From an uncultured Elusimicrobia bacterium (GTDB lineage: Bacteria; Elusimicrobiota; Elusimicrobia; UBA1565; UBA9628): a stretch of DNA of 64,000 nt. Location: contig CAIKVT010000058.1 of the NCBI GenBank assembly GCA_903830945.1, positions 75,487-139,486 on the forward strand, given 5' to 3'. The translations under genes were made by a program, and so were the position numbers. The notes beneath the pieces are model-generated. The model was not told where the DNA came from and searched no databases. It was given only the letters and a program-made list of their open reading frames with translations. This document shows, piece by piece, positions 1 to 64,000 of the stretch (positions within the stretch are counted from its first letter, which is position 1; each line of letters starts with the position of its first letter).

Positions 1-1072
1 TGCATTCATCCAGGACTGCCGGTCCCTGGACTTGCTCTGGCCGCCGGAGGTGCTCTGCAAGGCCACTGAGCACATCCCGGAGCAGATCGGGCTCATTCAG
101 AGGTTGGAGGCCAAGGGCCTCATCTATCGTACCTCGGACGGCCTCTACTACGACACGGCCAAGTTCCCCGGTTATAGCCGTCTGGCTGGGGAGAGCCACA
201 TCGCCGGCATCAAGGAAGGCTTTCGCGTGGACGCCAATCCGGAGAAGCGCGGCGCCACGGACTTCGCGGTCTGGAAGTTCTCTCCCAAGGACCAGAAACG
301 GCAGATGGAGTGGGATTCGCCTTGGGGTAAGGGCTTCCCCGGCTGGCACATCGAGTGCAGCGCCATGGCCATGAAGTACCTGGGTGAGAGCTTCGACATC
401 CACTGCGGCGGCGTGGACCACATCCCCATCCATCATTCCAATGAGATCGCCCAGGCCGAAGGGGCCACGGGCAAGCCCTTCGTGCGCATCTGGCTGCATG
501 GCGAGTTCCTGCTCATGAACAACGCCAAGATGGCCAAGTCCGCGGGCGGCTTCGTGACCCTGGCCCATCTCAAGGAGAAAGGCTTCGACCCTCTCGACTA
601 CCGCTATCACTGCTACACCGCGCACTACCGCAAGCAGCTTGACTTTACCTGGGAACTGCTGGAGTCGGGCAAGACCGCGCGCCGTCGTTTGCGCGAGGCG
701 GCCGCCGCGGTCAAGGGCGAGGCCTTGCAGCCCATTACCGCGGAGCTGGACAAGGCTTTCCGCGCTGCGGTCGGGGACGACCTTAACATGCCCGGCGCCG
801 TGGCCGCGGTCTGGGATTGCCTGCGCGGCGGTGCGCCCGCAGGCGCCAAGCGGGCCTTCCTGGAGCAGGCCGAGTCCGTCCTCGCCTTGGGGCTGTTCCG
901 GGATGAGGCCCAGGCTCCTCTGCCGGCGCAGGTGCAGGCCTTGGTCGAGCGCCGCGCCGCGGCGCGCGCGGCCAGGGATTTCAAGCTTTCGGATGAGTTG
1001 CGTAAAGACCTGGAATCGCGGGGCATCCTGGTGGAAGACACCAAACAGGGCCAGCGCTGGCGGAGGAAGTAG
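1..1072 (+). CDS. cysS: cysteinyl-tRNA synthetase, C-terminal part (5' end outside window; track ORF starts at an internal TTG)
   Basis: Frame continuous from window start. HIECSAM...GGVDH...KMAKS (KMSKS-like) class I aaRS motifs and CysRS anticodon-binding region seen in translation. Confidence 0.9.
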   Translation, partial: AFIQDCRSLDLLWPPEVLCKATEHIPEQIGLIQRLEAKGLIYRTSDGLYYDTAKFPGYSRLAGESHIAGIKEGFRVDANPEKRGATDFAVWKFSPKDQKRQMEWDSPWGKGFPGWHIECSAMAMKYLGESFDIHCGGVDHIPIHHSNEIAQAEGATGKPFVRIWLHGEFLLMNNAKMAKSAGGFVTLAHLKEKGFDPLDYRYHCYTAHYRKQLDFTWELLESGKTARRRLREAAAAVKGEALQPITAELDKAFRAAVGDDLNMPGAVAAVWDCLRGGAPAGAKRAFLEQAESVLALGLFRDEAQAPLPAQVQALVERRAAARAARDFKLSDELRKDLESRGILVEDTKQGQRWRRK

Positions 1073-1076
1073 CCTC

Positions 1077-1844
1077 ATGTCCCGCCGTGAACCCCGCAGC
1101 GATGCCCAGTGGTTGAGCGGCTTCCATAGCGTGCTTGAGACCTTGCGCAGCAAGCCGGACAGCGCCAAGGAACTCCTGGTAGCTGCGGGCAGCCAGGGTT
1201 CCGAGATCGAGGAGCTCACAAGTCTGGCCCGGGAGGCGGGGGTGCGCGTGCGCACCGTGGACCGCCGGGAGTTGGATCGGGTCGCCGGCGCGAGCCGCCA
1301 TCAGGGCGTGGCCTTACGCGTTGTCTTGCACGAAGGCGAGTCCTTAAAAGGCCTGCTGGAGCGCTTCCCGCCGGAGTCTCGCAAAGGTCTTGTGCTGGTG
1401 GCGCTCGACGAGATCCAGGACCCGCACAACCTCGGTGCTATCGCGCGCTCCGCGGTCAATCTCGGCGCCAGCGCCCTCATCTTGCCGGAGCGGCGCTCCG
1501 CGCCTGTCACCGGGGCCGTGGTGGCGGCCTCGGCGGGCGCCATTCAGAAGCTTCCCGTGGTCAGCGTGGTCAACCTCGGCCAGGCCCTGGAACGTCTTAA
1601 GGAAGCGGGCTTCTGGGTCTACGGCGCCGATGCCGCGGGCCGTCCGGCTTGGGATACGGTCTTCAACACGCCCCTGGTCCTGGTCATTGGTTCCGAGGGC
1701 TACGGGATGCGTCCTTTGGTGGCCAGCATCTGCGACGAGGTGGTGAGCATCCCGCAGGCGGCCGCCGGAGTCGAGAGCCTCAACGCCTCTTGCGCGGCGA
1801 GCGTGCTCCTCTACGAGGTGGCGCGGCAGGTCAGGACGCCATGA
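1077..1844 (+). CDS. rlmB: TrmH/SpoU-family 23S rRNA 2'-O-methyltransferase (RlmB-like)
   Basis: ATG at 1077 just after the cysS stop. SpoU methylase motifs (LVALDEIQDPHNLGAIARS, VIGSEGYGM). The ORF-track N-terminal extension back to 639 overlaps cysS and is rejected. Confidence 0.8.
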   Translation: MSRREPRSDAQWLSGFHSVLETLRSKPDSAKELLVAAGSQGSEIEELTSLAREAGVRVRTVDRRELDRVAGASRHQGVALRVVLHEGESLKGLLERFPPESRKGLVLVALDEIQDPHNLGAIARSAVNLGASALILPERRSAPVTGAVVAASAGAIQKLPVVSVVNLGQALERLKEAGFWVYGADAAGRPAWDTVFNTPLVLVIGSEGYGMRPLVASICDEVVSIPQAAAGVESLNASCAASVLLYEVARQVRTP

Positions 1845-2782
1845 GCCAGGGGCACGCGCAAGGGCATGCTCACGGTCATGCGCACCACGGCCATCAAGGG
1901 CTCTCCGCGGTCGAGTCTCTGACCTGGGCGCTGGGCCTCACCGCGATCTTTTTTGTAGTCGAGCTTGTGGGCGGATGGTGGACCGGCAGCCTGGCGTTGA
2001 TCTCCGACGCTCTGCATATGGGCTTCGATCTGACCGCCTTGGGGTTGGGTCTCTTCGCGGCCCGGATGGCGCGGCGTCCGGCCGACACAAAGCGGACCTT
2101 CGGCTACCAGCGCGTGGAGGTTCTGGTCGCTTTGCTCAACGGCGTCACCTTGATCCTCATCACCGGCATCATCCTGCGCGAGGCTTACGTGCGGTTCTTC
2201 GCGCCGCAGGATATCAAGGCCAAGGAGATGGTGGTCATTGCGATCATCGGCCTTTTGAGCAACCTGGCTGCCGGAGCTGTGCTCTATCGTTCTAGCCGCG
2301 AGAACATCAACATGAGGGGGGCCTTTTTGCACGTGCTCTCCGACGCTCTGGGCTCCTTGGGCGCGGTCATCGCCGGGGTCATCGTCATGGAGACGGGCTG
2401 GCGTCAGGCGGACCCCGTGGTGAGCCTGCTGATCTGCCTTGGCATCGTCGTGACTTCTTATTGGCTGGTGCGCGATTCGGTGCATATCCTGCTTGAAGGC
2501 ACCCCGTCGCACCTGGAGCTGGCGCAGATCCGCGACGCGCTGAGCGCCTTGCCCGGGGTTCGCTCGGTCCATGATCTGCATCTTTGGTCCGTCACCCGGG
2601 GCACGGAGTCCATGAGCGGGCACGTGGTGGTGAGATCCGACGAGCATACCGCCGCCACCGTGCGCGTCGGGGCCAAGCTGCTTAAGGAGCGCTTCGGCAT
2701 CACGCACGTGACCTTGCAGGTGGAGACTTCGGGGCAACCCGAGTGTGAGGACACGGTCCCGCCGCCGACCGAACCGGAATGA
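1841..2782 (+). CDS. cation diffusion facilitator (CzcD/ZitB-like) metal efflux transporter
   Basis: His-rich N-terminus (HAQGHAHGHAHHGH), CDF TM signature (SDALHMGFD, LHVLSDALGS) and C-terminal cytoplasmic domain. ATGA overlap with the rlmB stop. Confidence 0.85.
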   Translation: MSQGHAQGHAHGHAHHGHQGLSAVESLTWALGLTAIFFVVELVGGWWTGSLALISDALHMGFDLTALGLGLFAARMARRPADTKRTFGYQRVEVLVALLNGVTLILITGIILREAYVRFFAPQDIKAKEMVVIAIIGLLSNLAAGAVLYRSSRENINMRGAFLHVLSDALGSLGAVIAGVIVMETGWRQADPVVSLLICLGIVVTSYWLVRDSVHILLEGTPSHLELAQIRDALSALPGVRSVHDLHLWSVTRGTESMSGHVVVRSDEHTAATVRVGAKLLKERFGITHVTLQVETSGQPECEDTVPPPTEPE

Positions 2783-3417
2783 AGCGAGAGCCTGGCGCGG
2801 CTCTGCTCCTGCTCAACGGGGATGTCTCTGATCCCGCCTTGGTGAGGCGGCTGGCGCGGCGATGCGCTTTGCTGATCTGCGCGGATGGGGGGGCGCGCCA
2901 TGCCGTCCGCCTGGGGCTGCATCCGGACGCGGTCGTGGGCGACATGGATTCGGTACCCAGGCCTTTGCCGCGGTCTTGGCGCGGGACTTCTTTTTTATGC
3001 GACTTTGATGAGGATTCCTCCGATTTCGAGAAGGCCCTGGCCTTCGTCGCGCGCACGGGCTGCTCACGGCTTTATGTGGCGGGGATTATGGGCGGACGGC
3101 TCGACCATGCTTTGGTCAACCTGGCCTTGGCCCGGGCTTGGGGCTGCCGGCGCAGCCTGGTGATGGTAGATTGGGGGCTGGCTGCGATTTTGGGCCCGGG
3201 GCGCTACCGGCTGGGACTTAAGAGGGGGGAACTGCTATCGCTCTTGGCCGCCACGCAGCGGGCCAAGCTGTCCGTCAGCGGTGTGCGCTATCCTCTGCGG
3301 CGAGCCGTCCTGGTTCCTGGAGGCCGGGGTTTGAGCAATGTGGCCCGGGGTGCGGTCTCGTTGACCGTGCATGCGGGCCGGGTCTGGGCCATGGCGCCGC
3401 GCGGTTTTTCCCTGTAG
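2779..3417 (+). CDS. thiN: thiamine pyrophosphokinase
   Basis: Conserved TPK motifs (LICADGGA, GDMDS) and C-terminal thiamine-binding region. ATGA overlap with the upstream stop. Confidence 0.7.
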   Translation: MKREPGAALLLLNGDVSDPALVRRLARRCALLICADGGARHAVRLGLHPDAVVGDMDSVPRPLPRSWRGTSFLCDFDEDSSDFEKALAFVARTGCSRLYVAGIMGGRLDHALVNLALARAWGCRRSLVMVDWGLAAILGPGRYRLGLKRGELLSLLAATQRAKLSVSGVRYPLRRAVLVPGGRGLSNVARGAVSLTVHAGRVWAMAPRGFSL

Positions 3418-3493
3418 CAGGCTTCGGCCCGGATTCCACCATCACCCTCCCTACTCCTCCCACCCCTCCCCAGGGGGGAGAGAAACCTTGCTA

Positions 3494-3524
3494 AATTGGA
3501 TATGCCAATTTGGCATATCCAATT
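3494..3524. promoter_or_regulatory. perfect 15-bp inverted repeat with 1-nt spacer (AATTGGATATGCCAA-T-TTGGCATATCCAATT), candidate operator for a dimeric DNA-binding protein
   Basis: Read directly. Arms at 3494-3508 and 3510-3524 are exact reverse complements. Sits in the non-coding gap at the left edge of the putative island, upstream of the HTH gene. Confidence 0.5.
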
Positions 3525-3570
3525 CCCAAACCGCCGTGCGCGAGTTCATTGCTGAAGACCGCGGCCTGAC

Positions 3571-3650
3571 CTACGCTGGCCAGATGGTCCAAGGCCTCGC
3601 GCAGCCCCGCGTAGCGGGGCTGCAGGCCCTCCTTGGCAATTTTGACAGCG
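3571..3650. repeat. decayed duplicate of the 3' end of the P-loop gene (left boundary repeat of the putative island)
   Basis: 3571-3608 matches 11061-11098 at 35 of 38 nt. Minus-strand translation of 3571-3650 (AVKIAKEGLQPRYAGLREALDHLAS) parallels the true C-terminus of the 11050..12024 gene (AVKAVHEGLREALDHLAG). Confidence 0.6.
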
Positions 3651-3668
3651 CTGTAAATTTATGGTCTT

Positions 3669-3881
3669 ATGGTGAGCACTATGAGCGCTAGGATGATTTC
3701 TACCGAAGAAGTGCTGACTACACCCCAAGTCTGCGGCCTGCTGAAGATCACTCGGCAGACCCTTTACACGTGGATGGAGCAGGGGAGAATCAAGCCCTGG
3801 ATGAAGGCGGGGGGAGCGTCATGGCTCTTCATACGCGACGAGATTATGCAGGCCAAGAATTCGAAATATCAGCGGGCTTGA
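3669..3881 (+). CDS. small HTH DNA-binding protein, AlpA/excisionase-like (HTH_17 type)
   Basis: 70 aa. TTPQVCGLLKITRQTLYTWMEQGRI resembles phage AlpA/Xis-type helix-turn-helix. Start uncertain (3669 or 3681). Confidence 0.6.
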   Translation: MVSTMSARMISTEEVLTTPQVCGLLKITRQTLYTWMEQGRIKPWMKAGGASWLFIRDEIMQAKNSKYQRA

Positions 3882-3916
3882 TATGGCACGAGGCAAGGGC
3901 GCTGCGGCGCAGGACA

Positions 3917-4957
3917 ATGGCCAAGATCCCTGAAGTCCACTTAGAGACCTGGAAGAGCCTTTACGCTGAGGCTCAGCGCTTCTCGCAGTCAAAGCCCTGG
4001 CAGCGCATCGATGAATCTCTCTTCTTCGCTGTTCAAGGCCCAGCCACCGGCCAGATGGGCTACGCCTGCATCCTCGGCTCCTTGGGAGAATTCCTCGCCC
4101 TCTCCGTCTATCGCGGCGCGGAAGGTTTCGGCGCATATCAAGCCATGCTCCTCGACGAGCCCGCGCTCGACGAGGAGTCCGCGTTCAAGCAAGACTGCCT
4201 CATGGCCCAGTTCACGGACAGCAAGTACGTGGAGACAGCCGACCGCAAGGTCATCCGCGCCTTGGGCCTGAAGTTCGAAGGCCACAACGCCTGGCCGCTC
4301 TTCCGCAGCTACCGCCCCGGCTATTTCCCCTGGCACCTGGATCAGCAGGAAGCCGCATTCCTGACCCTCGCATTGCGCTGCGCGTGCGATTGGGTCGAAA
4401 AGCTCTCTTCCAGCACACTCAACTCCGCCGAAGCCCCCGGGCAGATATTCACTTACCTGCCCAAGGCCGGAGGATCTCCGGAACTGTCCGACTACGAGAA
4501 CGCCTGGACGCAGCCGCCCGCTGAAGTCCCGCAGCAGCCGGCAGTGTTGGACCCCGCCCGGCTCGCCAGGCTCCAGGCCAAGCCGCTCAAGAAAGGCGGA
4601 GTCTGGGAAGCGGAAGTCTTCTACCTGCCGATCACGATCGCAGACCAGGACCGGCCCTATCACGCGCGCTTGGTCCTGCTGGTGGACCAGGACTCCGGCT
4701 TCATCCTCCCGGGGGGAGTCATGCCTCCGGGAAAGACCGCGGCCCAGCTCCTGGCGGATGCGGTATTGGGCGCCGTCGAAGAGGTCGGCTGCCTGCCCGA
4801 AGAGATACGGCTGCGCGACAGATCCGTCTTGCCGGCCCTGCAAGCGGCAGGCCAGGCGCTCGGCGTTCACGTGAAGATAGGCCGCTTCCGTTCGCTTCCG
4901 CAGGCCAAGAAGTCCCTGGTGAAAAGATTCGCCAGCCAGGGACGAGGAAACTACTGA
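3917..4957 (+). CDS. hypothetical protein (346 aa), no recognisable domain
   Basis: Long ORF with coding-like composition. Start set at MAKIPEVH (ATG 3917) because the longer track ORF overlaps the HTH gene. No motif recognised by eye. Confidence 0.55.
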   Translation: MAKIPEVHLETWKSLYAEAQRFSQSKPWQRIDESLFFAVQGPATGQMGYACILGSLGEFLALSVYRGAEGFGAYQAMLLDEPALDEESAFKQDCLMAQFTDSKYVETADRKVIRALGLKFEGHNAWPLFRSYRPGYFPWHLDQQEAAFLTLALRCACDWVEKLSSSTLNSAEAPGQIFTYLPKAGGSPELSDYENAWTQPPAEVPQQPAVLDPARLARLQAKPLKKGGVWEAEVFYLPITIADQDRPYHARLVLLVDQDSGFILPGGVMPPGKTAAQLLADAVLGAVEEVGCLPEEIRLRDRSVLPALQAAGQALGVHVKIGRFRSLPQAKKSLVKRFASQGRGNY

Positions 4958-4966
4958 TCTAGGAGA

Positions 4967-5380
4967 ATGAAAATGGCATTAGACCTAAGCAGCCTGCGCA
5001 AAGCCGCCGCCTCTCTCCAGCATGCCCTCAAAATCGCCGCCGCCCAGGCCGGCATGGACAGCGAAGACGTCATCCGCGCCGGCGTCATTAAGAACTTCGA
5101 GTTCACTTACGAGCTCTGCTGGAAGTTCATCAAGCGCTGGCTCGAAAAGAACTCTCCCGAAGCCGACCTCGAAGGCCTAACGCGCAAGGAACTTTTCCGC
5201 ATGGCCGCCGAAAGACACCTCATCAAGGACGTCGAGCCCTGGTTCAGGTACCACGCCGCCCGCAACGAAACCTCCCACACCTACGACTCGGCCAAGGCCG
5301 AAATGATCTTCGCAGCGGCCAAGCTCTTCGCGGCCGACGCCCAGGCGCTGCTCAAGGAACTCGAGAAGCGCAATGATTAA
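4967..5380 (+). CDS. hepT: HepT-like (HI0074 family) nucleotidyltransferase substrate-binding protein, toxin of a type VII TA pair
   Basis: 137 aa. Helical HI0074-type sequence with the NETSHTY region (Rx4HxY-like). AGGAG RBS. The second ATG at 4973 may be the true start. Confidence 0.8.
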   Translation: MKMALDLSSLRKAAASLQHALKIAAAQAGMDSEDVIRAGVIKNFEFTYELCWKFIKRWLEKNSPEADLEGLTRKELFRMAAERHLIKDVEPWFRYHAARNETSHTYDSAKAEMIFAAAKLFAADAQALLKELEKRND

Positions 5381-5684
5381 GGCCACTCCCGCCCAACTGC
5401 GCGCCATCAAGGATATCCTCGCCCGGCATCTGTGCGGGGCCGAGGTCCGGGCCTTCGGCTCCCGCGTCAGCGGCAAGCCCAAGCCATACTCCGACCTAGA
5501 TCTCGCCGTGTTCGCGCTCCAAAAGCTCGACGCGACCAGCCTCGAAGAAACGCGCGAGGCCTTTGCGGAGTCCGACCTTCCCTTCCGGGTCGATATCCTC
5601 GATTGGAACGCGATCTCCGAGGAATTCAAGAAGGTCATCGAAGCCGGCTACGAAGTCCTCCAGAAGTCCGGAGCTTGTAGGTAG
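5373..5684 (+). CDS. mntA: MNT-type minimal nucleotidyltransferase (HI0073 family), antitoxin partner of HepT
   Basis: 103 aa. GSRVSGKPKPYSDLDLAV nucleotidyltransferase motif (GS...DxD). 8-bp overlap (ATGATTAA) with hepT. Confidence 0.8.
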   Translation: MIKATPAQLRAIKDILARHLCGAEVRAFGSRVSGKPKPYSDLDLAVFALQKLDATSLEETREAFAESDLPFRVDILDWNAISEEFKKVIEAGYEVLQKSGACR

Positions 5685-5710
5685 GATAAGCCCGCTTCGG
5701 GCTCGCCGCC
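5673..5710. repeat. 38-bp direct repeat, copy 1 (GCTTGtAGGTAGGATAAGCCCGCTTCGGGCTCGCCGCC); overlaps the last 4 codons and stop of the MNT gene
   Basis: 37 of 38 identical to 9757-9794. Contains the small hairpin GCCCG-CTT-CGGGC. Both copies read ...ACR-stop in frame. Confidence 0.7.
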
Positions 5711-5925
5711 CTTGCCGAAGCCGCCCAGGATCTTCAATTCCTCAATGCGCACAGGCTCCCTCTTCCGCTGCCAGGGGCCCGCAGTCGGTAGGATACAATA
5801 GAAAACCGCCTTCGAGGCGGCCGAGTTCCGGCTCTAGGCAACGGCCAGCCTAGGCGGCTGGTAGGTCATCGTCGCCGGGAGGATTGGTAGACAGATTGGG
5901 TGAAGACGCGACGCTGGGGAGGAGC

Positions 5926-6258
5926 ATGAAACAACTGGATTCATATGAGCAGCTTCGAAAGGCAAAGAGAAAATATCTTTATTTATTATGCGTATTCTTC
6001 ATCACAAATCTCCTATCGCGCATCCTGCCTTGGGAGAAATCGCCGATATTTTCCGGTTTGGTCGGGTTGGTTTTCTTATGCCTGGGGGTATGGTATTTAG
6101 TCTGCACCTACCGCTTCACTAGAGCTTTAGGATACGGCGTCGGCAGCGCAATAGGCTGGTCGGTCCTCTCGATAATCCCCATGACTTATGTCTTCGTCAT
6201 GCTGGCCCTCGTTTGGAAATACAAGAAAATGACGAGTCCTCAGGACAGGACAAGATGA
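5926..6258 (+). CDS. small membrane protein (about 110 aa, 2-3 TM helices), lower GC than flanks
   Basis: Hydrophobic stretches LYLLCVFFITNLL and GLVGLVFLCLGVWYLVC, AT-rich codon usage. Start could be 5884 (track) or 5926 (MKQLD, preceded by GGAGGAG). Confidence 0.45.
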   Translation: MKQLDSYEQLRKAKRKYLYLLCVFFITNLLSRILPWEKSPIFSGLVGLVFLCLGVWYLVCTYRFTRALGYGVGSAIGWSVLSIIPMTYVFVMLALVWKYKKMTSPQDRTR

Positions 6259-6604
6259 ATGCCCTCCGAAGTCGGCCGAGCCCGCCTTCTGCAATTATAA
6301 ATCTGGGTCCCTGGCGGGACAAAGTTAGAACCTGGCTGACCCTGGAAGACACGTCCTGCTTCTCAGCCCGGGTAGATGCCCTCGTCCAGAGGAATCCCTC
6401 CCTGAGCACGATGTTAGCAAATCGGTAAGCGCCGCTGATGGGGTGCCCTGAGGGGGGGCCAAGTACCAGACATTTTTCCCCAGCTCCGTCCGCGCCCTCG
6501 CTCCCTCCGCCCTCGCCGTTGCGCCCAGCCCCCGCTGATGTCATCCTTGACGCCCCCACGATCCCGACGACACTGGCATCCCCCGTGGCTAAACTGTATC
6601 ATAG

Positions 6605-6635
6605 CGACTGCGGGCACCCTCCGGGTGCCCGCAGT
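6605..6635. other. perfect 14-bp-stem / 3-nt-loop GC-rich hairpin (GACTGCGGGCACCC-TCC-GGGTGCCCGCAGTC) in a 580-bp non-coding stretch
   Basis: Read directly. No U-tract on either strand, so not a canonical intrinsic terminator. 5774-5790 shares CCCGCAGTCGG(T/A)AGG with its right half. Confidence 0.5.
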
Positions 6636-6840
6636 CGGAAGGGGGGAGGTCGGAGGGATGATGCTGGCGAGGCGAGGGGCTCGAAGCGGGGTTATTCTAT
6701 CTACAATCATCCGCCCGCATACTCCAGGCGGAGCATAAGGGCGGAAGGGGGGGACTCCAGTGGCAAAAGCGAAGCGTGGCTATCGGCTCAAAGTGCCGTT
6801 ATCCTTACCTACGTGCAAGAAAGAGCGCAACCTATTGCGA

Positions 6841-7386
6841 TTACTTCCAAGCGGAAAAAAATCCCCAGGCGGCAAGGCTTCCTGACGCAAGCTTGGCAAC
6901 AATCGCGTTGGCGCCCAGAGCATGCACCAGCGCATGATGGAGCAGCCAGGCTGCATAAAACGCGTAGGCGCAAAGCCCAACGGCCGAGAGCCAATGGATG
7001 TTCGCCAATTGCGTCATTCGGACCAACACATAGGCCGGTATCAATAATTGCAAATTCGCGGAAACCCGCATCGCCGTCGGAGCGTCGGTCTTGCCGCCGG
7101 AAACGAAAGCCAGCACCCCGAGGATGCCGGCGCCGGCCAAGACCAGGGTCGCCGAATTGATCGCCGCAAAAAGGAAACCCATCGCGTCTGGCCGCCAATG
7201 ACTCTGCAGCCAGTTGCAGAGATCGAAACCAATCTCACCGGCCGTGTTGTAGACCAGCGATCGCAAGAAGGAATCCGCGTATCCGCCTCCGCGCGGCATG
7301 GCAATAAAATATTTCTTAGGTGATAACAGTGCCGTCTTGGTTTCAATCCAATAATTCCACGGAGACGGCTCATGCACCCAAACCAT
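6841..7386 (-). CDS. integral membrane protein, function unknown
   Basis: 181 aa. Strong RBS (GAGGAGGAGAAATC-ATG). Several hydrophobic helices. Lies in the lower-GC nested segment. Confidence 0.55.
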   Translation of the reverse strand: MVWVHEPSPWNYWIETKTALLSPKKYFIAMPRGGGYADSFLRSLVYNTAGEIGFDLCNWLQSHWRPDAMGFLFAAINSATLVLAGAGILGVLAFVSGGKTDAPTAMRVSANLQLLIPAYVLVRMTQLANIHWLSAVGLCAYAFYAAWLLHHALVHALGANAIVAKLASGSLAAWGFFSAWK

Positions 7387-7398
7387 GATTTCTCCTCC

Positions 7399-8370
7399 TC
7401 AATACGACGCCCATTGTTTATGTTTTGAGTCCACGTGAGTGCAGTCCACAAAAATTGTCCCATAACACGGCGCGCCGGGATCCGAAACATAGCCCCAAAA
7501 GCCCGTATCCTTGACCTTGGCCGGATTCACGCCGCCGCCGGAGCAAACCGCGGCGTCGTAATTGGCAGCCTGAAATCTAAAATTCTGGTGCTCCTTAAGC
7601 AGGGGCTCTACTGGCAACTGAAGTTCGGAAAGCTGCTCCGGATATTTGCCGTTCCTATTCTTATATTGGGACACTGTCAGCCGCATGGTTTTGAGAGACA
7701 TTCTGGTCAAGGCTTCTTGCAACCCAACGTGTCCAGGCCGCACGGTCCAAAAGATTATGGCCAGAGGAAGACACAAGAAGATGGCGCCCAGAAGCTCTCC
7801 CAAAGCCTTTCTTCCGGCGCTAGTCATCGGAAGATAGATAACTCTCGTGCCGACCAGATAATCGTGGAGCGCACGCTTTTGTTTGGTGCAACCCACTAAA
7901 ATGCAGCCGGGGTATAGGCATGTCTGGGCGGCCCAGCGGCCCAGACAGCGGAGGTAAGTCAACGAAGAGCCATCGATGCGGACAATGCGGATGCCGACAA
8001 TCATCTTTCCAATTGTCTGCCCCTGGAAAGTCGCCGGCATCCAAACCCAATCGATCAAGAATATCAGCCAGCTAGCCCATCTAATCCAATGGCTGCTGAA
8101 CGGAACCCCAAACAGAAGAAGAACAGCCATAGGGAAAATCCCAACCAGCGCATCGATAAAATAGGCTCCGGCGCGGACGGCAAAGCCAGCGAGAGATCTG
8201 TCAGCCGTTGCGGCAGCCACGTCAGGAGTGACGGCCGGCTGATCCACCTGATTCAATAATCTGGCATTGCATTTCGTGCAGACCCCGCGGCCTTTGCCGA
8301 GCTCCCTGACCGCGCCGCCGCAATCAGGACAATGGGATAGTTCCGACGCTGCATGACGGGATTTGGCCAT
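7399..8370 (-). CDS. chimeric membrane protein: N-terminal zinc ribbon + RDD-family domain + C-terminal prepilin/pseudopilin-like module
   Basis: CPDCGG...CTKCN zinc ribbon. RDD-like core (RAGAYFIDALV...GQTIGKMIVGIRIV...DYLVGTRVI). C-terminal TM followed by QEALTRMSLKTMRLTVSQYKNRNGKYPEQLSELQ, which resembles the pilin alpha-1 helix and GspG-like NG(R/K)YP motif. Confidence 0.6.
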   Translation of the reverse strand: MAKSRHAASELSHCPDCGGAVRELGKGRGVCTKCNARLLNQVDQPAVTPDVAAATADRSLAGFAVRAGAYFIDALVGIFPMAVLLLFGVPFSSHWIRWASWLIFLIDWVWMPATFQGQTIGKMIVGIRIVRIDGSSLTYLRCLGRWAAQTCLYPGCILVGCTKQKRALHDYLVGTRVIYLPMTSAGRKALGELLGAIFLCLPLAIIFWTVRPGHVGLQEALTRMSLKTMRLTVSQYKNRNGKYPEQLSELQLPVEPLLKEHQNFRFQAANYDAAVCSGGGVNPAKVKDTGFWGYVSDPGAPCYGTIFVDCTHVDSKHKQWASY

Positions 8371-8479
8371 ATTTAAGATTATATTTTATTTTATTTATGC
8401 TCGCGATTAGCGGTCTTTGGGTGCACCCACCCCAGATGGACTTGCGCAATTTAATAATCCTATTATTATCTACTACTCC

Positions 8480-9733
8480 ATGCACAACGAATCCCCAAGC
8501 ACCGAAGGCGCAAACATCCAATCGAACAACTTCCATGTCGCCAGCACTTGGGCGAGAGCGGCCGCCTGGTTTATCGATGGATTCGCCTGCTCTCTATTGC
8601 TCAGTCCATTGCTCGTCAGCCCCATAAAGGCTCTCCTGGCAGGTGATTCCGTGGTGCTCTCTCTCCCGAGGATCCTATCAGGGTGGGCCGTCGTATTCGT
8701 TTATGCAGTCGTTTTCAATAAACACAAGAATGCGACGCCCGGAAAGATGCTGTTCGGCCTCAAGATCATCCCCGTCGCGGCGGACCGGCTGGATCTGTCA
8801 TGGACGCAAGTCGTTCTAAGAAGAGCGACTGAGATGCTGTTGGGCCTGCCATTCTCATTAGCCCCTCAGGCGGTTGCGTTCTTCCGTCCCGATCGCAGGC
8901 AACTGGCAGATCTCGTGGCAGGGACACGCGTGGTTCAGGGATCTTCCAGGGGAAAGGATGCCAAGCCTCGCTGGATATTGGGCTCGCTGTGCATCATCTA
9001 TTTTGGGCTGACAGGCATTTCAAAATTTTTGATGACAGCCAGAAATATAACTCCCGACGGCCTTCGCATAACGCGATCGATGAGAGCACTCACGCCTGCC
9101 TCACGGACCGGGACTTCTTATCACTCTCCGGCTGAGGGGGATCCCACCGTCCCAGGCGTCAGCATCCGTCACAATCTTGACGCAGCCAAAGATATGGGCG
9201 AGGCCGCAGAGCTTTCCCGCAAGGCTTGCGACGCGGGAAGTGGTGAAAGCTGTTTCGATCTTGGCGTCATGTACACAAAAGGTCTCGGGGTGAGCAAAGA
9301 CATGGAGAAAGCCATGGACTTCTATCGCAAGGCCTGCGACATGAAGATCGGTCAAGGTTGTTTTAATCTCGGTGTCAAACACGCGATAGGCCCAGGCACA
9401 CCCGAAGACAGGAGGGAAGCCAGGGAGCTCTTCCTCAAGGCCTGCGATCTCGGGGAGGGCAGAAGCTGTATCAATCTGGGCAACCTGCATGAACAAGGAC
9501 AAGGTGTGCCCAAGGATATCGAAAAAGCATTGGTGTTTTATCGCAAAGCCTGCGATTTAGGGATGGCCGAGGGGTGCGACAAGACAAAACTCCTCAGCGG
9601 CAGACAGACGTCCGGCTTGACCAATAGACCGGACAACAGAGAGAGCAGCACCGACGAGATGAACTGCCCAATGGGGATGAAAGCCGTAGCCACCGGTAGT
9701 GCCTTCCAGCCCTGGAAATGCGTCTCTGAATAA
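8480..9733 (+). CDS. chimeric protein: N-terminal RDD-family membrane domain + C-terminal Sel1-like repeats
   Basis: RDD-like region (WARAAAWFIDG...TPGKMLFGLKIIPV...ADLVAGTRVVQ). At least 4 Sel1-type repeats (KACDAGSGESCFDLGVMYTKGLGVSKDMEKAMDFYRKAC and similar). Divergent from the 7399..8370 gene across an AT-rich promoter region. Start 8480 (ATG) preferred over 8417. Confidence 0.6.
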   Translation: MHNESPSTEGANIQSNNFHVASTWARAAAWFIDGFACSLLLSPLLVSPIKALLAGDSVVLSLPRILSGWAVVFVYAVVFNKHKNATPGKMLFGLKIIPVAADRLDLSWTQVVLRRATEMLLGLPFSLAPQAVAFFRPDRRQLADLVAGTRVVQGSSRGKDAKPRWILGSLCIIYFGLTGISKFLMTARNITPDGLRITRSMRALTPASRTGTSYHSPAEGDPTVPGVSIRHNLDAAKDMGEAAELSRKACDAGSGESCFDLGVMYTKGLGVSKDMEKAMDFYRKACDMKIGQGCFNLGVKHAIGPGTPEDRREARELFLKACDLGEGRSCINLGNLHEQGQGVPKDIEKALVFYRKACDLGMAEGCDKTKLLSGRQTSGLTNRPDNRESSTDEMNCPMGMKAVATGSAFQPWKCVSE

Positions 9734-9756
9734 GCCATCCCAATTTTACCCACTTG

Positions 9757-9794
9757 GCTTGCAGGTAGGATAAGCCCGCTTCGGGCTCGCCGCC
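9757..9794. repeat. 38-bp direct repeat, copy 2 (GCTTGcAGGTAGGATAAGCCCGCTTCGGGCTCGCCGCC)
   Basis: 37 of 38 identical to 5673-5710. Lies 23 bp downstream of the RDD-Sel1 gene stop. Confidence 0.7.
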
Positions 9795-9796
9795 TT

Positions 9797-9897
9797 CCCC
9801 TCAACGGCTGCGCCCAGTCGCATGGTATCGCAAAGCCGCCAATCAAGGCAATGCCGAAGCGAAAAACAAAATCGCCGAATTAGAGCGCACCAAATAG
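9797..9897 (+). pseudogene. orphan C-terminal fragment of a Sel1-repeat protein (…PVAWYRKAANQGNAEAKNKIAELERTK-stop), no start codon
   Basis: In-frame translation after repeat copy 2 gives a canonical Sel1 C-terminal repeat. An upstream in-frame TAG lies inside the repeat. Followed by the hairpin GGGTTG-GGCT-CAACCC. Confidence 0.4.
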
Positions 9898-10187
9898 GAC
9901 ACCACTTCCGGGGTTGGGCTCAACCCGAGTCATTTCTGCAGGCTCTTGAGAAAGGCCATCAACCCTGGCCGGTTATGCCAAGAGTGCGCTCTTCCTAAAT
10001 CGTGGACTTCGCAGGAATTTGGGGCCTTAGCTTTCGTCTCGAGGTCTACCCGGCGTAAATGTTTATCGTATCGAGGGAGACAGCCCGAGCCAAGCGCGAA
10101 TTGTATTTATATCGACACGATTGAGAAAAACTCGATCTGAAGCGGCGCGGCCCGCGATACTTGCCCTGCCGCTATTTCAGCGCACCC

Positions 10188-11102
10188 CTACTTGCAGTCT
10201 TCCGGACAGTTGCACTTGTTCTCGAACTTCTCGTCGCAGCCCCCATCGCCGCAGGCCAGGCATATCCCGGCGTAGCCGCCGATCGGCTGACCGCAGGCGG
10301 CCGCCACTGTCCTCTCGACAAGGCCCGCGCAGCATTGCGGGATGGTGTTATACCCCGGGCCGTTCGGCACGGGGGCTTCGCCGAGCTTCTTGCAGTTGGA
10401 GGGGGCCGAGAGGGCGCGCTTCCGGGCGCTCCAGGACTCGAGGACGCGGAATCCGGACTTGAAATCATTCAAGCCCTCGCGGCTCGGAGCCGGTGCAGGC
10501 GCCGGGCCCGCGCGCGGAGCGCTTACGAGCGCCAGGTACGTCGTCGCGTCATGGTCGAAGAGGGCCATGACGATGCCGTCGTAGTCGACCAGGCCCATCG
10601 GCTGTTTGAGGAGCCACGGGGTCCTGGCGAACTGCCGGCCCCAGGACGCGATGTCCTTGTCGTCGCCGAGTTTCTTCGCCAGGCAAGAGCCAGGGCTGCC
10701 CGATTTTAAATCAAGGACCGCGTAGGGCTTGCCCGCGATGAAGGCCCAGGTCTGAAATCGCGAGGCGCCCTTAAGGAGTGCTTTCAGCCCCGCCGGGTCC
10801 TGCGCGGAGAGACGTCTGAACTCATCATCCTGCAGGTGATGTGTGGGCATCGGCACACCTAAGGAGATGTCTCCTTCATCGAGCGAGAGCCTGTCCCGTC
10901 TTGCCCAATCGACGATGCCGGGGCGCATCTTCTCATAGCACTTGCGGGCTTCCTGGGTCGGCGTCGCCGCTGACACGCGCAGCGGCAGTCCGAGCAGGAG
11001 CGCCAAGCCGCAGGTCAGGGCAGCCAAGGCGATGCCTCGAAGCCGCAGCTTAGCGCCTCGCCACGCCGGCCAGATGGTCCAAAGCCTCGCGCAGCCCCTC
11101 AT
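10188..11102 (-). CDS. secreted protein with Cys-rich C-terminus (hypothetical)
   Basis: Signal peptide (RLRGIALAALTCGLALLLGLPLRVSAA). Last 60 aa contain 11 Cys (CCAGL...CGQ...CLACGDGGCDEKFENKCNCPEDCK). The track start at 11102 overlaps the upstream gene by 52 nt. The true start is probably an internal CTG/TTG near 11047 after a GAGG. Confidence 0.5.
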   Translation of the reverse strand: MRGCARLWTIWPAWRGAKLRLRGIALAALTCGLALLLGLPLRVSAATPTQEARKCYEKMRPGIVDWARRDRLSLDEGDISLGVPMPTHHLQDDEFRRLSAQDPAGLKALLKGASRFQTWAFIAGKPYAVLDLKSGSPGSCLAKKLGDDKDIASWGRQFARTPWLLKQPMGLVDYDGIVMALFDHDATTYLALVSAPRAGPAPAPAPSREGLNDFKSGFRVLESWSARKRALSAPSNCKKLGEAPVPNGPGYNTIPQCCAGLVERTVAAACGQPIGGYAGICLACGDGGCDEKFENKCNCPEDCK

Positions 11103-12024
11103 GCACGGCCTTGACCGCCGCCGGCTTCCAGGAGCTCTGGGCCTCGCGCAGGAATGACGTCTTGTCCACCCGGTTGTCGAAGCGCGCCACCGGGAGGTGA
11201 TAGGTCTTGCCGTGCGCCTTGACGGTGACGGTCCCGGGCTGCTCCGAATTCTTGAGCAGCCACTCCATGTCGTCCTGACCGTAGTCGTTGAGCATGACCT
11301 CGATGGGCACGCCGTGGTGTAGGATCGACCCTGGGTCCTTCGGGTTGCTGCGGGCTTGGTTCTTGCGGCGCGATTCCTCGGGAGTCACCCAGATGTAGAG
11401 GATGGCGGCCGTTTCGAGTAGCTTGGGCGAGAGCCGGCCCAGAGAATATCGGTAGCCGAATGGCTCGGCCAGGGGCTGCTGGGCGTTGAGCGGGCCGCCC
11501 CGGGCGAATTCGATGACTAAAGTCTTGCTATCGAAAGTGTCGGGATAGCTCTCCTGCTTCTCCTTGATCATCTTGCTGGCTTCTGTCTCCAGGGAATCAG
11601 CCAGCTTTATCCTGTGGGATTTATCGAGTTGTCCCAGCCGCGCCGGGGCGCCGACTTTGACTGAAGCGCGGTCGAAGCGGTCCAAGAGGTCCAAGGTCGC
11701 GGATTTTGGATTGAGGAATCTCTTGCGCAGCAGGTCCTCGTGGTCCTCATTGATCAGCTCGATCAGTGTGCCCCAATCCAGGGCATTGCGGAAGGGATGC
11801 TCCGGGGATTGGAAGAACACACGTTCATGGCCCATGCTCACCAGTTCGTCGTCGACGCGCCGCATCATGTGCACGTAAGGGAAATCGTCGAGCTGCACGC
11901 TGTTGCCCATGTGGAAGTCCTGGCGCCGCAAGTCCGCGGGCATCAGGTCCAGATAACGACGCACCTCGGATTTTCCCGAGGCGGGCAGGGCGAGCAGCAG
12001 GACGGTGTCGAGGACCTTGTTCAT
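11050..12024 (-). CDS. P-loop NTPase / kinase-like protein (324 aa), function unknown
   Basis: Start ATG 12024 (MNKVLDTV). Walker-A-like LLLALPASGKSE. The track ORF extends to 12468, but that N-terminal 148 aa is antisense of the upstream gene. ATGA-coupled to the 12021..13121 gene. Confidence 0.6.
   Translation of the reverse strand: MNKVLDTVLLLALPASGKSEVRRYLDLMPADLRRQDFHMGNSVQLDDFPYVHMMRRVDDELVSMGHERVFFQSPEHPFRNALDWGTLIELINEDHEDLLRKRFLNPKSATLDLLDRFDRASVKVGAPARLGQLDKSHRIKLADSLETEASKMIKEKQESYPDTFDSKTLVIEFARGGPLNAQQPLAEPFGYRYSLGRLSPKLLETAAILYIWVTPEESRRKNQARSNPKDPGSILHHGVPIEVMLNDYGQDDMEWLLKNSEQPGTVTVKAHGKTYHLPVARFDNRVDKTSFLREAQSSWKPAAVKAVHEGLREALDHLAGVARR
11061..11098. repeat. 38-bp repeat, complete copy at the 3' end of the P-loop gene (partner of 3571-3608)
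   Basis: CCACGCCGGCCAGATGGTCCAAAGCCTCGCGCAGCCCC. On the minus strand it encodes ...HEGLREALDHLAG. Confidence 0.6.
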
Positions 12025-13121
12025 GACTTGACCTCCAGGGGTCGCATTGGGATCTCGTTGGCCTTGGCCAGCTCGAAGACGCGCTTCTTCTCGGCCAGCG
12101 AGAGGAAGCCTACGGCTACCAGGATGAGCGCCAGCGAGCACCAGTCCGCCGGGCTCGGGAACTTGGCGCCGAAGATGAAGAAGGAGAGCAGCGTCGCCGT
12201 GGTGCCGGCTACCAGCGAGGTCAGGCGATTGACCAGGCCGGCGAAGGTGGCCGTGCGGCCTTTGAACATGAAGATGAAGACCGAGAAGAAGGCCACCATG
12301 CCGTAGACAGCGCCCGCGCCGGTGGCGGGAAACCAGCGGGGGTGGATATGTCTCAGGGCGGCGTGGAACTCGAGTACGGGCCGGGCCGAAGACGAGCTGG
12401 TGAATAGGCCGAGCGTGATGAGGGCCATGGCTACGGAGGCCGAGATCTGTTCGATGGAGAAGAACCACTTGTTGTCGAGCGGCGCGCCCTTGGGCCGGGT
12501 GTTCTTGTAGTAGTTCATGATGTAGATGCGCAGCGCGTAGGCGCAGATGTAGCTCGACAGCACGGCCATGGCCGTGCTGTTCTTGAGGAAATCGAAGTCT
12601 TCGCTGCGGGCCAGGAAGACTTGCGTGGCGGCCGCGGCTACGGCGAAGACCACCGCCACATTCTCTTCCCAGTACACCTTTTTATGCAGGATGCCCTGGC
12701 GGATCTGCGCCTCGTCGACCAGGCGGCTGATGACGATGACGCTGGCCCGCATGATGACCATGGCGACCATCACGGACTTGAGCAGCATGTACATCAAGGT
12801 CGTAGTCGGGATGACCACGGCCGTGCACACGCCCGAGGGGATGATGTAGGCGCATTCCGCGGGCAGACGCAGCGGGCCCAGACGCACGAAGCGGTCGGTC
12901 TTGGTGCGGTACCACCCCGCGGCCAGCACCACGATCAGGCAGATGAGCGAGCCGCCCAAGGTGCTCCAGACCAAAAACTCCATGTCCGTCATGGCCGGCG
13001 TCACTATGGCGTAATGGCCTGTGAAGCACTTGGTGGCCACGCCGAAGATGACGTAGAAGAAGTAGTAGGCCAGGCAGAGCTGGACCAGGCGGCCGGTGGA
13101 GCCTTCAGCGGTCTTCCACAT
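12021..13121 (-). CDS. polytopic integral membrane protein (about 10 TM), function unknown
   Basis: 366 aa with many hydrophobic helices. Stop overlaps the P-loop gene start. Start overlaps the fumarase stop (TGATG). Confidence 0.6.
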   Translation of the reverse strand: MWKTAEGSTGRLVQLCLAYYFFYVIFGVATKCFTGHYAIVTPAMTDMEFLVWSTLGGSLICLIVVLAAGWYRTKTDRFVRLGPLRLPAECAYIIPSGVCTAVVIPTTTLMYMLLKSVMVAMVIMRASVIVISRLVDEAQIRQGILHKKVYWEENVAVVFAVAAAATQVFLARSEDFDFLKNSTAMAVLSSYICAYALRIYIMNYYKNTRPKGAPLDNKWFFSIEQISASVAMALITLGLFTSSSSARPVLEFHAALRHIHPRWFPATGAGAVYGMVAFFSVFIFMFKGRTATFAGLVNRLTSLVAGTTATLLSFFIFGAKFPSPADWCSLALILVAVGFLSLAEKKRVFELAKANEIPMRPLEVKS

Positions 13122-14809
13122 CAGGAGCCTCTGGGCGCGGGATGCAGCGGCAGGGGCTTGGCCGCCGCCAGGGGGCAGAGGTTGCGGTAGAAGTCGTTGC
13201 CCTTGTCGTCGATGAGGATGAAGGCCGGGAAGTCGACGACATCTATGGAGTAGACCGCCTCCATGCCCAGCTCAGGGTATTCTAGAAGTTCGACTTTCTT
13301 GATGCATCGCTGTGCCAGTACCGCGGCTGGGCCGCCGATAGTGCCCAGGTAGAAGCCGCCGTGCCTTTTGCAAGCCTCGGTCACGACCGGGCTGCGGTTG
13401 CCCTTAGCGATCATGACAAGAGACGCCCCGTGATCCTGGAAGAGGTCCACGTAGGAGTCCATGCGGCCGGCCGTGGTGGGGCCCAGCGAGCCCGAGGCCT
13501 TGCCCGGAGGTGTCTTGGCCGGGCCGGCGTAGAGCACGGGATGGTCCTTGAGGTATTGCGGCAGGCCCTCGCCGCGGTCGAGGCGTTCCTTGAATTTGGC
13601 GTGGGCGATGTCGCGCGCCACGATGATGCGGCCGCAGAGCGAGAGCCGCGTGGCGACCGGATGCTTGGAGAGCTCGGCCAGGACCTCGGTCATGGGCCGG
13701 TCGAGGTCCACGCGGATCGCTTCATCGGCGCCCTTGCGGCGCTGCGCGGCCGGGATGAGTTTCTCGGGATGGCGCTCCAGGGCCTCGAGCCAGATGCCGG
13801 ACTTGTCGATCTTGGCGAGCATGCTGCGGTCCGCGGAGCAGGAGACGGCCATCCCCACTGGGCAGGACGCGCCGTGCCGGGGCAGGCGGATGACGCGCAC
13901 GTCGTGGGCGAGGTGCTTGCCCCCGAACTGGGCGCCGAAGCCGGACTTACGCGCGGCCTCCAGGAGCTCGTTTTCCAGGCACAGGTCGCGGAAGGCCCGG
14001 CCGTGGCTATCTCCGCTGGCGGGAAGGGCGTCGTAATAGCCGGTCGAGGCGAGTTTGACGGTCTTAAGACAAGCGTCGGCCGAGGTTCCGCCCACGACGA
14101 AAGCGATGTGATACGGCGGGCAGGCGGCGGTGCCCAGGGATCTCATCTTCTCGGTCAGGAACTTCTTCAAGGATGCGGGGTTGAGCAGGGCCTTGGTCTC
14201 CTGATAGAGCACGGTCTTGTTGGCCGAGCCCCCGCCCTTGGCTATGAAGAGGAACTTGTACTCCATGCCCGGCGTAGCGTAGATGTCGATCTGGGCGGGC
14301 AGGTTGTTTCCGGAGTTCTTCTCCTCGTACATGTCCAGGGCTACGGTCTGTGAGTAGCGCAGGTTCTCCTGGGTGTAGGTCTGCCAGACGCCGCGCGTGA
14401 GCCATTCTGCGTCATCGGCCCCGGTCCAGACGTTTTGACCTTTCCATGCCGTGATGGTGGCCGTGCCGGTGTCTTGGCAGAAGGGGAGTTCGAACTCGGC
14501 GGAGATGACGGAGTTCTCCAGCATGGCGAGGGCCACGAACTTGTCGTTGGCCGAGGCTTCGCGATCTTTAAGGATGGCGGCTACTTGGCGCTGGTGCGCG
14601 GGGCGCAGCAGGAAGGAGATGTCGCGCATGGCTTCTTTGGCGAGCTGCGCCAGGGCCTGGGGTTCGACTCTCAAGATGGGTCGGCCTTCGAATTTGGAGA
14701 CGCTGATGCCGGTCTTGGTCAGCAGGCGATACTTGGCGCGGTCCTTACCGAGCGGGAAGGGGGGGTGGTATTCGAATCGAGCCGCCGGAGTGGGCCTCGC
14801 ACGCTTCAT
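13121..14809 (-). CDS. fumA: class I (Fe-S) fumarate hydratase / tartrate dehydratase-like, fused alpha+beta
   Basis: 562 aa. Diagnostic class I fumarase regions ([36 protein letters not shown]). Confidence 0.85.
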
Positions 14810-14930
14810 GATGGGATTCTACAATAAAAATCGGGCCGCCGTTCTCGCCGGCCAGATCGCTCCAAGGAATGGAGCTGGGGATGGTAGGGCGCCGGGTCGT
14901 TCGTCCCGGCCTGAAGCGGCGAAAGTGATG

Positions 14931-17486
14931 TTATTTCCATGATAAACCATGAAAAAAATAGGATAGCGTTCTCGCTTCGATAATTGCGATATCCTTGAGG
15001 AAATCCCAGATCATCCTTAAGGTTACCGGTGATTCCGAGCGGGCTTTCGCCGAGATGAGCCAGCTGGCCCCATGGCTTGCGACATAACCTAAGAATGCCC
15101 CGATATATATCTCATTGGCGGAGACATGTTGCCGTCGGCCTTCGACATCGCGTTTTAGCTGGGTGTTGACGTCTTGGAGTTCCGCCTCGAGGAACATTTT
15201 CGACCGATTGAACAGCAGGAGCTCCCTCGGCACGGGGAATCCGCGGCTGTGGGCCGAGGCGATTAAGTTGGAGACCCTGTCGCTGAGATTCAAGTCGCGC
15301 CGGTAGAGGTCCTGGAGATAATCGGAAAACGATGCCGCGGCGCGCAGCGGCAATATGCCCATGTCCTCAAGGGCCTTCACGGTATGCTCGGTTGAGCGCG
15401 TTGCCGCGCTCAGCATCATCGCCGCCAGTCCACGGCGTAAGGGCAATGTGAAAGAGCCGCAATTGCCGAAATCGATCAAAGTCAGGAGATCGGGCGACTT
15501 GGCGTCGGGGCCGGCTTCCAGGAAAATATTTCCTGGGTGAAGGTCGGCATGGAAGAAACCGCTGCCGAAGATCGCCTCCACGAACCAGATCCTGAGCAGG
15601 CGGGCCAGGGCGTTTTCCAACGCTGGGGTTCTTTCGCTCTTCGCGATCCGGGAGAGTTCCCGGCCCGGCGCCAGCGTGATGACCAGCACGTCCTCTTTGA
15701 CCGGCACGCCTTGAGCCAAGCCGACTGCGTTGATGCCCTGTTCTGGTTTCTGGTAAACCCGGGCTAAGCTCATGTTGGCCGCTTCTCTTCGGAAATCAAT
15801 CTCTGCGGCGAGCACCTCCTTTGTTTCGTCCACTAGGTTGGCGAAGTTTTGGTCTGCCGTGATCTTCCGGAGCAGCGTTATTTCCTTGGCGACTTGACGC
15901 TTGATGCCCGGACGTCGGACCTTCAAAACGACTGGTTCGCCGGTCCCCTTGAGTTTGGCTCGGTGTACTTGCCCTATGGTGCCGGCGGCTAGGGGTTGAT
16001 CGCTGAAATCGAAGAACAGATCGTCGATAGGACGGCCTAGGCTCCGGGTGACCTCTTGCTTCGCGGTTTTGGGATCGAAAGGCTGGACTTGTGACAATAA
16101 CCGGCTCATGACCCGCCGGATATGGGGCGAGGTGGAGCGGCTGCCCGCCAGTTGGAAGAATTTCTGCATGACCGGGCCCATCCTTTGGACGATGGCCGCC
16201 AGCTGCATCTCCGAGGATGAGTCGGGCGGCAGGCGCAGAAGGCACAGGATCATTTCCCGTTTGTCCGTGCAGGACATGTGTCGGAAATACTCCAGTAGGA
16301 TCTTGGCGAGGGTCTGCGCGTTGAGCGCGGGATATTCCGGTATGCTCAGTGAATCCGCTTGGCCGGCCAAGAGGAGCACGATGTCCGTCTCTCCGAGGTC
16401 TAAATCGGCGATCTGCTCGTTGATGCCGTTGGCCAGCTCCGTGAAAGGACGGTCCCCCAGCCAGCCGAGTATCTCCAATCTCTCTCGGGGGGGCGCTTGG
16501 GCGAATTCGTGGGCCATGCCGAGAACGGATTGTTTATACAGTTTGCGCGCAAGCGGCAGCCGGGCGATAGGCGGCATGTGCCACTGGGCCGCCAGCTCAT
16601 CGAGCAACTTCCAAAAGCAGTGATACAGCGAGTCCGTGGATTTGTCGGCGAAAGGGAATGTTTTTTGCAGGTCAGCGTTTTTTGAGAAAGTTTTGGGCGA
16701 CCAGCCCTGGGCGAGTCGGACGAGGACTTCCGGGTATTTGGCGAAAGCTACGCGCATCCCTTGGGCGCGCCTCGCCGGCTCCCGCCCCGAGGCGGACACG
16801 GCCTCTTCGAGAAATGAGCGGATGATCTTCGCGTCATTTTGTCCCTCGGGGCGATTGAAAAGTCCGGCAGCCTTATGTCTGGGCTCGGCGTGATCGCCGG
16901 TCTGAGCCGGGGCGGGTCGTGAAATCCTCGTCGCGTCGGCTGCGGGACGGCCGGTGGCGCCTTCCAAGACGCGTTGGAGTTCGGTGCCGCTCTGGCGCAG
17001 GCTGGTCGCGGATGAATCTCGGCTCGCGACGATATCCAACTGCGGCGCGGCTTGCGCGCTTAAGCCGCTGACCGTGGAAGCCAGCCTGGTCCTGGCCGAG
17101 GGGACCGCCGGTGATCCGGGAATGGCGCTGGTGGGGAGCGCTGCCGGGTTGCTTGGACTGGGGCTTATTTTCGGGACAAGGCCGTCTTGCAATGGAGCGG
17201 CTAAGACTGGCATCTGGCTGATGGGGGAGACCGGCGGGGCGACGCCTATGGACGATGAGTTGGAGAGGCTGGCAGGGGAGAGTCGGGGGCTGCCGGGATT
17301 GGCATGCAGGAAGGACACTTTGGATTTCCCGGTTTTTCCGGCGATCGCGGAGCCGGTGCCCAAGATCGGTATGCTGGCTATTGAGCCGGAGGCTGCGTAG
17401 CACTCCAGGCCGGGAGAAAACAGGATCAGTGCGAGGCTGAGCGCTGAGCTAGTCGATGCTTTGCAGAGTCTTCGGGTCTTAGACAT
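14931..17486 (-). CDS. ABC1/UbiB-family atypical protein kinase with N-terminal signal peptide and about 250-aa Pro/Ser/Ala-rich low-complexity region
   Basis: AAGTIGQVHRAKL...VVLKVRRPGI (ATP-binding Lys), DFRREAAN, HADLHPGNIF, IDFG motifs of the ABC1/ADCK family. N-terminus MSKTRRLCKASTSSALSLALILFSPGLECYAA is signal-like. Confidence 0.8.
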   Translation of the reverse strand: MSKTRRLCKASTSSALSLALILFSPGLECYAASGSIASIPILGTGSAIAGKTGKSKVSFLHANPGSPRLSPASLSNSSSIGVAPPVSPISQMPVLAAPLQDGLVPKISPSPSNPAALPTSAIPGSPAVPSARTRLASTVSGLSAQAAPQLDIVASRDSSATSLRQSGTELQRVLEGATGRPAADATRISRPAPAQTGDHAEPRHKAAGLFNRPEGQNDAKIIRSFLEEAVSASGREPARRAQGMRVAFAKYPEVLVRLAQGWSPKTFSKNADLQKTFPFADKSTDSLYHCFWKLLDELAAQWHMPPIARLPLARKLYKQSVLGMAHEFAQAPPRERLEILGWLGDRPFTELANGINEQIADLDLGETDIVLLLAGQADSLSIPEYPALNAQTLAKILLEYFRHMSCTDKREMILCLLRLPPDSSSEMQLAAIVQRMGPVMQKFFQLAGSRSTSPHIRRVMSRLLSQVQPFDPKTAKQEVTRSLGRPIDDLFFDFSDQPLAAGTIGQVHRAKLKGTGEPVVLKVRRPGIKRQVAKEITLLRKITADQNFANLVDETKEVLAAEIDFRREAANMSLARVYQKPEQGINAVGLAQGVPVKEDVLVITLAPGRELSRIAKSERTPALENALARLLRIWFVEAIFGSGFFHADLHPGNIFLEAGPDAKSPDLLTLIDFGNCGSFTLPLRRGLAAMMLSAATRSTEHTVKALEDMGILPLRAAASFSDYLQDLYRRDLNLSDRVSNLIASAHSRGFPVPRELLLFNRSKMFLEAELQDVNTQLKRDVEGRRQHVSANEIYIGAFLGYVASHGASWLISAKARSESPVTLRMIWDFLKDIAIIEARTLSYFFHGLSWK

Positions 17487-17647
17487 CTTGATTTTTCATG
17501 CCTACAATAATATAGATTCGTGCGCAGGACGATGGTTGGGCCAAGTGGGCCTTTAACTGAAGAAAAATGGCCTATTCCAGACTGGAGCGATTGGCCCGTT
17601 CACCCAGCATCAGACATGCCGGCCGAGTCCTTTTGTAGAATTTCTCC

Positions 17648-20600
17648 GTGCCTACACTGGACCAAGCGGACCGTGACGCCGCGCGCAGCCGTCTCGATTG
17701 CAATGTCGTGGTCGTAGCTGGCGCCGGTACCGGCAAGACCACCCTCCTGACCGACCGGATCCTCTTCAACCTCCTGGGGCGCCAGAGCCCTCTGCCCATC
17801 ACCGCGCTGGTGGCTTTGACCTTCACCGAGAAAGCCGCGGGTGAGATCCGGCTGCGTTTGGCCGAGAGGCTTCTGGAGCTGGTGACGCTGTTAAGCCGCG
17901 GGTCTCTGGGGGAGAAGGCCCGCAAGCGGGCCGAGACTGTCCTTGAGGAGCTGCGCTCTCATTTCGGCAGGACCGATGGGGAAGTCCTGGAGCGCGCGCG
18001 CGCGGCTTTGGAGGACCTTGACAAGGCCCAGATCGGGACCATCCACGCCTTCGCGGCGCATCTCTTGCGACTCTATCCTCTGCAGGCCGGCATGGACCCC
18101 GGGTTCCGGGTCGACGAAGGCTCGCAGTTCGAGGAGCTCTTTGAGACCCGGTGGTCCCAGTGGCTCGACATGGAGTTGGGCGAAGAGGTCTGCGATGGCA
18201 GGAGAGAAGAGTGGCTTGCGGTTCTGCGTTGGGCGCCGCTTGAAGATCTAGAGGAGCTCGCGCGTGGGTTGGCCGGCGCGCCCGTGGACCTCGCTGGTGT
18301 CGGTCGGTCGGACCCGGAGGCGCCGCAGCGCCTGGCGGAACTGGCGCGGGTCTTGCGCCAGGCTCATCAGGGACAGCCTCCTAGCCGCGGCAAGATACTG
18401 GAGGCGCTCTCGGGTCTGGCAGGCCATCTGGAAAGGCTCTCCGAGGCCGCGGCTTGCGATGATCCGCCCTTGGCGCGGCCCCGGACCATGGAACTTCCCC
18501 AGTCTAAATGGCCCGCCGGCTGGGATGGCGCCTGCGCCCCGGCCTACGAGAGCGCTCAGAGGATTGCGGCCGATGCTTCGGCAGAGAGCGAGGCCTTGGT
18601 GCGCCGCGCCGGCCGTCTGGTGGCGCCCTTCGCCGAAGCCTTCCGCCGGAGTTACACGCGCGCGGGGCTGGTGTCTTTCGACGGGCTCCTGCTCAAGGCC
18701 CGGGATCTGGTCCGGGACGACCTTGCCGTGCGCGAGGAACTCAAGGCCAAGTACCAGACCTTCCTGATCGACGAGTTCCAGGACACGGATCCCCTGCAGG
18801 GCGAACTTCTGTTGTTTTTGGCTGAGGTGCGCGGAGGCCGCGCCCGGTGTTGGGATCAAGTGCGGCCCGGGCCGGGGCGCCTTTTCATCGTCGGCGACCC
18901 CAAGCAGTCCATCTACCGCTTCCGGGGCGCGGACATTGCGGCTTATCAGGGCATCACGGAGCATCTGCTCCGGGGCGGGGCGGCGCTCCTCTGCGAACTT
19001 AAGAATAATTTCCGCAGCACGGCCGGCGTCCTGGCCCCGGTCAATGCGATCTTTCCAAAGCTCATGCGCCGCAAGGAAGGTTCACAGCCCGACTATATCC
19101 CTATCTCCGCCAGTGTCGATACAGCAGAGTCCGGCCCTGCCGTTGAACTTGTTATGGTAGGGCCGGCGCGCGAGGGGGGTGAGGAGCCCGACGCCTTGAC
19201 CAGCCATAAGACGCAGGCCGGCTGGATCGCCGGTTGGATCGCCTCACAGTGTTCTGTTCCGGGAGGCCGGCGTTTCAAGGACGTGGCCGTGCTTATGCGA
19301 ACTTCCAGCGCCCTGGCCCCGCTGCTGGAGGCCTTCAAGGCTGCGGATGTTCCTTACGTCGTCGAGATGGAGAAGCTCTTCTACAACAGCCAGGAGGTCA
19401 TCGACTTGTTGAACCTTCTGCGCGTTCTCGATGACCCCGAGGACCGGCTTGCTCTGGCGGGCCTCCTGCGTTCTCCGTTCATGGGATTGGCCGATGAGGA
19501 TCTGCGCCTTTGGGCCGTCGCGGGCAAGCCAGGCTATCAGGAAGATCCACCGGCGTCTTGGCCTGCGGCTGAGAAGCGGCGTCTCAGCGGGCTCTTCGCG
19601 CTCTTGCGCGGCCTGCGTGGTCGCGTGGGCCGCGCGCCATTGGGCGAGCTCGTCTGCGCCGCTCTTGAAGAGACGCCCCTGCTCGTGGCTGCGGCCAGGG
19701 CTTATCACGGTCAGCAGAGCGTCTCCAATCTGCTTAAGTTCTCCCGCCTGGCGGCCGGGGCAGGCGACGAGCGGGGGCTGACCTTGAAGGAGTTCATCGC
19801 CCTGGTGGCTCGGGCCATGGACGAGTCTCGGGCCGAGGGCGAGAGCCCTCTGGCCGACGAGCACTTGGACGCCGTGCGGGTGCTCTCCATCCATAAGGCT
19901 AAGGGCTTGGAATTCTCGGCGGTGCTTGTCTATAACCTTTCGGGCGGCAGCGTCCACGGGGGCGGCGGCCAGGCCGTGCTGACTGATTGGCGCACGGGTC
20001 GAGCCGGCCTGAGTCTGCCGCGCTGCGGAATTTGCGACGCGGCGCGGGCGCTGCTGGAGGACCGGGAGCGGCAGCGCCGGCAAGACGAGACCGTGCGCTT
20101 GCTCTATGTGGCGCTCACGCGCGCCAAAGAGAAGCTGATCCTGTTGGGCGCGCAGAAGGCGGACGCGGGCACCTTGGCCCGGCTTCTGCGCGAGGCAGGG
20201 GCCTGGCCCGCGGCCGACGAGACGATCCTGACGCTCAGCGGCGCCGGCCCGCTGCCGGTGCATGTCATCCCGGCCGATTCGGGCGCGTCCCGTCCCGACC
20301 GGTTGGGCCTTTCAGGGCTTAAGTGCACGCATCTGTTGCCTGACGAAAAGACCTTGGCGCGAGTCCGGGCCGAGAGGCTGGGGCGGCGCGATGAGACAGC
20401 GGCGCGCAGCTGGATCCGGACTGCGACCGGGTATTTGCGGGAGGGCGGCCATGACAGCGCTCGGCAAGCCGGCCCCGCCGGTTTTGGGCTGGGTTCCTTG
20501 GTGGGACAGCTCTGCCATAAGGTCCTGGCGCTCTGGGATTTTGGCAAATCAGTCGACCCGGCTCAAGCCGTGGCCGCGGCCTGCCGCAGTCTGGCAGCCG

Positions 20601-20962
20601 CTCAGCCCGAGGCCGACTGGGCTGCGGCTCGCGGCGAGGCCGAGGACATCTTGAGAGTATTCTTGGGCTCACAGGCCGCCCGGGAGCTGGCTTCAGCCGA
20701 GATCCTGGGGCGGGAACTGCCCTTCGTCTACGGCGAAGGGGGGGCCGTTGTGCGGGGGACCATCGACCTGGTCTTTCGTAAGGACGGGCGCGTAGTGGTG
20801 GCTGATTTCAAGAGCGAAGCCGTGACTGTGCGGAGCCTGAGCGTGTCGCGCGAGAAGTACCGGCGCCAAGGCGAGGATTATCGCGCGGCCGTGGCGCGGG
20901 CCTGGGGGCTCGCGGACGTGGAATTCCGGCTGATCTTCTTGAGAAACCCGGACCTGGCCTGA
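17648..20962 (+). CDS. UvrD/Rep-family superfamily-1 helicase fused to a C-terminal PD-(D/E)xK RecB-like nuclease (AddA-like); no AddB partner nearby
   Basis: GTG start. Walker A AGAGTGKTT, motif II FLIDEFQDTDPLQ, motif VI VALTRAKEKLIL. C-terminal GTIDLVF...VVADFKSE nuclease motif. Confidence 0.85.
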   Translation: MPTLDQADRDAARSRLDCNVVVVAGAGTGKTTLLTDRILFNLLGRQSPLPITALVALTFTEKAAGEIRLRLAERLLELVTLLSRGSLGEKARKRAETVLEELRSHFGRTDGEVLERARAALEDLDKAQIGTIHAFAAHLLRLYPLQAGMDPGFRVDEGSQFEELFETRWSQWLDMELGEEVCDGRREEWLAVLRWAPLEDLEELARGLAGAPVDLAGVGRSDPEAPQRLAELARVLRQAHQGQPPSRGKILEALSGLAGHLERLSEAAACDDPPLARPRTMELPQSKWPAGWDGACAPAYESAQRIAADASAESEALVRRAGRLVAPFAEAFRRSYTRAGLVSFDGLLLKARDLVRDDLAVREELKAKYQTFLIDEFQDTDPLQGELLLFLAEVRGGRARCWDQVRPGPGRLFIVGDPKQSIYRFRGADIAAYQGITEHLLRGGAALLCELKNNFRSTAGVLAPVNAIFPKLMRRKEGSQPDYIPISASVDTAESGPAVELVMVGPAREGGEEPDALTSHKTQAGWIAGWIASQCSVPGGRRFKDVAVLMRTSSALAPLLEAFKAADVPYVVEMEKLFYNSQEVIDLLNLLRVLDDPEDRLALAGLLRSPFMGLADEDLRLWAVAGKPGYQEDPPASWPAAEKRRLSGLFALLRGLRGRVGRAPLGELVCAALEETPLLVAAARAYHGQQSVSNLLKFSRLAAGAGDERGLTLKEFIALVARAMDESRAEGESPLADEHLDAVRVLSIHKAKGLEFSAVLVYNLSGGSVHGGGGQAVLTDWRTGRAGLSLPRCGICDAARALLEDRERQRRQDETVRLLYVALTRAKEKLILLGAQKADAGTLARLLREAGAWPAADETILTLSGAGPLPVHVIPADSGASRPDRLGLSGLKCTHLLPDEKTLARVRAERLGRRDETAARSWIRTATGYLREGGHDSARQAGPAGFGLGSLVGQLCHKVLALWDFGKSVDPAQAVAAACRSLAAAQPEADWAAARGEAEDILRVFLGSQAARELASAEILGRELPFVYGEGGAVVRGTIDLVFRKDGRVVVADFKSEAVTVRSLSVSREKYRRQGEDYRAAVARAWGLADVEFRLIFLRNPDLA

Positions 20963-20975
20963 GCCTACCGCCTGC

Positions 20976-21845
20976 TTATTTGGTGTCCTGCAGGTTGAGG
21001 ATGAGACCTTGGCTCTGAGGCACAACCATGACCTTGAAGTCCTTTTTCTCCAGCATCTCGATGGTGCGCAGTTGCAGGTAGCTCTTGGCCGATGACAGGG
21101 CGTCGTTCTTGATCTTGATGGCCATGGCTTCCTGCTTGGCCTGCTCCACCTCGAACTGCTTGCGCTGGATGGCCTGCTGGGCCGCGACTTTCTCCTCGAT
21201 GGAGTGCTGGTAGGAGGGGGTCAGGTGTACGTCGCGCAGGAAGACACCGTCGCCGTCGAGGACGAAGAACCCGTCGTCGCTGAAGGACTTGGCGATGAGT
21301 TCTTTGATCTTATCCTGGACTTCGGTGCGCTTGGGGCCGTAGAGCTCAGGCGCGGTGTATTTGGCTGTCATGAGGCGCACGGCGTTGCGGATGATGGGCC
21401 GGATGACATGTTCCTCGCACCAGTCTTGGTCTCCTAGCTTGAGATAGACTTTGCCCGCGGTGTCCAAGGGGATGCGGTACCAGACCGTGATGTCGAGGCC
21501 CACGGCGTTGCCGTCCGCGGTCGGTGACCAGTTAGTGTCGGACTGGCCCTGGACCTGGCCCTCATCGGTCCTCATGGACATCGTGTAGTCTTTGCGACGG
21601 CAGTCATAGATGATCACGCTGTTGATGATCGGTACGCGCAGCTGCCAGCCTTGCTTGAGGGTGGTCGTGCTGACTTTGCCGGAGAGCTTATTGAAGAGCA
21701 CGCCTTCGTGTCCGGCCGGAATGAAGACCACGGCCGACCAGAGCAGGACGAGACCGGCTGCGACCAGAACGGCACTGAGCACGGTCCGTGCGTGCCGGGC
21801 CATCATCTCCCGCGGGTCCAAGTCGCCTTCTTCCCATTGTGCCAT
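20976..21845 (-). CDS. SPFH/band-7 (stomatin/prohibitin/HflKC-like) membrane protein
   Basis: N-terminal TM, band-7 core, C-terminal coiled-coil (EEKVAAQQAIQRKQFEVEQAKQEA). AGGAGG RBS. Confidence 0.8.
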   Translation of the reverse strand: MAQWEEGDLDPREMMARHARTVLSAVLVAAGLVLLWSAVVFIPAGHEGVLFNKLSGKVSTTTLKQGWQLRVPIINSVIIYDCRRKDYTMSMRTDEGQVQGQSDTNWSPTADGNAVGLDITVWYRIPLDTAGKVYLKLGDQDWCEEHVIRPIIRNAVRLMTAKYTAPELYGPKRTEVQDKIKELIAKSFSDDGFFVLDGDGVFLRDVHLTPSYQHSIEEKVAAQQAIQRKQFEVEQAKQEAMAIKIKNDALSSAKSYLQLRTIEMLEKKDFKVMVVPQSQGLILNLQDTK

Positions 21846-21967
21846 AGAGCCTCCTGAAAATAGTCCTGCTTACGGTATGGTACAAAAGAGGAATGGGGGA
21901 TGGGGGGCCGTTGACGTTTTTTCGAGGCCCCGGCTGGTCACGCAGCTTTTTGTGAAGTGGCGAATAT

Positions 21968-23821
21968 CTAGCGGAGGATGATGTCGATCCGGGCCTGGCG
22001 GGCCTGCGGGGCGTCCACGACCAGGATGTCATCGACGCAAGAGACCCGGACCGCACGATCTGTAGCCGTGCAGGAGCGCAGTGGGCCGCTGGCCTGGAAG
22101 GACAAAGCCGGACTGCCCGCGGGCAGGTCGAGGCTCAGGACGATCTCTTTGGCGCGCGGCCCCGGGGCGAAGGAGAAGCGCGTCTGCGAGCGGGCCAGCC
22201 AGAATCGCGCCGCAACCCGCATGGTCATCAGCGTGTACTCCCGGGGCAGGCTCGTCAGGACCTGGCGCAGCAGCTCGGTTTGTTCCGGCCGGCCGTCCGG
22301 CGTGAGGGACCAAACGATCCAGCCGTCGTGCTGGGTGATGAGGCGCGCCGTGTCGAGGAGGGCTGATGAGGTGAGGGGTGGTGCGGGCCGGCGGGGTTCC
22401 GCGAAGGTGATGGGCAGCTCGATTAGGTCCGTTTCGCGGGTCATGGCCCGCCAGGACACAAGCCGGAAAGGCAGATGGGTCATCATCCCGTTGGCTGATA
22501 GGCTCGAGTCGTAGGCGTAGCCCGTGCGGGTCAGGGCCCAGTCCAAAGCCGGCGGATAGCTGAAATCAGGGGAACGGAAGCCGGCCACGGCGCCCGAGGA
22601 GAGCGTGCCGTCGAGGATGGCCTTGCTGACCTTGAGTTCGCCGAGTAAAGAGGCGTTGCGTGTAAAGCCTCGGACGTCCACATTGGGCCGGTAGGCGCGC
22701 GGGTCTAAAGGCGCGGGGTTCAAGGGCAGGGATTCGAAATCCGGACTGCAGGCCACGGAATGGCTGCCGATCTCATGGCCGGTCCGCGCTAGCTGTAGGG
22801 CCAGTCCGCGCAGCCGGGCATCGAAGAATTGGCTGGAGGAATCACTGGCCGCGACGCTGGTCTGAAAGAACCATGTGGCCCTGACGAGGCGGGCGGATTC
22901 TAGGGCCGAGAACTCCTCGGCTTGGGACACGCTGGCGCCGGGACCGAAGGAGTGGCTTAAAAGGAAGACGCCGCGGGCCCGGCCCGGGGCCGTGCGCAGG
23001 CGCAGCCAGAAGGGTTGGGCAGCTTCGTACCAGGCTCGGAACATGAGCGGCCAGACGTCAGAGCCCGGCTCGAAGCCGTTGGTGACGCTGCGGTGGGCGT
23101 CGAAGTCCCGCCCGGATTGGGGCCGCACGAAGAGGTCGCGCAGCTGGACGCCGATGGTGTAGACGCGGCCCGCGCCCAGGCGGTGGAGCACCAGGGCGGG
23201 TTCTTTGGTGTTCGTGAAGCTCGCCAGGACCTGGGTATCGGAGCCTGGCGCCGGGAAGAGAGCCGCGCTCCAGGGCCCTTCCCGGACCCGGGACGAGGCC
23301 AGTGGGACCTCCAGCTCTTGGGGCTGGTCGAATAAGGCCGGCCCGGGATCGGTCTTGGCCTGTAAGGTGAGCCCGCGCCGGGCGCGGGAGGCTCGGCTGC
23401 GCACCAGGCCGGTGAGCTCCGGCCAGAGATCGGCGGACGGCATCTGGAGGATGAGGACGCCTCCGTCCGAGACGTACTGTCGCAATGCCTCCCGCCCGGT
23501 GGGCGGCAGGCGCGTGGAACGGTCGTCTAAAGGGATGAAGATCACGCGGTGACGCACCGCAGCCTGGGCGTCCCGGGTCACAGTGAATGGCAGGCCGGCC
23601 GCCTGCAGGACGCGGGCTGCCGCGAAGGCCTGTTGGCTTTGGCTCAGCATGAGCACCGCGACCTGCGCCGGCATGAGGTCAGGATGGTCCTTGATGAGTT
23701 CCTCGTTGGGGGAGGCCAGGGCGTCGGGCGGGACCTCTTGGGTGGAGTGGACGGGCCGGTTAAGCCGCCAGAGGCCCAGCAGGATGATGGACAGGACGAT
23801 GAAGAAGGTCAGTCTTCTCAT
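21968..23821 (-). CDS. secreted polysaccharide deacetylase-like protein (CE4-like core with N-terminal GATase1/ThuA-like domain), paralog of the 27718..29631 gene
   Basis: Signal peptide. HEIGSHS motif (CE4 motif 2-like). N-terminal region parallels the paralog (VIFIPLDD...GGVLILQMP vs VIAVFPDL...GGATLIAVNP). Confidence 0.6.
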   Translation of the reverse strand: MRRLTFFIVLSIILLGLWRLNRPVHSTQEVPPDALASPNEELIKDHPDLMPAQVAVLMLSQSQQAFAAARVLQAAGLPFTVTRDAQAAVRHRVIFIPLDDRSTRLPPTGREALRQYVSDGGVLILQMPSADLWPELTGLVRSRASRARRGLTLQAKTDPGPALFDQPQELEVPLASSRVREGPWSAALFPAPGSDTQVLASFTNTKEPALVLHRLGAGRVYTIGVQLRDLFVRPQSGRDFDAHRSVTNGFEPGSDVWPLMFRAWYEAAQPFWLRLRTAPGRARGVFLLSHSFGPGASVSQAEEFSALESARLVRATWFFQTSVAASDSSSQFFDARLRGLALQLARTGHEIGSHSVACSPDFESLPLNPAPLDPRAYRPNVDVRGFTRNASLLGELKVSKAILDGTLSSGAVAGFRSPDFSYPPALDWALTRTGYAYDSSLSANGMMTHLPFRLVSWRAMTRETDLIELPITFAEPRRPAPPLTSSALLDTARLITQHDGWIVWSLTPDGRPEQTELLRQVLTSLPREYTLMTMRVAARFWLARSQTRFSFAPGPRAKEIVLSLDLPAGSPALSFQASGPLRSCTATDRAVRVSCVDDILVVDAPQARQARIDIILR

Positions 23822-25206
23822 TTTCGTTGAGCCATGCCTCTGCGCTCCATGCGTCCCCAGGAGCCGATGTGGAAGACATAGTCCCAGGTGCCCAGGATGC
23901 GCAGGATCGAGGTGAGCTGTCGGTATCCGAAGTTCTCAAGGCAGGCATAGAGGGTCAGGGCGAGCCACTGCCGGTACTTCGGGTAGGGCCGCGGCGTCAT
24001 CTCGCCGAGCAGCACCCCGGTCAAAGACAGAACCATGCCGCAGAAGAAGGCGGCCGCAAAGAAGGCCAGGGCGAAATCCGTCGAGACGGCCCCGACCCAC
24101 CAGCTCCAGGCGAAGAGGACGTAGCCTAGCAGCTCGATGATCACTCCCCAGCCTTCGAAGAGGAGCAGGAAGGGGTAGGCGAACATCCCCAGCGCGCCGA
24201 AGCGGGGGTTGAGGAACATCTCGTCGTGCTGGCCCAGCACCTCTAGGCAGCCTTTCTGCCAGCGCCGGCGTTGGCGGCTGAGCACGGTGATGTTGGACGG
24301 GACTTCGGTCCAGCAGACCGGGTCGGGGATGAACTGGATGGCGTAGTCGGTGTCGCCCTGCAGGCGCATGTGGGAGTGGAGGCGGGTGACCAGGTCCATG
24401 TCTTCGCCCACTGTCCCGGGTCGGTAGCCGCCGATGGCTATGACCGGGTCCTTCTCGAAAGTGCCGAACGCCCCGGAGATGATCATGAGCGCGTTGAAGC
24501 GGGAGAAACCGGTGCGCCCGCACAGGAAGGCTCGAAAGTACTCGATGACCTGGAAGGCCACCAAGGGGTTGAGACTCATCACCACTTCGACGACGCGGCC
24601 CTTCTCCACGCGGCAGCCGTTGGCTACACGGATGATTCCGCCGACCGCGATGACGCGACGGTCCGACTCCATGATGGGCTGGATGACGCTCTGCAGGGCG
24701 TCCGGCTCCAGGATGACGTCGGCGTCGATGGAGCAGAAGTAGGGGTGCAGCGAGAAATTCAAGCCCGCGTTAAGGGCGTCGGATTTTCCGCCGTTCTCCT
24801 TATCCACCACGGTGAGGTTGTGATGTGTGCGGGACTTGTAGGCCTGGCGTACCAGCCGCGTGGGCAGGCTGCCGACGTCTTCGACTTCGGTGGGGTAGAG
24901 CTGGAAGGCATGCTCCAGCTCGGCGAAGGTCCGGTCTTGGGAGCCGTCGTTGACCACGATGACCTCGTAGCGCATGTAGTCGAGGTGCAGGAGATTGCTG
25001 ACGGTGAGCGCGATGCCGACTTCCTCGTTGTAGGCGGGCACGATGACCGAGATGGGCGGGGTCAGGGGGCTGCGGATGAGCTGCGCGTAGCCGCCGTAGT
25101 TGCGCCGCAGCAGGTGCCGGTACACGGCCTGGAAAGCGAGCAGGGATATGATCAGGTATACGCCGTTGAGGATGAGGAAGTAATAGACCATCACAACATC
25201 CGTCAT
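23818..25206 (-). CDS. family-2 glycosyltransferase, poly-beta-1,6-GlcNAc synthase (PgaC/IcaA)-like processive synthase
   Basis: ATG 25206 (MTDVVMVYY); alternative GTG at 25236 overlaps the upstream stop (GTGA). TM helices flank a GT2 core with VIVPAYNEE, NDGSQD, SIDADV (DxD) and RQRRRWQKG (QxxRW). The track N-terminal 148 aa (Arg/His/Pro-rich) is rejected. Confidence 0.8.
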   Translation of the reverse strand: MTDVVMVYYFLILNGVYLIISLLAFQAVYRHLLRRNYGGYAQLIRSPLTPPISVIVPAYNEEVGIALTVSNLLHLDYMRYEVIVVNDGSQDRTFAELEHAFQLYPTEVEDVGSLPTRLVRQAYKSRTHHNLTVVDKENGGKSDALNAGLNFSLHPYFCSIDADVILEPDALQSVIQPIMESDRRVIAVGGIIRVANGCRVEKGRVVEVVMSLNPLVAFQVIEYFRAFLCGRTGFSRFNALMIISGAFGTFEKDPVIAIGGYRPGTVGEDMDLVTRLHSHMRLQGDTDYAIQFIPDPVCWTEVPSNITVLSRQRRRWQKGCLEVLGQHDEMFLNPRFGALGMFAYPFLLLFEGWGVIIELLGYVLFAWSWWVGAVSTDFALAFFAAAFFCGMVLSLTGVLLGEMTPRPYPKYRQWLALTLYACLENFGYRQLTSILRILGTWDYVFHIGSWGRMERRGMAQRK

Positions 25207-25232
25207 GTAGAGCAGCGCCGGCGCGTATTCGT

Positions 25233-25991
25233 TCACGGCTTCTTCTCCCGGAGGGCGTCCGTTGCGGTCTCCTGGAGCAGCTCCTTCATGACGCGGGGTG
25301 GGAAGGCCAGGCGATGGCGGTCGATGAGTTCTTTGATCCGGGGCCCTGAGGCCGGCCCGAACTCCAGCATGAGGGAGGCTAGGCGCGGCAGCATGGCCGG
25401 GGAGAGCCGGTCCGCGGCCTTCACGAAATAGGGTAAAGTGGCGGGGTTGCCGATGGCGGCCAGGGCGCGCAGGGCCACGAGCTTCATGTCCATGGGCTCG
25501 CGATCGAGGATGGCGAGTATGCCTACCACGGCTTGAGGGGCGCGCATGACGCCCAGGACTTCCATGGCGGTGCCGCGGCGCAGCTTGGCGCGGGATTTGA
25601 GGCCGGCGAGGTTGCGCTCTACGAGTCCCAGCCGATGCGCCGCCGTACACAGGGTCACGAAGGGTGGGCCCTTGAGGTGGCGCATGTTGTCCACCATGAC
25701 CTCCTGGACTACGGATTCATCGCCCCAGCGCCGGGGCCGGAGAGCGGCGATCACGTCTTCCAGGGGTTCTTCCATGAGGACTTTCTCGATGGCGGGGTCG
25801 TAAAGCTTGCGGCGGCCGGCGCGATAGCGGGACTGGAAGTACTGGTAGGTCCGAAATAGGATGGTGAATACGAAGAGGGCGAAGGCGATCCAAAACAGGA
25901 CGATGCTGGTGGCTATGACGAAGTTGAAGCTGAGCCGGCCTTCCGTGGCCTTCAGGGACAGCTTGAGGAATTGCTCGTTCCACTTTTCCAT
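25233..25991 (-). CDS. membrane-anchored HEAT-repeat (PBS-lyase HEAT-like) protein
   Basis: N-terminal TM (IATSIVLFWIAFALFVFTILF) followed by repeated A-L-x-A-L-G-N-P type HEAT-like units. Confidence 0.55.
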   Translation of the reverse strand: MEKWNEQFLKLSLKATEGRLSFNFVIATSIVLFWIAFALFVFTILFRTYQYFQSRYRAGRRKLYDPAIEKVLMEEPLEDVIAALRPRRWGDESVVQEVMVDNMRHLKGPPFVTLCTAAHRLGLVERNLAGLKSRAKLRRGTAMEVLGVMRAPQAVVGILAILDREPMDMKLVALRALAAIGNPATLPYFVKAADRLSPAMLPRLASLMLEFGPASGPRIKELIDRHRLAFPPRVMKELLQETATDALREKKP

Positions 25992-25999
25992 GGGGATTC

Positions 26000-26359
26000 T
26001 CAGGGGCGCCTAATCAGGGGGGCGATGGCCGCTTCGAGCTGGGCGGCGTTGAAGGGTTTGATAAGGTAGGCGTCGCCCCCGGCCTGGCGCGCGAATCGCT
26101 CATCCTCGGCGTAAGCTTTGGCAGTTAAGAATACGATGGGGATCTTGACGCCGGCCTGGCGCAGATCGATGCAGGCTTCTATGCCGCTTTTGCCGGGCAT
26201 CATGATATCCATGAGGATGAGGTCGGGGAGGTGCTTCTGGACCAGAGGGACCGCGTCCACACCATCGTCGGCTAGGTGCACATCAAAGCCGCGTTTTTTA
26301 AAGAAGTATTTGAGTAAAATTTGGATGTTGGGGTTATCTTCGAAGATGCAGACTTTCAT
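26000..26359 (-). CDS. stand-alone response-regulator receiver (CheY-like) protein
   Basis: 119 aa. Acidic pocket DD...DLILMDIMMPG with phospho-acceptor Asp, T/K motifs (LTAK, IKPF). Confidence 0.8.
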   Translation of the reverse strand: MKVCIFEDNPNIQILLKYFFKKRGFDVHLADDGVDAVPLVQKHLPDLILMDIMMPGKSGIEACIDLRQAGVKIPIVFLTAKAYAEDERFARQAGGDAYLIKPFNAAQLEAAIAPLIRRP

Positions 26360-26464
26360 GGACGTTAGAGATTATATTTTTTTTCATAGTGAGCGGTCCA
26401 GGACCGAAAAAATGTAATATCGTTTTGACCTCCTGGTCGGGAGGGACCAATTCAGGACTGAAGA

Positions 26465-27715
26465 ATGGATAAGGATGCTTTGCTGCAGAATTCAGCGGGC
26501 GGCGCTCTGGCGCGCAGCCAGGCTGAGCAGGCCTGCGAACGCAGGAGGATGGAGGAGTCCCTGCGCGCCAGCGAGCTCAGGCTGCGCACCGTGGTCGACA
26601 AGCTGCCGGTGGGCGTGTGGCTGACCGACGTGCAGGGCAAGATCGTCTTGTGCAATCAGGCCGGGGAGGGCATTTGGGGAGGGGTCCGTTTCTCCGGCAT
26701 CGAGCAGTACGGCCAATACCCGGGCTGGTGGCACGACACGGGACGGCGTATCCAGCCTCATGAATGGGCGTCTGTGCGGGCCCTCTCGCGCGGTGAGACT
26801 TACGTCAACGAGGTTATCGACATCGAGACCTCGGACGGACGGCGCAAGACCATTTCCCATTCCGCCATCCCGGTGCGCGACGACGCCAACCAGATCACCG
26901 GCATCGTGGTCATCAACGAGGACATCACCGAGCGCAAGCGCGCCGAGTCGCGGCTGCGCGAGAGCGAGGAGCGCCACCGCCGCATCACCCAGGCTCTCTC
27001 CGACTACGTGTATACGGTCCATGTTCAGGATGGCCGGGCCGTGGCCACGGAGCACGGCGCGGCCTGCGAGGCGGTCACCGGCTATACTCGCGACGATTTT
27101 TCCTCCAACCCCTACCTCTGGCTGCGCATGGTGGTGGAGGCCGATAAGGCCGCGGTGCTCGAGCAGGGCCGGCGCCTGCTGGCCGGGGCTAAGCTGGGTC
27201 CCTTCGAGCACCGCATCGTACGCAAGGACGGCCAGACGCGTTGGGTGTGCAATACTTCGGTGTCCCATTTCGACGCGCAGGGACGGATGCTTTATTATGA
27301 CGGTGTCATTCAGGACATCACGGATCGTAAGGAAGTGGAGGACGCTTTGCGTTTGACTCAGTTCGCCATGGACCATTGCGCCATCCCGGTGCTCTGGATA
27401 GGACCTTCTGGACGCTTCCTTTACGTCAACGAGGCCGCAGCGGAGTCTTTGGGTTATCCCCGCGAACAACTCCTTTATCTCGGCGTGCCCGATATCAACC
27501 CGGACGTCCCGATCGGCCGCTGGTCAGTGCATTGGGCGGAGCTCAAGCGCGAGAAAATATTGCGTTGGGAAGGGCGTCACCGCCGTCAGGACGGCCGGGT
27601 CTTTCCGGTCGAGATCACGGCTAACTACCTGGAGTTTAAAGGCCGCGAGTACGGTTTCAACTTCGTGCGCGACATCACGGAGCGCAAGCGCTCCGCAGAG
27701 CCTCCGGGCAGTTGA
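26465..27715 (+). CDS. multi-PAS sensor protein (3 PAS/PAC units) with no output domain
   Basis: Three repeats of the PAS pattern separated by ERK(R/E) linkers. Ends ...TERKRSAEPPGS exactly where the HisKA dimerisation helix of a histidine kinase would start. Confidence 0.8.
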   Translation: MDKDALLQNSAGGALARSQAEQACERRRMEESLRASELRLRTVVDKLPVGVWLTDVQGKIVLCNQAGEGIWGGVRFSGIEQYGQYPGWWHDTGRRIQPHEWASVRALSRGETYVNEVIDIETSDGRRKTISHSAIPVRDDANQITGIVVINEDITERKRAESRLRESEERHRRITQALSDYVYTVHVQDGRAVATEHGAACEAVTGYTRDDFSSNPYLWLRMVVEADKAAVLEQGRRLLAGAKLGPFEHRIVRKDGQTRWVCNTSVSHFDAQGRMLYYDGVIQDITDRKEVEDALRLTQFAMDHCAIPVLWIGPSGRFLYVNEAAAESLGYPREQLLYLGVPDINPDVPIGRWSVHWAELKREKILRWEGRHRRQDGRVFPVEITANYLEFKGREYGFNFVRDITERKRSAEPPGS

Positions 27716-27717
27716 AT

Positions 27718-29631
27718 CTATAGAAAATGCAGCGTGTGAGTGCCGCGCAGGCGGCGCAATAGCAGGCCGTCGGGGGCCTGCTCGGCCGCGGCGTCGGACG
27801 GCTCGATGCGGTCGAACTTCCATCCCGTCGGCGCGCGCAGCAGGAGACCGTCGATCGGTTTCATTGCGGAGACGGTCACCGTCTTGGCGGCGGCGTTCGC
27901 GTCTACCTCGACTGCGTCACGCGCCGCCCACCAGGCGCCCATCTGGGACAGCGTGCCGAACCAGGCGCGCTCCTTCCACGTCGTGATGAAGCCTTTCTCG
28001 AAGTCGAGCTTGCCCTTGATGACGTCCGGATGGATCAGGATGACGAACAGGCCCCCGTAGCCGGACAGCGTTTCGGCCAACGCGAGCGCCTGCGGCAGGC
28101 GGTCGCTCAGGACCGGCGACGCCTCGTCCTCGATCGTGACCGGAAACTCATATAGGGGCGTCTCGACGCGTGACTCGCGTGACTCGGTCAGGCGGTAGGG
28201 CAGATGAGTCAGCGAGTTATTCGCCGTGGACGCCGAGCTGTATAGGTAGCCCGCCGCGCGCAGGGCCTGCGGCAGACAATAGGGGTCCGATAGATGGCCT
28301 GGGCGGAACGAGACGATCGGCGGGACGCCCAGCAGGGCCTCGAGCAGGAATTTGCTGACGCGCAATTCGCCGAGGATGGTGCCGCCCTCGGTGATGGTCT
28401 TGTTCATGACGCGCGGCTGGTACGAGGGATACCTTTCCTGTCCGCTTCCCATCGGGAACTTTGCAAACTGCCGAGAGTGCGCCACCGAGTGGCTTGCCAG
28501 TTCGGGAGCGGCCGCGGCGATCTGGCGCATCAGCGCCAAGTTTCTTGGGATGAAAAAGGCCGCATCGCTGAAGTCGGTCATGTGCTTCGTCTGTAGGAAA
28601 TAAGTCGCCGGAATGCCCGCCTGACGCTCGTAGTCTTCGTAGGCCGTGGAGTTCCCCACGGAGGGCAGATAGTCGATGTCATGTGTCACAAGCACGGACA
28701 GCGCCTTGCCCATCGGGACCGTGCCGAGCGTCGCCGCGGCGGGTTCGCCGCGGCGGTAGAGTTCCGCGATCAGGCGCATGAACACGTCGGCGGCGGGTTC
28801 ATAGTCGTTTGTGTACGAACGCTCGATCTGTTCATCGCGCAAGCTGTGGCTGACGTGCATGAGTTGTCCAAGGTCCAGGCCAATCGCGTAGGCCGTCCCA
28901 CGACCGAGATGTCGACGGAGCATCGCGGCGGAGCCGCCGTCGAAATCGGCCAGGGGCGGTTCGGCTGTGCCAGAATAGCCGACGGTGTCCAGGTCGCGTC
29001 CTCCCGTCAGCCATGTCAGCGGCACCGTCGTCTCCTTCGGGTGCGTCAACGGCGCCAGTTCGCGGATCGCGGGCCGGAAGCGCCATGTACCGCGCGCGCG
29101 GGAGGATTTGGCTTCTCGATATCCGAAGATATCCTTCCATGACGCGGCCGATGGGTTTACGGCGATCAGGGTCGCGCCGCCGCGCACGGCAGTCTCGAGC
29201 CCTGCCCGCGCCTCGGCGGGCAATCCGGCGTCCGTCAGGTCTGGGAAGACCGCGATGACGCGATGCGCGGCAGCCGCGCGCCAGTCCCGCGTCAGCATGA
29301 ATGGTACGCCCCAGCTCTTGAGGGCGTGCGCGAACGCCAGCCAACCCCAGCCTTTATCGGTGCGCGTCAGTAGGACCGCCAGGCGCGAGCGGCCGCCATT
29401 CGCGTACGTCTCGATAGGCGTTGGCGCGCCCTCAACGACGATACTGTGCTCCTGCGGCCCTGAGACACCGAGCGAGTCGGTCCGACCGACAGGCGTCGCT
29501 GTTTCCTCGATGACGTCGTGTTCCCGCGGCCCCCAGACACCGAATGAGCCGGTCCGATCCCAAAGGAAGACCGCCGCGATGAGGAGAGCGGCTGCCACCG
29601 TCGTGGCGCTCGCGACGAGTCGAGTCTTCAT
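27718..29631 (-). CDS. secreted CE4 polysaccharide deacetylase (PgaB/IcaB-like core) with N-terminal GATase1/ThuA-like domain
   Basis: Signal/TM at N-terminus. LVTHDIDY (motif 1, DD) and ELASHSVAHS (motif 2, HSxxH) of CE4. Confidence 0.7.
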   Translation of the reverse strand: MKTRLVASATTVAAALLIAAVFLWDRTGSFGVWGPREHDVIEETATPVGRTDSLGVSGPQEHSIVVEGAPTPIETYANGGRSRLAVLLTRTDKGWGWLAFAHALKSWGVPFMLTRDWRAAAAHRVIAVFPDLTDAGLPAEARAGLETAVRGGATLIAVNPSAASWKDIFGYREAKSSRARGTWRFRPAIRELAPLTHPKETTVPLTWLTGGRDLDTVGYSGTAEPPLADFDGGSAAMLRRHLGRGTAYAIGLDLGQLMHVSHSLRDEQIERSYTNDYEPAADVFMRLIAELYRRGEPAAATLGTVPMGKALSVLVTHDIDYLPSVGNSTAYEDYERQAGIPATYFLQTKHMTDFSDAAFFIPRNLALMRQIAAAAPELASHSVAHSRQFAKFPMGSGQERYPSYQPRVMNKTITEGGTILGELRVSKFLLEALLGVPPIVSFRPGHLSDPYCLPQALRAAGYLYSSASTANNSLTHLPYRLTESRESRVETPLYEFPVTIEDEASPVLSDRLPQALALAETLSGYGGLFVILIHPDVIKGKLDFEKGFITTWKERAWFGTLSQMGAWWAARDAVEVDANAAAKTVTVSAMKPIDGLLLRAPTGWKFDRIEPSDAAAEQAPDGLLLRRLRGTHTLHFL

Positions 29632-32123
29632 CAGGGCTGGAAGCGGTAGAAGGCGTTCAATGCGTCGATGTGGCGCAGGATGGCCGCATTGCCGGCCTGC
29701 TCCCGCTCGGGTGTGACTAGGTTCCGCTCTCCGGCCGGGTCGCGCTCCAGGTCGAAGAAATAGGACGCGAAGTTCATCCCATCGGCGATGTAGAGGCGGC
29801 GGCCGTCATCCTGGAGCAGGCCGTAGACCGGGGCGTAGCTGGAGACTACGGGCCTCTCGGCGCGCGCGGTGCGCGCGAGCTCCTCGTGGCTGGAGGCTAA
29901 CAGCGGTCGTCCCAGGACCTCCCCGTCCGTCTGAGGAGAGCGGCCGAGCAGGGCATAGAGGGTGGGAGTGATGTCCGTCAGGAAGGCCGCGGAATCCGTG
30001 TCCCAGACCAGGCTGCGGCGCAGGCGCTCCGGGACGTGCATGATGAGCGGCACGCGCAGGATCTCTGGGAAGATGGTGTAGGCGTGCCCTCTGCGGCCGC
30101 CTTCGCCTAGAGAGTCGCCATGGTCCGCGGCTAGGACCAGGATGCTGTCCTCATAGAGACCGGCTTTCTTCAGTTTGGCGAGGAAGCGTCCGAAACAGGC
30201 GTCGAGCCGGGCCACGCGGCTGGCATAGGGCGCATCGAAGCCGGGGTAGCCCTTTCCATCCACGGCGCGCTGCCCTTCCCGGTCGATGACCGAGACGTGC
30301 AGGTCCTGCGTCTGCAGGTAGGAGAACACGGGGCCCGGCCCCCGCAGGGCCAGCTTGTCGGAGAGCTCCGCCAAAGTCGGACAGGTCGTGGGCAGGGCGA
30401 CGGGGGGTGGGCCGCCCAGAGGAGTCAGAGCCGGGGAACGCTCGAGCAGCTCCCAAAGGATCGGATCGACCGCGACCAGGCTCCGATAGCCCTCCTCCTT
30501 GGTGAGGCGTTCTAGACAGTTCATGGGCGCGAAAGGCGTCACGTACTGTTTGTGCGGGAGTCGGGCGCCGGCCCAGATGGAGGGCTCGGAGAGGCCTGTG
30601 GCACCGTAGGAGGTGAAAGCCCGGCGCCAGACCAAGGAATCTTTGGCGAAGGCGTCGATGGCGGGGGTGAAGTCCGCCTTGGGATTGTAGGTTCCGAGAT
30701 AGTCCGGCCGGAGGCTGTCGATGACGATGATGAAGATATTGGGTTTGCGTGTCAACGCTCCCGGAGGCGCGCCCGCCATGCCGATGTCACGGGGAGCGAT
30801 CGGGGTCTGGCGGGATATGTTGGTGTTGGCGTTCAGGACACCATAGAAATTCCCCGCCGCGCTCCGGTGCCGGAAGAGCCGCCGCGCGGCTCGTGCGGAC
30901 AATTCCTCTTCCGCGAGCTTGCGCACCGCCGGAGCGACCGCCTTACCGGCCAGCCGGAGCTGAGGGGATGCGTAGGTCAAGGCCGCGTCCGCGCTCCAGG
31001 CCAAGAGGATGCAGACCGAGACGGCCGCCAGGTCCCGCATCCCAGGGTCGGCCGCGGGGCCGGGGCGCCGGCGCATCCATCCGTGGAAGAAGACGAAGGC
31101 CGCGGCCCAGATGGCTAGAACGCCGAAGGTGGCGATGACGCGGTCCCAATCCACGCTGATGGCGAAGCGGAGGACCCAAGGGGAGGCGGCCAGCAGCAAG
31201 AGGCCGGCCAGCCGGCCCGGTAGGCTCTTCCAGGCCGGGCGCCAGAGAGACGCCAGGGGGGCGGTTAGGAAGTCCAAGGCGTCTACCATAGGATCCGGGC
31301 GAGCCGTCGCTAGGTCGCTGGCTTGGCCAAGGAGCGCTAGGACCGTGGCTCCGGTCCCTGCCGCGGCCCAGATCCAGGCCGCCGGGCCGGAGAAGGAGAG
31401 TGAGCTCAGAAGCAGGGAGTCGAGGGCCCAGAAGATGAAGGCGCCGAGCCCGGTTAGGAGCAGCAGCGCTTCGCTGCGGACCCTGCTGCCGGGCAGAATC
31501 CTTGCCGCGGTCCGGGCCAGGTCGCAGCAGATGAACAGGGCCAGGAAGGTGAGGAGGTGGGAGAGCAGGCTTTCTCCCAGCGCGAGTGCCGCGATCCAGC
31601 GCACGGAGCCGGCCCAGGCCGTGCCGTGTGCCAGCAGGTGCGCGGTCGTGAAGGCCGTAAAAATAAGACCCGCGGCCAGGAGCGCGGCGGGCAGGCGCGC
31701 GCGCAGCGCGGCCGCATCGGGCTCATCCGCCCAGGTCAGCCGTCGTTGCCTTGCGAGCAACCGGAGGGTCTCCCAGGATATCAGAGGCAGCCAGCAGAGC
31801 GCGCTCAGGAGCAGGCTCCAACCGTTGTTGCCGACCTGTCCGGACATAAGCGGCCAGGACACGGCAAGCGCCATTGTGCCGGTCGCCAAGGCGAAGGCCT
31901 GACGCCACCTGGAGAGCGTTAGCGCCGCGAGCGCCAGCGCGGCGCCCAGGAAGATGGCGTGAACTCTTAAGAAGAAGCCGACCCAAAGGGGATAATGATG
32001 GTCCTGGATGAAATTTTTCCAGGAGAACGGGATGTAGCAGAGCAGACAGTAGAGAGAGGTGGCCGCGGCGACGGAGAAAAGGGCCCACCGGGCTAGGGCC
32101 GCGAGCCGCAGGGAGTTTTTCAT
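29631..32123 (-). CDS. polytopic membrane protein with C-terminal periplasmic sulfatase/alkaline-phosphatase-superfamily domain (LtaS/EptA/BcsG-like transferase)
   Basis: About 11 N-terminal TM helices. C-terminal PNIFIIVIDSLRPDYLG...AADHGDSLGE...H matches the sulfatase-family metal-site pattern. Confidence 0.75.
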   Translation of the reverse strand: MKNSLRLAALARWALFSVAAATSLYCLLCYIPFSWKNFIQDHHYPLWVGFFLRVHAIFLGAALALAALTLSRWRQAFALATGTMALAVSWPLMSGQVGNNGWSLLLSALCWLPLISWETLRLLARQRRLTWADEPDAAALRARLPAALLAAGLIFTAFTTAHLLAHGTAWAGSVRWIAALALGESLLSHLLTFLALFICCDLARTAARILPGSRVRSEALLLLTGLGAFIFWALDSLLLSSLSFSGPAAWIWAAAGTGATVLALLGQASDLATARPDPMVDALDFLTAPLASLWRPAWKSLPGRLAGLLLLAASPWVLRFAISVDWDRVIATFGVLAIWAAAFVFFHGWMRRRPGPAADPGMRDLAAVSVCILLAWSADAALTYASPQLRLAGKAVAPAVRKLAEEELSARAARRLFRHRSAAGNFYGVLNANTNISRQTPIAPRDIGMAGAPPGALTRKPNIFIIVIDSLRPDYLGTYNPKADFTPAIDAFAKDSLVWRRAFTSYGATGLSEPSIWAGARLPHKQYVTPFAPMNCLERLTKEEGYRSLVAVDPILWELLERSPALTPLGGPPPVALPTTCPTLAELSDKLALRGPGPVFSYLQTQDLHVSVIDREGQRAVDGKGYPGFDAPYASRVARLDACFGRFLAKLKKAGLYEDSILVLAADHGDSLGEGGRRGHAYTIFPEILRVPLIMHVPERLRRSLVWDTDSAAFLTDITPTLYALLGRSPQTDGEVLGRPLLASSHEELARTARAERPVVSSYAPVYGLLQDDGRRLYIADGMNFASYFFDLERDPAGERNLVTPEREQAGNAAILRHIDALNAFYRFQP

Positions 32124-32956
32124 TTGGACCCTTCTCGCTTCAATTGAGCTAGGGTGGCATGGGCCCGCAGGGCACAGGCGCGGTCGTCCAGTTTGTCGCA
32201 GACCCGCGCGAGTATGCGGTAGAGGTCCGCGTAGGAAGGGGACTGGCTCACGGCAGTGCGCAGCAGAGCCTGGGCGCGGGCGAACTGTCCCATCGCCTCG
32301 GCCAGCTGAGCTCCGGCCAAGAGCGCATCGACGTTTTTGGGATGGGCCTTGAGCACTTCATCTACGAGGCGCTGAGCCTGCGCGCGATCGCCTTCCTCGC
32401 GCAGGATGCGCGCCAGCCCCAGTTTGGCGTCGCTGTAGTCGGGAGTGGTCCTTAGGATGGAGGAATAGAGTGTTTTGGCTTCCTGGCTTTGGCCGGCCTG
32501 TTCCAAGGGCAGGGCCAGGAATAAGGCCAAGTCAGGTTGGGAAGGGTCAAGTGCCAGGCAGCGGCGGTGGGCGGCTATGGCTTGGTCGGTCCGGCCTAGT
32601 TTCTCGTAGGCTTGGCCTAACTGGGGACAGGCGTCCGTGGGCGTGGGTGTGACCGTGATGAAGAGTTCCCAGGAGGCCGCTTCCTTTGGAAAATCATTGA
32701 GCTGGGCATAAGCTCGGGCTTGGGCGGATAGGTATATAGGATTGTTCGGAGCGCCGCGTAGGAGCTTTTGGACGAGTCCCAGGGTTCGTGCGGGTTCGCC
32801 CTCGTCGCTGGCCTCCTGGACCTGGGCCCAGAGTGCTTTGGCTTTTTCCGGGGATAGGCGTGCGGGCCGGTCGCCGGTCGCGCTGCCAGCGGTCCAGAAG
32901 AGAACCGCGGCCATGAGGATCCTCCCTGCGAGCGGCTGCAGGGCCCGAGCATCCAT
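32120..32956 (-). CDS. secreted TPR-repeat protein
   Basis: Start set at ATG 32956 (MDARALQPLAGRILMAAVLFWTAGSATG, signal-like). At least 5 TPR-like units. The track N-terminal extension lies inside the upstream gene and is rejected. Confidence 0.6.
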   Translation of the reverse strand: MDARALQPLAGRILMAAVLFWTAGSATGDRPARLSPEKAKALWAQVQEASDEGEPARTLGLVQKLLRGAPNNPIYLSAQARAYAQLNDFPKEAASWELFITVTPTPTDACPQLGQAYEKLGRTDQAIAAHRRCLALDPSQPDLALFLALPLEQAGQSQEAKTLYSSILRTTPDYSDAKLGLARILREEGDRAQAQRLVDEVLKAHPKNVDALLAGAQLAEAMGQFARAQALLRTAVSQSPSYADLYRILARVCDKLDDRACALRAHATLAQLKREGSK

Positions 32957-34848
32957 CAGAAGTTGTAGCGGGCCTGGAGGCCGAGTGAGTAGGACTGGTC
33001 GCGCACCGTTGTCGTGGACACTCGCCCCAGGGCCTTGAGCGCGAGGTTCTCCCGTTGGTACCATTCTAGCTCGCCTATATAGGCGTTGCCCTCGTAGTGG
33101 CTCCGGATCGCATCCCAGATGAAGCCGTGTTCGTAGCCCACCATGCTCCAGAGCCCACCGAAGCGTCGGGGGTGGATTCCTTCCCCGCCCCGGCAGCCCC
33201 AACAGCAGGGGCAGGCCTGGTTCCAACCGTGTCGCCAGTAGGCTCCCATCCAATGGTCTTGCTCGCTGGTTGATAGGTAGTTGCCTGCCGGCAGCAGGTA
33301 TTGGAGCGTGGAGAGCCGATAGCTGCCGGAGAATTCCTTGCACCAGGGCAGCCAGCCCGTGGCTTCGGCGTTGAAATCATCGGTGTGGTTGGCATCGGTG
33401 AAGAAGGTCCGGCCGTAAGAGAGGGAGAGGAGGTACTTGTCTTCTTGGAGCCGGCGCGCCATGATGCTGATGCGGTCCATGTCGACATAGCCCAGGCGGT
33501 TATCCGGGGTGGCTCCGTAGAACTCCTGGGGACTGCGCGAATAGCGCGCCTGGAGAAGGTTGTTGCCTGATTCTTTCGTGGCTAGGAGCGACCAGGTCTT
33601 GTATGTCGTGTGCTCGGAGTAGTTGTTGAGTCCGGCGCGACCTAGCAGGCCTAAGCCGAGGATGTAGGTCTCGAATTCGCCCTGCATGGAATCCTCGCGC
33701 AGCAGGGCTAAGTACGTGCTGCTTCCTGCGCCGCGCAAGTATGTCGGGGACCGGGTCAAGGTGAGTCGGGCGTTTCCTGCCTGGGTGTGCCACTCCCCAT
33801 AGAGTCGCGCCCGGGAGAACTGGGTGCGGCCCAAGCCCGCGCCGTGGATGTCATTGAGCAGGGATTGGCCGTACTCGCCCTCGAGTCTCACATTGCGCGT
33901 GGGGTCGGTCTCCATGCCGAGGGAATAGCGCTGGTCGAGAATGTTGTAATACGTGAAGCCTTGTGTGTCGTTGCGCTGCGCCTCCTGTCCGTATTCGGCG
34001 CCTCCGATGAAAGCAAGCTTGGCTGAGGACCGGTAGCGGGCCCGCAGCCCGCCGGAACGGCCTTCGTAGATGATGCGCTGGGGGCTGGCCGTGTTGAGAC
34101 CTTCTTGAGAAAGAGACTTGTAGATGCGGCCGGTAGGGAATATCCCGCTGGACCAGGACCTTTTTGAATCATCGAGTCTGCGCCAAGCGGCCGGGTCGCA
34201 GGGATCCGCTTGCGTCATTCCCTCCAGGGCGACCTGGACGCCTGGGTTGTCTCGCAGTCCTTTCCGGGCGCGGGCCATGAGGCCTAGGATGTAGGCGCTG
34301 TGCGGGGACTGGGCATCCCATCTTTGGAGGTAGCCGAGGGCCTCCTGGTACTCATCCAGGGAGAGGCAGACCAAAGAGAGCCCCTCGAAGGCGCCGCCGC
34401 TCTTGGGATCGAGCTTCAGCATTTTAAGGAAAATGGTCTTGGCCTTGGTGAGGTCGTCGCGTTGGAGCGCGGCCATGCCTTCGTCGTAAGATGGCGCGGC
34501 GGGCGCGGGGGCGGCATTCCCTGTCGGTAAAAGGCCCTCGCGGGCGCGGGCCATGAGGCCGAGGATGTAAGCACTGTGCGGGGATTGGGCGTCCCATCGC
34601 TGGAGGTAGCCGAGGGCTTCCGCGTATTGCTCTAGGGAGAGGTAGACCGATGAGAGTCCTTCCAAGGCGCCGCGACTTTCGGGGTCGCGCTCCAGCAGTT
34701 TTAGGAAGATGGCTTTGGCCCCTTGGAGGTCGCCGTGTTGGAGCGTGGCTATGCCCTCCTCGTAAGATGGCGCGGCGGCCTCGGCCGGCGCGGCGCGCAA
34801 GGGGGCGGCGGCTAAGGAGGCCAGCAGGAGTAAGGAGGCGCCGGTCAT
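32956..34848 (-). CDS. outer-membrane exopolysaccharide export porin, PgaA/BcsC-like (N-terminal TPR region + C-terminal beta-barrel)
   Basis: Signal peptide. TPR units carrying an internal tandem duplication. C-terminal half rich in alternating amphipathic strands and ending ...LGLQARYNF (OMP C-terminal Phe). Confidence 0.6.
   Translation of the reverse strand: MTGASLLLLASLAAAPLRAAPAEAAAPSYEEGIATLQHGDLQGAKAIFLKLLERDPESRGALEGLSSVYLSLEQYAEALGYLQRWDAQSPHSAYILGLMARAREGLLPTGNAAPAPAAPSYDEGMAALQRDDLTKAKTIFLKMLKLDPKSGGAFEGLSLVCLSLDEYQEALGYLQRWDAQSPHSAYILGLMARARKGLRDNPGVQVALEGMTQADPCDPAAWRRLDDSKRSWSSGIFPTGRIYKSLSQEGLNTASPQRIIYEGRSGGLRARYRSSAKLAFIGGAEYGQEAQRNDTQGFTYYNILDQRYSLGMETDPTRNVRLEGEYGQSLLNDIHGAGLGRTQFSRARLYGEWHTQAGNARLTLTRSPTYLRGAGSSTYLALLREDSMQGEFETYILGLGLLGRAGLNNYSEHTTYKTWSLLATKESGNNLLQARYSRSPQEFYGATPDNRLGYVDMDRISIMARRLQEDKYLLSLSYGRTFFTDANHTDDFNAEATGWLPWCKEFSGSYRLSTLQYLLPAGNYLSTSEQDHWMGAYWRHGWNQACPCCWGCRGGEGIHPRRFGGLWSMVGYEHGFIWDAIRSHYEGNAYIGELEWYQRENLALKALGRVSTTTVRDQSYSLGLQARYNF
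34220..34775. repeat. intragenic tandem duplication (2 x 276 bp, about 85% identical) inside the PgaA-like gene
   Basis: Protein repeats APSYEEGIATLQHGDLQGAKAIFLKLLERDP... and APSYDEGMAALQRDDLTKAKTIFLKMLKLDP..., both ending ...GYLQRWDAQSPHSAYILGLMARAR. Nucleotide period 276 (e.g. 34286 vs 34562). Confidence 0.6.
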
Positions 34849-35231
34849 TTTCCTGCGGTGACCTTGGCGATGACGGCCCGAAGGTCCTTCGGGTCGAAGG
34901 GCTTCTCGAAGAAGACCGCCACCGAGGGGATGGCCTCGAAGAGGTGGCGCATGTCGCCTTTGGCCGTGACGACGACGATGGGCAAGGCCGCGGTGCGCGG
35001 GCAGTTCCGGATGGCGAGGGCCGCAGTATAGCCATCCATGATGGGCATCATCACATCCAGGATCATGAGGTCGGGCAGGACCAAGGCCTCGTCCGAGGGA
35101 TCGACACCCAACACGCGCAGGGCTTCTTGGCCGTTGCCGGCGGAGGAAACGTTATGCCCGGATTTTTCCAGGATGAAGCGCATCAGGGCGACGATGTGTT
35201 CTTCGTCGTCGACGATGAGTATTTTTGCCAT
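34845..35231 (-). CDS. stand-alone response-regulator receiver (CheY-like) protein
   Basis: 128 aa. MAKILIVDDEE...DLMILDVMMP...VVVTAK...EKPF receiver motifs. Confidence 0.8.
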   Translation of the reverse strand: MAKILIVDDEEHIVALMRFILEKSGHNVSSAGNGQEALRVLGVDPSDEALVLPDLMILDVMMPIMDGYTAALAIRNCPRTAALPIVVVTAKGDMRHLFEAIPSVAVFFEKPFDPKDLRAVIAKVTAGK

Positions 35232-35233
35232 GA

Positions 35234-35248
35234 GATATAATTTATATC
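35234..35248. promoter_or_regulatory. 15-bp AT-rich palindrome GATATAA-T-TTATATC inside the 33-bp divergent intergenic region
   Basis: Read directly. Contains a TATAAT-like hexamer. Sits between the receiver gene (minus strand) and the YgjP-like gene (plus strand). Confidence 0.35.
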
Positions 35249-35264
35249 ATATTCATCGGCACTT

Positions 35265-35777
35265 ATGGGAATCGAGGGGGCGGTCATCCTTTTGAGGGAG
35301 GTCCGGGTATTCCTGTCCGGGCTGCGTCGAGAGCTCCCGGAAATTTTTCTTAGGCCGACGTTTTTTTCCGCAGTTCCGCCCGCGGTCCCTGTCCCGGTCC
35401 GGGTGCGTCGTGCCGGTCCGAAAGATGCCGTCCGTGAGCTCTTTGAGTCCCGCGTGAAGCACTGGAGCGTACTGATGGGGTTCGCGCCCAAACGCGTGTT
35501 CCTTAAGAATCAGAGGACGCTATGGGGCAGCTGTTCTACGCGCGGCAACCTTAACTTCAACCGGGCCCTGGCGGATGCTCCGGCCGAGATCGTGGACTAC
35601 GTGGTTATCCACGAGCTGGCCCATCTCAAGGAGATGAACCATTCCCGTCGCTTCTGGGCCGTGGTCGAAGCTTGGTGCCCGCAGCAGAAGCAGCGCCGTC
35701 TCTGGCTGCGCCGGAACGTCTCCTTGTTGAAGCATCTCGCCTCGTCGAGCAGGAGCAGGACCCCAGTCGTCTCATAA
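35265..35777 (+). CDS. YgjP/DUF45-family (M48-like HExxH) metal-dependent hydrolase, apparently N-terminally short
   Basis: WGSCS...NLNFN...VDYVVIHELAHL..HS..FW is the YgjP signature. Only 170 aa versus about 230 typical. Confidence 0.65.
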   Translation: MGIEGAVILLREVRVFLSGLRRELPEIFLRPTFFSAVPPAVPVPVRVRRAGPKDAVRELFESRVKHWSVLMGFAPKRVFLKNQRTLWGSCSTRGNLNFNRALADAPAEIVDYVVIHELAHLKEMNHSRRFWAVVEAWCPQQKQRRLWLRRNVSLLKHLASSSRSRTPVVS

Positions 35778-35791
35778 TTTTGTAGAACAGA

Positions 35792-37093
35792 GTGGCCATG
35801 CCGGGCTACACCAGCAACTTCACCTACCTCTCCTACATCATCGGCATCCCGGTGATCGACTCCGTTAGCGGTCGCGTGGTGGGACGCGTCGTCGACATGG
35901 CCGCGGGCCTGCGCGAGATGTATCCGCGCATCTCCGGAGCCATGATCGCGCGCGGCGGCTGGAACGGGCCGCGGGCCTATCTGCCGTGGAAGAGTGTCAA
36001 GTCTCTGGAACTGCGCAAGGCGCTGGTCGTCGAGGGCGCGGCCGAGGCTTTTGCTCAGGAGCCCAAGTTGGGCGACAACGAAATTCTTATTAAGGAAACC
36101 TTTTGGGATAAACAGATCGTGGACATTCATGGCTCCAAGGTCGTGCGGGTCAATGACCTGCACCTGCTGCGCGAGGACCCGAACTTGTGGGTCGTGCACA
36201 TGGACGTAGGCATCCCCGGCCTCTTGCGCCGGTTGGGCTGCTTTGGCACGTGCGACTGGCTCTTCAAGCTGGTTTTCTCTGTCGAGATTCGTGAGAAGTT
36301 CATCTCCTGGAAGTTCGTCCAGCCTATCACTTCCACCATCGGCAGCGACGCTTTGGCCCTGAAGGTGCACCACTCCAAGCTCTCAGAGCTCCATCCCGCG
36401 GATTTGGCTGAGATCTTCATCGACTTAGGCATTGACGAGCGGTTGCTTATCCTGCAGTCCTTGGACGATGCCACGGCCGCGCAAGCCTTCCAGGAGATGC
36501 CCCTGCCCGCGCGCGTGCAGATGGCTGAGACCATCCCGGAGGCGCGCTTGGCGGGCCTGGTCGATGGCATGGCCATGGATGAGGTCGTGGACCTCGTGGC
36601 ACAGCTTCCCAAGAAGAAGAAGGGCGCTCTTTTGCGCCGTCTGCCTCAGGATAAGGTCTTGCAAGTGATCAGTCTGCTGGAGGTCTCCCGGCGCGTGGCC
36701 GGCAGCATCATGAACACGACGTTCCTTTCCGTGAGGCGCGATGCCACCGCGACTCAGGTCCTAGATAAGGTCAAGGCCGAGGCTAAGCGCGTGGAGTCGA
36801 TCTATCATACCTACGTGGTCGATGAGAACGACGAGCTGGTGGGCGTGGTCACCTTGCGCCAGTTGCTGACCGCTCCCGGGGAGGCGCCGGTGGCGGGGTT
36901 CATGCGCAAGCGCGTGGTCCGGGTCAAGGTGGACACCAATATCAAGGACGTGGCGGATATCTTCCTGAAGTACGACTTCACAGTCCTGCCGGTTGTGGAC
37001 CGACGCAGCCGTGTCCAGGGCACTATCACCATGAAGGACGCGGTGGAAGCCGTGTTCCGGCAGGTGCGTAGCGAAGCGGAGACGGTGAAATGA
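35792..37093 (+). CDS. soluble MgtE-N domain + tandem CBS-domain protein (MgtE cytoplasmic module without the TM domain), N-terminal PRC-barrel-like region
   Basis: MgtE_N-like helical region (LAEIFIDLGIDERL...DEVVDLVAQLP). Two CBS motifs (TFLSVRRDAT..., DELVGVVTLRQLL / FTVLPVVD). No hydrophobic helices. GTG 35792 or ATG 35798 start. Confidence 0.7.
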   Translation: MAMPGYTSNFTYLSYIIGIPVIDSVSGRVVGRVVDMAAGLREMYPRISGAMIARGGWNGPRAYLPWKSVKSLELRKALVVEGAAEAFAQEPKLGDNEILIKETFWDKQIVDIHGSKVVRVNDLHLLREDPNLWVVHMDVGIPGLLRRLGCFGTCDWLFKLVFSVEIREKFISWKFVQPITSTIGSDALALKVHHSKLSELHPADLAEIFIDLGIDERLLILQSLDDATAAQAFQEMPLPARVQMAETIPEARLAGLVDGMAMDEVVDLVAQLPKKKKGALLRRLPQDKVLQVISLLEVSRRVAGSIMNTTFLSVRRDATATQVLDKVKAEAKRVESIYHTYVVDENDELVGVVTLRQLLTAPGEAPVAGFMRKRVVRVKVDTNIKDVADIFLKYDFTVLPVVDRRSRVQGTITMKDAVEAVFRQVRSEAETVK

Positions 37094-38394
37094 GCGAAGC
37101 CGCGACGGCCGGCTTGTCAAAGGGCTTCTTCGAGAGGCTCAAGGAGCGTCCTGCCCTGCGTAACTTTTTCATCTTCCTGAGCATACTCGGCCCGGGGATC
37201 ATCACGGGCAGCGTGGACAACGACGCGGGCGGCATCACCACCTATTCCGTAGCCGGCGCCTTGTACGGCTACAACCTGCTCTGGACCCTTATTCCATCAT
37301 TTGTGGCCCTGGCCGTGGTCCAGGAGATGAACGCGCGCATGGGCATTGTGACGGGTAAGGGTCTGGCGGACCTCATCCGCGAGAACTTCGGGGTCAAGAT
37401 CACTTTCTTCATCTTCGTGGGCCTGTTGATCGCCGACATCGGAAATACGGCCACCGAGTTCGCGGGCGTGGCCGGCAGCCTGAGCATATTCGGCGTGAGC
37501 AAGTACCTTTCCGTCCCCTTGGCCGCGGTGGGGGTCTGGATATTGGTGGTCAAGGGCGACTATAAGATCGCGGAGCGTATCTTCCTGGTCTTCAGCGTGT
37601 GCCTCTTTTCCTATATCATTTCCGCTGTGCTGGCCAAGCCGGACTGGCATGCGGTGGGGAAGGGTTTCGTGCGTCCGGAGATGCATTTTGACAGTGACTA
37701 CCTGAGTATGGTCCTCGGCCTCATCGGCACCACCATTGCGCCCTGGATGCAGTTCTACATGCAGTCTTCGGTGATTGAAAAGCGTCTGAAGATCGACGAG
37801 TATCGGTTTGTGATCTGGGACGTGCTGCTGGGTTGCGTGGCGACCGTGGTGGTGGCCTTCTTCATCATCGTGGCCTGCGCATCCACCTTGCATGTCAACG
37901 GTGTGGTTATTAAGGAGGCCGCGGACGCGGCCATGTCGCTTAAGCCCTTCGCCGGGCCTTTCGCCTCGGAACTCTTTGCCTTCGGGCTTTTCGTGGCCTC
38001 GGTCTTTTCGGCCACCATCCTGCCCCTGGCTACGGCTTTCTATGTCTGTGAGGCCTTTGGCTTCGAGGCCGGCATCAATAAGAAGATCGATGAGGCTCCA
38101 CAGTTCTATGCCCTTTTCACCTTCATCATGGCCGTGGCCGTGGGCATCATCCTCCTACCCGGGGCGCCTCTTATCGCCATTACCATCTGGACCCAGGTCA
38201 TCAACGCGATGCTCCTGCCCGTGGTTCTCATTTCCATGATCCTTATGGTTAACGACCGCAAGATCATGGGCGAGTATGTGAATAATCGTTTCCAGAACGT
38301 GGTGGGCTGGGCCACCACCGCGACACTCATCGTGCTGACCGGTTTACTGCTCGTCCAACCGGTGGTTCCCTTGTTTCGGAAGCTCTTTGGATAG
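37090..38394 (+). CDS. NRAMP/SLC11-family divalent cation transporter with non-canonical metal-site residues (NRMT-like)
   Basis: 11-12 TM helices. TM1 GPGIITGSVDNDAGG where canonical NRAMP has DPGN. TM6 TIAPWMQFYMQS where canonical has AxMPHN. ATGA overlap with the upstream gene. Confidence 0.8.
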   Translation: MSEAATAGLSKGFFERLKERPALRNFFIFLSILGPGIITGSVDNDAGGITTYSVAGALYGYNLLWTLIPSFVALAVVQEMNARMGIVTGKGLADLIRENFGVKITFFIFVGLLIADIGNTATEFAGVAGSLSIFGVSKYLSVPLAAVGVWILVVKGDYKIAERIFLVFSVCLFSYIISAVLAKPDWHAVGKGFVRPEMHFDSDYLSMVLGLIGTTIAPWMQFYMQSSVIEKRLKIDEYRFVIWDVLLGCVATVVVAFFIIVACASTLHVNGVVIKEAADAAMSLKPFAGPFASELFAFGLFVASVFSATILPLATAFYVCEAFGFEAGINKKIDEAPQFYALFTFIMAVAVGIILLPGAPLIAITIWTQVINAMLLPVVLISMILMVNDRKIMGEYVNNRFQNVVGWATTATLIVLTGLLLVQPVVPLFRKLFG

Positions 38395-38458
38395 CAGCTG
38401 AGTTCAAGGATAGGTATTTGGATCCAGCAGCCGAGCGGGGGGCGCGATTTTATTCTAA

Positions 38459-41056
38459 CTAGTTCGCGCTGGCAGGACCCAGCCGGCCTTGGGGCTCAGG
38501 AAACGGCATAGCCATTTCAAGGCCTTCGGTCCAGGCTGTTCGCATGAGGGCTAGAGTCTGCTCCGGGCTGCGCTGCGGATTGAAGTAGAGGAGGCCCAGA
38601 GCGCTGTGCAGTCCCCAGGGATTCTGCAACATGATCCCCACTCCGATATTGACCGCATTGCGGTATGTCATGGGGCGAAGGGTCCGGTCTTGGCTTAACT
38701 GAGTTTCGTACCAGTTCAAGAACGCAATGAATTGTGCGATGTGTTCCTTAATCGGCTCCCCGGTTATGGCCCGCGTGCTCTTGCTGGGCAGGGCCGCGAT
38801 CTCCGACAAGACGGATTCGACCAGCGTGTAGTCGCGCTTGTTGAGGGCATCGATCATCTTCGCGGCGTAGCTCAGCATGCCGTCATCCTGCATCAGGTGG
38901 TGCGTGAAATGGCCCAGCCAGGCAGCCACTACGGCATGGTCGAGATCCACGGCATATTCCGGCTCGGCTTTGACGACTTCTTTGATACTGTCCTCGAATT
39001 CCTTGGCCAGCCGGGAATCGGGAAGCAGACGGTACAGGTCTTGCCTTTCCAGGCTTTGGAAGTGGGCGCTGTTGTTGAAGCTGCCTGTGAAGACGTATGT
39101 CCACCTTTGCATGGTTCCGGTTTCCGGATCTTTTTCTAGGACCTTGAAAATATTGGTCTTGTCATGCCACAGGTGGATGCCGCTTGGCACGCCATCCGGA
39201 TCCACGCTGGACGTCCCGGACAGAAGGCGGATATAGCCGAAGAGCTTCATCATCGGTCGGAATTCGGAGGCGAAGGGGAAGAAGTCCATGCCATGCGGAG
39301 GCTGGATCAGAAAGCCCGCCAAAGCGGCCGCCAAGCCGTAGCCATTCGGAGAAATGAATTGCTGGTCGAAGATCCCGTAGATCGTGAGGCGTTTTTGGAA
39401 GTCATCGGGGTAGAAATCCTTTAGGGCCTTGAGATAATTACGCAGAGCGTCCACCTCGGGCCGATAGGTGAGGACAAAATCGCTGAAATCGATTTCGGTG
39501 ATTTCAAATTCGGGCCGGATGTCTGCGGTCGGATCCTTGGCCCTGCGGGCCTTGGCGTCGGTGAGGGCTTGGGTGGCCCGGTCAATCATGATCGTCTTGC
39601 GGCTGTTGGGATTCTGCTTGCCGTTGGTGTGGGCGATTTCCCAGAATTCGCCGGTCTTGAAATTGAGACGTTGAGGGATATTGAGGGATGCGGGCAGACC
39701 TTTGGCGGAAAGCCGTTGGTCGTAAGCGTGGATCTCGATCATCGCCTGATCCAGAACGATCTGGTTTGCCGTCAAGTCTCTGGAGCGCATTTCTCGATTG
39801 AAGCGTCCTCCGAAATCAGGCAAGGGGCCTTGAGTCGTGGCTTCGATGGCATTGAGATTCGCGGTCCCGTATTCGGAGAATTTATAGGCATGGCCTCTCG
39901 GTCCGGTGGCGCAGAAGCCTTTTTCATGCATCAAAGGATTCTCGCTGGAACCGTTGGCGTCGAAGATCGGCTCGCCGCTCAAGACCGTGAGCGGGCCTGC
40001 GCCGTAATGCAGCTTGAAGCCGAGGGTTTCGCGCAGGTACTGGAGAGCCCGGCCTGGTCCGTCATCCTTATAAACGGCGTGTTCGAAATCCGTGGTGGAC
40101 CTTTTGCCTTTGGCAAAAACGCCGGTCATGGCCGTGTTGAAATCCGTGATGATGGTGACTTTGATGCCGGCTTGGACGAGCCTTTTGATCGCTTGGATAA
40201 CGGGGGCATGGCCGGGCGGGGGGGCGTTATCACCGATCTCGTAGTATTTCAAGATGAAGTGCTTCTCCGAATCGGGCATGCCGGCAAAGGCGATGTATTC
40301 GTCGATGCCTTGGGCGACCATCCCCTCGATACTGACCCCGATATGGCCCGGATAAGAATGTGACGCGTGCATCTTGATGGCGGCGTCCATGCTGGGCAGG
40401 GACGAATCTATTTCGTGGGGAGTGGGAATCGGCCTGGTGGGGTCGATCTCTTTCCGCGAGGGAGTCAAGATCGGATTGCCGGCATGGATCCTGGCCGCAT
40501 GCCCCTCATCCAGGGCGTTTGCGGGCACAGTCTCATTTCTGCCAGACCATTGATAATCAAAGCTGCGTTGCGCAAAATCTTTATCTCCCCGCAGGTCGCC
40601 GGCTGCGGGTTTCGGATCCGGTAGGTTTTGGGCAAGACGTTGCAAAACGGTGCGGCCTGGGTTCGCCCGATGCGGATTAATAAAGGAAGTTGCAGGGGAC
40701 GCTTCGAGAGCGGCGGAGTCTGAGGTGAGGGGGGCGGACATGACCGGGGTAGGCTCCGGACTCCGCGAGGTGATGTTTGAAACGTTAGGCTGGATCAGAG
40801 AGGCCGGCATCGGTTCCAGAGCAGCCGCGGTCAGGACGGACGGGGCTTGTATCCTGGGGGTCAGCTGTGGGCTTTGCGAGGCGAGGTTGAAAACGCTAGG
40901 TTGGATCAAAGAGGCGGGCTGCAGCCCGAGTGGAGCGGCGGTCAAGCCTGGCGCAACGGCCTGAACGTGGGATGAAGCCGTAATGGGAGCGACTTGGATG
41001 CTGGCCGTCCAGCCTATGTCCAAGAAGGCCGCTAGAAGTAATATCAGGGTGTTCAT
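38459..41056 (-). CDS. large secreted protein with two PLD-like HKD-type motifs and N-terminal Pro/Ala/Ser-rich low-complexity region
   Basis: Signal peptide (MNTLILLLAAFLDIGWTAS; ATG 41056 preferred over the track GTG 41080). LMHEKGFCATGPRGHAYKFSEYGTANLN and LWHDKTNIF...TGSFNNS resemble HxK...GSxN. Confidence 0.5.
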   Translation of the reverse strand: MNTLILLLAAFLDIGWTASIQVAPITASSHVQAVAPGLTAAPLGLQPASLIQPSVFNLASQSPQLTPRIQAPSVLTAAALEPMPASLIQPNVSNITSRSPEPTPVMSAPLTSDSAALEASPATSFINPHRANPGRTVLQRLAQNLPDPKPAAGDLRGDKDFAQRSFDYQWSGRNETVPANALDEGHAARIHAGNPILTPSRKEIDPTRPIPTPHEIDSSLPSMDAAIKMHASHSYPGHIGVSIEGMVAQGIDEYIAFAGMPDSEKHFILKYYEIGDNAPPPGHAPVIQAIKRLVQAGIKVTIITDFNTAMTGVFAKGKRSTTDFEHAVYKDDGPGRALQYLRETLGFKLHYGAGPLTVLSGEPIFDANGSSENPLMHEKGFCATGPRGHAYKFSEYGTANLNAIEATTQGPLPDFGGRFNREMRSRDLTANQIVLDQAMIEIHAYDQRLSAKGLPASLNIPQRLNFKTGEFWEIAHTNGKQNPNSRKTIMIDRATQALTDAKARRAKDPTADIRPEFEITEIDFSDFVLTYRPEVDALRNYLKALKDFYPDDFQKRLTIYGIFDQQFISPNGYGLAAALAGFLIQPPHGMDFFPFASEFRPMMKLFGYIRLLSGTSSVDPDGVPSGIHLWHDKTNIFKVLEKDPETGTMQRWTYVFTGSFNNSAHFQSLERQDLYRLLPDSRLAKEFEDSIKEVVKAEPEYAVDLDHAVVAAWLGHFTHHLMQDDGMLSYAAKMIDALNKRDYTLVESVLSEIAALPSKSTRAITGEPIKEHIAQFIAFLNWYETQLSQDRTLRPMTYRNAVNIGVGIMLQNPWGLHSALGLLYFNPQRSPEQTLALMRTAWTEGLEMAMPFPEPQGRLGPASAN

Positions 41057-41279
41057 CTTCTTTGAGGATATCACAGGCACTGTAGAATCGTCAGCGGCGG
41101 AAGGCCTAGTCGGCTGAGGTTATGCGGCCTATGTGCCCCTAGGCTTTAGGGCCTAAAGCGGCAGAGCCCGGGAGGCTGGGAACGATAGGTCTAAAGATTC
41201 GTCGGTCTGGGGCTGCGGACCCATGCGGGCGCAGGATGACCCTGATATCATAGAACCAGTCCCGCAGAAGGGCTAAATA

Positions 41280-42650
41280 ATGTTTGAAATGATATCCCGC
41301 CCTAAGAGCGCTTCTTTCATAATCGGATCGGCTTGCTTCTTTGGGGTCTCTGGCTATTGCGCGGGAGCAACCATTTCTACAGTCTTGCCTGCTGCTTGCG
41401 AAGCCGCAATACGAGTCCCCGGTCCGATGGTCGGCGCGGCTGTGGAGATGAGCCAAGCGCATCTTGGAGCCCTCAAGCCGGGAGATCTTTTTGTCCTTGT
41501 GCCCCGACCTCTTGCGAACTTGCCGGGAGCCCCAAGCGTTTCGGGAGTCTTCTCTGCTGCTCCCGCAGTCGCGGCACGAGCTCTGGGCCCTATCGCGCTG
41601 AGACCTCTTGCGAATGTGCCGGATGTCCCTGGTATCTTGGTCCAGTTTCCCGCTGCTCCCGTCCGGATAAGCGTCCCTTATAATGGAGAGAACAGATTGG
41701 CCGTTGCGGCTAGCCGCATCAGTTTAAATGCTGCGCGAACGATCGAGGCCTTGTTTCCGGGAAAGCCGTCGGTCGACTGGCCTGGCGCAGCCGCCTCCTT
41801 GCCGGCCGCCGCAGAGGGTGAAAACAGCGCGTTGGCCGGGAATTTTATTGGCAGCCTGCTTCGATACCACCGTATCGATGGCCGCAATGACGGTAGCGGA
41901 CTCTCCGGAGTTCAGTACCCTCCGCTGGCGGGCGTTTCGCCGGGAGACGACGCTGCTCTTAAGGCCGCAATCAATCAGATGGCTTCTTTTTTGGCTAGTC
42001 AGCCGGGGATCGAATATAAACCAGCCCCTTCCGATCCTCAGGCGCGCGAGGTTTTCCGCCAACAACTGGCCCAGCAGGCTGCCGAGGAGATCGAGCAGCA
42101 TGCGGCTGAGGAAATGAACGTATTGGTTGCGAGCCTGCCGGAAGGGCCGATGAAGATCTTTCTGCAAAAGGCCTTGCTGAAAGCCCAGCCGGAATTCTGG
42201 CGCGCTCCGTCAAGCTCAACAGGCAGATTCCATCCTGCGGACGAGATTAATTATGGTGGCTTGCTGGTTCATTCCATACGCGTCGCTCTGGTCGGGAGGA
42301 TGCTGTCCGAATATTTCGGATTCGACCGTCCTGACCGCATGATGGCGGCGCTCCTTATCCACGATATCCAAAAAGGCGGGATCCCCTGGAGGCACACTAG
42401 CAAGCCAGGCGGCGCTCCGGATTCCGGATATGTCGCGGATCACGGCCCCGTCGCAGCCGAGTGGCTGAAAGGATTCAAAGATGAATGCGGTTTTGATTGC
42501 GAAGCGATCATCGACGATGTGGGCATCCACATGGCGCAATGGAACCAGCCTCGACCCACGCCGCCGCAGACACTGGAAGAGCAGATAGTTTCTTATGCGG
42601 ATTATCTGGCTTCACGGGATGAGATTTACGTGCGGTGGAGAAATCCATGA
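41280..42650 (+). CDS. HD-domain metal-dependent phosphohydrolase with N-terminal signal peptide and Pro/Ala-rich low-complexity region
   Basis: C-terminal HD core (LLVHSIRVALVG...LIHDIQK...YADYLASRD). N-terminus MFEMISRPKSASFIIGSACFFGVSGYCAG is signal-like. Confidence 0.6.
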   Translation: MFEMISRPKSASFIIGSACFFGVSGYCAGATISTVLPAACEAAIRVPGPMVGAAVEMSQAHLGALKPGDLFVLVPRPLANLPGAPSVSGVFSAAPAVAARALGPIALRPLANVPDVPGILVQFPAAPVRISVPYNGENRLAVAASRISLNAARTIEALFPGKPSVDWPGAAASLPAAAEGENSALAGNFIGSLLRYHRIDGRNDGSGLSGVQYPPLAGVSPGDDAALKAAINQMASFLASQPGIEYKPAPSDPQAREVFRQQLAQQAAEEIEQHAAEEMNVLVASLPEGPMKIFLQKALLKAQPEFWRAPSSSTGRFHPADEINYGGLLVHSIRVALVGRMLSEYFGFDRPDRMMAALLIHDIQKGGIPWRHTSKPGGAPDSGYVADHGPVAAEWLKGFKDECGFDCEAIIDDVGIHMAQWNQPRPTPPQTLEEQIVSYADYLASRDEIYVRWRNP

Positions 42651-44935
42651 AGCAATTGCAGGCCGCCGGGCGCCGTCTGTTGAGCGTCGTCATCGTCGCC
42701 GCACTGGTGCTCTTAAGTCCGGGTCTGGGCTGTTACGAGGCCGTGGCCCATGTCGTATGCGGCCAGAGCGTTACGGCCGGAGCTTCGTCACGGGCTGTCG
42801 CGCCGATCCGCGTCGTCCTCTCTGCAGACCTGGATATTCCGCGCCCGGACTCTATCGGAGCCGCTCTTTTTACGCAGCGCTTGCCTTCTATCCAGGCCCC
42901 GGCTCTGCGCGAGCAAGCCATCCCCGCAGCTGTTTCTTTCAGAGCCGCTCTTTCTGCGCAGCGATTGCCTTTGACTCAGACTCCGGTTCTGCGTGAGCAA
43001 GCCATCTCCGATGCTGTTGCCTCGGTCGCCCACCTCGCGGCTGAGACTGGTCGCGCCGCGCCGGTCGTGTCGCCAGTTCTCTTGCCGAACCAGCTTTCGC
43101 TGGCCACGACCGAGGAGCATCTGCGGGGCGGCATGGAACAGCTTGCTCAAGCGAAAACGCCCATCGCTCAGCGGCAGGTCTTGGATGGCATCTATAGCCA
43201 TCCTTCAGCGCGGCCGGATCGAGATCCCGCGGTTTCTGCGCCGGAATCAGTCCGGTTTTTCGGCCCTTCTCTTCCTGCCGTCCAGTCTCCGGCTGTACGC
43301 TCCCCTCCGACAGCTGTCCCTGGCCTGACCTCGGCTGCGGCGGACACACTGGACAAGAAGGCGATGGTCGGGATGTTCGCACAAAGAACCTTAAGCCTGA
43401 TCGGCTTCATTCTAGTCGGGATGATTTTTTCTCACCTCGCCATCGCAGCGGTGGGTAATGCCGGTTACGGCATGCTCTTGGTCTTGGGCCAAGTGGTCGC
43501 CACGGCCAGCAGCCCGTTGAATGGCCTGCTTGCTAAGAAATTCTCCGCTCGCAAATTCATGATTTTCACTACGGCGGTGCGCAGCATCGTCATCTTGGCT
43601 ATCCCGGTTTTCTGTGGATTCGGGGTTATGCACTTCGTGCCGTTGTTGATCTACTCTCTTCTCAGCGGATGGATCAGCTCAGCCATCATGACCAGCGAAG
43701 GCATCTATTTCAAACGCTATTCCGGTTCGCTTTTGGGCAAGCTCAACGCGTTGGCTTCGGTCAATTATATGTCCATGCAGGTGGGGCTGGGGCTGATCTT
43801 GAAGATGGGTCATGTCGTCGATAGATTCCCGATGCTGCCGTTTTATCTTACGGCCATGCTGGGCCTTATCGGCATCATTCCTATCGTTTGGAAGATGATC
43901 CCCGATGAAGGGGCTGAGTCTACCAAAGTGCGCGCCATCGCGCTTGCCGTGCGGATGCGAGAACAGTGCGGCCAGGCTTTGACCTCAGTCAGGACCCATT
44001 GGAAAGAGGCATTTATTAAGGCGGGCGACTTTTTAAAGACCCATTGGAAGGAGACGGCGATTTCCGCCGTCGGTCTAGGATTGTATTTGCTCACGCAATC
44101 ACGCCTGCCGATCGCGGGCGCCCTGCTTTTTTGTATTTTCCGGACCTCTGGATTCAAGAGCTTCTGGTCCAATCGGACGCTGCGCGGAGGTTTAGTCTTC
44201 ATGATGCTTGCCGCCGTGGTGGGAGACCCCCTGCAATATCTCATCATGCCGCTTATGGCCGGGTCCTTGGCGGGAGCGGCCGGGAAGTCCGAGCTTTTGG
44301 GTATGTTGATGGGCGCGTTTTTCTTCGGCCGGCTTATCGCCAATGCCAGTCAAGCCAAGCTTGGCGATATTCGGTTGCCTCTGGTCGGAAAGGTCAGCGG
44401 ACAGCTCCTGCTCCAACTGGGGGTCCTGGGTTTCGTCGCGCTTTGGTCGTGGCTGAGTCTTTTTCCGGGCAATTGGCTGGCTTTAGCCGGCGCTCTGGCC
44501 GTGGCCGGCCTGCTCATGGCGTTGAGCAGCCGGGTGACCGACGCGGGGTGGATCACGTTCCTGGGCGTGGGCCTTGCCTTCATCGCTCTTCCGCTGTTGG
44601 TCTGGGGCAATATCCCGCTCTTGTTCACGAGCGTCTTGATGATGGGACTGTTTTTTGGACCGGCCAGCACGGCGCTCATGGGGTACCTGCTTAAGAATAT
44701 CCCTCAAGCGGAGCAAGAGAAGATGTTCGGCATCGTGCAGGCGGCGTACAACGCCGCGGTGGCCTTGGGCTACGGACTATTCGGCTTATTCCCAGCCGCC
44801 TTCCCGGGAATGCTTTTGCCCATCGCGCTCGTCTTCGTCCTAATCGGGGGAATTTGCATGTTTGCTAAGAAGTTCATGCCCGGGCTGCCGGATAAATATT
44901 TCCAGGGCCGAGACGATTCCTCCCCGAAGCCCTAG
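42647..44935 (+). CDS. MFS transporter with about 230-aa N-terminal Pro/Ala/Ser-rich extension
   Basis: ATG 42647 overlaps the HD gene stop (ATGA); track start is the GTG at 42635. 12 TM helices in the C-terminal 520 aa. N-terminal region has imperfect repeats (FTQRLPSIQAPALREQAIPAAV / SAQRLPLTQTPVLREQAISDAV). Confidence 0.7.
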   Translation: MKQLQAAGRRLLSVVIVAALVLLSPGLGCYEAVAHVVCGQSVTAGASSRAVAPIRVVLSADLDIPRPDSIGAALFTQRLPSIQAPALREQAIPAAVSFRAALSAQRLPLTQTPVLREQAISDAVASVAHLAAETGRAAPVVSPVLLPNQLSLATTEEHLRGGMEQLAQAKTPIAQRQVLDGIYSHPSARPDRDPAVSAPESVRFFGPSLPAVQSPAVRSPPTAVPGLTSAAADTLDKKAMVGMFAQRTLSLIGFILVGMIFSHLAIAAVGNAGYGMLLVLGQVVATASSPLNGLLAKKFSARKFMIFTTAVRSIVILAIPVFCGFGVMHFVPLLIYSLLSGWISSAIMTSEGIYFKRYSGSLLGKLNALASVNYMSMQVGLGLILKMGHVVDRFPMLPFYLTAMLGLIGIIPIVWKMIPDEGAESTKVRAIALAVRMREQCGQALTSVRTHWKEAFIKAGDFLKTHWKETAISAVGLGLYLLTQSRLPIAGALLFCIFRTSGFKSFWSNRTLRGGLVFMMLAAVVGDPLQYLIMPLMAGSLAGAAGKSELLGMLMGAFFFGRLIANASQAKLGDIRLPLVGKVSGQLLLQLGVLGFVALWSWLSLFPGNWLALAGALAVAGLLMALSSRVTDAGWITFLGVGLAFIALPLLVWGNIPLLFTSVLMMGLFFGPASTALMGYLLKNIPQAEQEKMFGIVQAAYNAAVALGYGLFGLFPAAFPGMLLPIALVFVLIGGICMFAKKFMPGLPDKYFQGRDDSSPKP

Positions 44936-45792
44936 TTCTGACCGCCCAACGGCTTGATGTCCGCCTTGTGGCGCAACTCCTGGAGATAGTCGGGCAGCAC
45001 AGCCTTCATCTTCTGTTCTAGGAGCAGGTCGCGCAGGTCCTCCTTGACGGACTGGTACTGCGCGGGTTGGGCGGGCTTTGTCCCCGAGACCTTGAGGACG
45101 AAGTATCCCTGCGGGGAAGAGACGGTGCGGATCTCGCCGTCCTTCATGGCGAAAACGATGGCGCCGATCTCCTCCGGCAGCATAGCGCGGGGCACAAAAC
45201 CGTAGTCCCCGCCGTACTGCCCAGTGGGGGCCAGGGACCTGGCGCGGGCCAGGGCCGCGAAGTCAGCCCCATCTTTGAGCTTGGCCGCCACATCCTTGGC
45301 CTCGGCCTCAGTCTTGACGAAGATCTGGTGCAGGTGTACGGTCGCGGGCGCGGCGAGTTTGGCGCGCTGCTCCTGGAAGGCCTTACGCGACTCCTCGTCA
45401 GTGACGGAGAGCTTGTGGGTTGAGACGATGAGCTTGCGCAGGCGGATCTGGTCCGCGATGTCGGCCCGGAGCTTACCTTCCGAGCTGCCGTCCCGCTTGA
45501 GCTGGTTCTCGAAGAGGGCGGGGTTGTTGAACTGCTCCTTGACCCGGCCGAAGCGCTTTTCGATCTCGGTCCCATCGGCCTTGATTCCTTGCGTCTGGAC
45601 GGTCTGGCGCAGGAGGAGCTCGTCTACCATCTCGTCGAGAGTCGCCGGACCGAAGCGTTTCCAGAGCCGATCCATGACCTCAGACTGCCGGATGACCGTC
45701 CCGTTGACCGAGACGATGTCCCTATCGGCTTCCGCCCACGCCGGAACCGAGAGCAGGCCGGCCACGGCGCAGATCCAGGCGAGGTTCTTCAT
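44932..45792 (-). CDS. secreted parvulin-type peptidyl-prolyl cis-trans isomerase (SurA/PrsA-like)
   Basis: AGGAGG RBS 5 nt before ATG 45792. Signal peptide (MKNLAWICAVAGLLSVPAWA). SurA N-domain and parvulin core (HLHQIFV...GGDYGFV...GYFVLKV). The 760-aa track ORF is a read-through artefact. Confidence 0.8.
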   Translation of the reverse strand: MKNLAWICAVAGLLSVPAWAEADRDIVSVNGTVIRQSEVMDRLWKRFGPATLDEMVDELLLRQTVQTQGIKADGTEIEKRFGRVKEQFNNPALFENQLKRDGSSEGKLRADIADQIRLRKLIVSTHKLSVTDEESRKAFQEQRAKLAAPATVHLHQIFVKTEAEAKDVAAKLKDGADFAALARARSLAPTGQYGGDYGFVPRAMLPEEIGAIVFAMKDGEIRTVSSPQGYFVLKVSGTKPAQPAQYQSVKEDLRDLLLEQKMKAVLPDYLQELRHKADIKPLGGQN

Positions 45793-45861
45793 TAGTCCTC
45801 CTAATAGAAAGGCAAATGATATAATAACCTGGGCGTTGTAAGGAAGCCCACGGCCCATTAT

Positions 45862-47247
45862 ATGGAAAAATCCTGGAAGACCATCATTGAGCCGTTCCGC
45901 ATCAAGACCGTGGAGCCGCTGGGCTTCACGACCGAGGCCGAGCGCGAAGCTATCCTGCGCGAAGCCTGCTATAACGTCTTCGCCATTCCGGCCGACAAAG
46001 TCCTCATCGATTTCCTCACGGACTCGGGGACCGGCGCCATGTCCGCGGAGCAATGGGCCGCGATCATGCGCGGCGACGAGTCCTACGCCGGGGCCCGCAG
46101 CTTCTTCGTTTTCGAGAAAGCCGTTCGCGCTCTGACCGGCTACCGCTACATCCTGCCCGTGCACCAGGGCCGCGCCGCGGAGCGCATCCTGATGGGCGTG
46201 ACCTGCGGACCGGGCAAGACCGTCTTGTCCAATTCCCATTTCGACACCACCCGCGCCAACGTCGAGGCTTCCGGCGCCGCGGCCTTGGACCTGCCCGTCC
46301 CCGAAGCCCTGGATTTCGACGTTTCCGGTCTCTTCAAGGGGGACATGGACGTGCGGGCCCTGGAGTCCAAGGTCCGCGAGATCGGTCCCGAGCACATCCC
46401 CATGGTCATCATGACTTTGACCAATAACTCCTTGGGGGGCCAGCCGGTCTCCATGCGCAACCTGCGCGAGGTCTCCCAGGTTTGCCGGAATTACCGCATT
46501 CCGCTCATCCTGGACGTGGCGCGCTTCGCTGAGAACGCCTTCTTCATCAAGCTGCGCGAGCCCGGCTACGCGAGCCGCTCGGCCGCCGACATCGCCCGGG
46601 AGATCTTCTCCCATGCTCAGGGCTGCATGATGAGCGCCAAGAAGGACGCCCTGGTCAACATCGGGGGATTCCTGGCTTTGAATGATCCCGAGTGGGTGGC
46701 CCGCTGCCGCGAGGCGCTCATCCTCACCGAGGGCTTCCCGACCTACGGCGGCTTGGCGGGCCGAGACCTCGAGGCCATGGCCCAGGGCCTCGTCGAGGTC
46801 CTCGATGAGCAGTATCTGGCCTATCGCCTGCGCTCCGTGGAGTACCTGGGAGATGGTCTGCGTCGCCTGGGCGTCCCCATCGTCGAGCCTCCCGGCGGGC
46901 ATGCCGTTTACATAAACGCCAAGAAGTTCCTGCCGCACATCCCGCCTTCCGGCTATCCCGGACAGGCTTTGGTCTGCGAGCTCTACCGGGCTGCCGGCAT
47001 CCGTTCTGTGGAGATCGGCTCGCTCATGTTTGGCCGCCGGCAGGATGGGGCTTTCGTGCCGGCCCCTATGGAGCTGGTGCGCCTGGCCATACCGCGTCGG
47101 GTCTATACCCAGAGCCACATCGATTTCGTCATCGAGGTATTCGCGGACATCGCCCGGCGCGCCCCGACCTTGCGGGCCTTGCGCCTGTTGGAGAGTCCGT
47201 CGCGCCTGGCCCACTTCACCGCGAAACTCATGCCGGAGCCCGTCTGA
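45862..47247 (+). CDS. tnaA: tryptophanase / tyrosine phenol-lyase family beta-eliminating PLP lyase
   Basis: 461 aa, with the PLP-lysine region SAKKDALVNIGG. Confidence 0.85.
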   Translation: MEKSWKTIIEPFRIKTVEPLGFTTEAEREAILREACYNVFAIPADKVLIDFLTDSGTGAMSAEQWAAIMRGDESYAGARSFFVFEKAVRALTGYRYILPVHQGRAAERILMGVTCGPGKTVLSNSHFDTTRANVEASGAAALDLPVPEALDFDVSGLFKGDMDVRALESKVREIGPEHIPMVIMTLTNNSLGGQPVSMRNLREVSQVCRNYRIPLILDVARFAENAFFIKLREPGYASRSAADIAREIFSHAQGCMMSAKKDALVNIGGFLALNDPEWVARCREALILTEGFPTYGGLAGRDLEAMAQGLVEVLDEQYLAYRLRSVEYLGDGLRRLGVPIVEPPGGHAVYINAKKFLPHIPPSGYPGQALVCELYRAAGIRSVEIGSLMFGRRQDGAFVPAPMELVRLAIPRRVYTQSHIDFVIEVFADIARRAPTLRALRLLESPSRLAHFTAKLMPEPV

Positions 47248-49433
47248 TGGCCGAGGACCGTGGGTTCATTCTTCTGATCACTGCTGACCGGGCGCTCTAT
47301 CAGGATATGGCGCCTGCCGCTGCGAGTCGGGGGCTGAAACTCGTCGCGGTCGCGACTGTGCCTGAGGCTGCGGCGCAGTTGACCTCTGCCGCTGGTGCGA
47401 TCGCGGCCCTGGTCGTGGATTTCGGTCGAGTGCCGGTCAGCGAGCGTGAGGCTCTGTTGGCCTTGCGCCAACAGGCCCCGCAAGTTCCGTTCGTGTTTTT
47501 GGAGACCAACGCCAGCATCGCTCCGGATATGTCGGCGCCGCTGAGGCGCCTGCCCTGGCCCCTGCCTGTTGGCTTCGCGGACCAGGTCCGGGCCACGGAC
47601 CGGCCTGTGGTCATGCTCACCGACAAGACTCTTTTCTCAACCGCCGCCTTACCCCTGGCCTTGCAGCAGGCCGGGGTCCAGATTGTGTCGCTGGAATCGA
47701 CCACTGGATTAGTCGAATTCATGCATGAGCAGCAGCAGGCGCGCGCGCCCAGGCCCAAGCCGATCGGCTTGAAGCGCTTCTGGAGTCGCCTGAGCGGCGG
47801 CGAGGAGGTTGAGCCGATGCAGGTGCTGGGACGCATCGTGGTGGCGATGTTCTCCGGATCCATGGCGGACGCCGAAGGGCTGGACCGGCGCATCCGCGAA
47901 GTGGTCTCGGAGGCGGTCTGCTACCACATCTCCAGCTTGGATGCGGGCCGCGCCGCTTCCGTCGCGCTCAAGGAGAGGCAGCTCGTTTCGCTGTTGCGCG
48001 AGCAGGCGGGGCGCCTTCCGGAATATCTGACCACCAGCGGTGAGAACGATAAGACCCAGTCCCGGGGCGGCGGCCGCATCCTTCTGGTGGACAACTTCAA
48101 GCCTACCTTGGCCGCCCTGGGCCAGGCCCTTATGGGCGCGGGTTATGAGGTCTTTACGGCGGAGAGCGGCGATGAGGTCCTGCAGCAATTTCAGGCCGGC
48201 GCCTATCACCTGGCTGTCATCGGTACGGCCATCGCCTACGCCCAGCATCCCGGAGCGGAGTTCGCCCAGAAGCTGCGCGAGCGCGACCGGGACCTGCGCA
48301 TCATTTTCATGGTGGACCGCTACCCCATGCAGGCGGCGCTTCAAGGGGTGAGTCAGGTCGTGGAGTTGGGCCTCGATGATGCCTTGCTCAAGCCCGTCGA
48401 ATCCTCGCGCCTCATCTTCTCGGTGCAGCGGGCACTGGAGCGGCGCTTTTTGCTCCTGGAGAACACCCGGCTTTTGAAGGAGATTCAGGAGTCTAACCGC
48501 CAGCTCGCGCAGCTTAATGAGTTTCAGAAGAAGTTCTTTGCCATGGTCGCCCATGACATCAAGAACCCCCTGACTGCTATCATGGGCTATTCCGAGGTCC
48601 TGGGTATGCGCCTGAAATCCAGCCCCGGCGAGCTCAAGTACACTTCGCACATCCATTCTGCGGCCAAGACCCTCAATACCTTGATCTCGGACCTCGTGGA
48701 CTTGGCTGCCATCGAGTCGGGCAAGCTGCGCGTGGAGATCGGCCCCCTCGACTTGCTGGCCGTTATCACCGAGGTCCGTGTGCGCATCGAGATCGTGGCG
48801 GGTAAGCGTAAGATCAACTTCACAGTGGAGACGCCCGTCGATCTTCCGCTTTTGGCAGGGGACCCGGCCCGACTGGGGCAGGTCATCCAGAACCTTTGCA
48901 CCAACGCCATCCAATACACCAAGGAGGGCGGCAAGGTCATCGTGCGCGTAGAAGCCTTCCCCGGGAAGGTCGTGGTCAGTGTCCTCGACACGGGCATCGG
49001 CATCGCGGCGGAGGATCTGCCGCGTATCTGGGAGCGCTACTTCCAGACCGAGGAAGCCAAGAATATGCGCAGGGCCGGCTTCGGCCTGGGACTTAAGATC
49101 GCGCGCGAGGTCGTGCAAATGCATGGCGGCGAGATGGGCATCGAGTCGCAGGTGGGCGTGGGCTCGAGGTTCTTCTTCTCCCTGCCTGTGCCGACGGTGC
49201 CTATGGCCGCGGTTCCCGCGGCCTCACCCAAGCCGTTGTCGTCGTTGACGGGGCCTCTTCGCTCCATACCTGAGCCAATGCCGACTGGCGCTCTTCCAAC
49301 TGCGCCGGACCGTCAGGGCGGCGGCGTTGCCGCACCGCCGCCGACGCTGCGACCCGCGTCGCCGCCGGCCGCGCCGTCCGGAGGCACGGGCATGCTTCCG
49401 CCGCTGACGGATCCTCCGGAAAGAGAGATGTAG
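47247..49433 (+). CDS. hybrid sensor histidine kinase (N-terminal receiver-like domains, HisKA, HATPase_c)
   Basis: H-box FFAMVAHDIKNPL, N-box QVIQNLCTNAIQYT, G-boxes DTGIGI, GFGLGL. Two or three receiver-fold units upstream. TGATG overlap with tnaA. Confidence 0.8.
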   Translation: MAEDRGFILLITADRALYQDMAPAAASRGLKLVAVATVPEAAAQLTSAAGAIAALVVDFGRVPVSEREALLALRQQAPQVPFVFLETNASIAPDMSAPLRRLPWPLPVGFADQVRATDRPVVMLTDKTLFSTAALPLALQQAGVQIVSLESTTGLVEFMHEQQQARAPRPKPIGLKRFWSRLSGGEEVEPMQVLGRIVVAMFSGSMADAEGLDRRIREVVSEAVCYHISSLDAGRAASVALKERQLVSLLREQAGRLPEYLTTSGENDKTQSRGGGRILLVDNFKPTLAALGQALMGAGYEVFTAESGDEVLQQFQAGAYHLAVIGTAIAYAQHPGAEFAQKLRERDRDLRIIFMVDRYPMQAALQGVSQVVELGLDDALLKPVESSRLIFSVQRALERRFLLLENTRLLKEIQESNRQLAQLNEFQKKFFAMVAHDIKNPLTAIMGYSEVLGMRLKSSPGELKYTSHIHSAAKTLNTLISDLVDLAAIESGKLRVEIGPLDLLAVITEVRVRIEIVAGKRKINFTVETPVDLPLLAGDPARLGQVIQNLCTNAIQYTKEGGKVIVRVEAFPGKVVVSVLDTGIGIAAEDLPRIWERYFQTEEAKNMRRAGFGLGLKIAREVVQMHGGEMGIESQVGVGSRFFFSLPVPTVPMAAVPAASPKPLSSLTGPLRSIPEPMPTGALPTAPDRQGGGVAAPPPTLRPASPPAAPSGGTGMLPPLTDPPEREM

Positions 49434-49476
49434 CTCAGCCCGGTCGTAGGGCTCCTACCACGGCGCTGGCCGCGAC

Positions 49477-51528
49477 ATGACGAAACAAGACATCGCGCTT
49501 TTGAGAGGCAGCCTGCCGTTTGGTGCTCTTTTGACCGGCGAGGCGCAGCTCGTCGTCTATTCCTACGACGGGGCATCCGCGCGCGGCCGGCCCGAGGCCG
49601 TGGCCCTGCCGGGCAGTGCCGACGAGGTCCGTCGGACCGTGGCGCTTTGCTGCCAGCGACGAATCCCATACGTGGCGAGGGGCGCGGGAACCAACCTCTC
49701 CGGCGGCAGCGTGCCTCTCCGCGGCGGCGTGGTCATTTCCTTGGCGCGCCTCAACCGCATCCTGGCGGTGGACACCGCGACTTTGATGGCGGTGGTGGAG
49801 CCGGGCGTGGTCAACCTCAAACTCCAGGAGGAGCTTGAGCGCACCGGCCATTATTACGCCCCGGACCCGTCGAGCTTCCGCGTCTCCACCATCGGCGGAA
49901 ATATCGCGGAGAATGCCGGCGGGCCGCGCTGCCTCAAGTACGGCGTTACGACCGATCACGTGCTGGCCCTGGAGGCGGTGATGCCGGACGGGACGCTTGA
50001 GCGCTTCTCGGGCGAGGATGCCGGACCGGAGCTCATGAGCCTGATGGTCGGCTCGGAGGGGACGCTGGGCGTGGTCATCAAGGCCTGGCTGCGCATCCTG
50101 CCGCAGCCTGCGGCCGTGCGCACGGTGCTGGCGGGATTTCCTTCGGTTGAGGCCGCGGTACGCTGCGTCTCGGCTGTCATTGCGGCCGGGGTCGTGCCCC
50201 GGGCGCTGGAAGCCCTGGACCGCGTCACGGTGGAGACCGTGGAGGCCTATCGCCGAGCCGGTTATCCGGCCACCGAGGCGGTCCTCTTGATCGAGATGGA
50301 CGGCACTCTCGAATCGGTCGCGCGTGAGACGGCGGCGGTGGAGAGGCTGGTCAGCGAGCACGGAGCCTCAGAGGTACGCTTGGCGCAGCGGGCCGAGGAC
50401 CGTGAGCGGCTATGGGAGGGTCGTCGCGGCGCCTACGCGGCCTGCGCGCGCCTGGCGCCCAACGTCCTGGTCGAGGACGGCGTGGTGCCGCGCGACCGTC
50501 TGCCTGAGGCGGTGCGCCGCATCCGGGAGATTTCGGCGCGCCACGGGATCAAGCCGGCTCTGCTCTTCCATGCGGGCGACGGCAACATCCACCCGAATAT
50601 CTCCTACGACGAGCGCGACCTCGAGGAGACCGGGCGGGTCAAGGCCGCGGGCCAGGATATCCTGCGCGCCTGCGTGGAGCTGGGCGGGTCGCTTTCCGGC
50701 GAGCACGGCATAGGCACGGAGAAGCGCGAGGCCATGCGCTGGCTCCATTCGATTAGGGTTTTGAGGCTCTTTCGGGACCTCAAGGGAGCCTTCGATCCGG
50801 TCGGACTGGCCAACCCGGACAAGATGTTCCCGGATGAGGGTGGGGGGGCCGAGGACGGCCTCGTGAGGCCCGAGCGGCCTTTGAGCGCCCAGGCTAGGCT
50901 CCTGGTCGAGAAGGTCAAGGCCTATGCCGGTCAGAGAAGGCCTATGGTGGTGGTGGGTAGCGGTTCGCGTTGGAAGGGGGTGCCGCCGGACTGCGCGGAG
51001 CTGCTGACCACGGGCATGAACGCGATACTCGATTGGGACAAGGGCAACTTCACCATAACGGTGGAGGCCGGGGTCTTGGCCCGGTCTCTGCGTACGGAGC
51101 TCGCCAGCCAGGGTTTCTACCTGCGCTGGCCCGACCTGGGAGGGACCTTGGGCGGGATATTGGCGAGCAAGGCCTGGTCGGGCCTGCGTCAGGATGTACT
51201 GGGCCTGAGGCTTATCCTGCCCGACGGCGCGGTGGCGGACCTGGGCGGCAAGGTGGTCAAGAACGTGGCGGGCTACGATTTGCCGCGCCTGGTGCTGGGT
51301 TCCTGGGGCACACTGGGCGTCATTGCGGATGTGACCTTCAGGCTCCATTCCTCGGCGAGGGACATCCCCGCCTGTGGCGAGCCCAAGCCTTTCGCGGCTG
51401 GGATCTGGCAGAAGCGCGTCAAACAGGTTTTTGACCCCGGGAATCTCATGAACCCCTGGTTCCATCCGACGGGCTTAAGCCCGTCATCTCCGAAGGGCAG
51501 CCGTCCTCCTTTTCCGGAGCGGGCATGA
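49477..51528 (+). CDS. glcD: FAD-linked oxidase, fused GlcD-GlcE-like glycolate oxidase subunits
   Basis: Two FAD-binding PCMH-type domains (GAGTNLSGGSVP..., second at 50880-51400). Confidence 0.8.
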   Translation: MTKQDIALLRGSLPFGALLTGEAQLVVYSYDGASARGRPEAVALPGSADEVRRTVALCCQRRIPYVARGAGTNLSGGSVPLRGGVVISLARLNRILAVDTATLMAVVEPGVVNLKLQEELERTGHYYAPDPSSFRVSTIGGNIAENAGGPRCLKYGVTTDHVLALEAVMPDGTLERFSGEDAGPELMSLMVGSEGTLGVVIKAWLRILPQPAAVRTVLAGFPSVEAAVRCVSAVIAAGVVPRALEALDRVTVETVEAYRRAGYPATEAVLLIEMDGTLESVARETAAVERLVSEHGASEVRLAQRAEDRERLWEGRRGAYAACARLAPNVLVEDGVVPRDRLPEAVRRIREISARHGIKPALLFHAGDGNIHPNISYDERDLEETGRVKAAGQDILRACVELGGSLSGEHGIGTEKREAMRWLHSIRVLRLFRDLKGAFDPVGLANPDKMFPDEGGGAEDGLVRPERPLSAQARLLVEKVKAYAGQRRPMVVVGSGSRWKGVPPDCAELLTTGMNAILDWDKGNFTITVEAGVLARSLRTELASQGFYLRWPDLGGTLGGILASKAWSGLRQDVLGLRLILPDGAVADLGGKVVKNVAGYDLPRLVLGSWGTLGVIADVTFRLHSSARDIPACGEPKPFAAGIWQKRVKQVFDPGNLMNPWFHPTGLSPSSPKGSRPPFPERA

Positions 51529-52835
51529 GCCTGCAACTGTCGCGTCTGCTCACCGACCTGGGCGAGAAATCGTCCTACGACGCGGCCAGCCAGTGCTGCC
51601 GCTGCGGCTACTGCGAAGCTGCCTGCCCTACATACGTGGTCACGGGCGACGAGACCTGCTCCGCACGCGGCCGCAACCAGCTGGTACGCTCGCTCATCGA
51701 ACATAAGCTTTACGAGCCGGCCAGCGCTCACGACGCCCTGCATACCTGCCTCCTCTGCGGGGCCTGCACTGCGGCATGCTATGCTCGTGTGGCGACCGCG
51801 GATATCGTTCTGGAGGGCCGGCGCATGCTCGACGCCAAGACTCACTGGCTGGCGCATCTTCTGAGCCGGCTCATGGCCGAGCATCGTGGCTGGCTGGCCT
51901 TCATGCTCAAGGCGGTGAACGTCGCCAAGCGTCTGGGCCTGACGACATTGGCCCGGCCTATCCTGCGCGTTATTGGGCTGCCTGGTTTGGCCTTGGCTGA
52001 GGAGCACGTGCAGGAGGCTCCCTTGACCTTCCTCTATGAGGTTCTGCGCCGGCGGCCTTGGGCCGCGCAGCCGCATTGGCTTTACTTCGCCCCTTGCGGC
52101 CCCAATTTCCTCTATCCGCGCGTAGGCAAAGCCACGGTGGCCGTGCTGGAGGCCTTGCGCGGCGGCGGCAATTTTTTGGACAACGATTGCTGCGGCCTGC
52201 TCGCCTACAACTACGGCGATGTGGATGACGCGCGGGTTTTGGCGCGGCGCAACATCGCGCGCTTCGAGGCTGCGGGCGGGACGGGCCCCTTGGTGGGGGA
52301 CTGTTCCTCCTGCGTGGCTTTCCTTAAATCCTATCCTCAACTCTTCCTCTCCGAGCCGGACTGGAAGATGCGCGCCGAGCGCTTTGCTGCGGTCGTGCGG
52401 GACGTCCCTGAGGTGCTGTCAGACGCGTCTTTGCCGGAGGCGGATCTGCCGACGACGACTTATCATGATTCCTGTCGAGCCTGCCACGGCCAAGGATTGA
52501 AGGAAGGTGCGCACACCGCTATACGGCGTCTGGCCGGCGCGTCTTATCGGGAACTGCCGGAGTCGGACATGTGTTGCGGTGGGGCTGGGGCCTACGCTTT
52601 CCGCAATCCGGGGATCTCGGATGACCTCATCAAGCGCAAGGTCGGGCGCATCGCCGCGACCGGGGCTCGGCTGGTGGCGACCAGCGGAACCTCATGCCTC
52701 ATCCAGCTTGCCCAGGGCTTGAAGAAATACTATCCTGAATGCGAAGTACTTCATCTCTCCGAATTAGCCGCGCGGGCCGTCGCGTCAGGGCGCGCCGTCC
52801 AAGGAGCCAAGGATGGGACGCAGGCAGGAGCTTGA
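51525..52835 (+). CDS. glcF: glycolate oxidase Fe-S subunit GlcF-like (2 x 4Fe-4S ferredoxin motifs + CCG domains)
   Basis: CCRCGYCEAACP and CLLCGACTAACYA cluster motifs. Cys-rich CCG repeats (DSCRAC, CCGGAG). Confidence 0.8.
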   Translation: MSLQLSRLLTDLGEKSSYDAASQCCRCGYCEAACPTYVVTGDETCSARGRNQLVRSLIEHKLYEPASAHDALHTCLLCGACTAACYARVATADIVLEGRRMLDAKTHWLAHLLSRLMAEHRGWLAFMLKAVNVAKRLGLTTLARPILRVIGLPGLALAEEHVQEAPLTFLYEVLRRRPWAAQPHWLYFAPCGPNFLYPRVGKATVAVLEALRGGGNFLDNDCCGLLAYNYGDVDDARVLARRNIARFEAAGGTGPLVGDCSSCVAFLKSYPQLFLSEPDWKMRAERFAAVVRDVPEVLSDASLPEADLPTTTYHDSCRACHGQGLKEGAHTAIRRLAGASYRELPESDMCCGGAGAYAFRNPGISDDLIKRKVGRIAATGARLVATSGTSCLIQLAQGLKKYYPECEVLHLSELAARAVASGRAVQGAKDGTQAGA

Positions 52836-53994
52836 GAAAAGGCAGACCTTGCTCTCGCGCTTCGGCCGCCTCATCGCGACCGAGAGCCGGCTCGAATCGC
52901 TGCTGACCATCATCGCGGAAGAAGTCCGCAATATCCTCGACGCGGACCGCTGTTCGGTCTTCCTGGTGGACGCCTACAAGGGCGAGTTGTGGACCAAGAT
53001 CGCTCTGGGTATGGAGGAGAAGATCCTGCGCATGCCTCTGGGACAGGGTATCGCGGGCTTCGTGGCCAGGACCGGCAGCGCCGTCAACATCCGCGAGGCC
53101 TACCGCGACACGCGTTTCACTCAGGACCTCGACCGCATCACCGGTTACCAGACCCGCACCGTGCTGGCCGTGCCGCTCAAGGGCCGCGACGGCCAGGTCC
53201 TGGGCGTCTTCGAGGTTCTTAACAAGAGCAAGGGCTCCTTTACTGATGAGGATGAGGGACTGCTGCGTGTTCTGGGCACCATGGCCGCCTCATTCATCGA
53301 GAACGCCAGTCTCTACGACGACCTGCGCCGCTCGCACCTGGAGACCATCTACCGCATGGCTCTGGTCGCTGAGTTCCGCGACCAGAAGGACACCGGCAAG
53401 CATCTGCGCCGAATGAGTCGCCTTTCCGGGATACTGGCCTCGGCCATGGGCATGAGCTACCAGGAATCCGAGGATATCCGCTATGCCAGCCCTCTGCACG
53501 ACATCGGTAAGGTGGCCATCCCGGACGTCATCCTGCGCAAGCCGGAGAAGCTCAGCGTCGAGGAATATGAGGAGATGAAGCGGCACACCATCTACGGCAG
53601 CCAGATGCTCATCAACGCGGAGAGCCGTCTTCTGCGCCTGGCGGCGCTCATCGCCATCGCCCACCATGAGAGCTACGACGGCACGGGTTATCCTTATGGG
53701 CTTAAGGGTGAGGCCATCCCCATCGAGGCGCGCATCGTCTCGGTGGCGGACGTCTTCGACGCCCTGATCTCCAAACGGGTCTATAAGGGGGCTTGGACCC
53801 TCGAAGATGCTTTGGCTCATATCAAATCTCTCAGCGGCAAGCAGTTCGACGGGGCCGTAGTTGAGCGCTTGGAGCAGTGCTTCGATGACGTTGTCGCGGC
53901 CCTGGAGGAGGAGGACCGCCGCTCTGCCGTCGAGGAGGCCGTCCTGCTCTTCCAGCCGACCGGCCAGAGCGTGAACCGGCCTGCCCAAGCCTGA
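52813..53994 (+). CDS. GAF + HD-GYP domain protein (putative c-di-GMP phosphodiesterase)
   Basis: AGGAG RBS. GAF region (RCSVFLVD...) then HD-GYP (HDIGKVAIPD...HHESYDGTGYPYGL). Confidence 0.8.
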   Translation: MGRRQELEKRQTLLSRFGRLIATESRLESLLTIIAEEVRNILDADRCSVFLVDAYKGELWTKIALGMEEKILRMPLGQGIAGFVARTGSAVNIREAYRDTRFTQDLDRITGYQTRTVLAVPLKGRDGQVLGVFEVLNKSKGSFTDEDEGLLRVLGTMAASFIENASLYDDLRRSHLETIYRMALVAEFRDQKDTGKHLRRMSRLSGILASAMGMSYQESEDIRYASPLHDIGKVAIPDVILRKPEKLSVEEYEEMKRHTIYGSQMLINAESRLLRLAALIAIAHHESYDGTGYPYGLKGEAIPIEARIVSVADVFDALISKRVYKGAWTLEDALAHIKSLSGKQFDGAVVERLEQCFDDVVAALEEEDRRSAVEEAVLLFQPTGQSVNRPAQA

Positions 53995-54007
53995 GCGGGC
54001 CGGTTTT
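53975..54007. terminator. weak candidate bidirectional terminator between convergent genes (stem ACCGGCC/GGCCGGT, 16-nt loop, TTTT)
   Basis: Read directly. The loop is large, so this is low confidence. Confidence 0.25.
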
Positions 54008-54010
54008 ACT

Positions 54011-56251
54011 CTATCGGCGGCGCCACCACTTCCGGATCCAGCCCCACATCCCGCCCGGATGCAGGGGGCACTCCGCGGTCGGCTCTGTGCCGGCCAAGAA
54101 GACCTCGTCCTGTCGTTGTGGACAGCCGGCCCGGGCGCGTAGGCCGGAAGCCGGGTCGAGGGTCACGGTCACCAAGCCTTGCGGCTGCGCAAACATCGTC
54201 GTCGGTCCTTCCGAGGCCGTTTTCATGAACGCGGCCCAGACCGGCAAGGCGTCTTTGGCCCCGGTGAGCTTGAGCGGTCGATTGCGGTCGTCGCCGACCC
54301 AGACTCCGGCTAGAAGCTGCGGCGTGTAGCCCACGAACCAGGCATCGCGGCCGTTCTCGGTGGTTCCCGTCTTGCCTGCGCAAGGGCGCGTAAAGCCCAG
54401 ATGTGAAAGGTCCTTGGCCGTTCCGTCCTGCACTACGCTTTCCAGCAGGGATGTGAGCAGGTAGGCCCGGGCTGGGGCCAGCACGTTTTGGCGTTCGCCG
54501 CGGTCGAATTCCAGGACGTCGCCTTGCGCGTCGGTGACCATGTCGATGAGGCGCGGTTCCACCCGGAAGCCCCCGTTGTCGAAGGGGGCGTAGGCCGCTG
54601 TCAGCTCCAGGAGGGTGACCTCGGAAGTTCCCAATGCCAGGGCCAGACTGCCTTCCAGCGGGCTTTTGACGCCCATACGGCGGGCGAATTCGGCCGCTGC
54701 GGCGGGCCCGATCTGGTTGGCCAGGTCCAAGGAGGCTGCATTGAGGGAGTGGGCCAGGGCATGGCGCAGCGTCGTTGTTCCTAAATAGATCCCGTCGTAG
54801 TTCCGCGGCCTCCAGGGGCCGGCCGCCCCCGGGTATGTCTTCGCCTGGTCGTCGAGCAAAGAGGCCGGGGTATAGCCCTTTTCCAGGGCCGCGCCGTAGA
54901 GGAACGGCTTGAACGCCGAGCCGGGCTGGCGGCGGGCCTGGGTCGCGCGGTTGAACTGGCTTTCGGCGAACTCCCGGCCGCCGACTAGCGCCAGTACGCG
55001 GCCGTCCTCCGGCGAGAGGGCCACCAGAGCGGCCTGCGCGCTCAGGCGGCGCACGGCGTTTTCCGCCGCGGTCTGCGCCATAGGGTCCATGGTCGTGTAA
55101 AGGCTTAGACCTTCTCGGAAGAGTGATTCCTCTCCGTAGCGGGGCAGTGCCTGCCGGACGGTCTCGGCGACGAAATACGACGGGCCCCGTCGCTCTCGCG
55201 AGAGTCGGGTGGTCACGGCCAGGGATTCGGCCAGCGCGCTGCTTAGGCGCGCGGCCGTGATGAAGCCTTCATCGCGCATGCGGCGCAGCACAAAATCGCG
55301 GCGCTCTACCGCGGCTTGCGGGTCGCGGCGTGGATTGTAGCGGTAGGGGGAGCGGATGATCCCGGCGAGCAGAGCACACTCCTCCAGACTCAAGCGGCCT
55401 AGGTCCTTGTCGAAATAGAAATGGGCCGCGGCCTTGACCCCGGCAACGGCCACGGGTCCGTCCTGGCCCATGTATATCTCGTTGAGGTAGAGGGTGAGTA
55501 TGCGCTCCTTGTTCAGCCGGGCTTCCAAATATAGGGCGAAGGCGGCCTCGGCGATCTTGCGGCGCAGGGTCCGACGAGAGTTGAGGAATAGGTTCTTGGC
55601 GAGTTGTTGGGTGATGGTGCTGCCGCCCTGTACGGCGCCACCCTTGAGGTCGTTGAAACCGGAACGCACCAGCGCCCGCGGATCCAGTCCCCAATGGCTG
55701 AAAAAACGCTTATCCTCGGTGGCGACCACGGCGTCTTTGAGCGCCTGTGGGATGTCTTCGGAGGCGGCCGGTTCGCGCCGTACCTTTTTGGCGCCGGAGA
55801 GTTCGGCGACAAGTTCCGGCTCGACCCATATTCGGGGCACGGCCGAACCTGAGGCGTCGATGATCTTGGCCGCGTCGCCTACTTCGGGGAAGGTTGCGCT
55901 GAAGAGCCCGGGGTTTTGCGCCGGCAGAGGCGCGGAGAAGCCCCGGAGGAAGACCGCGAGGACCGGAGCTTTCCATGAGTATTCGCCCGGCGTCCGGGGC
56001 TCGCGGACGCGTAGATAGCCCAGACGGTCCAGGCGTGCCATGAGGTGTTGCGGGTCGCGCGGGGCGCCCGCGCCTATCGCGGCTGGGGAGGCGAAGACCC
56101 GTGTGGAGAAGCTCTTACCCAGGCCGCCCAGAACGAGGCGGGAGAGTTGGGTCTCGGCGCGGTAAACCAGGACTGCCGCAGCTGCGGCCAGGACTAAGGC
56201 GCATAAGATCGGAAGCCGGAACCAGAAGGTCTTGCGGCGAGCACGCCCCAT
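54011..56251 (-). CDS. mrcA: class A penicillin-binding protein 1A (transglycosylase + transpeptidase)
   Basis: GT51 motifs (EDKRFFSHWGLD, GGSTITQQLAKN). Transpeptidase motifs SAFK, SLN, KTGT. Confidence 0.85.
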   Translation of the reverse strand: MGRARRKTFWFRLPILCALVLAAAAAVLVYRAETQLSRLVLGGLGKSFSTRVFASPAAIGAGAPRDPQHLMARLDRLGYLRVREPRTPGEYSWKAPVLAVFLRGFSAPLPAQNPGLFSATFPEVGDAAKIIDASGSAVPRIWVEPELVAELSGAKKVRREPAASEDIPQALKDAVVATEDKRFFSHWGLDPRALVRSGFNDLKGGAVQGGSTITQQLAKNLFLNSRRTLRRKIAEAAFALYLEARLNKERILTLYLNEIYMGQDGPVAVAGVKAAAHFYFDKDLGRLSLEECALLAGIIRSPYRYNPRRDPQAAVERRDFVLRRMRDEGFITAARLSSALAESLAVTTRLSRERRGPSYFVAETVRQALPRYGEESLFREGLSLYTTMDPMAQTAAENAVRRLSAQAALVALSPEDGRVLALVGGREFAESQFNRATQARRQPGSAFKPFLYGAALEKGYTPASLLDDQAKTYPGAAGPWRPRNYDGIYLGTTTLRHALAHSLNAASLDLANQIGPAAAAEFARRMGVKSPLEGSLALALGTSEVTLLELTAAYAPFDNGGFRVEPRLIDMVTDAQGDVLEFDRGERQNVLAPARAYLLTSLLESVVQDGTAKDLSHLGFTRPCAGKTGTTENGRDAWFVGYTPQLLAGVWVGDDRNRPLKLTGAKDALPVWAAFMKTASEGPTTMFAQPQGLVTVTLDPASGLRARAGCPQRQDEVFLAGTEPTAECPLHPGGMWGWIRKWWRRR

Positions 56252-56259
56252 GGCGGCCT

Positions 56260-57207
56260 TTAGAATGCCGCGCCGAAGGTGACGTGGTGCGTGTTGGTCA
56301 CGTCGGCGCGGCCGATGCCGAGGGCGTAATCCAGCCTCCAGCGGCCTTCCCGGAAGCCCACGCCGAAGGTGAAGTTGCTGATGTCCCGAGAAAAAAGGTA
56401 GCCGAAGCGCAGCGCGCCGTAGCCGTCTTCACCGAGCCCCATCCCCATCTCCAGGCCCGTGGTCGGCAGCAGGTCCTTCTGGTCGCGTAGTTTGATCGCA
56501 TCGGCCGTTACGAGGAAGCGGGATATCCCGAATCCTCCTTCTTGGATCCAGTGGTATTTGGCTAGGCTGAAGTCGTAGGCTGCGCCGAGGCGCGTGGTCA
56601 TCGGTAAGGGGTCTCCGGCCTGCTCGAACTTGACGTCCGGACCGAGGTTCTGCAATGAGGCTCCGATGTTGAGTCCTTTCCAGGGCGTATGCCATAGGGC
56701 TCCCAGGTCGCCCGCGAAACCGGAGGCCCTGGCTTCTTGGGCGAGTTCAAAGCGGTAGAATTTGGCCGTGCCGCCGGCGCAGAGGCCCCAGCCCAGTGGG
56801 ATTCCTGCGCTCAGGAGCCCGACCATGTCCTGTTGGGCCGTGCGCGTCTCGCTGGTTCCGTCTGAGAGATTGATATTGACGGCTCCCGCGTTGTAGTAGA
56901 CCAGGCCACCGGTAATGGTCCCGAAAGGGAGCGGATGCGCATAGCCGAGGAAGCCGAAGTCGTCGCCGGCGATGCCGTGGATATAGCTGGTCTCCAACTC
57001 CGCTCGATCGAGGCGGGCGGTTCCTGCGGGGTTGTATCCGAGCGAGTCCAGCCCTCCATCTACGGCGGAGAAGGCCTCACCCATGCCCACGGGGCGCGCT
57101 GTCAGCGGCTGCTGGAGCGTGGAAGCGGCGGTCAGCCCCGGCTCCGCCTGGAGGCGGGGCGCGGTCAGAATCAAGGCCGTGATTGCGAAGGCCGACTGCA
57201 AGGTCAC
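56260..57207 (-). CDS. outer-membrane beta-barrel protein, possibly PorP/SprF-like (T9SS cargo-associated) or another small OMP
   Basis: Signal peptide. Alternating amphipathic strands. C-terminal ...HHVTFGAAF. 4-nt overlap with the upstream cargo gene. Confidence 0.55.
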   Translation of the reverse strand: MTLQSAFAITALILTAPRLQAEPGLTAASTLQQPLTARPVGMGEAFSAVDGGLDSLGYNPAGTARLDRAELETSYIHGIAGDDFGFLGYAHPLPFGTITGGLVYYNAGAVNINLSDGTSETRTAQQDMVGLLSAGIPLGWGLCAGGTAKFYRFELAQEARASGFAGDLGALWHTPWKGLNIGASLQNLGPDVKFEQAGDPLPMTTRLGAAYDFSLAKYHWIQEGGFGISRFLVTADAIKLRDQKDLLPTTGLEMGMGLGEDGYGALRFGYLFSRDISNFTFGVGFREGRWRLDYALGIGRADVTNTHHVTFGAAF

Positions 57208-58718
57208 TTGATCACCACGATCTTGTCGCTGGTTGAGATCTTCTGCCCAACCGTGCGCAGGAGGTAAACGCCGCTGGCGACCGTGTGGCCCAGGCCTGTT
57301 CTTCCGTCCCAGAAGAGGGTGGTGGTGCCTTCGGGCGCGTAGTCGTCATAGAGCGTCTTGACCAATCCGCCGTTTAGGGTGTAGAGCTTCACGGCCAAGT
57401 GGCCGGCGTTGAAGGTCATGGCATCGATCTTGGTCTGCGTGCCGTTGCGCGGGCGTATCAGGTTGTCCGTGAGGCGAACCGTGCCGGGGGAGAAGTCGAC
57501 CTTGAGAGCATTGGCCAAAGTGCCGCTGTAGCCGTTGTCGTTGACGACGGTGAGATTCCATAGGCCCAGGGGTTGTCCGGTCATGGTGAAGCTGGCCGAT
57601 AGGGTTTGGTCGTCGGTGCGGGTCACTACTCCCGTGGGCGCGATACTGGTCCCGCCCTGGCTGAGCAGGAGCGTGGGCACGCCGCTTGAGAAGTTGTCTC
57701 CGGTTATGGTGAACGGGGTGGCGCCGGCTGTGCGCAGTACGGTGCGCGGGCTCATGGCCTCGGGATTCGGAGCATAAGCGGAGGCTGAGAAGACGTCGGC
57801 CGTGCTGACGCCGGCTGCGAAGGGGGTGTAGTTGTAGTAGAGTTTCCAGCGCCAAGTGTCCGTGGAACGCAGGACGAATGGGGAACTGAGGAAGCCGGAG
57901 GCTGAAGTCGTTGCCAGGCGCATGCCGGTTTCGGAGAGGAATACGGCCCCGTCAACGTCTCCCGGGGAGCTGAGCGCGCTCAAGAGGGTGGAGTTGGTGG
58001 TCTCATTCGTTAAGGGCGCCGTGTAGAAAATGCGGATGCGGTTGTCCGTGCGCTTGATTGCCGCCACTTCTCCAACCTGGCCGTTCAGGTTTGCCAGTTG
58101 GCTGCCGGCGGCGAAGTCGCGTCCCTGGTTGTTGGATAGGGCGGAGAAGATGCGGTAGTTGGACGGGGTGTTGGCTCCCGAGTTCTGGACGTAGTAGAGG
58201 CGCCATTGGCCGGTGCCCAGCTTTATTAGGGAGGGGGAGCCTAGGAAGTCGCTCCCGCCGCTGATTCGCGTGCCGGTGTCATTGGCCCAAGCCAGGCCGT
58301 CCGCCGAGGTCGCGCTGAACACGCTGTAAAAATTTCCGGTAGGGCTGGTCGATACGGCTGTGTAGACCATGCGGTAGCCTCCGCCGGGGACAGGGTTGAG
58401 GGGCAGGACGGAGAGTGCGGTGATGGAGGTGATGTCCACGCGTGGTGCGGTGACCGAGGAGAGCCGGACGCCGGGGTCATCAACGAAGCTCTGCCCTTCG
58501 TCATTGGTGAAGGCCGAATGGACCGAGGTGCTGCCGCGGATGTAGTAGAAGCGGGTGATACCGTCGGCGATCTGCAGCGGATTATTGTGGTCCGGGGGGA
58601 TATTGACTGCGCCCAGCAGAACGGCGGAGGAAAGCCGTATGCCTGCCTCTTTGATGAGCACGGGGGCTGCCTGCGCCGGAGCCCCCAACGCCAGAAACAG
58701 CAGGACGCTCTTGAGCAT
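57204..58718 (-). CDS. secreted beta-propeller (BNR/sialidase- or GH-like) protein with type-A T9SS C-terminal sorting domain (Por_Secre_tail-like)
   Basis: Signal peptide MLKSVLLFLALGAPAQA. C-terminal LAVKLYTLNGGLVKTLYDDYAPEGTTTLFWDGRTGLGHTVASGVYLLRTVG...KIVVIK matches the CTD pattern. Confidence 0.6.
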   Translation of the reverse strand: MLKSVLLFLALGAPAQAAPVLIKEAGIRLSSAVLLGAVNIPPDHNNPLQIADGITRFYYIRGSTSVHSAFTNDEGQSFVDDPGVRLSSVTAPRVDITSITALSVLPLNPVPGGGYRMVYTAVSTSPTGNFYSVFSATSADGLAWANDTGTRISGGSDFLGSPSLIKLGTGQWRLYYVQNSGANTPSNYRIFSALSNNQGRDFAAGSQLANLNGQVGEVAAIKRTDNRIRIFYTAPLTNETTNSTLLSALSSPGDVDGAVFLSETGMRLATTSASGFLSSPFVLRSTDTWRWKLYYNYTPFAAGVSTADVFSASAYAPNPEAMSPRTVLRTAGATPFTITGDNFSSGVPTLLLSQGGTSIAPTGVVTRTDDQTLSASFTMTGQPLGLWNLTVVNDNGYSGTLANALKVDFSPGTVRLTDNLIRPRNGTQTKIDAMTFNAGHLAVKLYTLNGGLVKTLYDDYAPEGTTTLFWDGRTGLGHTVASGVYLLRTVGQKISTSDKIVVIK

Positions 58719-59068
58719 TACTTTGCTATTTTCGCTCTTTTCGCCGGTGAAATCAATCGCGGCCGCCGGCCCTTACCGACGAGAATTTCTTTTTTTGGCT
58801 TGGGCAGGGATTTGATGCCTGCCTCCCGGATGAGGGCTTCGGAGCGGGTGAGCCCGTCTTCCCGGTAGAGCAGGCGGACCGGCCGCCGCGTGCGGGTGTA
58901 TGCCGCCCCGCGTCCGGAGTTGTGCTTAGCGACGCGTTCCTCGACTTCTTTGGCCACGCCCGTATAGAGCGAGCCGTCGCCGCAGCGCACCATGTACACG
59001 GACCAGTTGCGGTCCGCATCCGGAGTTTCCCGGAGGCCGCGGATCATCTGAAGATACTTTCGTTTCAT
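58718..59068 (-). CDS. GIY-YIG nuclease-domain protein (UPF0213-like)
   Basis: WSVYMVRCGDGSLYTGVAKEVEERVAKHNSGRGAAYTR is the GIY-YIG core. Confidence 0.7.
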   Translation of the reverse strand: MKRKYLQMIRGLRETPDADRNWSVYMVRCGDGSLYTGVAKEVEERVAKHNSGRGAAYTRTRRPVRLLYREDGLTRSEALIREAGIKSLPKPKKEILVGKGRRPRLISPAKRAKIAK

Positions 59069-59201
59069 CCCCTCTCATCCTAGCGGTATGGGAGGGGTTT
59101 GGCAAGGATGGGCCGGTGGCCTCAGTGAGGGTTTCGCGGAGGAGGTCACGGTCCTTCAGGCCGCCTCGTGCTGAGCGCCGCTGTTGTGCCGGGAATGTCT
59201 C

Positions 59202-60851
59202 CTAGCCCTGAGGCCCCGTGGCCGATACTCTCAAGCGACCTGCCAGCGTGTTTTTGCAGGCGAGCAGAAGAGCGGCCAAGAAAGCCGCCAAGCCCAGGTA
59301 GTAGCCGATATCGCCCAGGCGGACATAAGGGGTCGGCTCGTTGCGCATGACAGCTTCAACCGCCAGGCTGGTTTTCTGATTCATTGGCGCCCGGGCGAGG
59401 ACCCGGCCGGCCGGATCGATGACGGCGCTGATTCCGCCGTTGATGGCCCGGATGAGGAATCTGCGGGTCTCTATTGCCCGCGGGATGGTCAGACGCAGGA
59501 ACAATTCCCGGGCCCGAAAATCATCGAACCACACATCGCTGCTCAGTTGGATGAGTATCCCAGCGCCTTTGTCCGCCAATGAACGGGTGGAATCGGCGAA
59601 AAGGGCGTCGTAGCATATGGTGGTTCCCAGCTTCCCCATACCCGGGAGCGTCAAGGGCTCTAGGAGTTCTCCCGGGGTCAGGCGCCGGACCATGGACGCG
59701 CGTCGCTGGTAGATCACTTCGGGCACAAGGGATCCCACGACGGGGATGGTGTCCGCGAAGGGGTCCATATGTTTTTTCTCGGCCACTCCGAGGACCGTTT
59801 TTTCAGCGTCGATCAGATAAGCGCTGATGAAGCGTCTGATTTTTCCTCCGGCCGCGCTTTGCCCGCGACCGCTGACGATCATGGGGATGGGAAACGGCAG
59901 GTCCTGTCCGAGGACGACCTGCGCTTTTTGGCCGTCGATGCGGAAGTCGCGAGCCGCGCTCCCGCTGTTCTCGTATTTTAGGATCCGTTCGTAGGAGGGC
60001 CAGATGATCAGGGCCGGAGACTGAGTCGCGAGGAACTCCGTTGTCAGTCTCCGATTGTCGTCGAGATTGAGCGCGAACCATTCGGGCCGCAGTTCGCGGG
60101 ACACCGGGATGGCGTTTTGGATGACGACAAGCCTGACCGTTTGTCCGGCCCGGGCTTCCCGGGCCAGGATTTCCGATAACTGGGCCAGGCGCGCCCGCCC
60201 CCACCAGTCATTGGCGGCGACGATCGCGGCCAAGCCCGCGAGGAACGCCCAGCGCCGCTTTCTGCCCGGCGACCGCAGGGCCAGATAAAGGGCTGTGTTG
60301 AAAGCCATGATAAGCCAGGCCGGCCCGGCTGAGCCGAAGAACTCCATCATCTGCAAGGCCGGCAGATGGGACGTCTGTGAGTCGGCGAGATGGACCGGAT
60401 AGGCTTGCGGGAAGAAGCCGTCGAGTGCGACCATCCACGAGACTGAGACCCAAGCCAGGGCCAAGCCCGGCCGGTCGCCCAAAGCTTGCGCGAGTCTCGG
60501 CGTCAGCAGGCGCACTCCCCCGGCCCATAGTGCGAAGAAAAAGCCTTGGTAGGCGCAGACGAAGAGAAAAGGCGCGTAGGCAGCCAGCGTCGGGACGCAC
60601 AGGAATCGCGCCATGATGGGCGGAAACCAGCAGACGACTAAGGCCCAAGCGAGGCCGCCGAAGAACCATCCGGAGAGCAACGCTTTGGAAGGACCTGCGG
60701 TCTCAATCACCCAGAGCAAAAGCGCGAAGGTCAACCAAGCCGGCCAGGAGGGGCCTCCGACCGCATGGCATGCGGCGAATGCCGCGGCGCAGGTGGCGGT
60801 CACGGCTAGCCGCAACAGGAGAGCCGTTTTATTGTCGCAGGGTCGGATCAT
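59202..60851 (-). CDS. lnt: apolipoprotein N-acyltransferase (N-terminal TM region + CN-hydrolase domain)
   Basis: Start set at ATG 60851 (MIRPCDNKTALL...). 6-7 TM helices then a nitrilase-fold domain (VRLVVIQNAIPVS...GTTICYD...). Confidence 0.8.
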   Translation of the reverse strand: MIRPCDNKTALLLRLAVTATCAAAFAACHAVGGPSWPAWLTFALLLWVIETAGPSKALLSGWFFGGLAWALVVCWFPPIMARFLCVPTLAAYAPFLFVCAYQGFFFALWAGGVRLLTPRLAQALGDRPGLALAWVSVSWMVALDGFFPQAYPVHLADSQTSHLPALQMMEFFGSAGPAWLIMAFNTALYLALRSPGRKRRWAFLAGLAAIVAANDWWGRARLAQLSEILAREARAGQTVRLVVIQNAIPVSRELRPEWFALNLDDNRRLTTEFLATQSPALIIWPSYERILKYENSGSAARDFRIDGQKAQVVLGQDLPFPIPMIVSGRGQSAAGGKIRRFISAYLIDAEKTVLGVAEKKHMDPFADTIPVVGSLVPEVIYQRRASMVRRLTPGELLEPLTLPGMGKLGTTICYDALFADSTRSLADKGAGILIQLSSDVWFDDFRARELFLRLTIPRAIETRRFLIRAINGGISAVIDPAGRVLARAPMNQKTSLAVEAVMRNEPTPYVRLGDIGYYLGLAAFLAALLLACKNTLAGRLRVSATGPQG

Positions 60852-61000
60852 GCCGTCACCAGAAAGGCGGTTGGTCTTATTGCGAAATAGCAGAGAAATC
60901 CCCGCTCCGCGAAGTTCATGGCAACTCATTAGAGAATACGTTTTATATAAACACTTTTCCATTGACGGGCGGCTTTGCCGATGCTATCGTTAAGGTCGCC

Positions 61001-62158
61001 ATGGGGTGGCTCGATTTGATGCTGCTGGTGACGGGATTGGGGACGGCGCAATTCTTCTTCACCTTGCTTTTTTTTCTCAAGCTGAGACGGGAAGTATCCC
61101 TGGAAGGAGCCCCCTATACTCCGTCGGTGTCGGTCATCGTTCCGTGCCGCGAAGCCGCAGGTAGTTTCTCGGCCAGCGTTCAGGCCTTGCTGGCGCAGAA
61201 ATACGAAGGACGCAGGGAATTCATCTTTGTCGTGGCCGATGCCGCGGACCCGGCTTACCGGCGTTTGCGGGAGATCTTGCCCGAGGATCCAGGCTGGCGC
61301 GTCCAACTGGTGGTCTCCCAGATCAAGCCGATGCGGTGTGCCGCGAAACTGGCCAATCTCTTGGGGGCTCTGCCGCATGTCGCCGCGGATAGCGAGGCGC
61401 TGCTTTTTGCGGATTCAGATCTGATCGTGTCCGCGGATTGGATGCAGCGGATGATATCACCGCTGCAAGACCCCGCCGTGGGAGCGTCAAGTTCCGCCAT
61501 GATCTATCTTCCGTGCGGCGGCTTCTGGGGCTTCCTGCGTTCGGTGTGGATGGCAGCCGGAGTGGTTTATTGCAGTTTCATGGAGCGCGTCACAGGGCAC
61601 TCCTTGGCTCTGAGGCGCCGTGATTTCGAGGCTTGGGGCGTAGCCCGTGTATGGGAGGCATCGTTGCTGGAGGATATGCCTGTGACCACCTTGGTGCGCA
61701 GGCAGGGCAAGAGAGCGGCATTCGTTTCCGCGATCATGCCGTACTCCTCGGACGGCTGCGACGCGCGCAGTTTTTTCTCGGTTTTCAATCGCTGGATCGT
61801 GTGTTTCAGGGTTTATGACCCGCAGATCTGGCTGCTGGGCCTTTTCGTCACGCTGATGAAGTGTTGGATAGTGCTGCGCAGCACTTGGCTAATGACTTAT
61901 GCACCAGCGCTCTATCTTTATGGCGTGGATGCGGTGAACCTCGGTCTGATTTTCGTCATCCTGCACGCCCGTTTCCCGGAGCGATTTGCTGTCGTACCCA
62001 CGCGATTGCGCTATTTCCCGGTCTTGGCCGCGGCCTGTGCGCCGCTACTTTTGGCCGTTTACGCAGTCAACTTCTTCAATTCTATTTTTTGCAGCACCGT
62101 CGTCTGGGCAGGAAGGAGATATCGCATCCGCGGCCCGCAGGAGGTGCAGATTTGTTGA
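61001..62158 (+). CDS. membrane-anchored GT2-superfamily glycosyltransferase (GT21/HpnI- or ceramide-glucosyltransferase-like)
   Basis: ATG 61001 (MGWLDLMLLV) after AAGG. The track ORF start at 60770 overlaps the lnt promoter region. N-terminal TM, VSVIVPCREAA, FADSDL (DxD), FSVFNRWIVCFR (NRW), C-terminal TM helices. Confidence 0.55.
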   Translation: MGWLDLMLLVTGLGTAQFFFTLLFFLKLRREVSLEGAPYTPSVSVIVPCREAAGSFSASVQALLAQKYEGRREFIFVVADAADPAYRRLREILPEDPGWRVQLVVSQIKPMRCAAKLANLLGALPHVAADSEALLFADSDLIVSADWMQRMISPLQDPAVGASSSAMIYLPCGGFWGFLRSVWMAAGVVYCSFMERVTGHSLALRRRDFEAWGVARVWEASLLEDMPVTTLVRRQGKRAAFVSAIMPYSSDGCDARSFFSVFNRWIVCFRVYDPQIWLLGLFVTLMKCWIVLRSTWLMTYAPALYLYGVDAVNLGLIFVILHARFPERFAVVPTRLRYFPVLAAACAPLLLAVYAVNFFNSIFCSTVVWAGRRYRIRGPQEVQIC

Positions 62159-62213
62159 ACCGCTCAAGCATGGGTGCGGCTGCGCTTCTACCAGCAGCTT
62201 GGTCGAGGGTATA

Positions 62214-64000
62214 ATGCGCCCGCCGGCTGAGATGACGATCATCCAGATCGATATCACCAATGCCTGTCCGAGGCGGTGCGCCAATTGCTCGCGTTTCTGT
62301 GGGCACCATGCCAAGCCCTTTATGATGGATTTTCAGACATTCAAGAAGGCCGTCGATTCGCTCAGGGACTTTCCAGGGATCGTCGGAATTTCGGGCGGCG
62401 AGCCTACCCTGCATCCGGAATTCGAGAAATTCGTCCGCTATTATCGTTCGGTCATCGGGTTCGATGTGGACAGCTCCGAATCGTATCGACCGCAGTCTGA
62501 TTTTTTGGGTTATCTGATAGCCGATCGCATGGATATCCTGAGCCACAATCATCGAGGGATCGTGACATCCATCGGAGAAAAATACTACGAGCATTTCGAG
62601 CTCATACAGGACACTTTCGGGGTTCAGCTTGTCAATGATCATAGTCATTCGAGCCGGCATTCCACTTTGTTGATCACCCGCGCGGAACTGGGGATTCCCG
62701 ATGAAGAGTGGATAGGCCTAAGGGACGCTTGTTGGCTCCAGAAATATTGGAGCGCTTCCGTCACGCCAAAAGGGGCTTTTTTTTGTGAAGTCGCCGCGGC
62801 ATTGGACGTTTTGTTGGGCGGTCCGGGGGGATGGCCGATCGAGCCCGGTTGGTGGAAGCGCACCCCGGCGGACTTCGCAGACCAGCTCAAGTGGTGCGAG
62901 ATGTGCAGCGCCGCTTTGCCGACACCGTCACGGGATGCCAATGATGAGATCGACGAAGTCTCGCCGCTGTGGAAAAAGAAATTGGATGGAATCCGTTCGC
63001 CTAAAGCCCTGGCGGGCCTGGTAAGAGAGATGGATGTGGCCGGATATGCCAAAGGAAAGTATGAGATTGGGGACTCCCCCGAGCCATACATTAATGAAGA
63101 GGGAATGCGGATGGCAAAGGGGCAGGCCGCTTTAGTCCCGCAGGCGGTGACCGCCTTCATTCTGGCGCCCGGCGATTCGGCCGGCCCGGCGCTCCTGAAT
63201 GTGGTCGGCTTGAATGACCCCGGTATCAGGATCCATGCCGTCGTCATGGGGGCCAAGTCGGAAGGCGGAGAATCCGTGGGCGATATCCCAATATTCTCTC
63301 TTGGCGATGGGGCGCATGATATTTCCGCTCAAGTCCTGGCCGGAGCCCAGGCGCGGGACTGGGTCCTGGTTCTGCAAGGGACCGCGATCTCCGAGGATTT
63401 GGAGGCCATGTTGAGATCGCACGTCTTCAATCCCGGCTGCCTATATCATCTCAGGAATTCTCCTGGGCGAAGGCCGATCCAGGCAGCCTTTTTCAATCTA
63501 CGGGCCTGGCCGGATCGGTCCGGACTAAGCTTATTCGATGTCGCGCGGGCATACCCCGAGTCCAAGCAGATTCATGTGAAGGTGCCGGCAATCTCCGGCC
63601 CATGGGCGGCCATCGGTCTTGTGTCGAGGCATGCTCGGCATGTCGTGCAAAAGGTCCGCGGCTGTGCGCAATACCTCGAGTCCTTGTGGTCCGTCACTCT
63701 AACTCGGCCCGACGATGCGGCGCTGCTGTGGCATGTGCTGCTGGGCAAACTCAGCCGGGCGCGATTTGCGAGCTGGATGTCTCCATGGCAGTCATGCTGG
63801 CGCCTCGGCGCGGGAATCGTGCGAAGAGGATTTAAAAATGTGCCGTATCCCGTGCGCAGGGCCGTCTGGGTCGCTGCGTGGCTGGTCTTTGTGTTGTTGA
63901 TGCAGCTTTGCGTCTATTGGCATACGGCCAACGGACTGCAGATTTCCGGGCGCGTCCGGGCGATTTTGGCCACCTCCTTTATTCTTGCGGCTTTTTCGAT
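62214..64000 (+). CDS. radical-SAM domain protein (N-terminal CxxxCxxC), 3' end beyond window; absent from the ORF track because there is no in-frame stop before 64000
   Basis: ATG 62214. Translation MRPPAEMTIIQIDITNACPRRCANCSRFC...GISGGEPTLHPEF (radical-SAM cluster motif plus GGE SAM-binding motif). Frame 0 stays open for 595 codons by manual translation. Hydrophobic C-terminal stretch near the window end. Confidence 0.55.
   Translation, partial: MRPPAEMTIIQIDITNACPRRCANCSRFCGHHAKPFMMDFQTFKKAVDSLRDFPGIVGISGGEPTLHPEFEKFVRYYRSVIGFDVDSSESYRPQSDFLGYLIADRMDILSHNHRGIVTSIGEKYYEHFELIQDTFGVQLVNDHSHSSRHSTLLITRAELGIPDEEWIGLRDACWLQKYWSASVTPKGAFFCEVAAALDVLLGGPGGWPIEPGWWKRTPADFADQLKWCEMCSAALPTPSRDANDEIDEVSPLWKKKLDGIRSPKALAGLVREMDVAGYAKGKYEIGDSPEPYINEEGMRMAKGQAALVPQAVTAFILAPGDSAGPALLNVVGLNDPGIRIHAVVMGAKSEGGESVGDIPIFSLGDGAHDISAQVLAGAQARDWVLVLQGTAISEDLEAMLRSHVFNPGCLYHLRNSPGRRPIQAAFFNLRAWPDRSGLSLFDVARAYPESKQIHVKVPAISGPWAAIGLVSRHARHVVQKVRGCAQYLESLWSVTLTRPDDAALLWHVLLGKLSRARFASWMSPWQSCWRLGAGIVRRGFKNVPYPVRRAVWVAAWLVFVLLMQLCVYWHTANGLQISGRVRAILATSFILAAFS

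What the first reader, a model, noticed from the sequence alone, without database searches (positions are those of the whole stretch)
7399..9733. Divergent pair of unusual RDD-domain chimeras: zinc-ribbon-RDD-pilin-like and RDD-Sel1
RDD-family membrane domains are usually stand-alone and poorly characterised. Here two diverge from one AT-rich promoter region. One is fused to an N-terminal CxxC...CxxC zinc ribbon and a C-terminal module that looks like a type IV pilin or pseudopilin body (TM helix then ...SQYKNRNGKYPEQLSELQ). The other is fused to at least four Sel1 repeats. Both lie inside the low-GC insert. This architecture suggests a surface, adhesion or signalling module acquired horizontally. 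I do not know of a described system with this composition.
Basis: partly seen in the sequence, partly recalled or inferred. Interest (0 to 1): 0.55.

Follow-up and report, generated by a model that had tools for sequence, protein, structure and literature searches.

The report
Membrane-tethered pilin-like and Sel1 RDD fusions
Two back-to-back genes on a small foreign-looking DNA islet encode inner-membrane proteins in which a poorly understood RDD membrane module carries either an uncleavable pilin-like head or cysteine-stapled Sel1 repeats, which is an unusual domain combination with no demonstrated function.

Summary
Both ORFs are real and recur in at least six independent assemblies. Both pass Pfam RDD, and the plus-strand gene passes Sel1.

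The pilin-like call on the minus-strand protein also holds, but only through its family. About 30 relatives, all from Elusimicrobiota MAGs, share an RDD plus C-terminal module. A profile of that module matches type IV pilin alpha-1 helices in the PDB. It also matches free-standing prepilins that carry a canonical GFTLIE leader and the same C-terminal DCTHxDSKGxxWxxY motif.

The fusion has no leader, G-1/F+1 or E+5. It cannot be a cleaved, polymerising pilin. It is a tethered pilin head.

- The zinc ribbon is unique to this protein within the family, although ZnR-RDD is common elsewhere.
- RDD-Sel1 is a singleton. Its repeats are of the HcpC type.
- The pair lies in a 4.1-kb islet with GC3 near 0.6 against 0.8-0.9 in the flanks, bounded by 38-nt direct repeats.
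- No conserved partner genes were found, and no pilus machinery in the window.

Function is inferred only: periplasmic binding domains coupled to an RDD membrane module. This is a new variant of known parts, of moderate interest.

The parts
7399..8370 (-). Gene for the 323-aa ZnR-RDD-pilin-like protein (stop codon included)
   Evidence: ORF. The identical protein was called in NCBI, JGI, ENA and Logan assemblies.
8257..8337 (-). N-terminal CxxC...CxxC zinc-ribbon-like segment (residues 12-38), inferred cytoplasmic
   Evidence: The motif is in the sequence. HMM hits are sub-threshold only (DUF7129 E 0.012, rubrerythrin-like E 0.009). AF2 gives strands 20-25 and 28-31 at pLDDT about 75. The Cys pairs align with ZnR-RDD proteins of Thioalkalivibrio, Neobacillus and Terriglobia. 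The segment is absent from all 21 aligned family members.
7852..8190 (-). RDD domain of protein 1 (residues 61-173). It has two TM helices, a hairpin, and a third hydrophobic segment that is probably re-entrant.
   Evidence: Pfam PF06271, 47.2 bits against 24.1. R66, D73 and D170 are invariant in the family. AF2 splits the third segment into H139-151 and H155-161. Both of its flanks are K+R rich across the family, 4.3 and 6.1.
7402..7818 (-). Pilin-like module (residues 185-323). It comprises a TM helix at 189-210 equivalent to pilin alpha1-N, an alpha1-C helix at 213-240, and a small beta head ending in DCTHVDSKHKQWASY.
   Evidence: Family profile A2 matches Geobacter PilA-N at 2.4e-5, PilA 8tj2 at 5e-4, Thermus PilA5 at 6e-4 and GspG at 3e-3. 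It matches prepilins carrying PF07963 at E 1e-21 to 1e-13. The AF2 model has pLDDT 84. There is no N_methyl hit.
8371..8479 (.). AT-rich divergent intergenic region (35.8% GC) with candidate back-to-back promoters
   Evidence: On the + strand there is a promoter-like site TGGACT-18-TATTAT at 8437-8466. On the - strand a TATAAT lies 7 nt before the ATG. These are consensus matches only.
8480..9733 (+). Gene for the 417-aa RDD-TM-Sel1 protein (ORF open from TTG 8417)
   Evidence: P0173, 417 aa, in NCBI/ENA.
8537..8923 (+). RDD domain of protein 2
   Evidence: Pfam PF06271, 62.8 bits against 24.1. Its nearest relatives are about 200-aa proteins made of RDD plus one extra TM.
8966..9031 (+). Extra (fourth) TM helix linking the RDD domain to the Sel1 domain
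   Evidence: Hydropathy peak at residues 166-184. The loops on either side of the weak third hydrophobic segment carry 7 K+R each.
9182..9589 (+). Hcp-type cysteine-paired Sel1 repeats (three full and one truncated, 36-aa period)
   Evidence: Pfam Sel1, 101.7 bits. HcpC 1OUV matches at E 4.1e-53 with the KACD...GC pairs aligned. A 108-nt DNA periodicity is present, and four KAC units.
6841..7386 (-). 181-aa multi-TM protein of unknown family, probably co-transcribed with the RDD-pilin gene
   Evidence: It starts 12 nt after the RDD-pilin stop and has a GAGGAGGAG ribosome-binding site. It is present in every assembly of the locus. It has no Pfam, NCBIfam, PADLOC or PHROG hit, and no counterpart next to other family members.
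5673..5710 (+). Left copy of the 38-nt direct repeat bounding the low-GC islet. It overlaps the last 3 codons and stop of the MNT antitoxin-type gene.
   Evidence: two copies in 64 kb, 0 expected by chance.
9757..9794 (+). Right copy of the 38-nt direct repeat (37/38 identical), 24 nt after the RDD-Sel1 stop

Best explanation
Both genes encode inner-membrane proteins built on one plan. The N-terminus is cytoplasmic and carries a zinc ribbon in protein 1. Next comes an RDD module made of two TM helices plus a re-entrant third segment, so both ends of the module face the cytoplasm. One further TM helix follows, and then a disulfide-stabilised periplasmic protein-binding domain.

In protein 1 the extra helix and the periplasmic domain are together a complete type-IV-pilin-like unit (alpha1-N, alpha1-C and a beta head). 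Its leader peptide and first residues have been replaced by the RDD module. It therefore cannot be cut by prepilin peptidase, cannot be N-methylated, has no Glu5, and cannot leave the membrane to polymerise.

In protein 2 the periplasmic domain is a short HcpC-like Sel1 solenoid.

I infer that each protein holds a periplasmic binding surface at the membrane and couples it to the RDD module. Published analysis attributes to that module a conserved intramembrane binding site facing the cytoplasm. Each protein would thus be a tethered adaptor or sensor, not a pilus, secretin or adhesin fibre. The most likely ligands of the tethered pilin head are other pilin-like proteins or their assembly platform in the same membrane.

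Shown: the domain content, the family distribution, the absence of processing motifs, and the islet boundaries. Inferred: the topology, the periplasmic location, and the adaptor/sensor role. The pair arrived together on a 4.1-kb compositionally foreign islet. The confidence given is for the whole statement: the architecture alone I would put near 0.85, and the adaptor/sensor mechanism near 0.3.
For: Domains:
- RDD and Sel1 score above the curated cutoffs.
- HcpC matches at 4.1e-53.
- The pilin module profile matches solved pilin alpha1 helices at 2.4e-5 to 3e-3, and prepilins with an RGFTLIELMIVVAIIGILAAIAIPKF leader and the same C-terminal motif at 1e-21 to 1e-13.
- Nine of 12 members of alignment A3 match NCBIfam PilA_Myxo and GspG. 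Among the 22 fused proteins, 4 match PilA_Myxo and 5 match GspG.

No cleavage site:
- The junction in all 22 aligned proteins reads GxGRKALxxL with no G-F-T-L-I-E.
- Pfam N_methyl hits only the free-standing prepilins.

Topology:
- Both flanks of the third hydrophobic segment are K+R rich, 4.3 and 6.1 family-wide and 7 and 7 in protein 2.
- AF2 breaks that segment at a conserved GLGF.
- TM prediction for the third helix of the RDD protein SppI was also inconclusive (PMC7568657).
- Cys276, Cys302 and Cys310 are invariant in the head. The Sel1 repeats carry Cys pairs as in secreted HcpC.
- A close RDD relative carries a periplasmic SecDF P1-head domain in the same position.

RDD background: a binding site facing the cytoplasm and promiscuous fusions (PMC12419801), and the RDD protein SppI forming a regulatory complex with the membrane protease SppA (PMC7568657).

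Islet.
Against: - There are no experimental data for any family member.
- The window protein's own pilin module gives no direct HMM hit. Its alpha1 region is the most diverged in the family.
- Foldseek of the module model against the PDB ranks Neisseria pilins first, but at E 3.4 and probability 0.12, which is not significant.
- Topology rests on the positive-inside rule and a secondary-structure string. I had no coordinates and no dedicated topology predictor.
- No pilin, T4P or T2SS gene lies in the 64-kb window or beside relatives, so the proposed ligand has no support from gene neighbourhood.
- Neighbourhoods are not conserved beyond one sub-clade.
Confidence: 0.5

Rival explanations
1. 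Protein 1 is a true pseudopilin or pilin precursor. The ZnR-RDD part acts as an oversized leader that is removed, and the head is assembled into a type IV or type II secretion filament. It might instead act as the last, membrane-anchored subunit that terminates or anchors a filament.
For: The module has clear homology to prepilins, including alpha1-N residues such as AAIAIPKF in relatives. Elusimicrobia are known, from my own knowledge, to encode very many pilin-like proteins.
Against: No G-1/F+1/E+5 occurs at the junction in any of the 22 members. There is no N_methyl hit. The junction is conserved as a basic GRK linker, which fits a cytoplasmic loop. No pilus genes lie nearby. The anchoring-subunit version is not excluded.
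Confidence: 0.1
2. The RDD modules are the functional core, acting as small cation/proton antiporters as reported for Halobacillus andaensis RDD. The periplasmic domains only localise or gate the transporter.
For: R66, D73 and D170, the residues reported as important for antiport, are invariant here (PMC5996927).
Against: The antiport assignment rests on one complementation study. B. subtilis SppI, which is 39% identical to that protein, showed no salt or pH phenotype (PMC7568657). Transport does not explain why a complete pilin unit or Sel1 solenoid is conserved on the outside.
Confidence: 0.1
3. Like SppI with SppA, each RDD protein is a regulatory subunit of a membrane enzyme such as a protease. 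The periplasmic domain recognises the substrate or signal.
For: SppI is the only RDD protein with a demonstrated partner (PMC7568657). Sel1 and pilin heads are protein-binding folds.
Against: No SppA-like or other membrane enzyme gene is adjacent, either here or in relatives. The co-transcribed 181-aa membrane protein has no recognisable family.
Confidence: 0.12
4. The chimeras are artefacts: a frameshift or misassembly has joined an RDD gene to a neighbouring prepilin or Sel1 gene.
For: None was found beyond the rarity of the architectures.
Against: Identical 323-aa and 417-aa products occur in at least six assemblies from different projects. The RDD-pilin ORF is continuous in about 30 clusters and about 22 GTDB species. 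Truncated calls on one contig keep the same spacing, so they reflect gene-calling differences.
Confidence: 0.02

Closest known systems
Type IV pilins and T2SS pseudopilins (PilA, GspG/PulG; class III signal peptide proteins)
   Same: A hydrophobic alpha1-N helix is followed by an amphipathic alpha1-C helix and a small beta head. The profile matches Geobacter PilA-N, Thermus PilA5 and GspG. The C-terminal DCTHxDSKGxxWxxY motif is shared with a family of canonical prepilins.
   Different: The module sits at residues 185-323 of a polytopic protein. It has no leader, no Gly-1, no Phe/Met+1 and no Glu+5, so it can be neither cleaved nor polymerised. No machinery genes are nearby.
B. subtilis SppI (YteJ) and other single-domain RDD proteins (YckC; H. 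andaensis RDD)
   Same: The RDD domain has the R/D/D signature. It has two firm TM helices and an ambiguous third (PMC7568657, PMC5996927).
   Different: Those proteins are 150-200 aa with short tails. Here an extra TM helix and a 110-230-aa periplasmic domain are appended, and protein 1 also has an N-terminal zinc ribbon.
Multidomain RDD fusions (VanZ-RDD, ZnR-RDD, RDD-SecDF-P1-head, RDD-TPR)
   Same: The RDD module serves as a membrane module joined to variable domains (PMC12419801; [P0029], 44, 54).
   Different: The partner domains differ. A pilin unit as partner is restricted to Elusimicrobiota. A Sel1 partner was found only in this organism.
Helicobacter cysteine-rich proteins HcpB and HcpC (Sel1-like repeat proteins)
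   Same: The repeat is 36 aa with a disulfide-forming Cys pair per repeat. HcpC matches at E 4.1e-53 and HcpB at 2.8e-17.
   Different: Hcp proteins are secreted through a signal peptide. Here the repeats are tethered to an RDD membrane module, number only 3.5, and carry a 50-aa Cys-containing tail.

Membership tests
RDD family (Pfam PF06271) | HMM score above the gathering threshold | tested here: met
   Protein 1 scores 47.2 bits and protein 2 scores 62.8 bits, against a cutoff of 24.1.
RDD family (Pfam PF06271) | Conserved Arg at the start of TM1, Asp within TM1, and a second Asp near the C-terminal strand | tested here: met
   R66, D73 and D170 are invariant in alignment A1. Protein 2 has WARAAAWFID and RRQLAD (sequence).
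Type IV pilin / pseudopilin (PF07963 N_methyl, TIGR02532) | N-terminal leader ending in Gly, followed by Phe/Met+1 and Glu+5 (the prepilin peptidase site) | tested here: not met
   There is no N_methyl hit for protein 1 or its module. The junction reads SAGRKALGELLG and is internal at residue 184. None of the 22 family members has GFxxxE.
Type IV pilin / pseudopilin (PF07963 N_methyl, TIGR02532) | Hydrophobic alpha1-N continuing into an amphipathic alpha1-C helix, homologous to that of known pilins | tested here: met
   Profile A2 matches PDB pilins at 2.4e-5 to 3e-3 over the alpha1 region. AF2 gives helices 185-210 and 213-240. Support comes at family level. The window sequence alone gives no hit.
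Type IV pilin / pseudopilin (PF07963 N_methyl, TIGR02532) | Globular alpha/beta pilin head fold | tested here: inconclusive
Type IV pilin / pseudopilin (PF07963 N_methyl, TIGR02532) | Genomic association with prepilin peptidase, ATPase, or platform genes | tested here: not met
   No prepilin motif occurs anywhere in the 64-kb window. No such genes lie next to relatives. This was not tested genome-wide.
Sel1-like repeat / Hcp family (PF08238) | Tandem 36-aa Sel1 repeats scoring above threshold | tested here: met
   The score is 101.7 bits against 30.7, with three stretches. A 108-nt periodicity is present.
Sel1-like repeat / Hcp family (PF08238) | One Cys pair per repeat, as in HcpB and HcpC | tested here: met
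   Four KACD...(G/S)C units are present. They align with the Cys pairs of HcpC 1OUV.
Zinc ribbon | Two CxxC knuckles on beta hairpins, recognised by a curated model | tested here: inconclusive
   CPDC and CTKC are present. The best HMM hits are below cutoffs: DUF7129 at 15.8 against 30, and TiaS at 12.9 against 27.3. AF2 shows hairpins at pLDDT about 75. Foldseek hits to TFIIB and RPA ribbons are weak, at E 1-4. The Cys pairs align with ZnR-RDD proteins in other phyla.

The most novel reading that the evidence does not exclude
The RDD-pilin fusion is an uncleavable pilin mimic. It would insert its alpha1 helix and head among the cell's real pilins, or into the type IV pilus / type II secretion assembly platform. 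It would relay occupancy to, or be controlled by, the RDD intramembrane site and the cytoplasmic zinc ribbon. That would make it a previously unrecognised class of pilin-based regulator or filament anchor. The neighbouring RDD-Sel1 and 181-aa proteins would be its periplasmic and membrane partners.
Probability: 0.12. Interest if true: 0.65.

Novelty: new variant of a known kind. Interest (0 to 1): 0.35.

Why it matters
The function of the RDD domain is one of the more widespread unknowns in bacterial membrane biology. These two fusions put constraints on its topology. A pilin unit must have its N-terminus in the cytoplasm, and a disulfide-stapled Sel1 solenoid should sit outside the cytoplasm. 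Both are attached after the RDD module through one extra helix. Together with an N-terminal zinc ribbon, this implies that the RDD module starts and ends in the cytoplasm.

The RDD-pilin family also shows a complete pilin unit reused as a permanent membrane anchor plus binding head. If its partners are pilins or pilus platforms, it would be a new way to regulate or anchor type IV filaments in a phylum, Elusimicrobiota, that has an exceptional number of pilin-like genes. Without experiments it remains a domain-architecture curiosity.

Tried and rejected
- Direct Pfam/NCBIfam detection of a pilin domain in the window protein gave nothing. Family profiles were needed.
- Full-length Foldseek against the PDB gave only noise and weak zinc-ribbon hits. 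The module-only search ranked Neisseria pilins top but was not significant.
- Conserved-operon search. tblastn of all window neighbours against 80 related loci found no p181, no Sel1 partner and no other shared neighbour. Endonuclease_1 and RnfC-like neighbours are conserved only within the closest sub-clade, which I take as synteny among close relatives.
- Recent duplication of the two RDD domains is rejected: 27% identity over 71 aa, E 0.006.
- Defence or phage origin: no PADLOC hit for the islet genes, and the only PHROG hit is through the Sel1 repeats.
- Search for an empty integration site or alternative cargo in JGI metagenome contigs. The junction pattern gave no match. The repeat core was found only in two occupied-site contigs.
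- Apparent truncated variants (100 aa and 139 aa) proved to be gene-calling differences at unchanged spacing.
- Organism identity could not be established. No rRNA or tRNA lies in the window, the sources give no names, and the window genome is not among the GTDB species representatives that matched.
- The literature search found no description of an RDD-pseudopilin fusion.
Full report
**1. The observation**

The two ORFs exist as described. One is 7399-8370 on the minus strand (323 aa, ATG start). The other is 8417-9733 on the plus strand (438 aa from a TTG).
- Public gene calls for the identical sequence give 417 aa from ATG 8480, or a clearly truncated 360 aa. I take 8480 as the start.
- The 109-bp spacer between the start codons is 35.8% GC, in a window of 62.4% GC.
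- The same gene pair, with the same neighbours, occurs in at least six assemblies from ENA, JGI and Logan. Misassembly or a private frameshift is therefore excluded.

**2. Domain content**

Pfam scores both proteins as RDD above the gathering cutoff of 24.1 bits: 47.2 bits for protein 1 and 62.8 bits for protein 2. Protein 2 also scores as Sel1 at 101.7 bits against 30.7.
- The Sel1 region has four KACD...C units at a 36-aa period. Three are full repeats and the last is truncated.
- Its best solved relative is Helicobacter HcpC at E 4.1e-53, with the Cys pairs aligned.
- The zinc ribbon (CPDC...CTKC, residues 14-34) is visible in the sequence but falls below every HMM cutoff.
- AF2 builds two hairpins there at pLDDT about 75.
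- ZnR-RDD proteins from Thioalkalivibrio, Neobacillus, Terriglobia and others align with both Cys pairs. ZnR-RDD is therefore an existing architecture.

**3. The pilin-like module**

The window protein alone gives no pilin HMM hit. Its homologues settle the question.
- About 30 clusters of roughly 300 aa share RDD plus the same C-terminal module at 32-46% identity. JGI already labels some of them 'YckC / pseudopilin PulG'.
- In GTDB species representatives, every locus that matches through to residue 323 is an Elusimicrobiota MAG. One further locus is titled only 'bacterium'. RDD-only matches come from other phyla.
- A profile of the module (A2) hits the alpha1 helices of Geobacter PilA-N (2.4e-5), PilA 8tj2 (5e-4), Thermus PilA5 (6e-4) and GspG (3e-3) in the PDB.
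- In the metagenome protein set it recovers free-standing prepilins at E 1e-21 to 1e-13. These carry Pfam N_methyl, a textbook RGFTLIELMIVVAIIGILAAIAIPKF start, and the same C-terminal G-x-VFVDCTHTDSKGxxWxxY motif.
- NCBIfam PilA_Myxo and GspG models hit 9 of 12 sequences in the mixed alignment. Among the 22 fused proteins, PilA_Myxo hits 4 and GspG hits 5.

Homology to type IV pilin-like proteins is therefore established. Structural confirmation is weak. The AF2 module model (pLDDT 84) has two long helices and three or four short strands, and Foldseek ranks Neisseria pilins first only at E 3.4.

**4. What the fusion is not**

In all 22 aligned members the junction is a basic linker (GxGRKALxxL). 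None has Gly-1/Phe+1/Glu+5. The module therefore fails the defining test of a prepilin. It cannot be cleaved or N-methylated, and it lacks the Glu5 used in filament packing. It is best described as a pilin unit permanently tethered to a polytopic membrane module.

The zinc ribbon is unique to the window protein within this family.

**5. Topology (inferred)**
- Family-wide, the segments on both sides of the third hydrophobic stretch of RDD are strongly basic, at 4.3 and 6.1 K+R. The stretch has a conserved central GLGF.
- AF2 breaks it into two short helices.
- Protein 2 shows the same pattern, with two prolines in the stretch and 7 K+R on each side.
- Predictors were likewise undecided on the third helix of the RDD protein SppI (PMC7568657).
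- A re-entrant third segment puts both RDD termini in the cytoplasm. That arrangement suits an N-terminal zinc ribbon. A pilin helix also needs it, since it must run from inside to outside. It also places the head, with three invariant cysteines, and the Cys-paired Sel1 repeats in the periplasm.
- One close RDD relative of protein 2 carries a SecDF P1-head, a periplasmic domain, at the same position.

**6. Relationship between the two genes and their context**

The two RDD domains are only distantly related, at 27% identity over 71 aa.
- RDD-Sel1 has no full-architecture relative. Word-indexed and exhaustive searches return only itself plus Sel1-only or RDD-only proteins. Its nearest RDD relatives are about 200-aa proteins with RDD and one extra TM.
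- No relative of the RDD-pilin gene is next to a Sel1 gene or to the 181-aa gene.
- In the closest sub-clade, the RDD-pilin gene sits between an Endonuclease_1 gene and an RnfC-like gene. It sits elsewhere in other members.
- The divergent pair is therefore specific to this organism, not a conserved system.
- The 181-aa multi-TM ORF starts 12 nt after the RDD-pilin stop and has a strong GAGGAGGAG site, so it is probably co-transcribed.

**7. The islet**
- The four genes between about 5.7 and 9.8 kb have GC3 of 0.59-0.66. Flanking genes have 0.80-0.90. In other Elusimicrobiota the homologous gene matches its host composition.
- A 38-nt direct repeat (37/38) lies at 5673-5710 and at 9757-9794. 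The first copy covers the last codons of the nucleotidyltransferase (MNT-type) gene and a small hairpin. The second lies 24 nt after the RDD-Sel1 stop. There are no other copies in 64 kb, and none are expected by chance.
- This supports acquisition as one 4.1-kb unit.
- I found no empty site and no alternative cargo in JGI contigs, so mobility is not demonstrated.

**8. Mechanism**

I commit to the following reading. Each protein presents a periplasmic protein-binding domain at the inner membrane, coupled through one helix to an RDD module.
- Published work attributes to RDD a conserved intramembrane binding site facing the cytoplasm, and frequent fusion to signalling or enzymatic domains (PMC12419801).
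- The RDD protein SppI has a regulatory partnership with the membrane protease SppA (PMC7568657).
- One report describes cation/proton antiport (PMC5996927), which B. subtilis SppI mutants did not corroborate (PMC7568657).
- The tethered pilin head most plausibly binds other pilin-like proteins or their platform. No neighbourhood evidence supports this.

The architecture is shown. The function is inference.

**9. Novelty and score**

All parts are known families. RDD fusions are common, and the RDD-pseudopilin combination is already auto-annotated in JGI data. I found no description of it in the searchable literature.

I rate it a new variant of a known kind and set interest at 0.35. It is a useful topological clue for RDD and an odd reuse of a pilin unit. 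It has no functional anchor and no conserved system around it.

Noticed in passing
window 5673-5710 and 9757-9794: A 38-nt direct repeat (37/38 identical) contains a GCCCG-CTTC-GGGC hairpin. It exactly brackets the 4.1-kb low-GC3 islet that holds p124, p181, RDD-pilin and RDD-Sel1. The left copy includes the last three codons and the stop of the MNT-type gene. There are only two copies in 64 kb.
   Followed up: partly
window 3573-3608 and 11063-11098: A second, outer 36-nt direct repeat (34/36 identical) lies here. The right copy is the 3' coding end (GLREALDHLAGV) of the 324-aa gene at 11049-12023(-). The left copy is a duplicate lying inside a 67-aa ORF. The roughly 7.5 kb between them holds an HTH_17 excisionase-like gene, a DUF7309/DUF6930 gene, the HepT/MNT pair and the inner islet. 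This suggests nested insertions with no integrase left.
   Followed up: partly
window 9823-9897 (+): An orphan reading frame encodes WYRKAANQGNAEAKNKIAELERTK*. It looks like the C-terminal half-repeat of an ordinary (non-Cys) Sel1 protein. It lies just outside the right direct repeat and may be a remnant of a disrupted gene.
   Followed up: no
window 4967-5684 (+): An overlapping HepT-like (NTase_sub_bind, E 4.6e-37) and MNT-like nucleotidyltransferase gene pair is present, a type VII toxin-antitoxin arrangement. It lies immediately left of the islet. The nucleotidyltransferase also matches PADLOC PDC-S09 models.
   Followed up: partly
window 6259-6840: About 580 bp between p124 and p181 have no convincing gene. 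A 15-nt perfect palindrome lies at 6605-6637, and a 24-nt inverted-repeat partner at 5774-5797. No Rfam family matches.
   Followed up: no
L085 6551-8879, L089, L026, L022, L005, L007, L008: In the closest Elusimicrobiota sub-clade, the RDD-pilin gene is preceded on the same strand by an Endonuclease_1 (PF04231) gene. It is followed by an RnfC-like gene and a BMC shell gene. A pilin-like head next to a secreted nuclease might hint at DNA uptake, but the linkage is limited to that clade.
   Followed up: partly
window 10188-11102 (-): A protein of 279-304 aa has a signal-like N-terminus and a Cys-rich C-terminal tail (CLACGDGGCDEKFENKCNCPEDCK). It has no family match in Pfam, NCBIfam, PADLOC or PHROGs.
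   Followed up: no

Follow-up and report, generated by a model that had tools for sequence, protein, structure and literature searches.

A putative synthase-dependent envelope-polysaccharide locus built on a conserved receiver-HEAT-GT2 core in an uncultured Elusimicrobiota bacterium

Results

The genome of an uncultured Elusimicrobiota bacterium carries, at positions 21968-35231 of the 64,000-nucleotide stretch analysed (the window), ten genes organized around a conserved and widespread core formed by one or more receivers, a single-pass HEAT-repeat membrane protein and a PgaC/IcaA-like family 2 glycosyltransferase (GT2). Judging from motifs and gene neighbourhoods, this core has gained in this lineage a lipid-headgroup-transferase-like enzyme, a deacetylase with intact motifs and a dead copy of the latter.

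Organization of the locus

Nine of the ten genes are co-directional and translationally coupled, on the minus strand, and one, coding for a PAS protein, lies on the opposite strand; the positions of the open reading frames match those of the preliminary description of this DNA. Start and stop codons overlap at the junctions inside both minus-strand blocks, which supports the existence of two operons; as previously described, each of them begins with a receiver that stands alone. The CheY-like RR1 (34845-35231, minus strand, 128 aa) opens operon 1 and overlaps the start of the following gene by ATGA. RR2 (26000-26359, minus strand, 119 aa) opens operon 2, downstream of a sigma70-like promoter match on the same strand (26371-26400, TGGACC-18-TATAAT) that fits 10 of 12 positions and is a consensus match only. 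Both receivers exceed the Pfam Response_reg cut-off of 30.2 bits (RR1: E = 1.1e-21, 77.5 bits; RR2: E = 5.4e-27, 94.6 bits), and their translations show the acidic pocket (DD), the phospho-acceptor D and the conserved T and K but no output domain. Pfam searches also recovered TPR, Sulfatase, Glycos_transf_2 and three PAS domains, in agreement with the domain calls made earlier, but the CE4, HEAT and barrel assignments are weaker than had been implied.

Between the two operons, and likewise in accordance with the preliminary description, there is a PAS-only protein (26465-27715, plus strand, 416 aa) with three PAS domains (PAS_4, PAS_9 and PAS_3; E = 1e-19 to 1e-24) and no output domain. Its gene is convergent with that of the deacetylase DeacA and divergent from RR2; a near-identical contig encodes a 544-aa version, PAS-only as well, and the gene is absent from the Elusimicrobiota relatives L087 and L088. 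No kinase is encoded within the locus, and nothing links it to the hybrid histidine kinase at 47247 once put forward as a candidate for its control.

A widespread receiver-HEAT-GT2 core

The GT2 gene (23818-25236, minus strand, 472 aa) was taken to start at the GTG at 25236 and not at the start of the 610-aa open reading frame. Its product matches Glycos_transf_2 (E = 1e-22) and Chitin_synth_2 (E = 1.6e-7) in Pfam, and among curated families its nearest is TIGR03937 (PgaC_IcaA; E = 1.7e-36). The score of 126.1 bits is nevertheless below the curated equivalog cut-off of 422.3 bits for PNAG synthases, and identity with Escherichia coli PgaC is 25% (E = 1e-24). An HMM of the GT2 family scores PgaC at 116 bits, BcsA at 32 and NfrB at 12. 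Invariant residues in 21 relatives comprise D97, D171-x-D173, E278-D279 and Q322-R323-x-R325-W326. With these D, DxD, ED and QxxRW motifs and transmembrane (TM) segments at both ends, the protein has the sequence hallmarks of a processive polysaccharide synthase. It can be classified by sequence as PgaC/IcaA-like but not as an orthologue, so that the former label "PgaC-like" holds for its closest family and does not extend to membership of the Pga system.

Directly upstream, the HEAT protein (25233-25991, minus strand, 252 aa) has a single TM segment (aa 24-42), followed by an Arg/Lys-rich stretch and a predicted cytoplasmic HEAT-repeat domain. Its own matches to Pfam HEAT_2 and HEAT_PBS are weak (HEAT E = 2e-3); relatives match better (E = 5.6e-15 in locus L036). 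A HEAT gene directly precedes the GT2 gene in 46 of 51 metagenomic loci with GT2 relatives (42-48% identity), and, of the 39 GT2-family loci with enough flanking sequence, 24 have a same-strand receiver gene no more than 3 kb upstream. Rosetta-stone fusions (HEAT-GT2 in L038, Deac-TM-HEAT in L159) were also found. In L006, L003 and L036 a kinase, an Hpt protein or extra receivers adjoin the module, and in L004 and L093 RR1 orthologues are in tandem with RR2-type receivers. The receiver-HEAT-GT2 module occurs in at least 597 metagenomic loci among the matches listed, and a protein search for it returned thousands of matching proteins. We propose that the HEAT protein is a co-subunit or adaptor of the synthase. 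Our literature search found no published description of a core combining a receiver, a HEAT membrane protein and a PgaC-like GT2; as a widespread unit, it was also absent from the preliminary description.

Most loci with this core do without two kinds of gene found here: of the 42 receiver-HEAT-GT2 loci that span 8 kb or more, 39 lack a deacetylase gene within 10 kb and 40 lack a gene for an alkaline phosphatase (AP)-superfamily protein. The deacetylase and AP genes are thus accessories rather than parts of the core.

A candidate phospho-headgroup transferase

The 830-aa AP-superfamily protein (29631-32123, minus strand) combines a membrane part of 11 predicted TM helices, with no Pfam match, and a Sulfatase domain (E = 1.5e-22) predicted to be periplasmic by the positive-inside rule. 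Residues D469, T509, H609, D667, H668 and H680 are invariant. The formylglycine motif C/S-x-P-x-R of sulfatases is replaced by T-G-L-S-E, with T509 invariant, and His680 occupies the position of their sulfate-binding Lys. In hhalign comparisons, the protein shares a DHGxSLGExGxxxH motif with EptA, in an alignment to EptA 419-499 (probability 83), while the OpgB alignment (probability 56) covers the N-terminal half of the domain. The fold is nearest to S1 sulfatases and PbgA/YejM, with EptA and BcsG further off, and the best NCBIfam matches are choline-sulfatase and arylsulfatase, far under their cut-offs. The protein is not a family-level member of MCR-12 (19 bits, 1200 needed) or LtaS (18.7 bits, 970 needed), and its eleven predicted helices stand in place of the five-helix N-terminal membrane domain of EptA/MCR, LtaS and OpgB.

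The pattern of lipid-headgroup phosphotransferases, namely a Thr nucleophile, an Asp/Glu-Thr-Asp-His metal site and flanking His residues, is present in the protein, which makes it a candidate phospho-headgroup enzyme. The Thr nucleophile, the His pattern and the EptA motif sustain the earlier suggestion of an LtaS/EptA-type protein instead of a sulfatase. We rejected its assignment to the S1 formylglycine sulfatases, on account of T-G-L-S-E and His680 and despite the best fold matches, and also a relationship with BcsG, the other type proposed, since no homology to BcsG was found.

This protein family is rare, and relatives at ~31% identity lie outside polysaccharide loci. The gene nonetheless occupies an equivalent position in L087 and L088 (42-43% identity) and adjoins the receiver-HEAT-GT2 genes in two unrelated metagenomic loci, L108 and L121. 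Because this linkage is conserved in relatives, the association is not incidental. In the literature we found no report of a PgaC-like synthase being coupled with a transferase of the AP superfamily.

One intact and one degenerate deacetylase

DeacA (27718-29631, minus strand, 637 aa) is a predicted membrane-anchored periplasmic protein with a GATase1-like domain, a CE4 domain and a C-terminal beta-sandwich. The Pfam match to CE4 (E = 9e-4) is below the cut-off, but a structure model confirmed the CE4 fold as well as the GATase1-like N-terminal domain. Residues D318, D320, H381, H385 and H534 are conserved across 22 relatives; their roles (catalytic Asp, metal triad, catalytic His) were assigned by analogy with known CE4 motifs. 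DeacA therefore keeps the full motifs and, by this analogy, is a CE4 enzyme with an intact catalytic site. In other phyla, its family co-occurs with GT2, HEAT, receiver and TPR/YaiO barrel genes in about half of 48 long loci; in other Elusimicrobiota its orthologues are unlinked to a synthase.

DeacB (21968-23821, minus strand, 617 aa) is a paralogue of DeacA (31% identity over both domains, E = 1e-49), with a weak DUF4350 match on its N-terminal domain and no CE4 match in Pfam. Motif 1 reads HSFG for HDID, motif 2 HSVAC and motif 5 SLT for LIH, leaving S, G, H, C and T at the positions of the catalytic Asp, metal triad and catalytic His. The catalytic Asp, one metal-binding Asp and the catalytic His are consequently missing, as they are in all four Elusimicrobiota loci; in L087, L088 and L004 the orthologues next to GT2 show the same losses in motifs 1 and 5. 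The second deacetylase of the preliminary description thus lacks the catalytic His and Asp of such enzymes, and we propose that it acts as a non-catalytic periplasmic polymer-handling subunit.

TPR proteins and a putative outer-membrane barrel

The second gene of operon 1 (32956-34848, minus strand, 630 aa) codes for a putative outer-membrane beta-barrel exporter. Two near-duplicate TPR units occupy about aa 25-200 (TPR_16, E = 6.7e-16). The 420-aa C-terminal part matches no Pfam family, has only 21 relatives among 1.8 billion representatives and, in profile comparisons, matched neither PgaA nor YaiO-type barrels nor any PDB chain. Its Gly/Tyr/Ser/Thr/Arg-rich composition, alternating-hydrophobic segments and C-terminal aromatic beta-signal (YSLGLQARYNF) suggest an outer-membrane beta-barrel exporter. 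The protein scores 20.6 bits against PgaA TIGR03939 (cut-off 366), in the TPR part only, and a profile of 15 relatives also matches PgaA only in that region. Of the "PgaA-like TPR/beta-barrel porin" once described, the TPR portion is confirmed, but there is no significant similarity to PgaA and the barrel half has no family match. The next gene encodes TPR2 (32120-32956, minus strand), a secreted or periplasmic TPR protein of 278 aa from the ATG at 32956, or of 264 aa from the alternative ATG at 32914 used in other gene calls. It matches TPR_14 and TPR_19 (E about 1e-21) and is kept in the same position in L087 and L088.

Discussion

These observations support a synthase-dependent envelope-polysaccharide locus whose proposed working, to which we give roughly even chances, would be as follows. 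The GT2 would polymerise a sugar polymer, most likely containing N-acetylhexosamine, and translocate it across the inner membrane. As a GT2 co-subunit, the HEAT protein would make the activity of the synthase depend on whether the receivers are phosphorylated, a role that falls in known systems to PgaD or to PilZ with c-di-GMP. In the periplasm, the catalytically dead DeacB would bind the chain and hand it on, DeacA would partly deacetylate it, and the 11-TM AP enzyme, through its Thr nucleophile, would transfer to the polymer a phospho-headgroup taken from a membrane lipid. The TPR proteins would form a scaffold leading to an outer-membrane barrel specific to this lineage.

Other explanations deserve consideration. 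The locus might be a true PNAG (poly-beta-1,6-GlcNAc) system, a diverged pgaABCD with extra decoration as initially proposed, given that PgaC/IcaA is the closest curated GT2 family (at the E-value of 1.7e-36 given above), that the GT2-family HMM gives PgaC a much higher score than BcsA or NfrB, and that a CE4 deacetylase and a TPR protein with a putative porin are present. We regard this as improbable. An AP protein that modifies or senses a lipid (LPS or phospholipid, as in EptA or PbgA/YejM) or hydrolyses a phosphodiester, co-regulated with the exporter for envelope remodelling and decorating no polymer, seems to us rather unlikely, although by no means negligible: its gene overlaps its neighbours inside the TPR/exporter operon, keeps that placement in L087 and L088 at the moderate identity reported, is linked again to the core in L108 and L121, and has its full set of putative catalytic residues invariant. 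That it is an ordinary sulfatase placed there by chance, as its best sequence and fold matches to S1 sulfatases and its sub-threshold choline-sulfatase and arylsulfatase hits might suggest, is very hard to sustain; the invariant T-G-L-S-E, the Lys-to-His change, synteny in at least three lineages and the codon overlaps with both neighbours contradict it.

To our knowledge, c-di-GMP acts as the gate in synthase-dependent exopolysaccharide systems such as those for cellulose, PNAG, alginate, Pel and Nfr. The coupling of a PgaC-like synthase to a HEAT subunit and stand-alone receivers suggests a phosphorylation-gated alternative. A bolder proposal, which we advance with considerable doubt, is that receiver-HEAT-GT2 represents a large, undescribed class of phosphotransfer-switched synthases in which the receiver docks on the HEAT adaptor, replacing c-di-GMP, joined here by lipid-derived phospho-decoration through a new 11-TM AP transferase and by a dead-deacetylase chaperone. 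If true, the transferase would bring to a further class of polymers the lipid-headgroup decoration known from cellulose (BcsG), the periplasmic glucans of OpgB and OpgE, and teichoic acids. The dead CE4 paralogue, conserved as it is, would offer a clear example of a pseudoenzyme taken over as a subunit of a secretion complex.

Comparison with known systems

Like PgaABCD/IcaADBC, the locus follows a synthase-dependent logic and encodes an inner-membrane processive GT2 of ~450 aa (D, DxD, ED and QxxRW motifs), a CE4 deacetylase of the periplasm and a putative outer-membrane component with TPRs. It differs from PgaABCD in several respects. There is no PgaD, the coupled gene upstream of GT2 being that of the single-TM HEAT protein, and the locus contains no c-di-GMP element (PilZ or GGDEF), the HEAT protein and receivers occurring instead. 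The GATase1-like, CE4 and beta-sandwich architecture has no match to the C-terminal glycoside-hydrolase-like domain of PgaB, the C-terminal domain of the putative exporter has no PgaA homology, and the locus additionally encodes an AP-superfamily enzyme and a dead paralogue of the CE4 protein. With the sub-cut-off GT2, the missing PgaD and the lack of significant similarity to PgaA or PgaB, we rejected a set of true pgaABCD orthologues; the "PNAG-like machine" of the preliminary description is well founded as a synthase-dependent envelope-polysaccharide locus, but the label holds as an analogy only.

The AP protein recalls BcsG, OpgB/OpgE, LtaS and EptA/MCR-1 in having a membrane-anchored, predicted periplasmic domain of this superfamily in which Thr is the nucleophile and Asp and His make up the metal site. 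It has the DHGxSLGExGxxxH motif in common with EptA and, as for BcsG, which makes phosphoethanolamine cellulose, and OpgB, which with OpgE decorates periplasmic glucans, its gene is encoded together with a GT2 polysaccharide synthase. PbgA/YejM, with five TM helices in about 586 aa, has a role in LPS homeostasis that is not known to require catalysis, whereas the protein described here has all its putative catalytic residues invariant and belongs to an exporter operon.

The GATase1/ThuA-like N-terminal domain is indeed present in the deacetylase paralogues, but may be less unusual than formerly stated because PelA, from the Pel system, may have a comparable multi-domain layout. DeacA differs from PelA and Agd3 by having no glycoside-hydrolase domain and a CE4 domain nearer to 3rxz, HP0310 and ArnD-type enzymes; the synthases differ too, PelF of the Pel system being a GT4 and the one described here a GT2. 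Finally, compared with CE4 pseudoenzymes such as Bacillus anthracis BA3943 (PDB 7bkf), DeacB is GT2-coupled, predicted to be membrane-anchored, multi-domain and associated with a Gram-negative-type envelope.

Organization of the locus

The locus (21968–35231) consists of two blocks of minus-strand genes separated by one plus-strand gene, and all the genes listed for it in the preliminary description were found as given. Block 1 encodes a stand-alone receiver (RR1, 34845–35231), a TPR protein of 630 aa that has a long C-terminal domain (32956–34848), a second TPR protein (TPR2, 32120–32956), an 830-aa polytopic protein of the alkaline-phosphatase superfamily carrying a Pfam Sulfatase domain (AP protein, 29631–32123), and a 637-aa deacetylase-like protein (DeacA, 27718–29631). 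Block 2 encodes another receiver (RR2, 26000–26359), a 252-aa HEAT-repeat protein (25233–25991), a GT2 synthase (23818–25236; its start is the GTG at 25236, not that of the 610-aa ORF), and a 617-aa paralogue of DeacA (DeacB, 21968–23821). The gene in between, on the plus strand (26465–27715), has a product of 416 aa that contains three PAS domains. Inside either block, the stop codon of each gene overlaps the start codon of the next, and RR2 is preceded by a sigma70-like match. Pfam E-values were strong for the receivers, TPRs, Sulfatase, GT2 and PAS domains and weak for CE4 and HEAT. An 873-aa ORF outside the locus (38459–41080, minus strand) had no Pfam match at E ≤ 1e-5.

Several independent assemblies carry the same locus, and the nearest named homologues, which are the basis for assigning the locus to Elusimicrobiota, occur in MAGs of that phylum (75% identity for GT2, 55% for the AP protein). 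We rejected DeacA as a fixed component: orthologues 60–64% identical to it are unlinked to the synthase, and it is missing, together with the PAS gene, from the related Elusimicrobiota loci L087 and L088. Given this absence and the DeacA orthologues found elsewhere, the two-operon split looks like an insertion between the AP gene and RR2. A near-identical contig, derived from a different sample, encodes a PAS-only protein of 544 aa, a DeacA of 616 aa and a TPR/putative-barrel protein of at least 726 aa, such that the accessory part of the locus differs between strains.

A receiver-HEAT-GT2 core

All the motifs of processive synthases (D, DxD, ED and QRxRW) are invariant in GT2. PgaC/IcaA is its nearest curated family, in agreement with the "PgaC-like" label it had received, but its score of 126 bits against a cut-off of 422, its 25% identity to Escherichia coli PgaC and the scores of the GT2-family HMM (116 bits for PgaC, 32 for BcsA and 12 for NfrB) indicate that it is not a PgaC orthologue.

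We surveyed the context of 80 metagenomic loci, with GT2 sequences mostly 42–48% identical to that of the window (62% in one case). Of the 51 loci with sufficient flank, 46 had a HEAT-type ORF directly upstream of GT2 and in the same orientation, and a receiver was present within 3 kb upstream of GT2 in 24 of 39. Adjoining kinases, Hpt proteins or extra receivers were frequent (e.g., L003, L006 and L036). In a Spirochaetota MAG that also has a DeacA-family gene in the locus, HEAT and GT2 are fused into a protein of ~944 aa (L038, 15430–18294). Another fusion, directly upstream of GT2 in L159 (6994–9963), is a single unbroken ORF in which a deacetylase domain that retains its motifs is joined to a TM helix and a HEAT domain; it acts as a Rosetta stone linking periplasmic and cytoplasmic partners. 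The HEAT protein of the window has a single TM helix with an Arg/Lys-rich stretch after it, and its HEAT domain is accordingly expected in the cytoplasm. From these associations we infer that receiver, HEAT protein and GT2 form one functional unit.

The residues required for phosphorylation are present in both RR1 and RR2. RR1-type and RR2-type receivers stand in tandem ahead of HEAT-GT2 in two comparison loci (L004 and L093), so both receivers are part of the module. The locus itself encodes no kinase. A hybrid histidine kinase had been put forward as a candidate partner of the receivers; although a REC-HisKA-HATPase protein does exist at 47247–49433, nothing links it to the locus.

The alkaline-phosphatase superfamily protein

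We rejected, on the basis of synteny, the possibility that the AP gene is a chance neighbour of the synthase. In L087 and L088, with 42–43% identity, genes for a receiver, a TPR/C-terminal-domain protein, a TPR protein, the AP protein, a receiver, a HEAT protein, GT2 and a DeacB-like protein follow one another on one strand, and in the metagenomic loci L108 and L121, with GT2 44–47% identical to that of the window, a 42–50% identical AP gene adjoins receiver-HEAT-GT2. Family members at ~31% identity are located elsewhere. The association proposed in the preliminary description is real, yet an accessory of some lineages. A second possibility, that the protein is a sulfatase, would agree with its Pfam domain and with fold-search figures of 26–34 for S1 sulfatases, compared with 30.6 for PbgA/YejM, 27.6 and 25.7 for LtaP and LtaS, 24.6 for EptC, 22.0 for BcsG and 21 for EptA/MCR-1. 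The active site excludes this role, because T509 aligns to the formylglycine Cys of a phosphonate monoester hydrolase and H680 to the sulfatase Lys. D469, T509, H609, D667, H668 and H680 are invariant among 18 aligned family members, and the active site fits a putative phospho-headgroup transferase.

The LtaS/EptA/BcsG-type assignment initially made held for E. coli EptA, which aligned over a DHGxSLGExGxxxH stretch (probability 83), and less well for OpgB, but not for BcsG, which gave no alignment. The group transferred (phosphoethanolamine or phosphoglycerol had been suggested) and its acceptor are presumptive. The AlphaFold2 model (pLDDT 84.5) contains eleven TM helices, and loop charges agree with an N-in, domain-out topology. 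The N-terminal membrane domain had no Pfam match; inspection by eye of the first periplasmic loop revealed no invariant acidic residue and hence no GT-C-like signature. This architecture is rare, with 31 matches among 5.8 billion sequences.

In two Elusimicrobiota-type loci (L176, 8734–12853; L004, 14327–15118), a gene of the sphingomyelin-synthase-like headgroup transferase family PAP2_C occupies the place expected for the AP gene and may be an alternative module with an equal role. In L176, the receiver-PAP2_C pair diverges from a YgjP-like gene and converges on a DeacA orthologue, a layout mirroring that of RR1 to DeacA beside a YgjP-like gene (35265–35777) in the window.

Deacetylase-like paralogues

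Sequence searches of PDB chains with DeacA and DeacB yielded nothing useful, so we took the fold of DeacA from its AlphaFold2 model (pLDDT 88.7), which has three domains including a C-terminal beta-sandwich. DeacB is 31% identical to DeacA across both domains. Both had been described as CE4 deacetylases, and a lack of catalytic His or Asp on alignment had been named beforehand as evidence against the interpretation. DeacB lacks these residues and DeacA has them: in DeacB the Asp pair is replaced by Ser and Gly, one metal His by Cys and the catalytic His by Thr. Its GT2-adjacent orthologues (L087, L088 and L004) have likewise lost the Asp pair and the catalytic His, and all DeacB-type sequences retain a T-H-x-P motif. 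We read DeacB, from this substitution pattern, as a probable conserved pseudoenzyme that would retain polymer handling.

The DeacA family (members of about 620–650 aa) is widespread. Scanning of genomes yielded 273 stretches that matched it, all of them individually confirmed by tblastn; they come from Nitrospira, Burkholderiales, Methylobacillus, Acidobacteriota, Verrucomicrobiota, Gemmatimonadota, Spirochaetota and others. Of 48 long loci, 23 contained the GT2 and HEAT genes and 24 a receiver; a TPR/YaiO-type barrel protein was encoded in 19, and an AP gene in none. In Nitrospira-type versions, a conserved ~559-aa protein with no Pfam or NCBIfam match is encoded between GT2 and the TPR/YaiO-barrel gene (L036, 5781–7460, Nitrospira); it occurs in 17 other long DeacA-family loci (including L135, L137 and L158). 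In the cultured Methylobacillus flagellatus (L028, 6792–13545), the DeacA-family gene comes after genes for a histidine kinase and for a response regulator of the sigma54 type, which resembles the PEP-CTERM regulator PrsR (386 bits, below the cut-off of 503). As no GT2 of the window's family lies within 10 kb of it, the DeacA family also serves other polysaccharide systems.

The putative exporter

The 630-aa protein combines an N-terminal TPR part with a C-terminal part of 420 aa, which had no Pfam match and only 21 relatives in a representative library. Its composition, alternating-hydrophobic segments and terminal YSLGLQARYNF fit a putative outer-membrane barrel. The term "PgaA-like" denotes an expected role: no homology could be demonstrated, and a profile of the domain matched neither PDB entries, PgaA nor the Nitrospira YaiO-type barrel outside the TPR part. 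A Cys-rich stretch, WNQACPCCWGCRGGEG (33193–33240, ~aa 537–552), breaks the putative barrel domain and is missing from the family consensus. The TPR region (34200–34800) contains an internal near-duplication, where APSYEEGIATLQHGDL...HSAYILGLMARAREG recurs as APSYDEGMAALQRDDL...HSAYILGLMARARKG.

Comparison with known polysaccharide systems

As a whole, the preliminary description was right in what it observed and only partly so in its interpretation. Searches of the literature on HEAT, GT2 and receiver combinations and on Elusimicrobia or Nitrospira exopolysaccharides retrieved no description of the receiver-HEAT-GT2 module, and an operon-classification paper (PMC7112194) does not mention HEAT, sulfatase, response regulator, Elusimicrobia or Nitrospira. 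Nothing describing this gene combination was found in the literature on PNAG phospho-decoration; that on pEtN, PNAG and BcsG comprised only cellulose and general biofilm papers. The interest of the locus lies in this widespread core, in its rare AP-superfamily partner and in the conserved dead deacetylase. It is a synthase-dependent polysaccharide system that differs from known ones and in which, by analogy, the HEAT protein would occupy the place that PgaD or a PilZ domain has in c-di-GMP-gated synthases.

Follow-up and report, generated by a model that had tools for sequence, protein, structure and literature searches.

A mgtE-nramp operon of an uncultured Elusimicrobia bacterium encodes a predicted NRMT-type transporter and a soluble PRC-MgtE-like partner protein

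Introduction

NRMTs, an outgroup clade of SLC11, represent a fourth class of bacterial Mg2+ importers and operate as uncoupled uniporters; members are expected to carry Mg2+ (and Mn2+) and to exclude Ca2+. The matter at stake is how cells keep these transporters from overloading the cytoplasm, and their partner gene has posed a question since 2014. The Eggerthella lenta protein EleNRMT (7QIA, 7QIC, 7QJI, 7QJJ) possesses 11 membrane segments, transports both Mg2+ and Mn2+ without H+ coupling, and does so in proteoliposomes without a partner. Its residues D55, G58, T224, and Q379 have been mutated and tested, and the T224A exchange leads to the loss of Mg2+ transport. EleNRMT was characterised alone, and a partner gene is not discussed in the EleNRMT paper.

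Such a partner was described by Shin et al. (2014; PLoS Genet, PMC4072509), who reported that most NrmT genes adjoin a homologue of MgtE's N-terminal cytoplasmic domain, coined the name 'mgtE-nramp operons' for this arrangement (their Fig. S5), and speculated on a 'cytoplasmic feedback regulation of transport.' When they co-expressed ACP2976/ACP2977, the pair of A. capsulatum, no extra rescue was seen; Mg2+ rescue was unchanged by the partner, the transporter of this pair behaved mainly as a Mn2+ importer, and it was suggested that its partner might respond to Mn2+ (PMC4072509). Ca_c0685 and Ca_c3329 complement in vivo without a partner (PMC4072509). The co-expression test of the A. capsulatum pair is not diagnostic, since an inhibitor is not expected to improve rescue. 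In the literature that we searched, we found no follow-up on the conserved partner since 2014. With respect to MgtE itself, closing of the channel is controlled by the Mg4, Mg5, and Mg6 sites of the protein (PMC5882242).

Results

Genetic organization of the pair

The DNA analyzed here (referred to as the window) is a stretch of 64,000 nucleotides. It harbors two adjacent genes with the following layout:

35798..37093, + strand: ORF A, predicted soluble PRC-PRC-MgtE_N-CBS-CBS protein (ORF, Pfam, AF2 model)
37078..37093, + strand: junction, with GGAG at 37078-37081 and an ATGA start/stop overlap at 37090-37093 (sequence)
37090..38394, + strand: ORF B, predicted NRMT-type SLC11/NRAMP transporter of 434 amino acids (Pfam Nramp, EleNRMT homology)

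Both reading frames and their 4-bp ATGA overlap are present on the + strand just as the preliminary description of this DNA had reported, and a Shine-Dalgarno-like GGAG motif is embedded in the end of ORF A, 8 nt 5' of the ATG of ORF B. The pair resembles the operons of Shin et al. (the Ca_c0685 locus; ACP2976/ACP2977) in gene order, strand, transporter clade, and partner homology; it differs from them in stemming from an Elusimicrobiota-like MAG, its closest named relative being 91% identical, and the partner of C. acetobutylicum is, in addition, split into two genes. The window pair belongs to the mgtE-nramp operons already described in 2014, and the earlier view that this coupling had not been described is wrong, given its publication by Shin et al. 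(2014; PMC4072509).

Only 14-20 nt separate the end of a YgjP-like gene from ORF A, which leaves no space for a leader. Across the window, neither an M-box nor any other riboswitch was matched in Rfam at the gathering threshold, and the region 35000-36000 gave no Rfam match at E<=1, the M-box (RF00380) being absent. An M-box is present upstream of the pair in Clostridium and Desulfosporosinus (loci L061 and L067), while most non-Firmicute pairs, including that of the window, are without one. The window pair is like the A. capsulatum pair in having no M-box; the riboswitch accompanies many mgtE-nramp operons but is not obligatory for them.

ORF B carries an NRMT-type metal site

The Pfam Nramp profile (PF01566; E 4.8e-98) covers the full ORF B and is itself matched over positions 1-356 of 357. 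ORF B aligns with EleNRMT (7QIA) without gaps from residues 18-426 against residues 28-436 (E 1.4e-109), and with DraNramp at an E-value of ~1e-33. NCBIfam NF037982 would label the protein generically as a 'Nramp family divalent metal transporter.' Two motifs in the unwound membrane segments, both located by alignments, belong to its metal site:

37216..37233, + strand: TM1 unwound-region motif DNDAGG, residues 43-48
37729..37746, + strand: TM6 unwound-region motif TTIAPW; TTIAPWMQF spans residues 214-222

In TM1, D45 corresponds to the universal metal-site Asp, and G48 stands in place of the canonical Asn. In TM6, T214 corresponds to the Mg2+-critical Thr (canonically Ala), A217 takes the place of Met, and the first TM6b His has given way to W219. 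The HMMER alignment accordingly places D-A-G-G of ORF B over D-P-G-N of DraNramp, and T..A-P-W over A..M-P-H. Residues D45, G48, E123, T214, A217, W219, and Q369 of ORF B are the counterparts of D55, G58, E133, T224, A227, W229, and Q379 of EleNRMT. The DNDAGG and APWMQF motifs of the preliminary description were thus found at their sites, and its reading of them as NRMT-like substitutions was borne out column for column in the alignments with DraNramp and EleNRMT, the tested site residues of the latter being identical. It had counted 12 transmembrane segments; by homology to EleNRMT, ORF B has 11. The EleNRMT alignment, ungapped over residues 18-426, rules out that ORF B holds a canonical DPGN/MPH site at another place.

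Proton-path residues of DraNramp are altered in ORF B at the TM3 and TM6b positions examined: E124 is replaced by L113, D131 by T120, and H232 by W219. The second TM6b His (DraNramp H237) aligns with Q225, also given as M224. With M224, the position is a Met in ORF B and an Asn in EleNRMT, and proton carriage is impossible for either. DraNramp E134 is retained as E123, as it is in EleNRMT. EleNRMT has lost the histidines of TM6b and the proton path of TM3 in the same manner. Judged from these alignments, ORF B is very probably a NRMT-type Mg2+/Mn2+ transporter.

ORF A resembles the cytoplasmic part of MgtE and is devoid of a pore

Public gene calls start ORF A with the ATG at 35798, yielding a protein of 431 amino acids that is present in public collections at 100% identity (P0001); an alternative GTG at 35792 would give 433 amino acids. 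Its C-terminal portion comprises two domains:

36389..36682, + strand: MgtE_N helical domain, residues 200-297 in GTG numbering (Pfam PF03448, E 2.6e-18; alignment to 2yvy)
36701..37054, + strand: CBS pair, residues ~304-421 (Pfam CBS, E 8.7e-19, two stretches)

Behind the CBS pair lies a short C-terminal helix that corresponds to the beginning of the MgtE plug helix. MgtE channels (TC 1.A.26) end in a five-helix pore domain that holds the pore Asp D432. Pfam detected no such domain (PF01769) in ORF A, the protein stops 11 residues past the CBS pair, no hydrophobic or TM-like segment was found in it, and it scores 135 bits with TIGR00400 against a cut-off of 232.75. On these grounds, ORF A is not an MgtE channel, and its features agree with the MgtE_N plus CBS-pair architecture without a pore that had initially been noted. 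The best PDB match of ORF A is the cytosolic domain of Thermus thermophilus MgtE (E 4.5e-31; 31% identity), and a Foldseek comparison of its AF2 model (pLDDT 79) with MgtE structures gave E-values of ~1e-19. Relatives of ORF A go by the names 'CBS domain-containing protein' or 'magnesium transporter' in their sources.

A comparison with T. thermophilus MgtE (2YVY, 2YVX, 2ZY9) reveals, besides the common MgtE_N and CBS-pair fold, the acidic ligands of the Mg4, Mg5, and Mg6 sites. D263 and D267 in the MgtE_N domain of ORF A correspond to D91 (Mg4) and D95 (Mg6) of MgtE, and D395, D416, and E419 in the CBS pair correspond to D226, D247, and D250 (Mg5, Mg4). The Mg4 ligands D91/D247 and the Mg6 ligand D95 are invariant in 50/50 family members, and the Mg5 ligands D226/D250 are retained in ~84% of these 50 proteins. 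In contrast, the Mg7 ligand (MgtE E59) is lost in ORF A, where Q231 takes its place, and the context of Mg1-3 is absent or altered; in MgtE, Mg2 and Mg3 form bridges with the pore domain, a part that ORF A does not possess. At the positions of the ATP motif of the MgtE CBS domains (Y170, R187, D188, N203, F227), F396 and R356 are kept, the Tyr found in 82% of the family is H339 in ORF A, and D188 and N203 are replaced by Q357 and R372, two replacements that are conserved in the family. A further difference from T. thermophilus MgtE resides at the N-terminus of ORF A.

The N-terminus of ORF A is predicted to form a tandem PRC-barrel

A tandem PRC-barrel is predicted for the N-terminal ~190 residues of ORF A, a region absent from the preliminary description:

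35819..36031, + strand: first PRC-barrel, residues ~8-78 in ATG numbering (Pfam PRC, model, Foldseek)
36080..36325, + strand: second PRC-barrel, into which a helical hairpin is inserted; residues ~95-176 (alignment, models, fold matches)

The Pfam PRC profile (PF05239) matches the window protein weakly (E 5e-4; 20.4 bits, the cut-off being 21.2), has been precomputed for many ORF A homologues, and scores up to 42.9 bits in PRC-MgtE relatives (see below). The first barrel is all-beta in the AF2 model (pLDDT ~90). The second is the most conserved block of ORF A; D104...H134, W171, and K172 are invariant in the family alignment, and an HMM of this block matches 69/70 partner genes. With a model of the N-terminal part (pLDDT 82, pTM 0.75), Foldseek retrieved 8qzo (E 1.8e-5) as well as RC-H subunits, 3htr, and RimM. 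From these models, the region is predicted to adopt the PRC-barrel fold. Its best structural match, the archaeal CdpB1/CdpB2 (PDB 8QZO), likewise contains two consecutive PRC-barrels. However, TM values of 0.41-0.55 and a sequence identity of just 14-18%, the cell division context of the CdpB proteins, and the helical hairpin that belongs to the second barrel of ORF A set the two apart, and the likeness is a fold resemblance only.

Database searches also uncovered channels of ~600 amino acids (e.g., P0171, P0180, and P0241), which we refer to as PRC-MgtE channels. They are collinear with residues 10-414 of ORF A (36% identity; E 3e-73) and have the domain order PRC-PRC-MgtE_N-CBS-CBS in common with it; unlike ORF A, they run on into the MgtE pore domain (PF01769). 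The one PRC-MgtE locus that we inspected has no Nramp neighbor. By this collinearity, ORF A appears to comprise everything that regulates a PRC-MgtE type channel from the cytoplasm, made as a separate soluble protein. The covalent attachment of the PRC-PRC-MgtE_N-CBS assembly to MgtE pores marks it as a transport-gating module in another context. As full-length MgtE channels carry the same tandem PRC, the notion that the latter is a docking module specific for NRMTs is weakened. New here are the tandem PRC-barrels of the partner and its match to the entire cytoplasmic part of PRC-MgtE channels; in the literature searched, we found neither a mention of the tandem PRC-barrel of the NRMT partner nor the PRC-MgtE channels.

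Conservation of the gene pair

A survey of MgtE_N/CBS and NRAMP gene pairs in other genomes revealed a pairing that is strongly conserved and far beyond chance. Among the NRMT loci with enough flank, 70/77 have a same-strand partner, 67 of them upstream and three downstream, and in related loci the two genes mostly either overlap (-4) or stand +1 to +24 nt apart. When loci with enough flank were fetched via ORF A homologues, a NRMT-type gene was located downstream in 72/72, and all 72 of these Nramp genes have a NRMT-type site; from the partner's side, the association with NRMT-type sites is all but obligate. The linkage spans many phyla and is kept despite an inversion of the gene order in Aminicenantes. 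No adjacent partner exists for seven of the 77 close NRMT orthologues, and partner-less orthologues with identical sites occur. Neither a divergent partner nor an M-box was found at the partner-less loci, whose neighbors are genes for a DEAD-box helicase, VTT/DedA, MarC, KdpA, and BipA.

The divergence of A is correlated with that of B (r 0.56; Mantel 0 of 999), and some loci combine a very similar B with a very different A. We set this significant but moderate mirror-tree correlation aside as evidence for an interaction because shared phylogeny explains it. An apparent fusion of A and B in Desulfosporosinus (L061, an '839-aa ORF') was ruled out by a stop between the genes in the translation.

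Discussion

The explanation that we consider best overall, and to which we assign an even chance, is a mgtE-nramp module in which ORF A would serve, in trans, as a brake that senses Mg2+ and acts on an uncoupled Mg2+/Mn2+ uniporter. We rate at slightly below even chances the narrower proposal that ORF A restrains ORF B in a Mg2+-dependent manner, for which we infer the interaction, its direction, and the sensed ion. That an MgtE-like sensor gates an NRAMP-fold transporter is plausible, and the conserved MgtE Mg2+ ligands and the tight reciprocal synteny fit such a role. To speak of a two-component uptake system, as was done at the outset, overstates the case, considering that Ca_c0685, Ca_c3329, and EleNRMT work partner-free and that 7/77 orthologues are unpaired.

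In mechanistic terms, the two genes make up a module of the mgtE-nramp type that is bicistronic and coupled in translation. The metal site of ORF B would be widened and more polar through the exchange of the TM1 Asn for Gly and of the TM6 Ala and Met for Thr and Ala, respectively, and may accept largely hydrated Mg2+ but also Mn2+; with its proton pathway dismantled, the protein would be a membrane-potential-driven uniporter, as is EleNRMT. ORF A would dimerise via its CBS pairs and, in its compact form, dock on the cytoplasm-facing side of the NRMT and inhibit it. An uncontrolled uniporter would thereby gain a negative feedback equal to that exerted by the cytosolic domain of MgtE on the MgtE pore in cis. 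NRAMPs are usually monomers and MgtE is an obligate dimer, a discrepancy that we counted against the docking model. For a Mg2+ brake, we counted the M-box that precedes the pair in Clostridium and Desulfosporosinus and the like proposal of Shin et al. (PMC4072509). Counted against it were the unchanged Mg2+ rescue upon co-expression of the A. capsulatum partner, albeit in a test that is not diagnostic, the partner-free function of NRMTs and their unpaired orthologues (7/77), the lost Mg7 ligand, the replaced ribose and adenine ligands of the ATP site in ORF A, and the lack of an M-box in the window.

ORF A might also regulate the NRMT, perhaps even activate it, in response to a signal that is not, or not only, Mg2+; candidates are Mn2+, an adenine nucleotide acting via the CBS pair, and a ligand or partner acting via the PRC-barrels. 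ATP bound by the CBS domains of MgtE sets the Mg2+ sensitivity of this channel, and in ORF A the preserved F396 and R356, together with the Gln and Arg that the family conserves in place of the ribose and adenine ligands, suggest a different ligand. It is the second PRC block, not the MgtE part, that is most conserved in ORF A, and most non-Firmicute pairs, that of the window among them, lack an M-box; furthermore, the paired transporter of A. capsulatum behaved mainly as a Mn2+ importer, for which a Mn2+-responsive partner was suggested (PMC4072509). We nevertheless regard such a signal as unlikely, given invariant acidic ligands of Mg4 and Mg6 and mostly kept ligands of Mg5, a site in ORF B identical to that of the Mg2+-carrying EleNRMT, and the control by an M-box in Clostridia, which links the pair to Mg2+.

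A structural subunit that the NRMT needs to fold, reach the membrane, remain stable, or oligomerise, free of any signal-dependent control, would agree with the translational coupling and near-universal synteny, and with the role of PRC-barrels as protein-protein or protein-RNA adaptors in CdpB, the RC-H subunit, and RimM. NRMTs are expressed and active on their own in heterologous hosts and liposomes, and there are partner-less orthologues with identical sites, which makes this function improbable. Slightly less credit still is due to a cytosolic metal chaperone or buffer that takes over Mg2+ or Mn2+ at the exit of the NRMT and passes it on, with no regulation: free cytosolic Mg2+ is millimolar, which makes a chaperone hard to justify, and the same assembly gates on MgtE pores. 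The homologous MgtE sites are, moreover, low-affinity regulatory sites (PMC5882242). On the other side, this function was offered as an alternative by Shin et al. (PMC4072509), ORF A has numerous conserved acidic residues, and tight translational coupling implies near-stoichiometric synthesis. Finally, mere co-transcription with an ORF A that acts elsewhere, e.g., on another channel or via its PRC-barrels on the ribosome or RNA, might be entertained from the binding of ribosomal proteins by RimM-type PRC-barrels and the moderate mirror-tree correlation with very similar B and very different A at some loci, but it is highly unlikely in view of the 72/72 reciprocal linkage across many phyla, its specificity for NRMT-type sites, and its persistence through the inversion in Aminicenantes.

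The pair in the window is in itself nothing fundamentally new; it is the comparative results that make the question of the partner testable, in that the partner would be a full PRC-MgtE cytoplasmic assembly with the Mg4, Mg5, and Mg6 ligands kept and an obligate-like linkage to NRMTs. The current annotation names of ORF B and of the partner both obscure the link to Mg2+. A wider reading of the brake, which we advance only tentatively, is that PRC-PRC-MgtE_N-CBS2 is a portable, pore-independent gating module that acts on MgtE in cis and on a LeuT-fold SLC11 carrier in trans. If so, one sensor would have been re-used across two unrelated membrane-transport folds, the tandem PRC-barrel would add a second input or a docking function, and ORF A and its relatives would represent the first known trans-acting cytosolic gating subunit for any NRAMP-family transporter.

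Organization of the ORF A-ORF B Locus

Positions 35792-38394 of the window are occupied by two ORFs on a common strand, ORF A for a soluble protein and ORF B for an NRAMP-type transporter, and a metallopeptidase gene precedes them.

Genes of the locus
35265..35777, +, YgjP-like metallopeptidase gene, 3' end 14-20 nt upstream of ORF A
35792..37093, +, ORF A, GTG start, 433 amino acids
37090..38394, +, ORF B, 434 amino acids

Public gene calls for ORF A begin at the ATG at 35798, two codons downstream of the GTG, and yield 431 amino acids (identical protein P0001). The 4-bp overlap noted in the preliminary description is present: ATGA at 37090-37093 holds both the ORF B start and the ORF A stop. 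With a GGAG 8 nt 5' of the ORF B ATG, this geometry is typical of translational coupling. Given its distance of only 14-20 nt, the YgjP-like gene may be co-transcribed with the pair; its product aligns with no more than the C-terminal half of the 207-position Pfam profile (positions 111-207), so that the gene is either truncated or codes for a short form. A weak sigma-70-like site is found at 35225-35253. Rfam searches returned no family over the whole window at the gathering threshold, nor over 35000-36000 at E<=1, so that an M-box is absent here.

Among the neighbors, a divergent stand-alone response-regulator receiver protein (128 amino acids, 34845-35231, -) and a downstream HD-domain protein with a long low-complexity N-terminus (456 amino acids, 41280-42650, +) have no evident link to the pair. 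A 630-amino-acid TPR protein (32956-34848, -) carries an internal duplication of about 95 residues near its N-terminus, in which the translation reveals the identical stretch EALGYLQRWDAQSPHSAYILGLMARAR; its C-terminal 400 or so residues are without Pfam match. Convergent with ORF B is an ORF of 873 amino acids (38459-41080, -) with no Pfam family at E<=0.001; 'ASLIQP.V.N..S.SP..TP' motifs recur in its N-terminus, which also has a signal-like segment.

ORF B Is an NRMT by Sequence

Judged from its sequence, ORF B is an orthodox NRAMP-related Mg2+ transporter (NRMT). The Pfam Nramp profile spans the entire protein (E 4.8e-98), and by far the best match of known structure is the Eggerthella lenta protein EleNRMT (7QIA; E 1.4e-109), followed by the canonical DraNramp at about 1e-33. 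Residues 18-426 align without gaps to EleNRMT 28-436 (offset 10), and all seven site residues are identical (D45, G48, E123, T214, A217, W219 and Q369, corresponding to D55, G58, E133, T224, A227, W229 and Q379). EleNRMT carries both Mg2+ and Mn2+, uncoupled from H+; mutation of its D55 or Q379 abolishes transport, and T224A selectively loses that of Mg2+ (PMC8806188). Since D-A-G-G in TM1 and T-T-I-A-P-W in TM6 fall opposite D-P-G-N and A-T-V-M-P-H of DraNramp, the motifs had been read correctly from the sequence, and the ungapped alignment to EleNRMT leaves no canonical DPGN/MPH site elsewhere. Along the proton path of DraNramp, E124, D131, H232 and H237 are replaced by L113, T120, W219 and Q225. 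The twelve membrane segments initially assigned to ORF B should be eleven, because EleNRMT possesses eleven.

ORF A Resembles the Cytoplasmic Assembly of PRC-MgtE Channels

Pfam places MgtE_N at residues 200-297 of ORF A, followed by two CBS domains reaching residue 421; neither the MgtE pore domain nor a hydrophobic segment was found, which bears out the pore-less architecture proposed earlier. TIGR00400 (mgtE) is matched only over profile positions 24-254 of 450, with a score under the cut-off. Among PDB entries, ORF A is closest in sequence to the cytosolic domain of Thermus thermophilus MgtE (TtMgtE; E 4.5e-31), and the AF2 model (pLDDT 79) likewise matches MgtE structures (E about 1e-19).

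We mapped the MgtE sites defined in PMC5882242 through a HMMER alignment of ORF A with the TtMgtE cytosolic domain, whose numbering recovers TtMgtE E59, D91, D95, D226, D247 and D250.

Regulatory Mg2+ sites of TtMgtE and their ORF A equivalents in 50 family members
Mg4: TtMgtE D91/D247, ORF A D263/D416, invariant
Mg5: TtMgtE D226/D250, ORF A D395/E419, each 84%
Mg6: TtMgtE D95, ORF A D267, invariant
Mg7: TtMgtE E59, ORF A Q231, variable

Occupation of Mg4-Mg6 by Mg2+ closes MgtE (PMC5882242). The short helix at the end of ORF A corresponds to the point where the plug helix begins in MgtE, and E428 (82% Glu in the family) stands opposite the Mg3 residue D259. MgtE's ATP site (PMC5529423) is kept in part (F227 = F396, R187 = R356), with family-conserved replacements of D188 by Q357 and N203 by R372.

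The most conserved region of the family is its first 190 or so residues, which the preliminary description had passed over. Invariant are D104, Q106, V108, D109, G112, K114, V116, R117, N119, D120, L121, H122, L124, W131, H134, G138, G141, R145, W171, K172 and V174. This region is modeled as two beta-barrels with a helical hairpin inserted in the second (pLDDT 82, pTM 0.75); its top structural matches are the tandem PRC-barrel proteins CdpB1/B2 (8QZO, E 1.8e-5), and reaction-centre H subunits, 3HTR and RimM rank next. Pfam scores PRC at 20.4 bits against a threshold of 21.2 in ORF A and records it for many homologues.

A HMMER scan of the N-terminal 194 residues against 1.84 billion representative proteins gave 1013 matches, the majority soluble proteins of about 420-445 amino acids with the ORF A architecture. 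A separate class of 593-607 amino acids (P0171, P0180, P0207, P0225, P0240, P0241, P0268; locus L161, 334-2115) joins the same tandem PRC-barrel to MgtE_N, CBS and the MgtE pore (PF01769). Residues 10-414 of ORF A are collinear with P0171 (36% identity, E 3e-73), a match that is longer and more identical than that to canonical MgtE; ORF A is hence best described, on this alignment, as the complete cytoplasmic assembly of a PRC-MgtE channel minus its pore. In the one locus inspected, P0171 is accompanied by TrkA genes and no Nramp gene. That the assembly also sits on MgtE-pore proteins weakens the idea of the tandem PRC as an NRMT-specific docking device and supports a role of PRC-PRC-MgtE_N-CBS as a transport-gating module. 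Our literature search found no paper naming both PRC-barrel and MgtE, and the link may be new.

Conservation of the Gene Pair

Through ORF B we fetched 80 genome loci (transporters 68-79% identical) from Omnitrophota, Elusimicrobiota, Ignavibacteriota, Bacteroidota, Aminicenantes, Clostridia and others. An ORF A homologue lies directly upstream on the common strand in 67 and directly downstream in three, all Aminicenantes (L005, L010, L011), where the inverted order keeps the linkage. Seven loci with full flanks lack the partner, their neighbors being unrelated and no M-box being found; in the remaining three the flank was too short to judge. Most junctions are either a -4 overlap (ATGA) or a gap of +1 to +24 nt. 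Conversely, of the 80 metagenome loci fetched through ORF A, 72 extend 600 nt or more on the downstream side; in every one of these an Nramp-family gene follows on the common strand, with NRMT-type sites throughout (DAGG 68, DASG 2, EAGG 1; TM6 TT[IV][AT]P[WYF]). The pair is thus conserved in both directions. The tandem PRC belongs to the standard architecture of NRMT partners: PRC2 was detected in 69/70 partner genes, the one miss being a gene truncated where its contig stops, and the MgtE part in 70/70.

Divergence of the two proteins is moderately correlated (r 0.56; Mantel 0 of 999), which we attribute to co-inheritance. Six Omnitrophota loci (L001, L015, L016, L018, L024, L029) combine transporters 73-79% identical to ORF B with partners only 27-32% identical to ORF A; at other loci with equally similar transporters the partners reach 52-57%. 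These values suggest that the partners form two or more divergent subfamilies, or that partners have been exchanged. An M-box precedes the pair only in Clostridium and Desulfosporosinus loci. In Candidatus Clostridium eludens (L067, 5696-5792), a NiCo riboswitch (RF02683) lies just 3' of the M-box-controlled pair, placing two metal riboswitches within one small region.

Possible Function of the Partner

The preliminary observation of an NRMT-type transporter with a pore-less MgtE-like partner is confirmed and its interpretation partly supported; the central claim of novelty, that such coupling was undescribed, fails, as Shin et al. (2014; PMC4072509), who defined NrmT, depicted 'mgtE-nramp operons' (their Fig. 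S5) and speculated that the MgtE fragment serves 'cytoplasmic feedback regulation of transport' or as a chaperone. The pair studied here is of the same kind; it comes from an Elusimicrobiota-like genome and lacks an M-box. These authors tested the Acidobacterium capsulatum pair ACP2976/ACP2977, also without M-box: the transporter fully rescued a Mn2+ defect and only partially a Mg2+ defect, and co-expression of the partner gave no extra rescue (PMC4072509). The paper on EleNRMT is silent on the partner gene, our literature search found no later work on it, and a 2026 review of Mg2+ transporters leaves NRMT unmentioned.

The comparisons establish what ORF A and ORF B are, which residues form their sites, how far the ligands are conserved, and the architecture and synteny of the pair. 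Beyond this, we infer that rising cytosolic Mg2+ would load ORF A, which would then compact and inhibit the NRMT in trans, providing negative feedback on a uniporter otherwise devoid of any. The 2014 co-expression test was blind to an inhibitor because its readout was improved rescue. Alternatively, ORF A might respond to another signal, be it Mn2+, a nucleotide or an input via the PRC tandem; it might be a chaperone, as Shin et al. considered, or a structural subunit, or act on an unrelated target. The remaining interest of the pair lies in what its partner protein does and in the relationship of the PRC-barrels to those of the PRC-MgtE channels.
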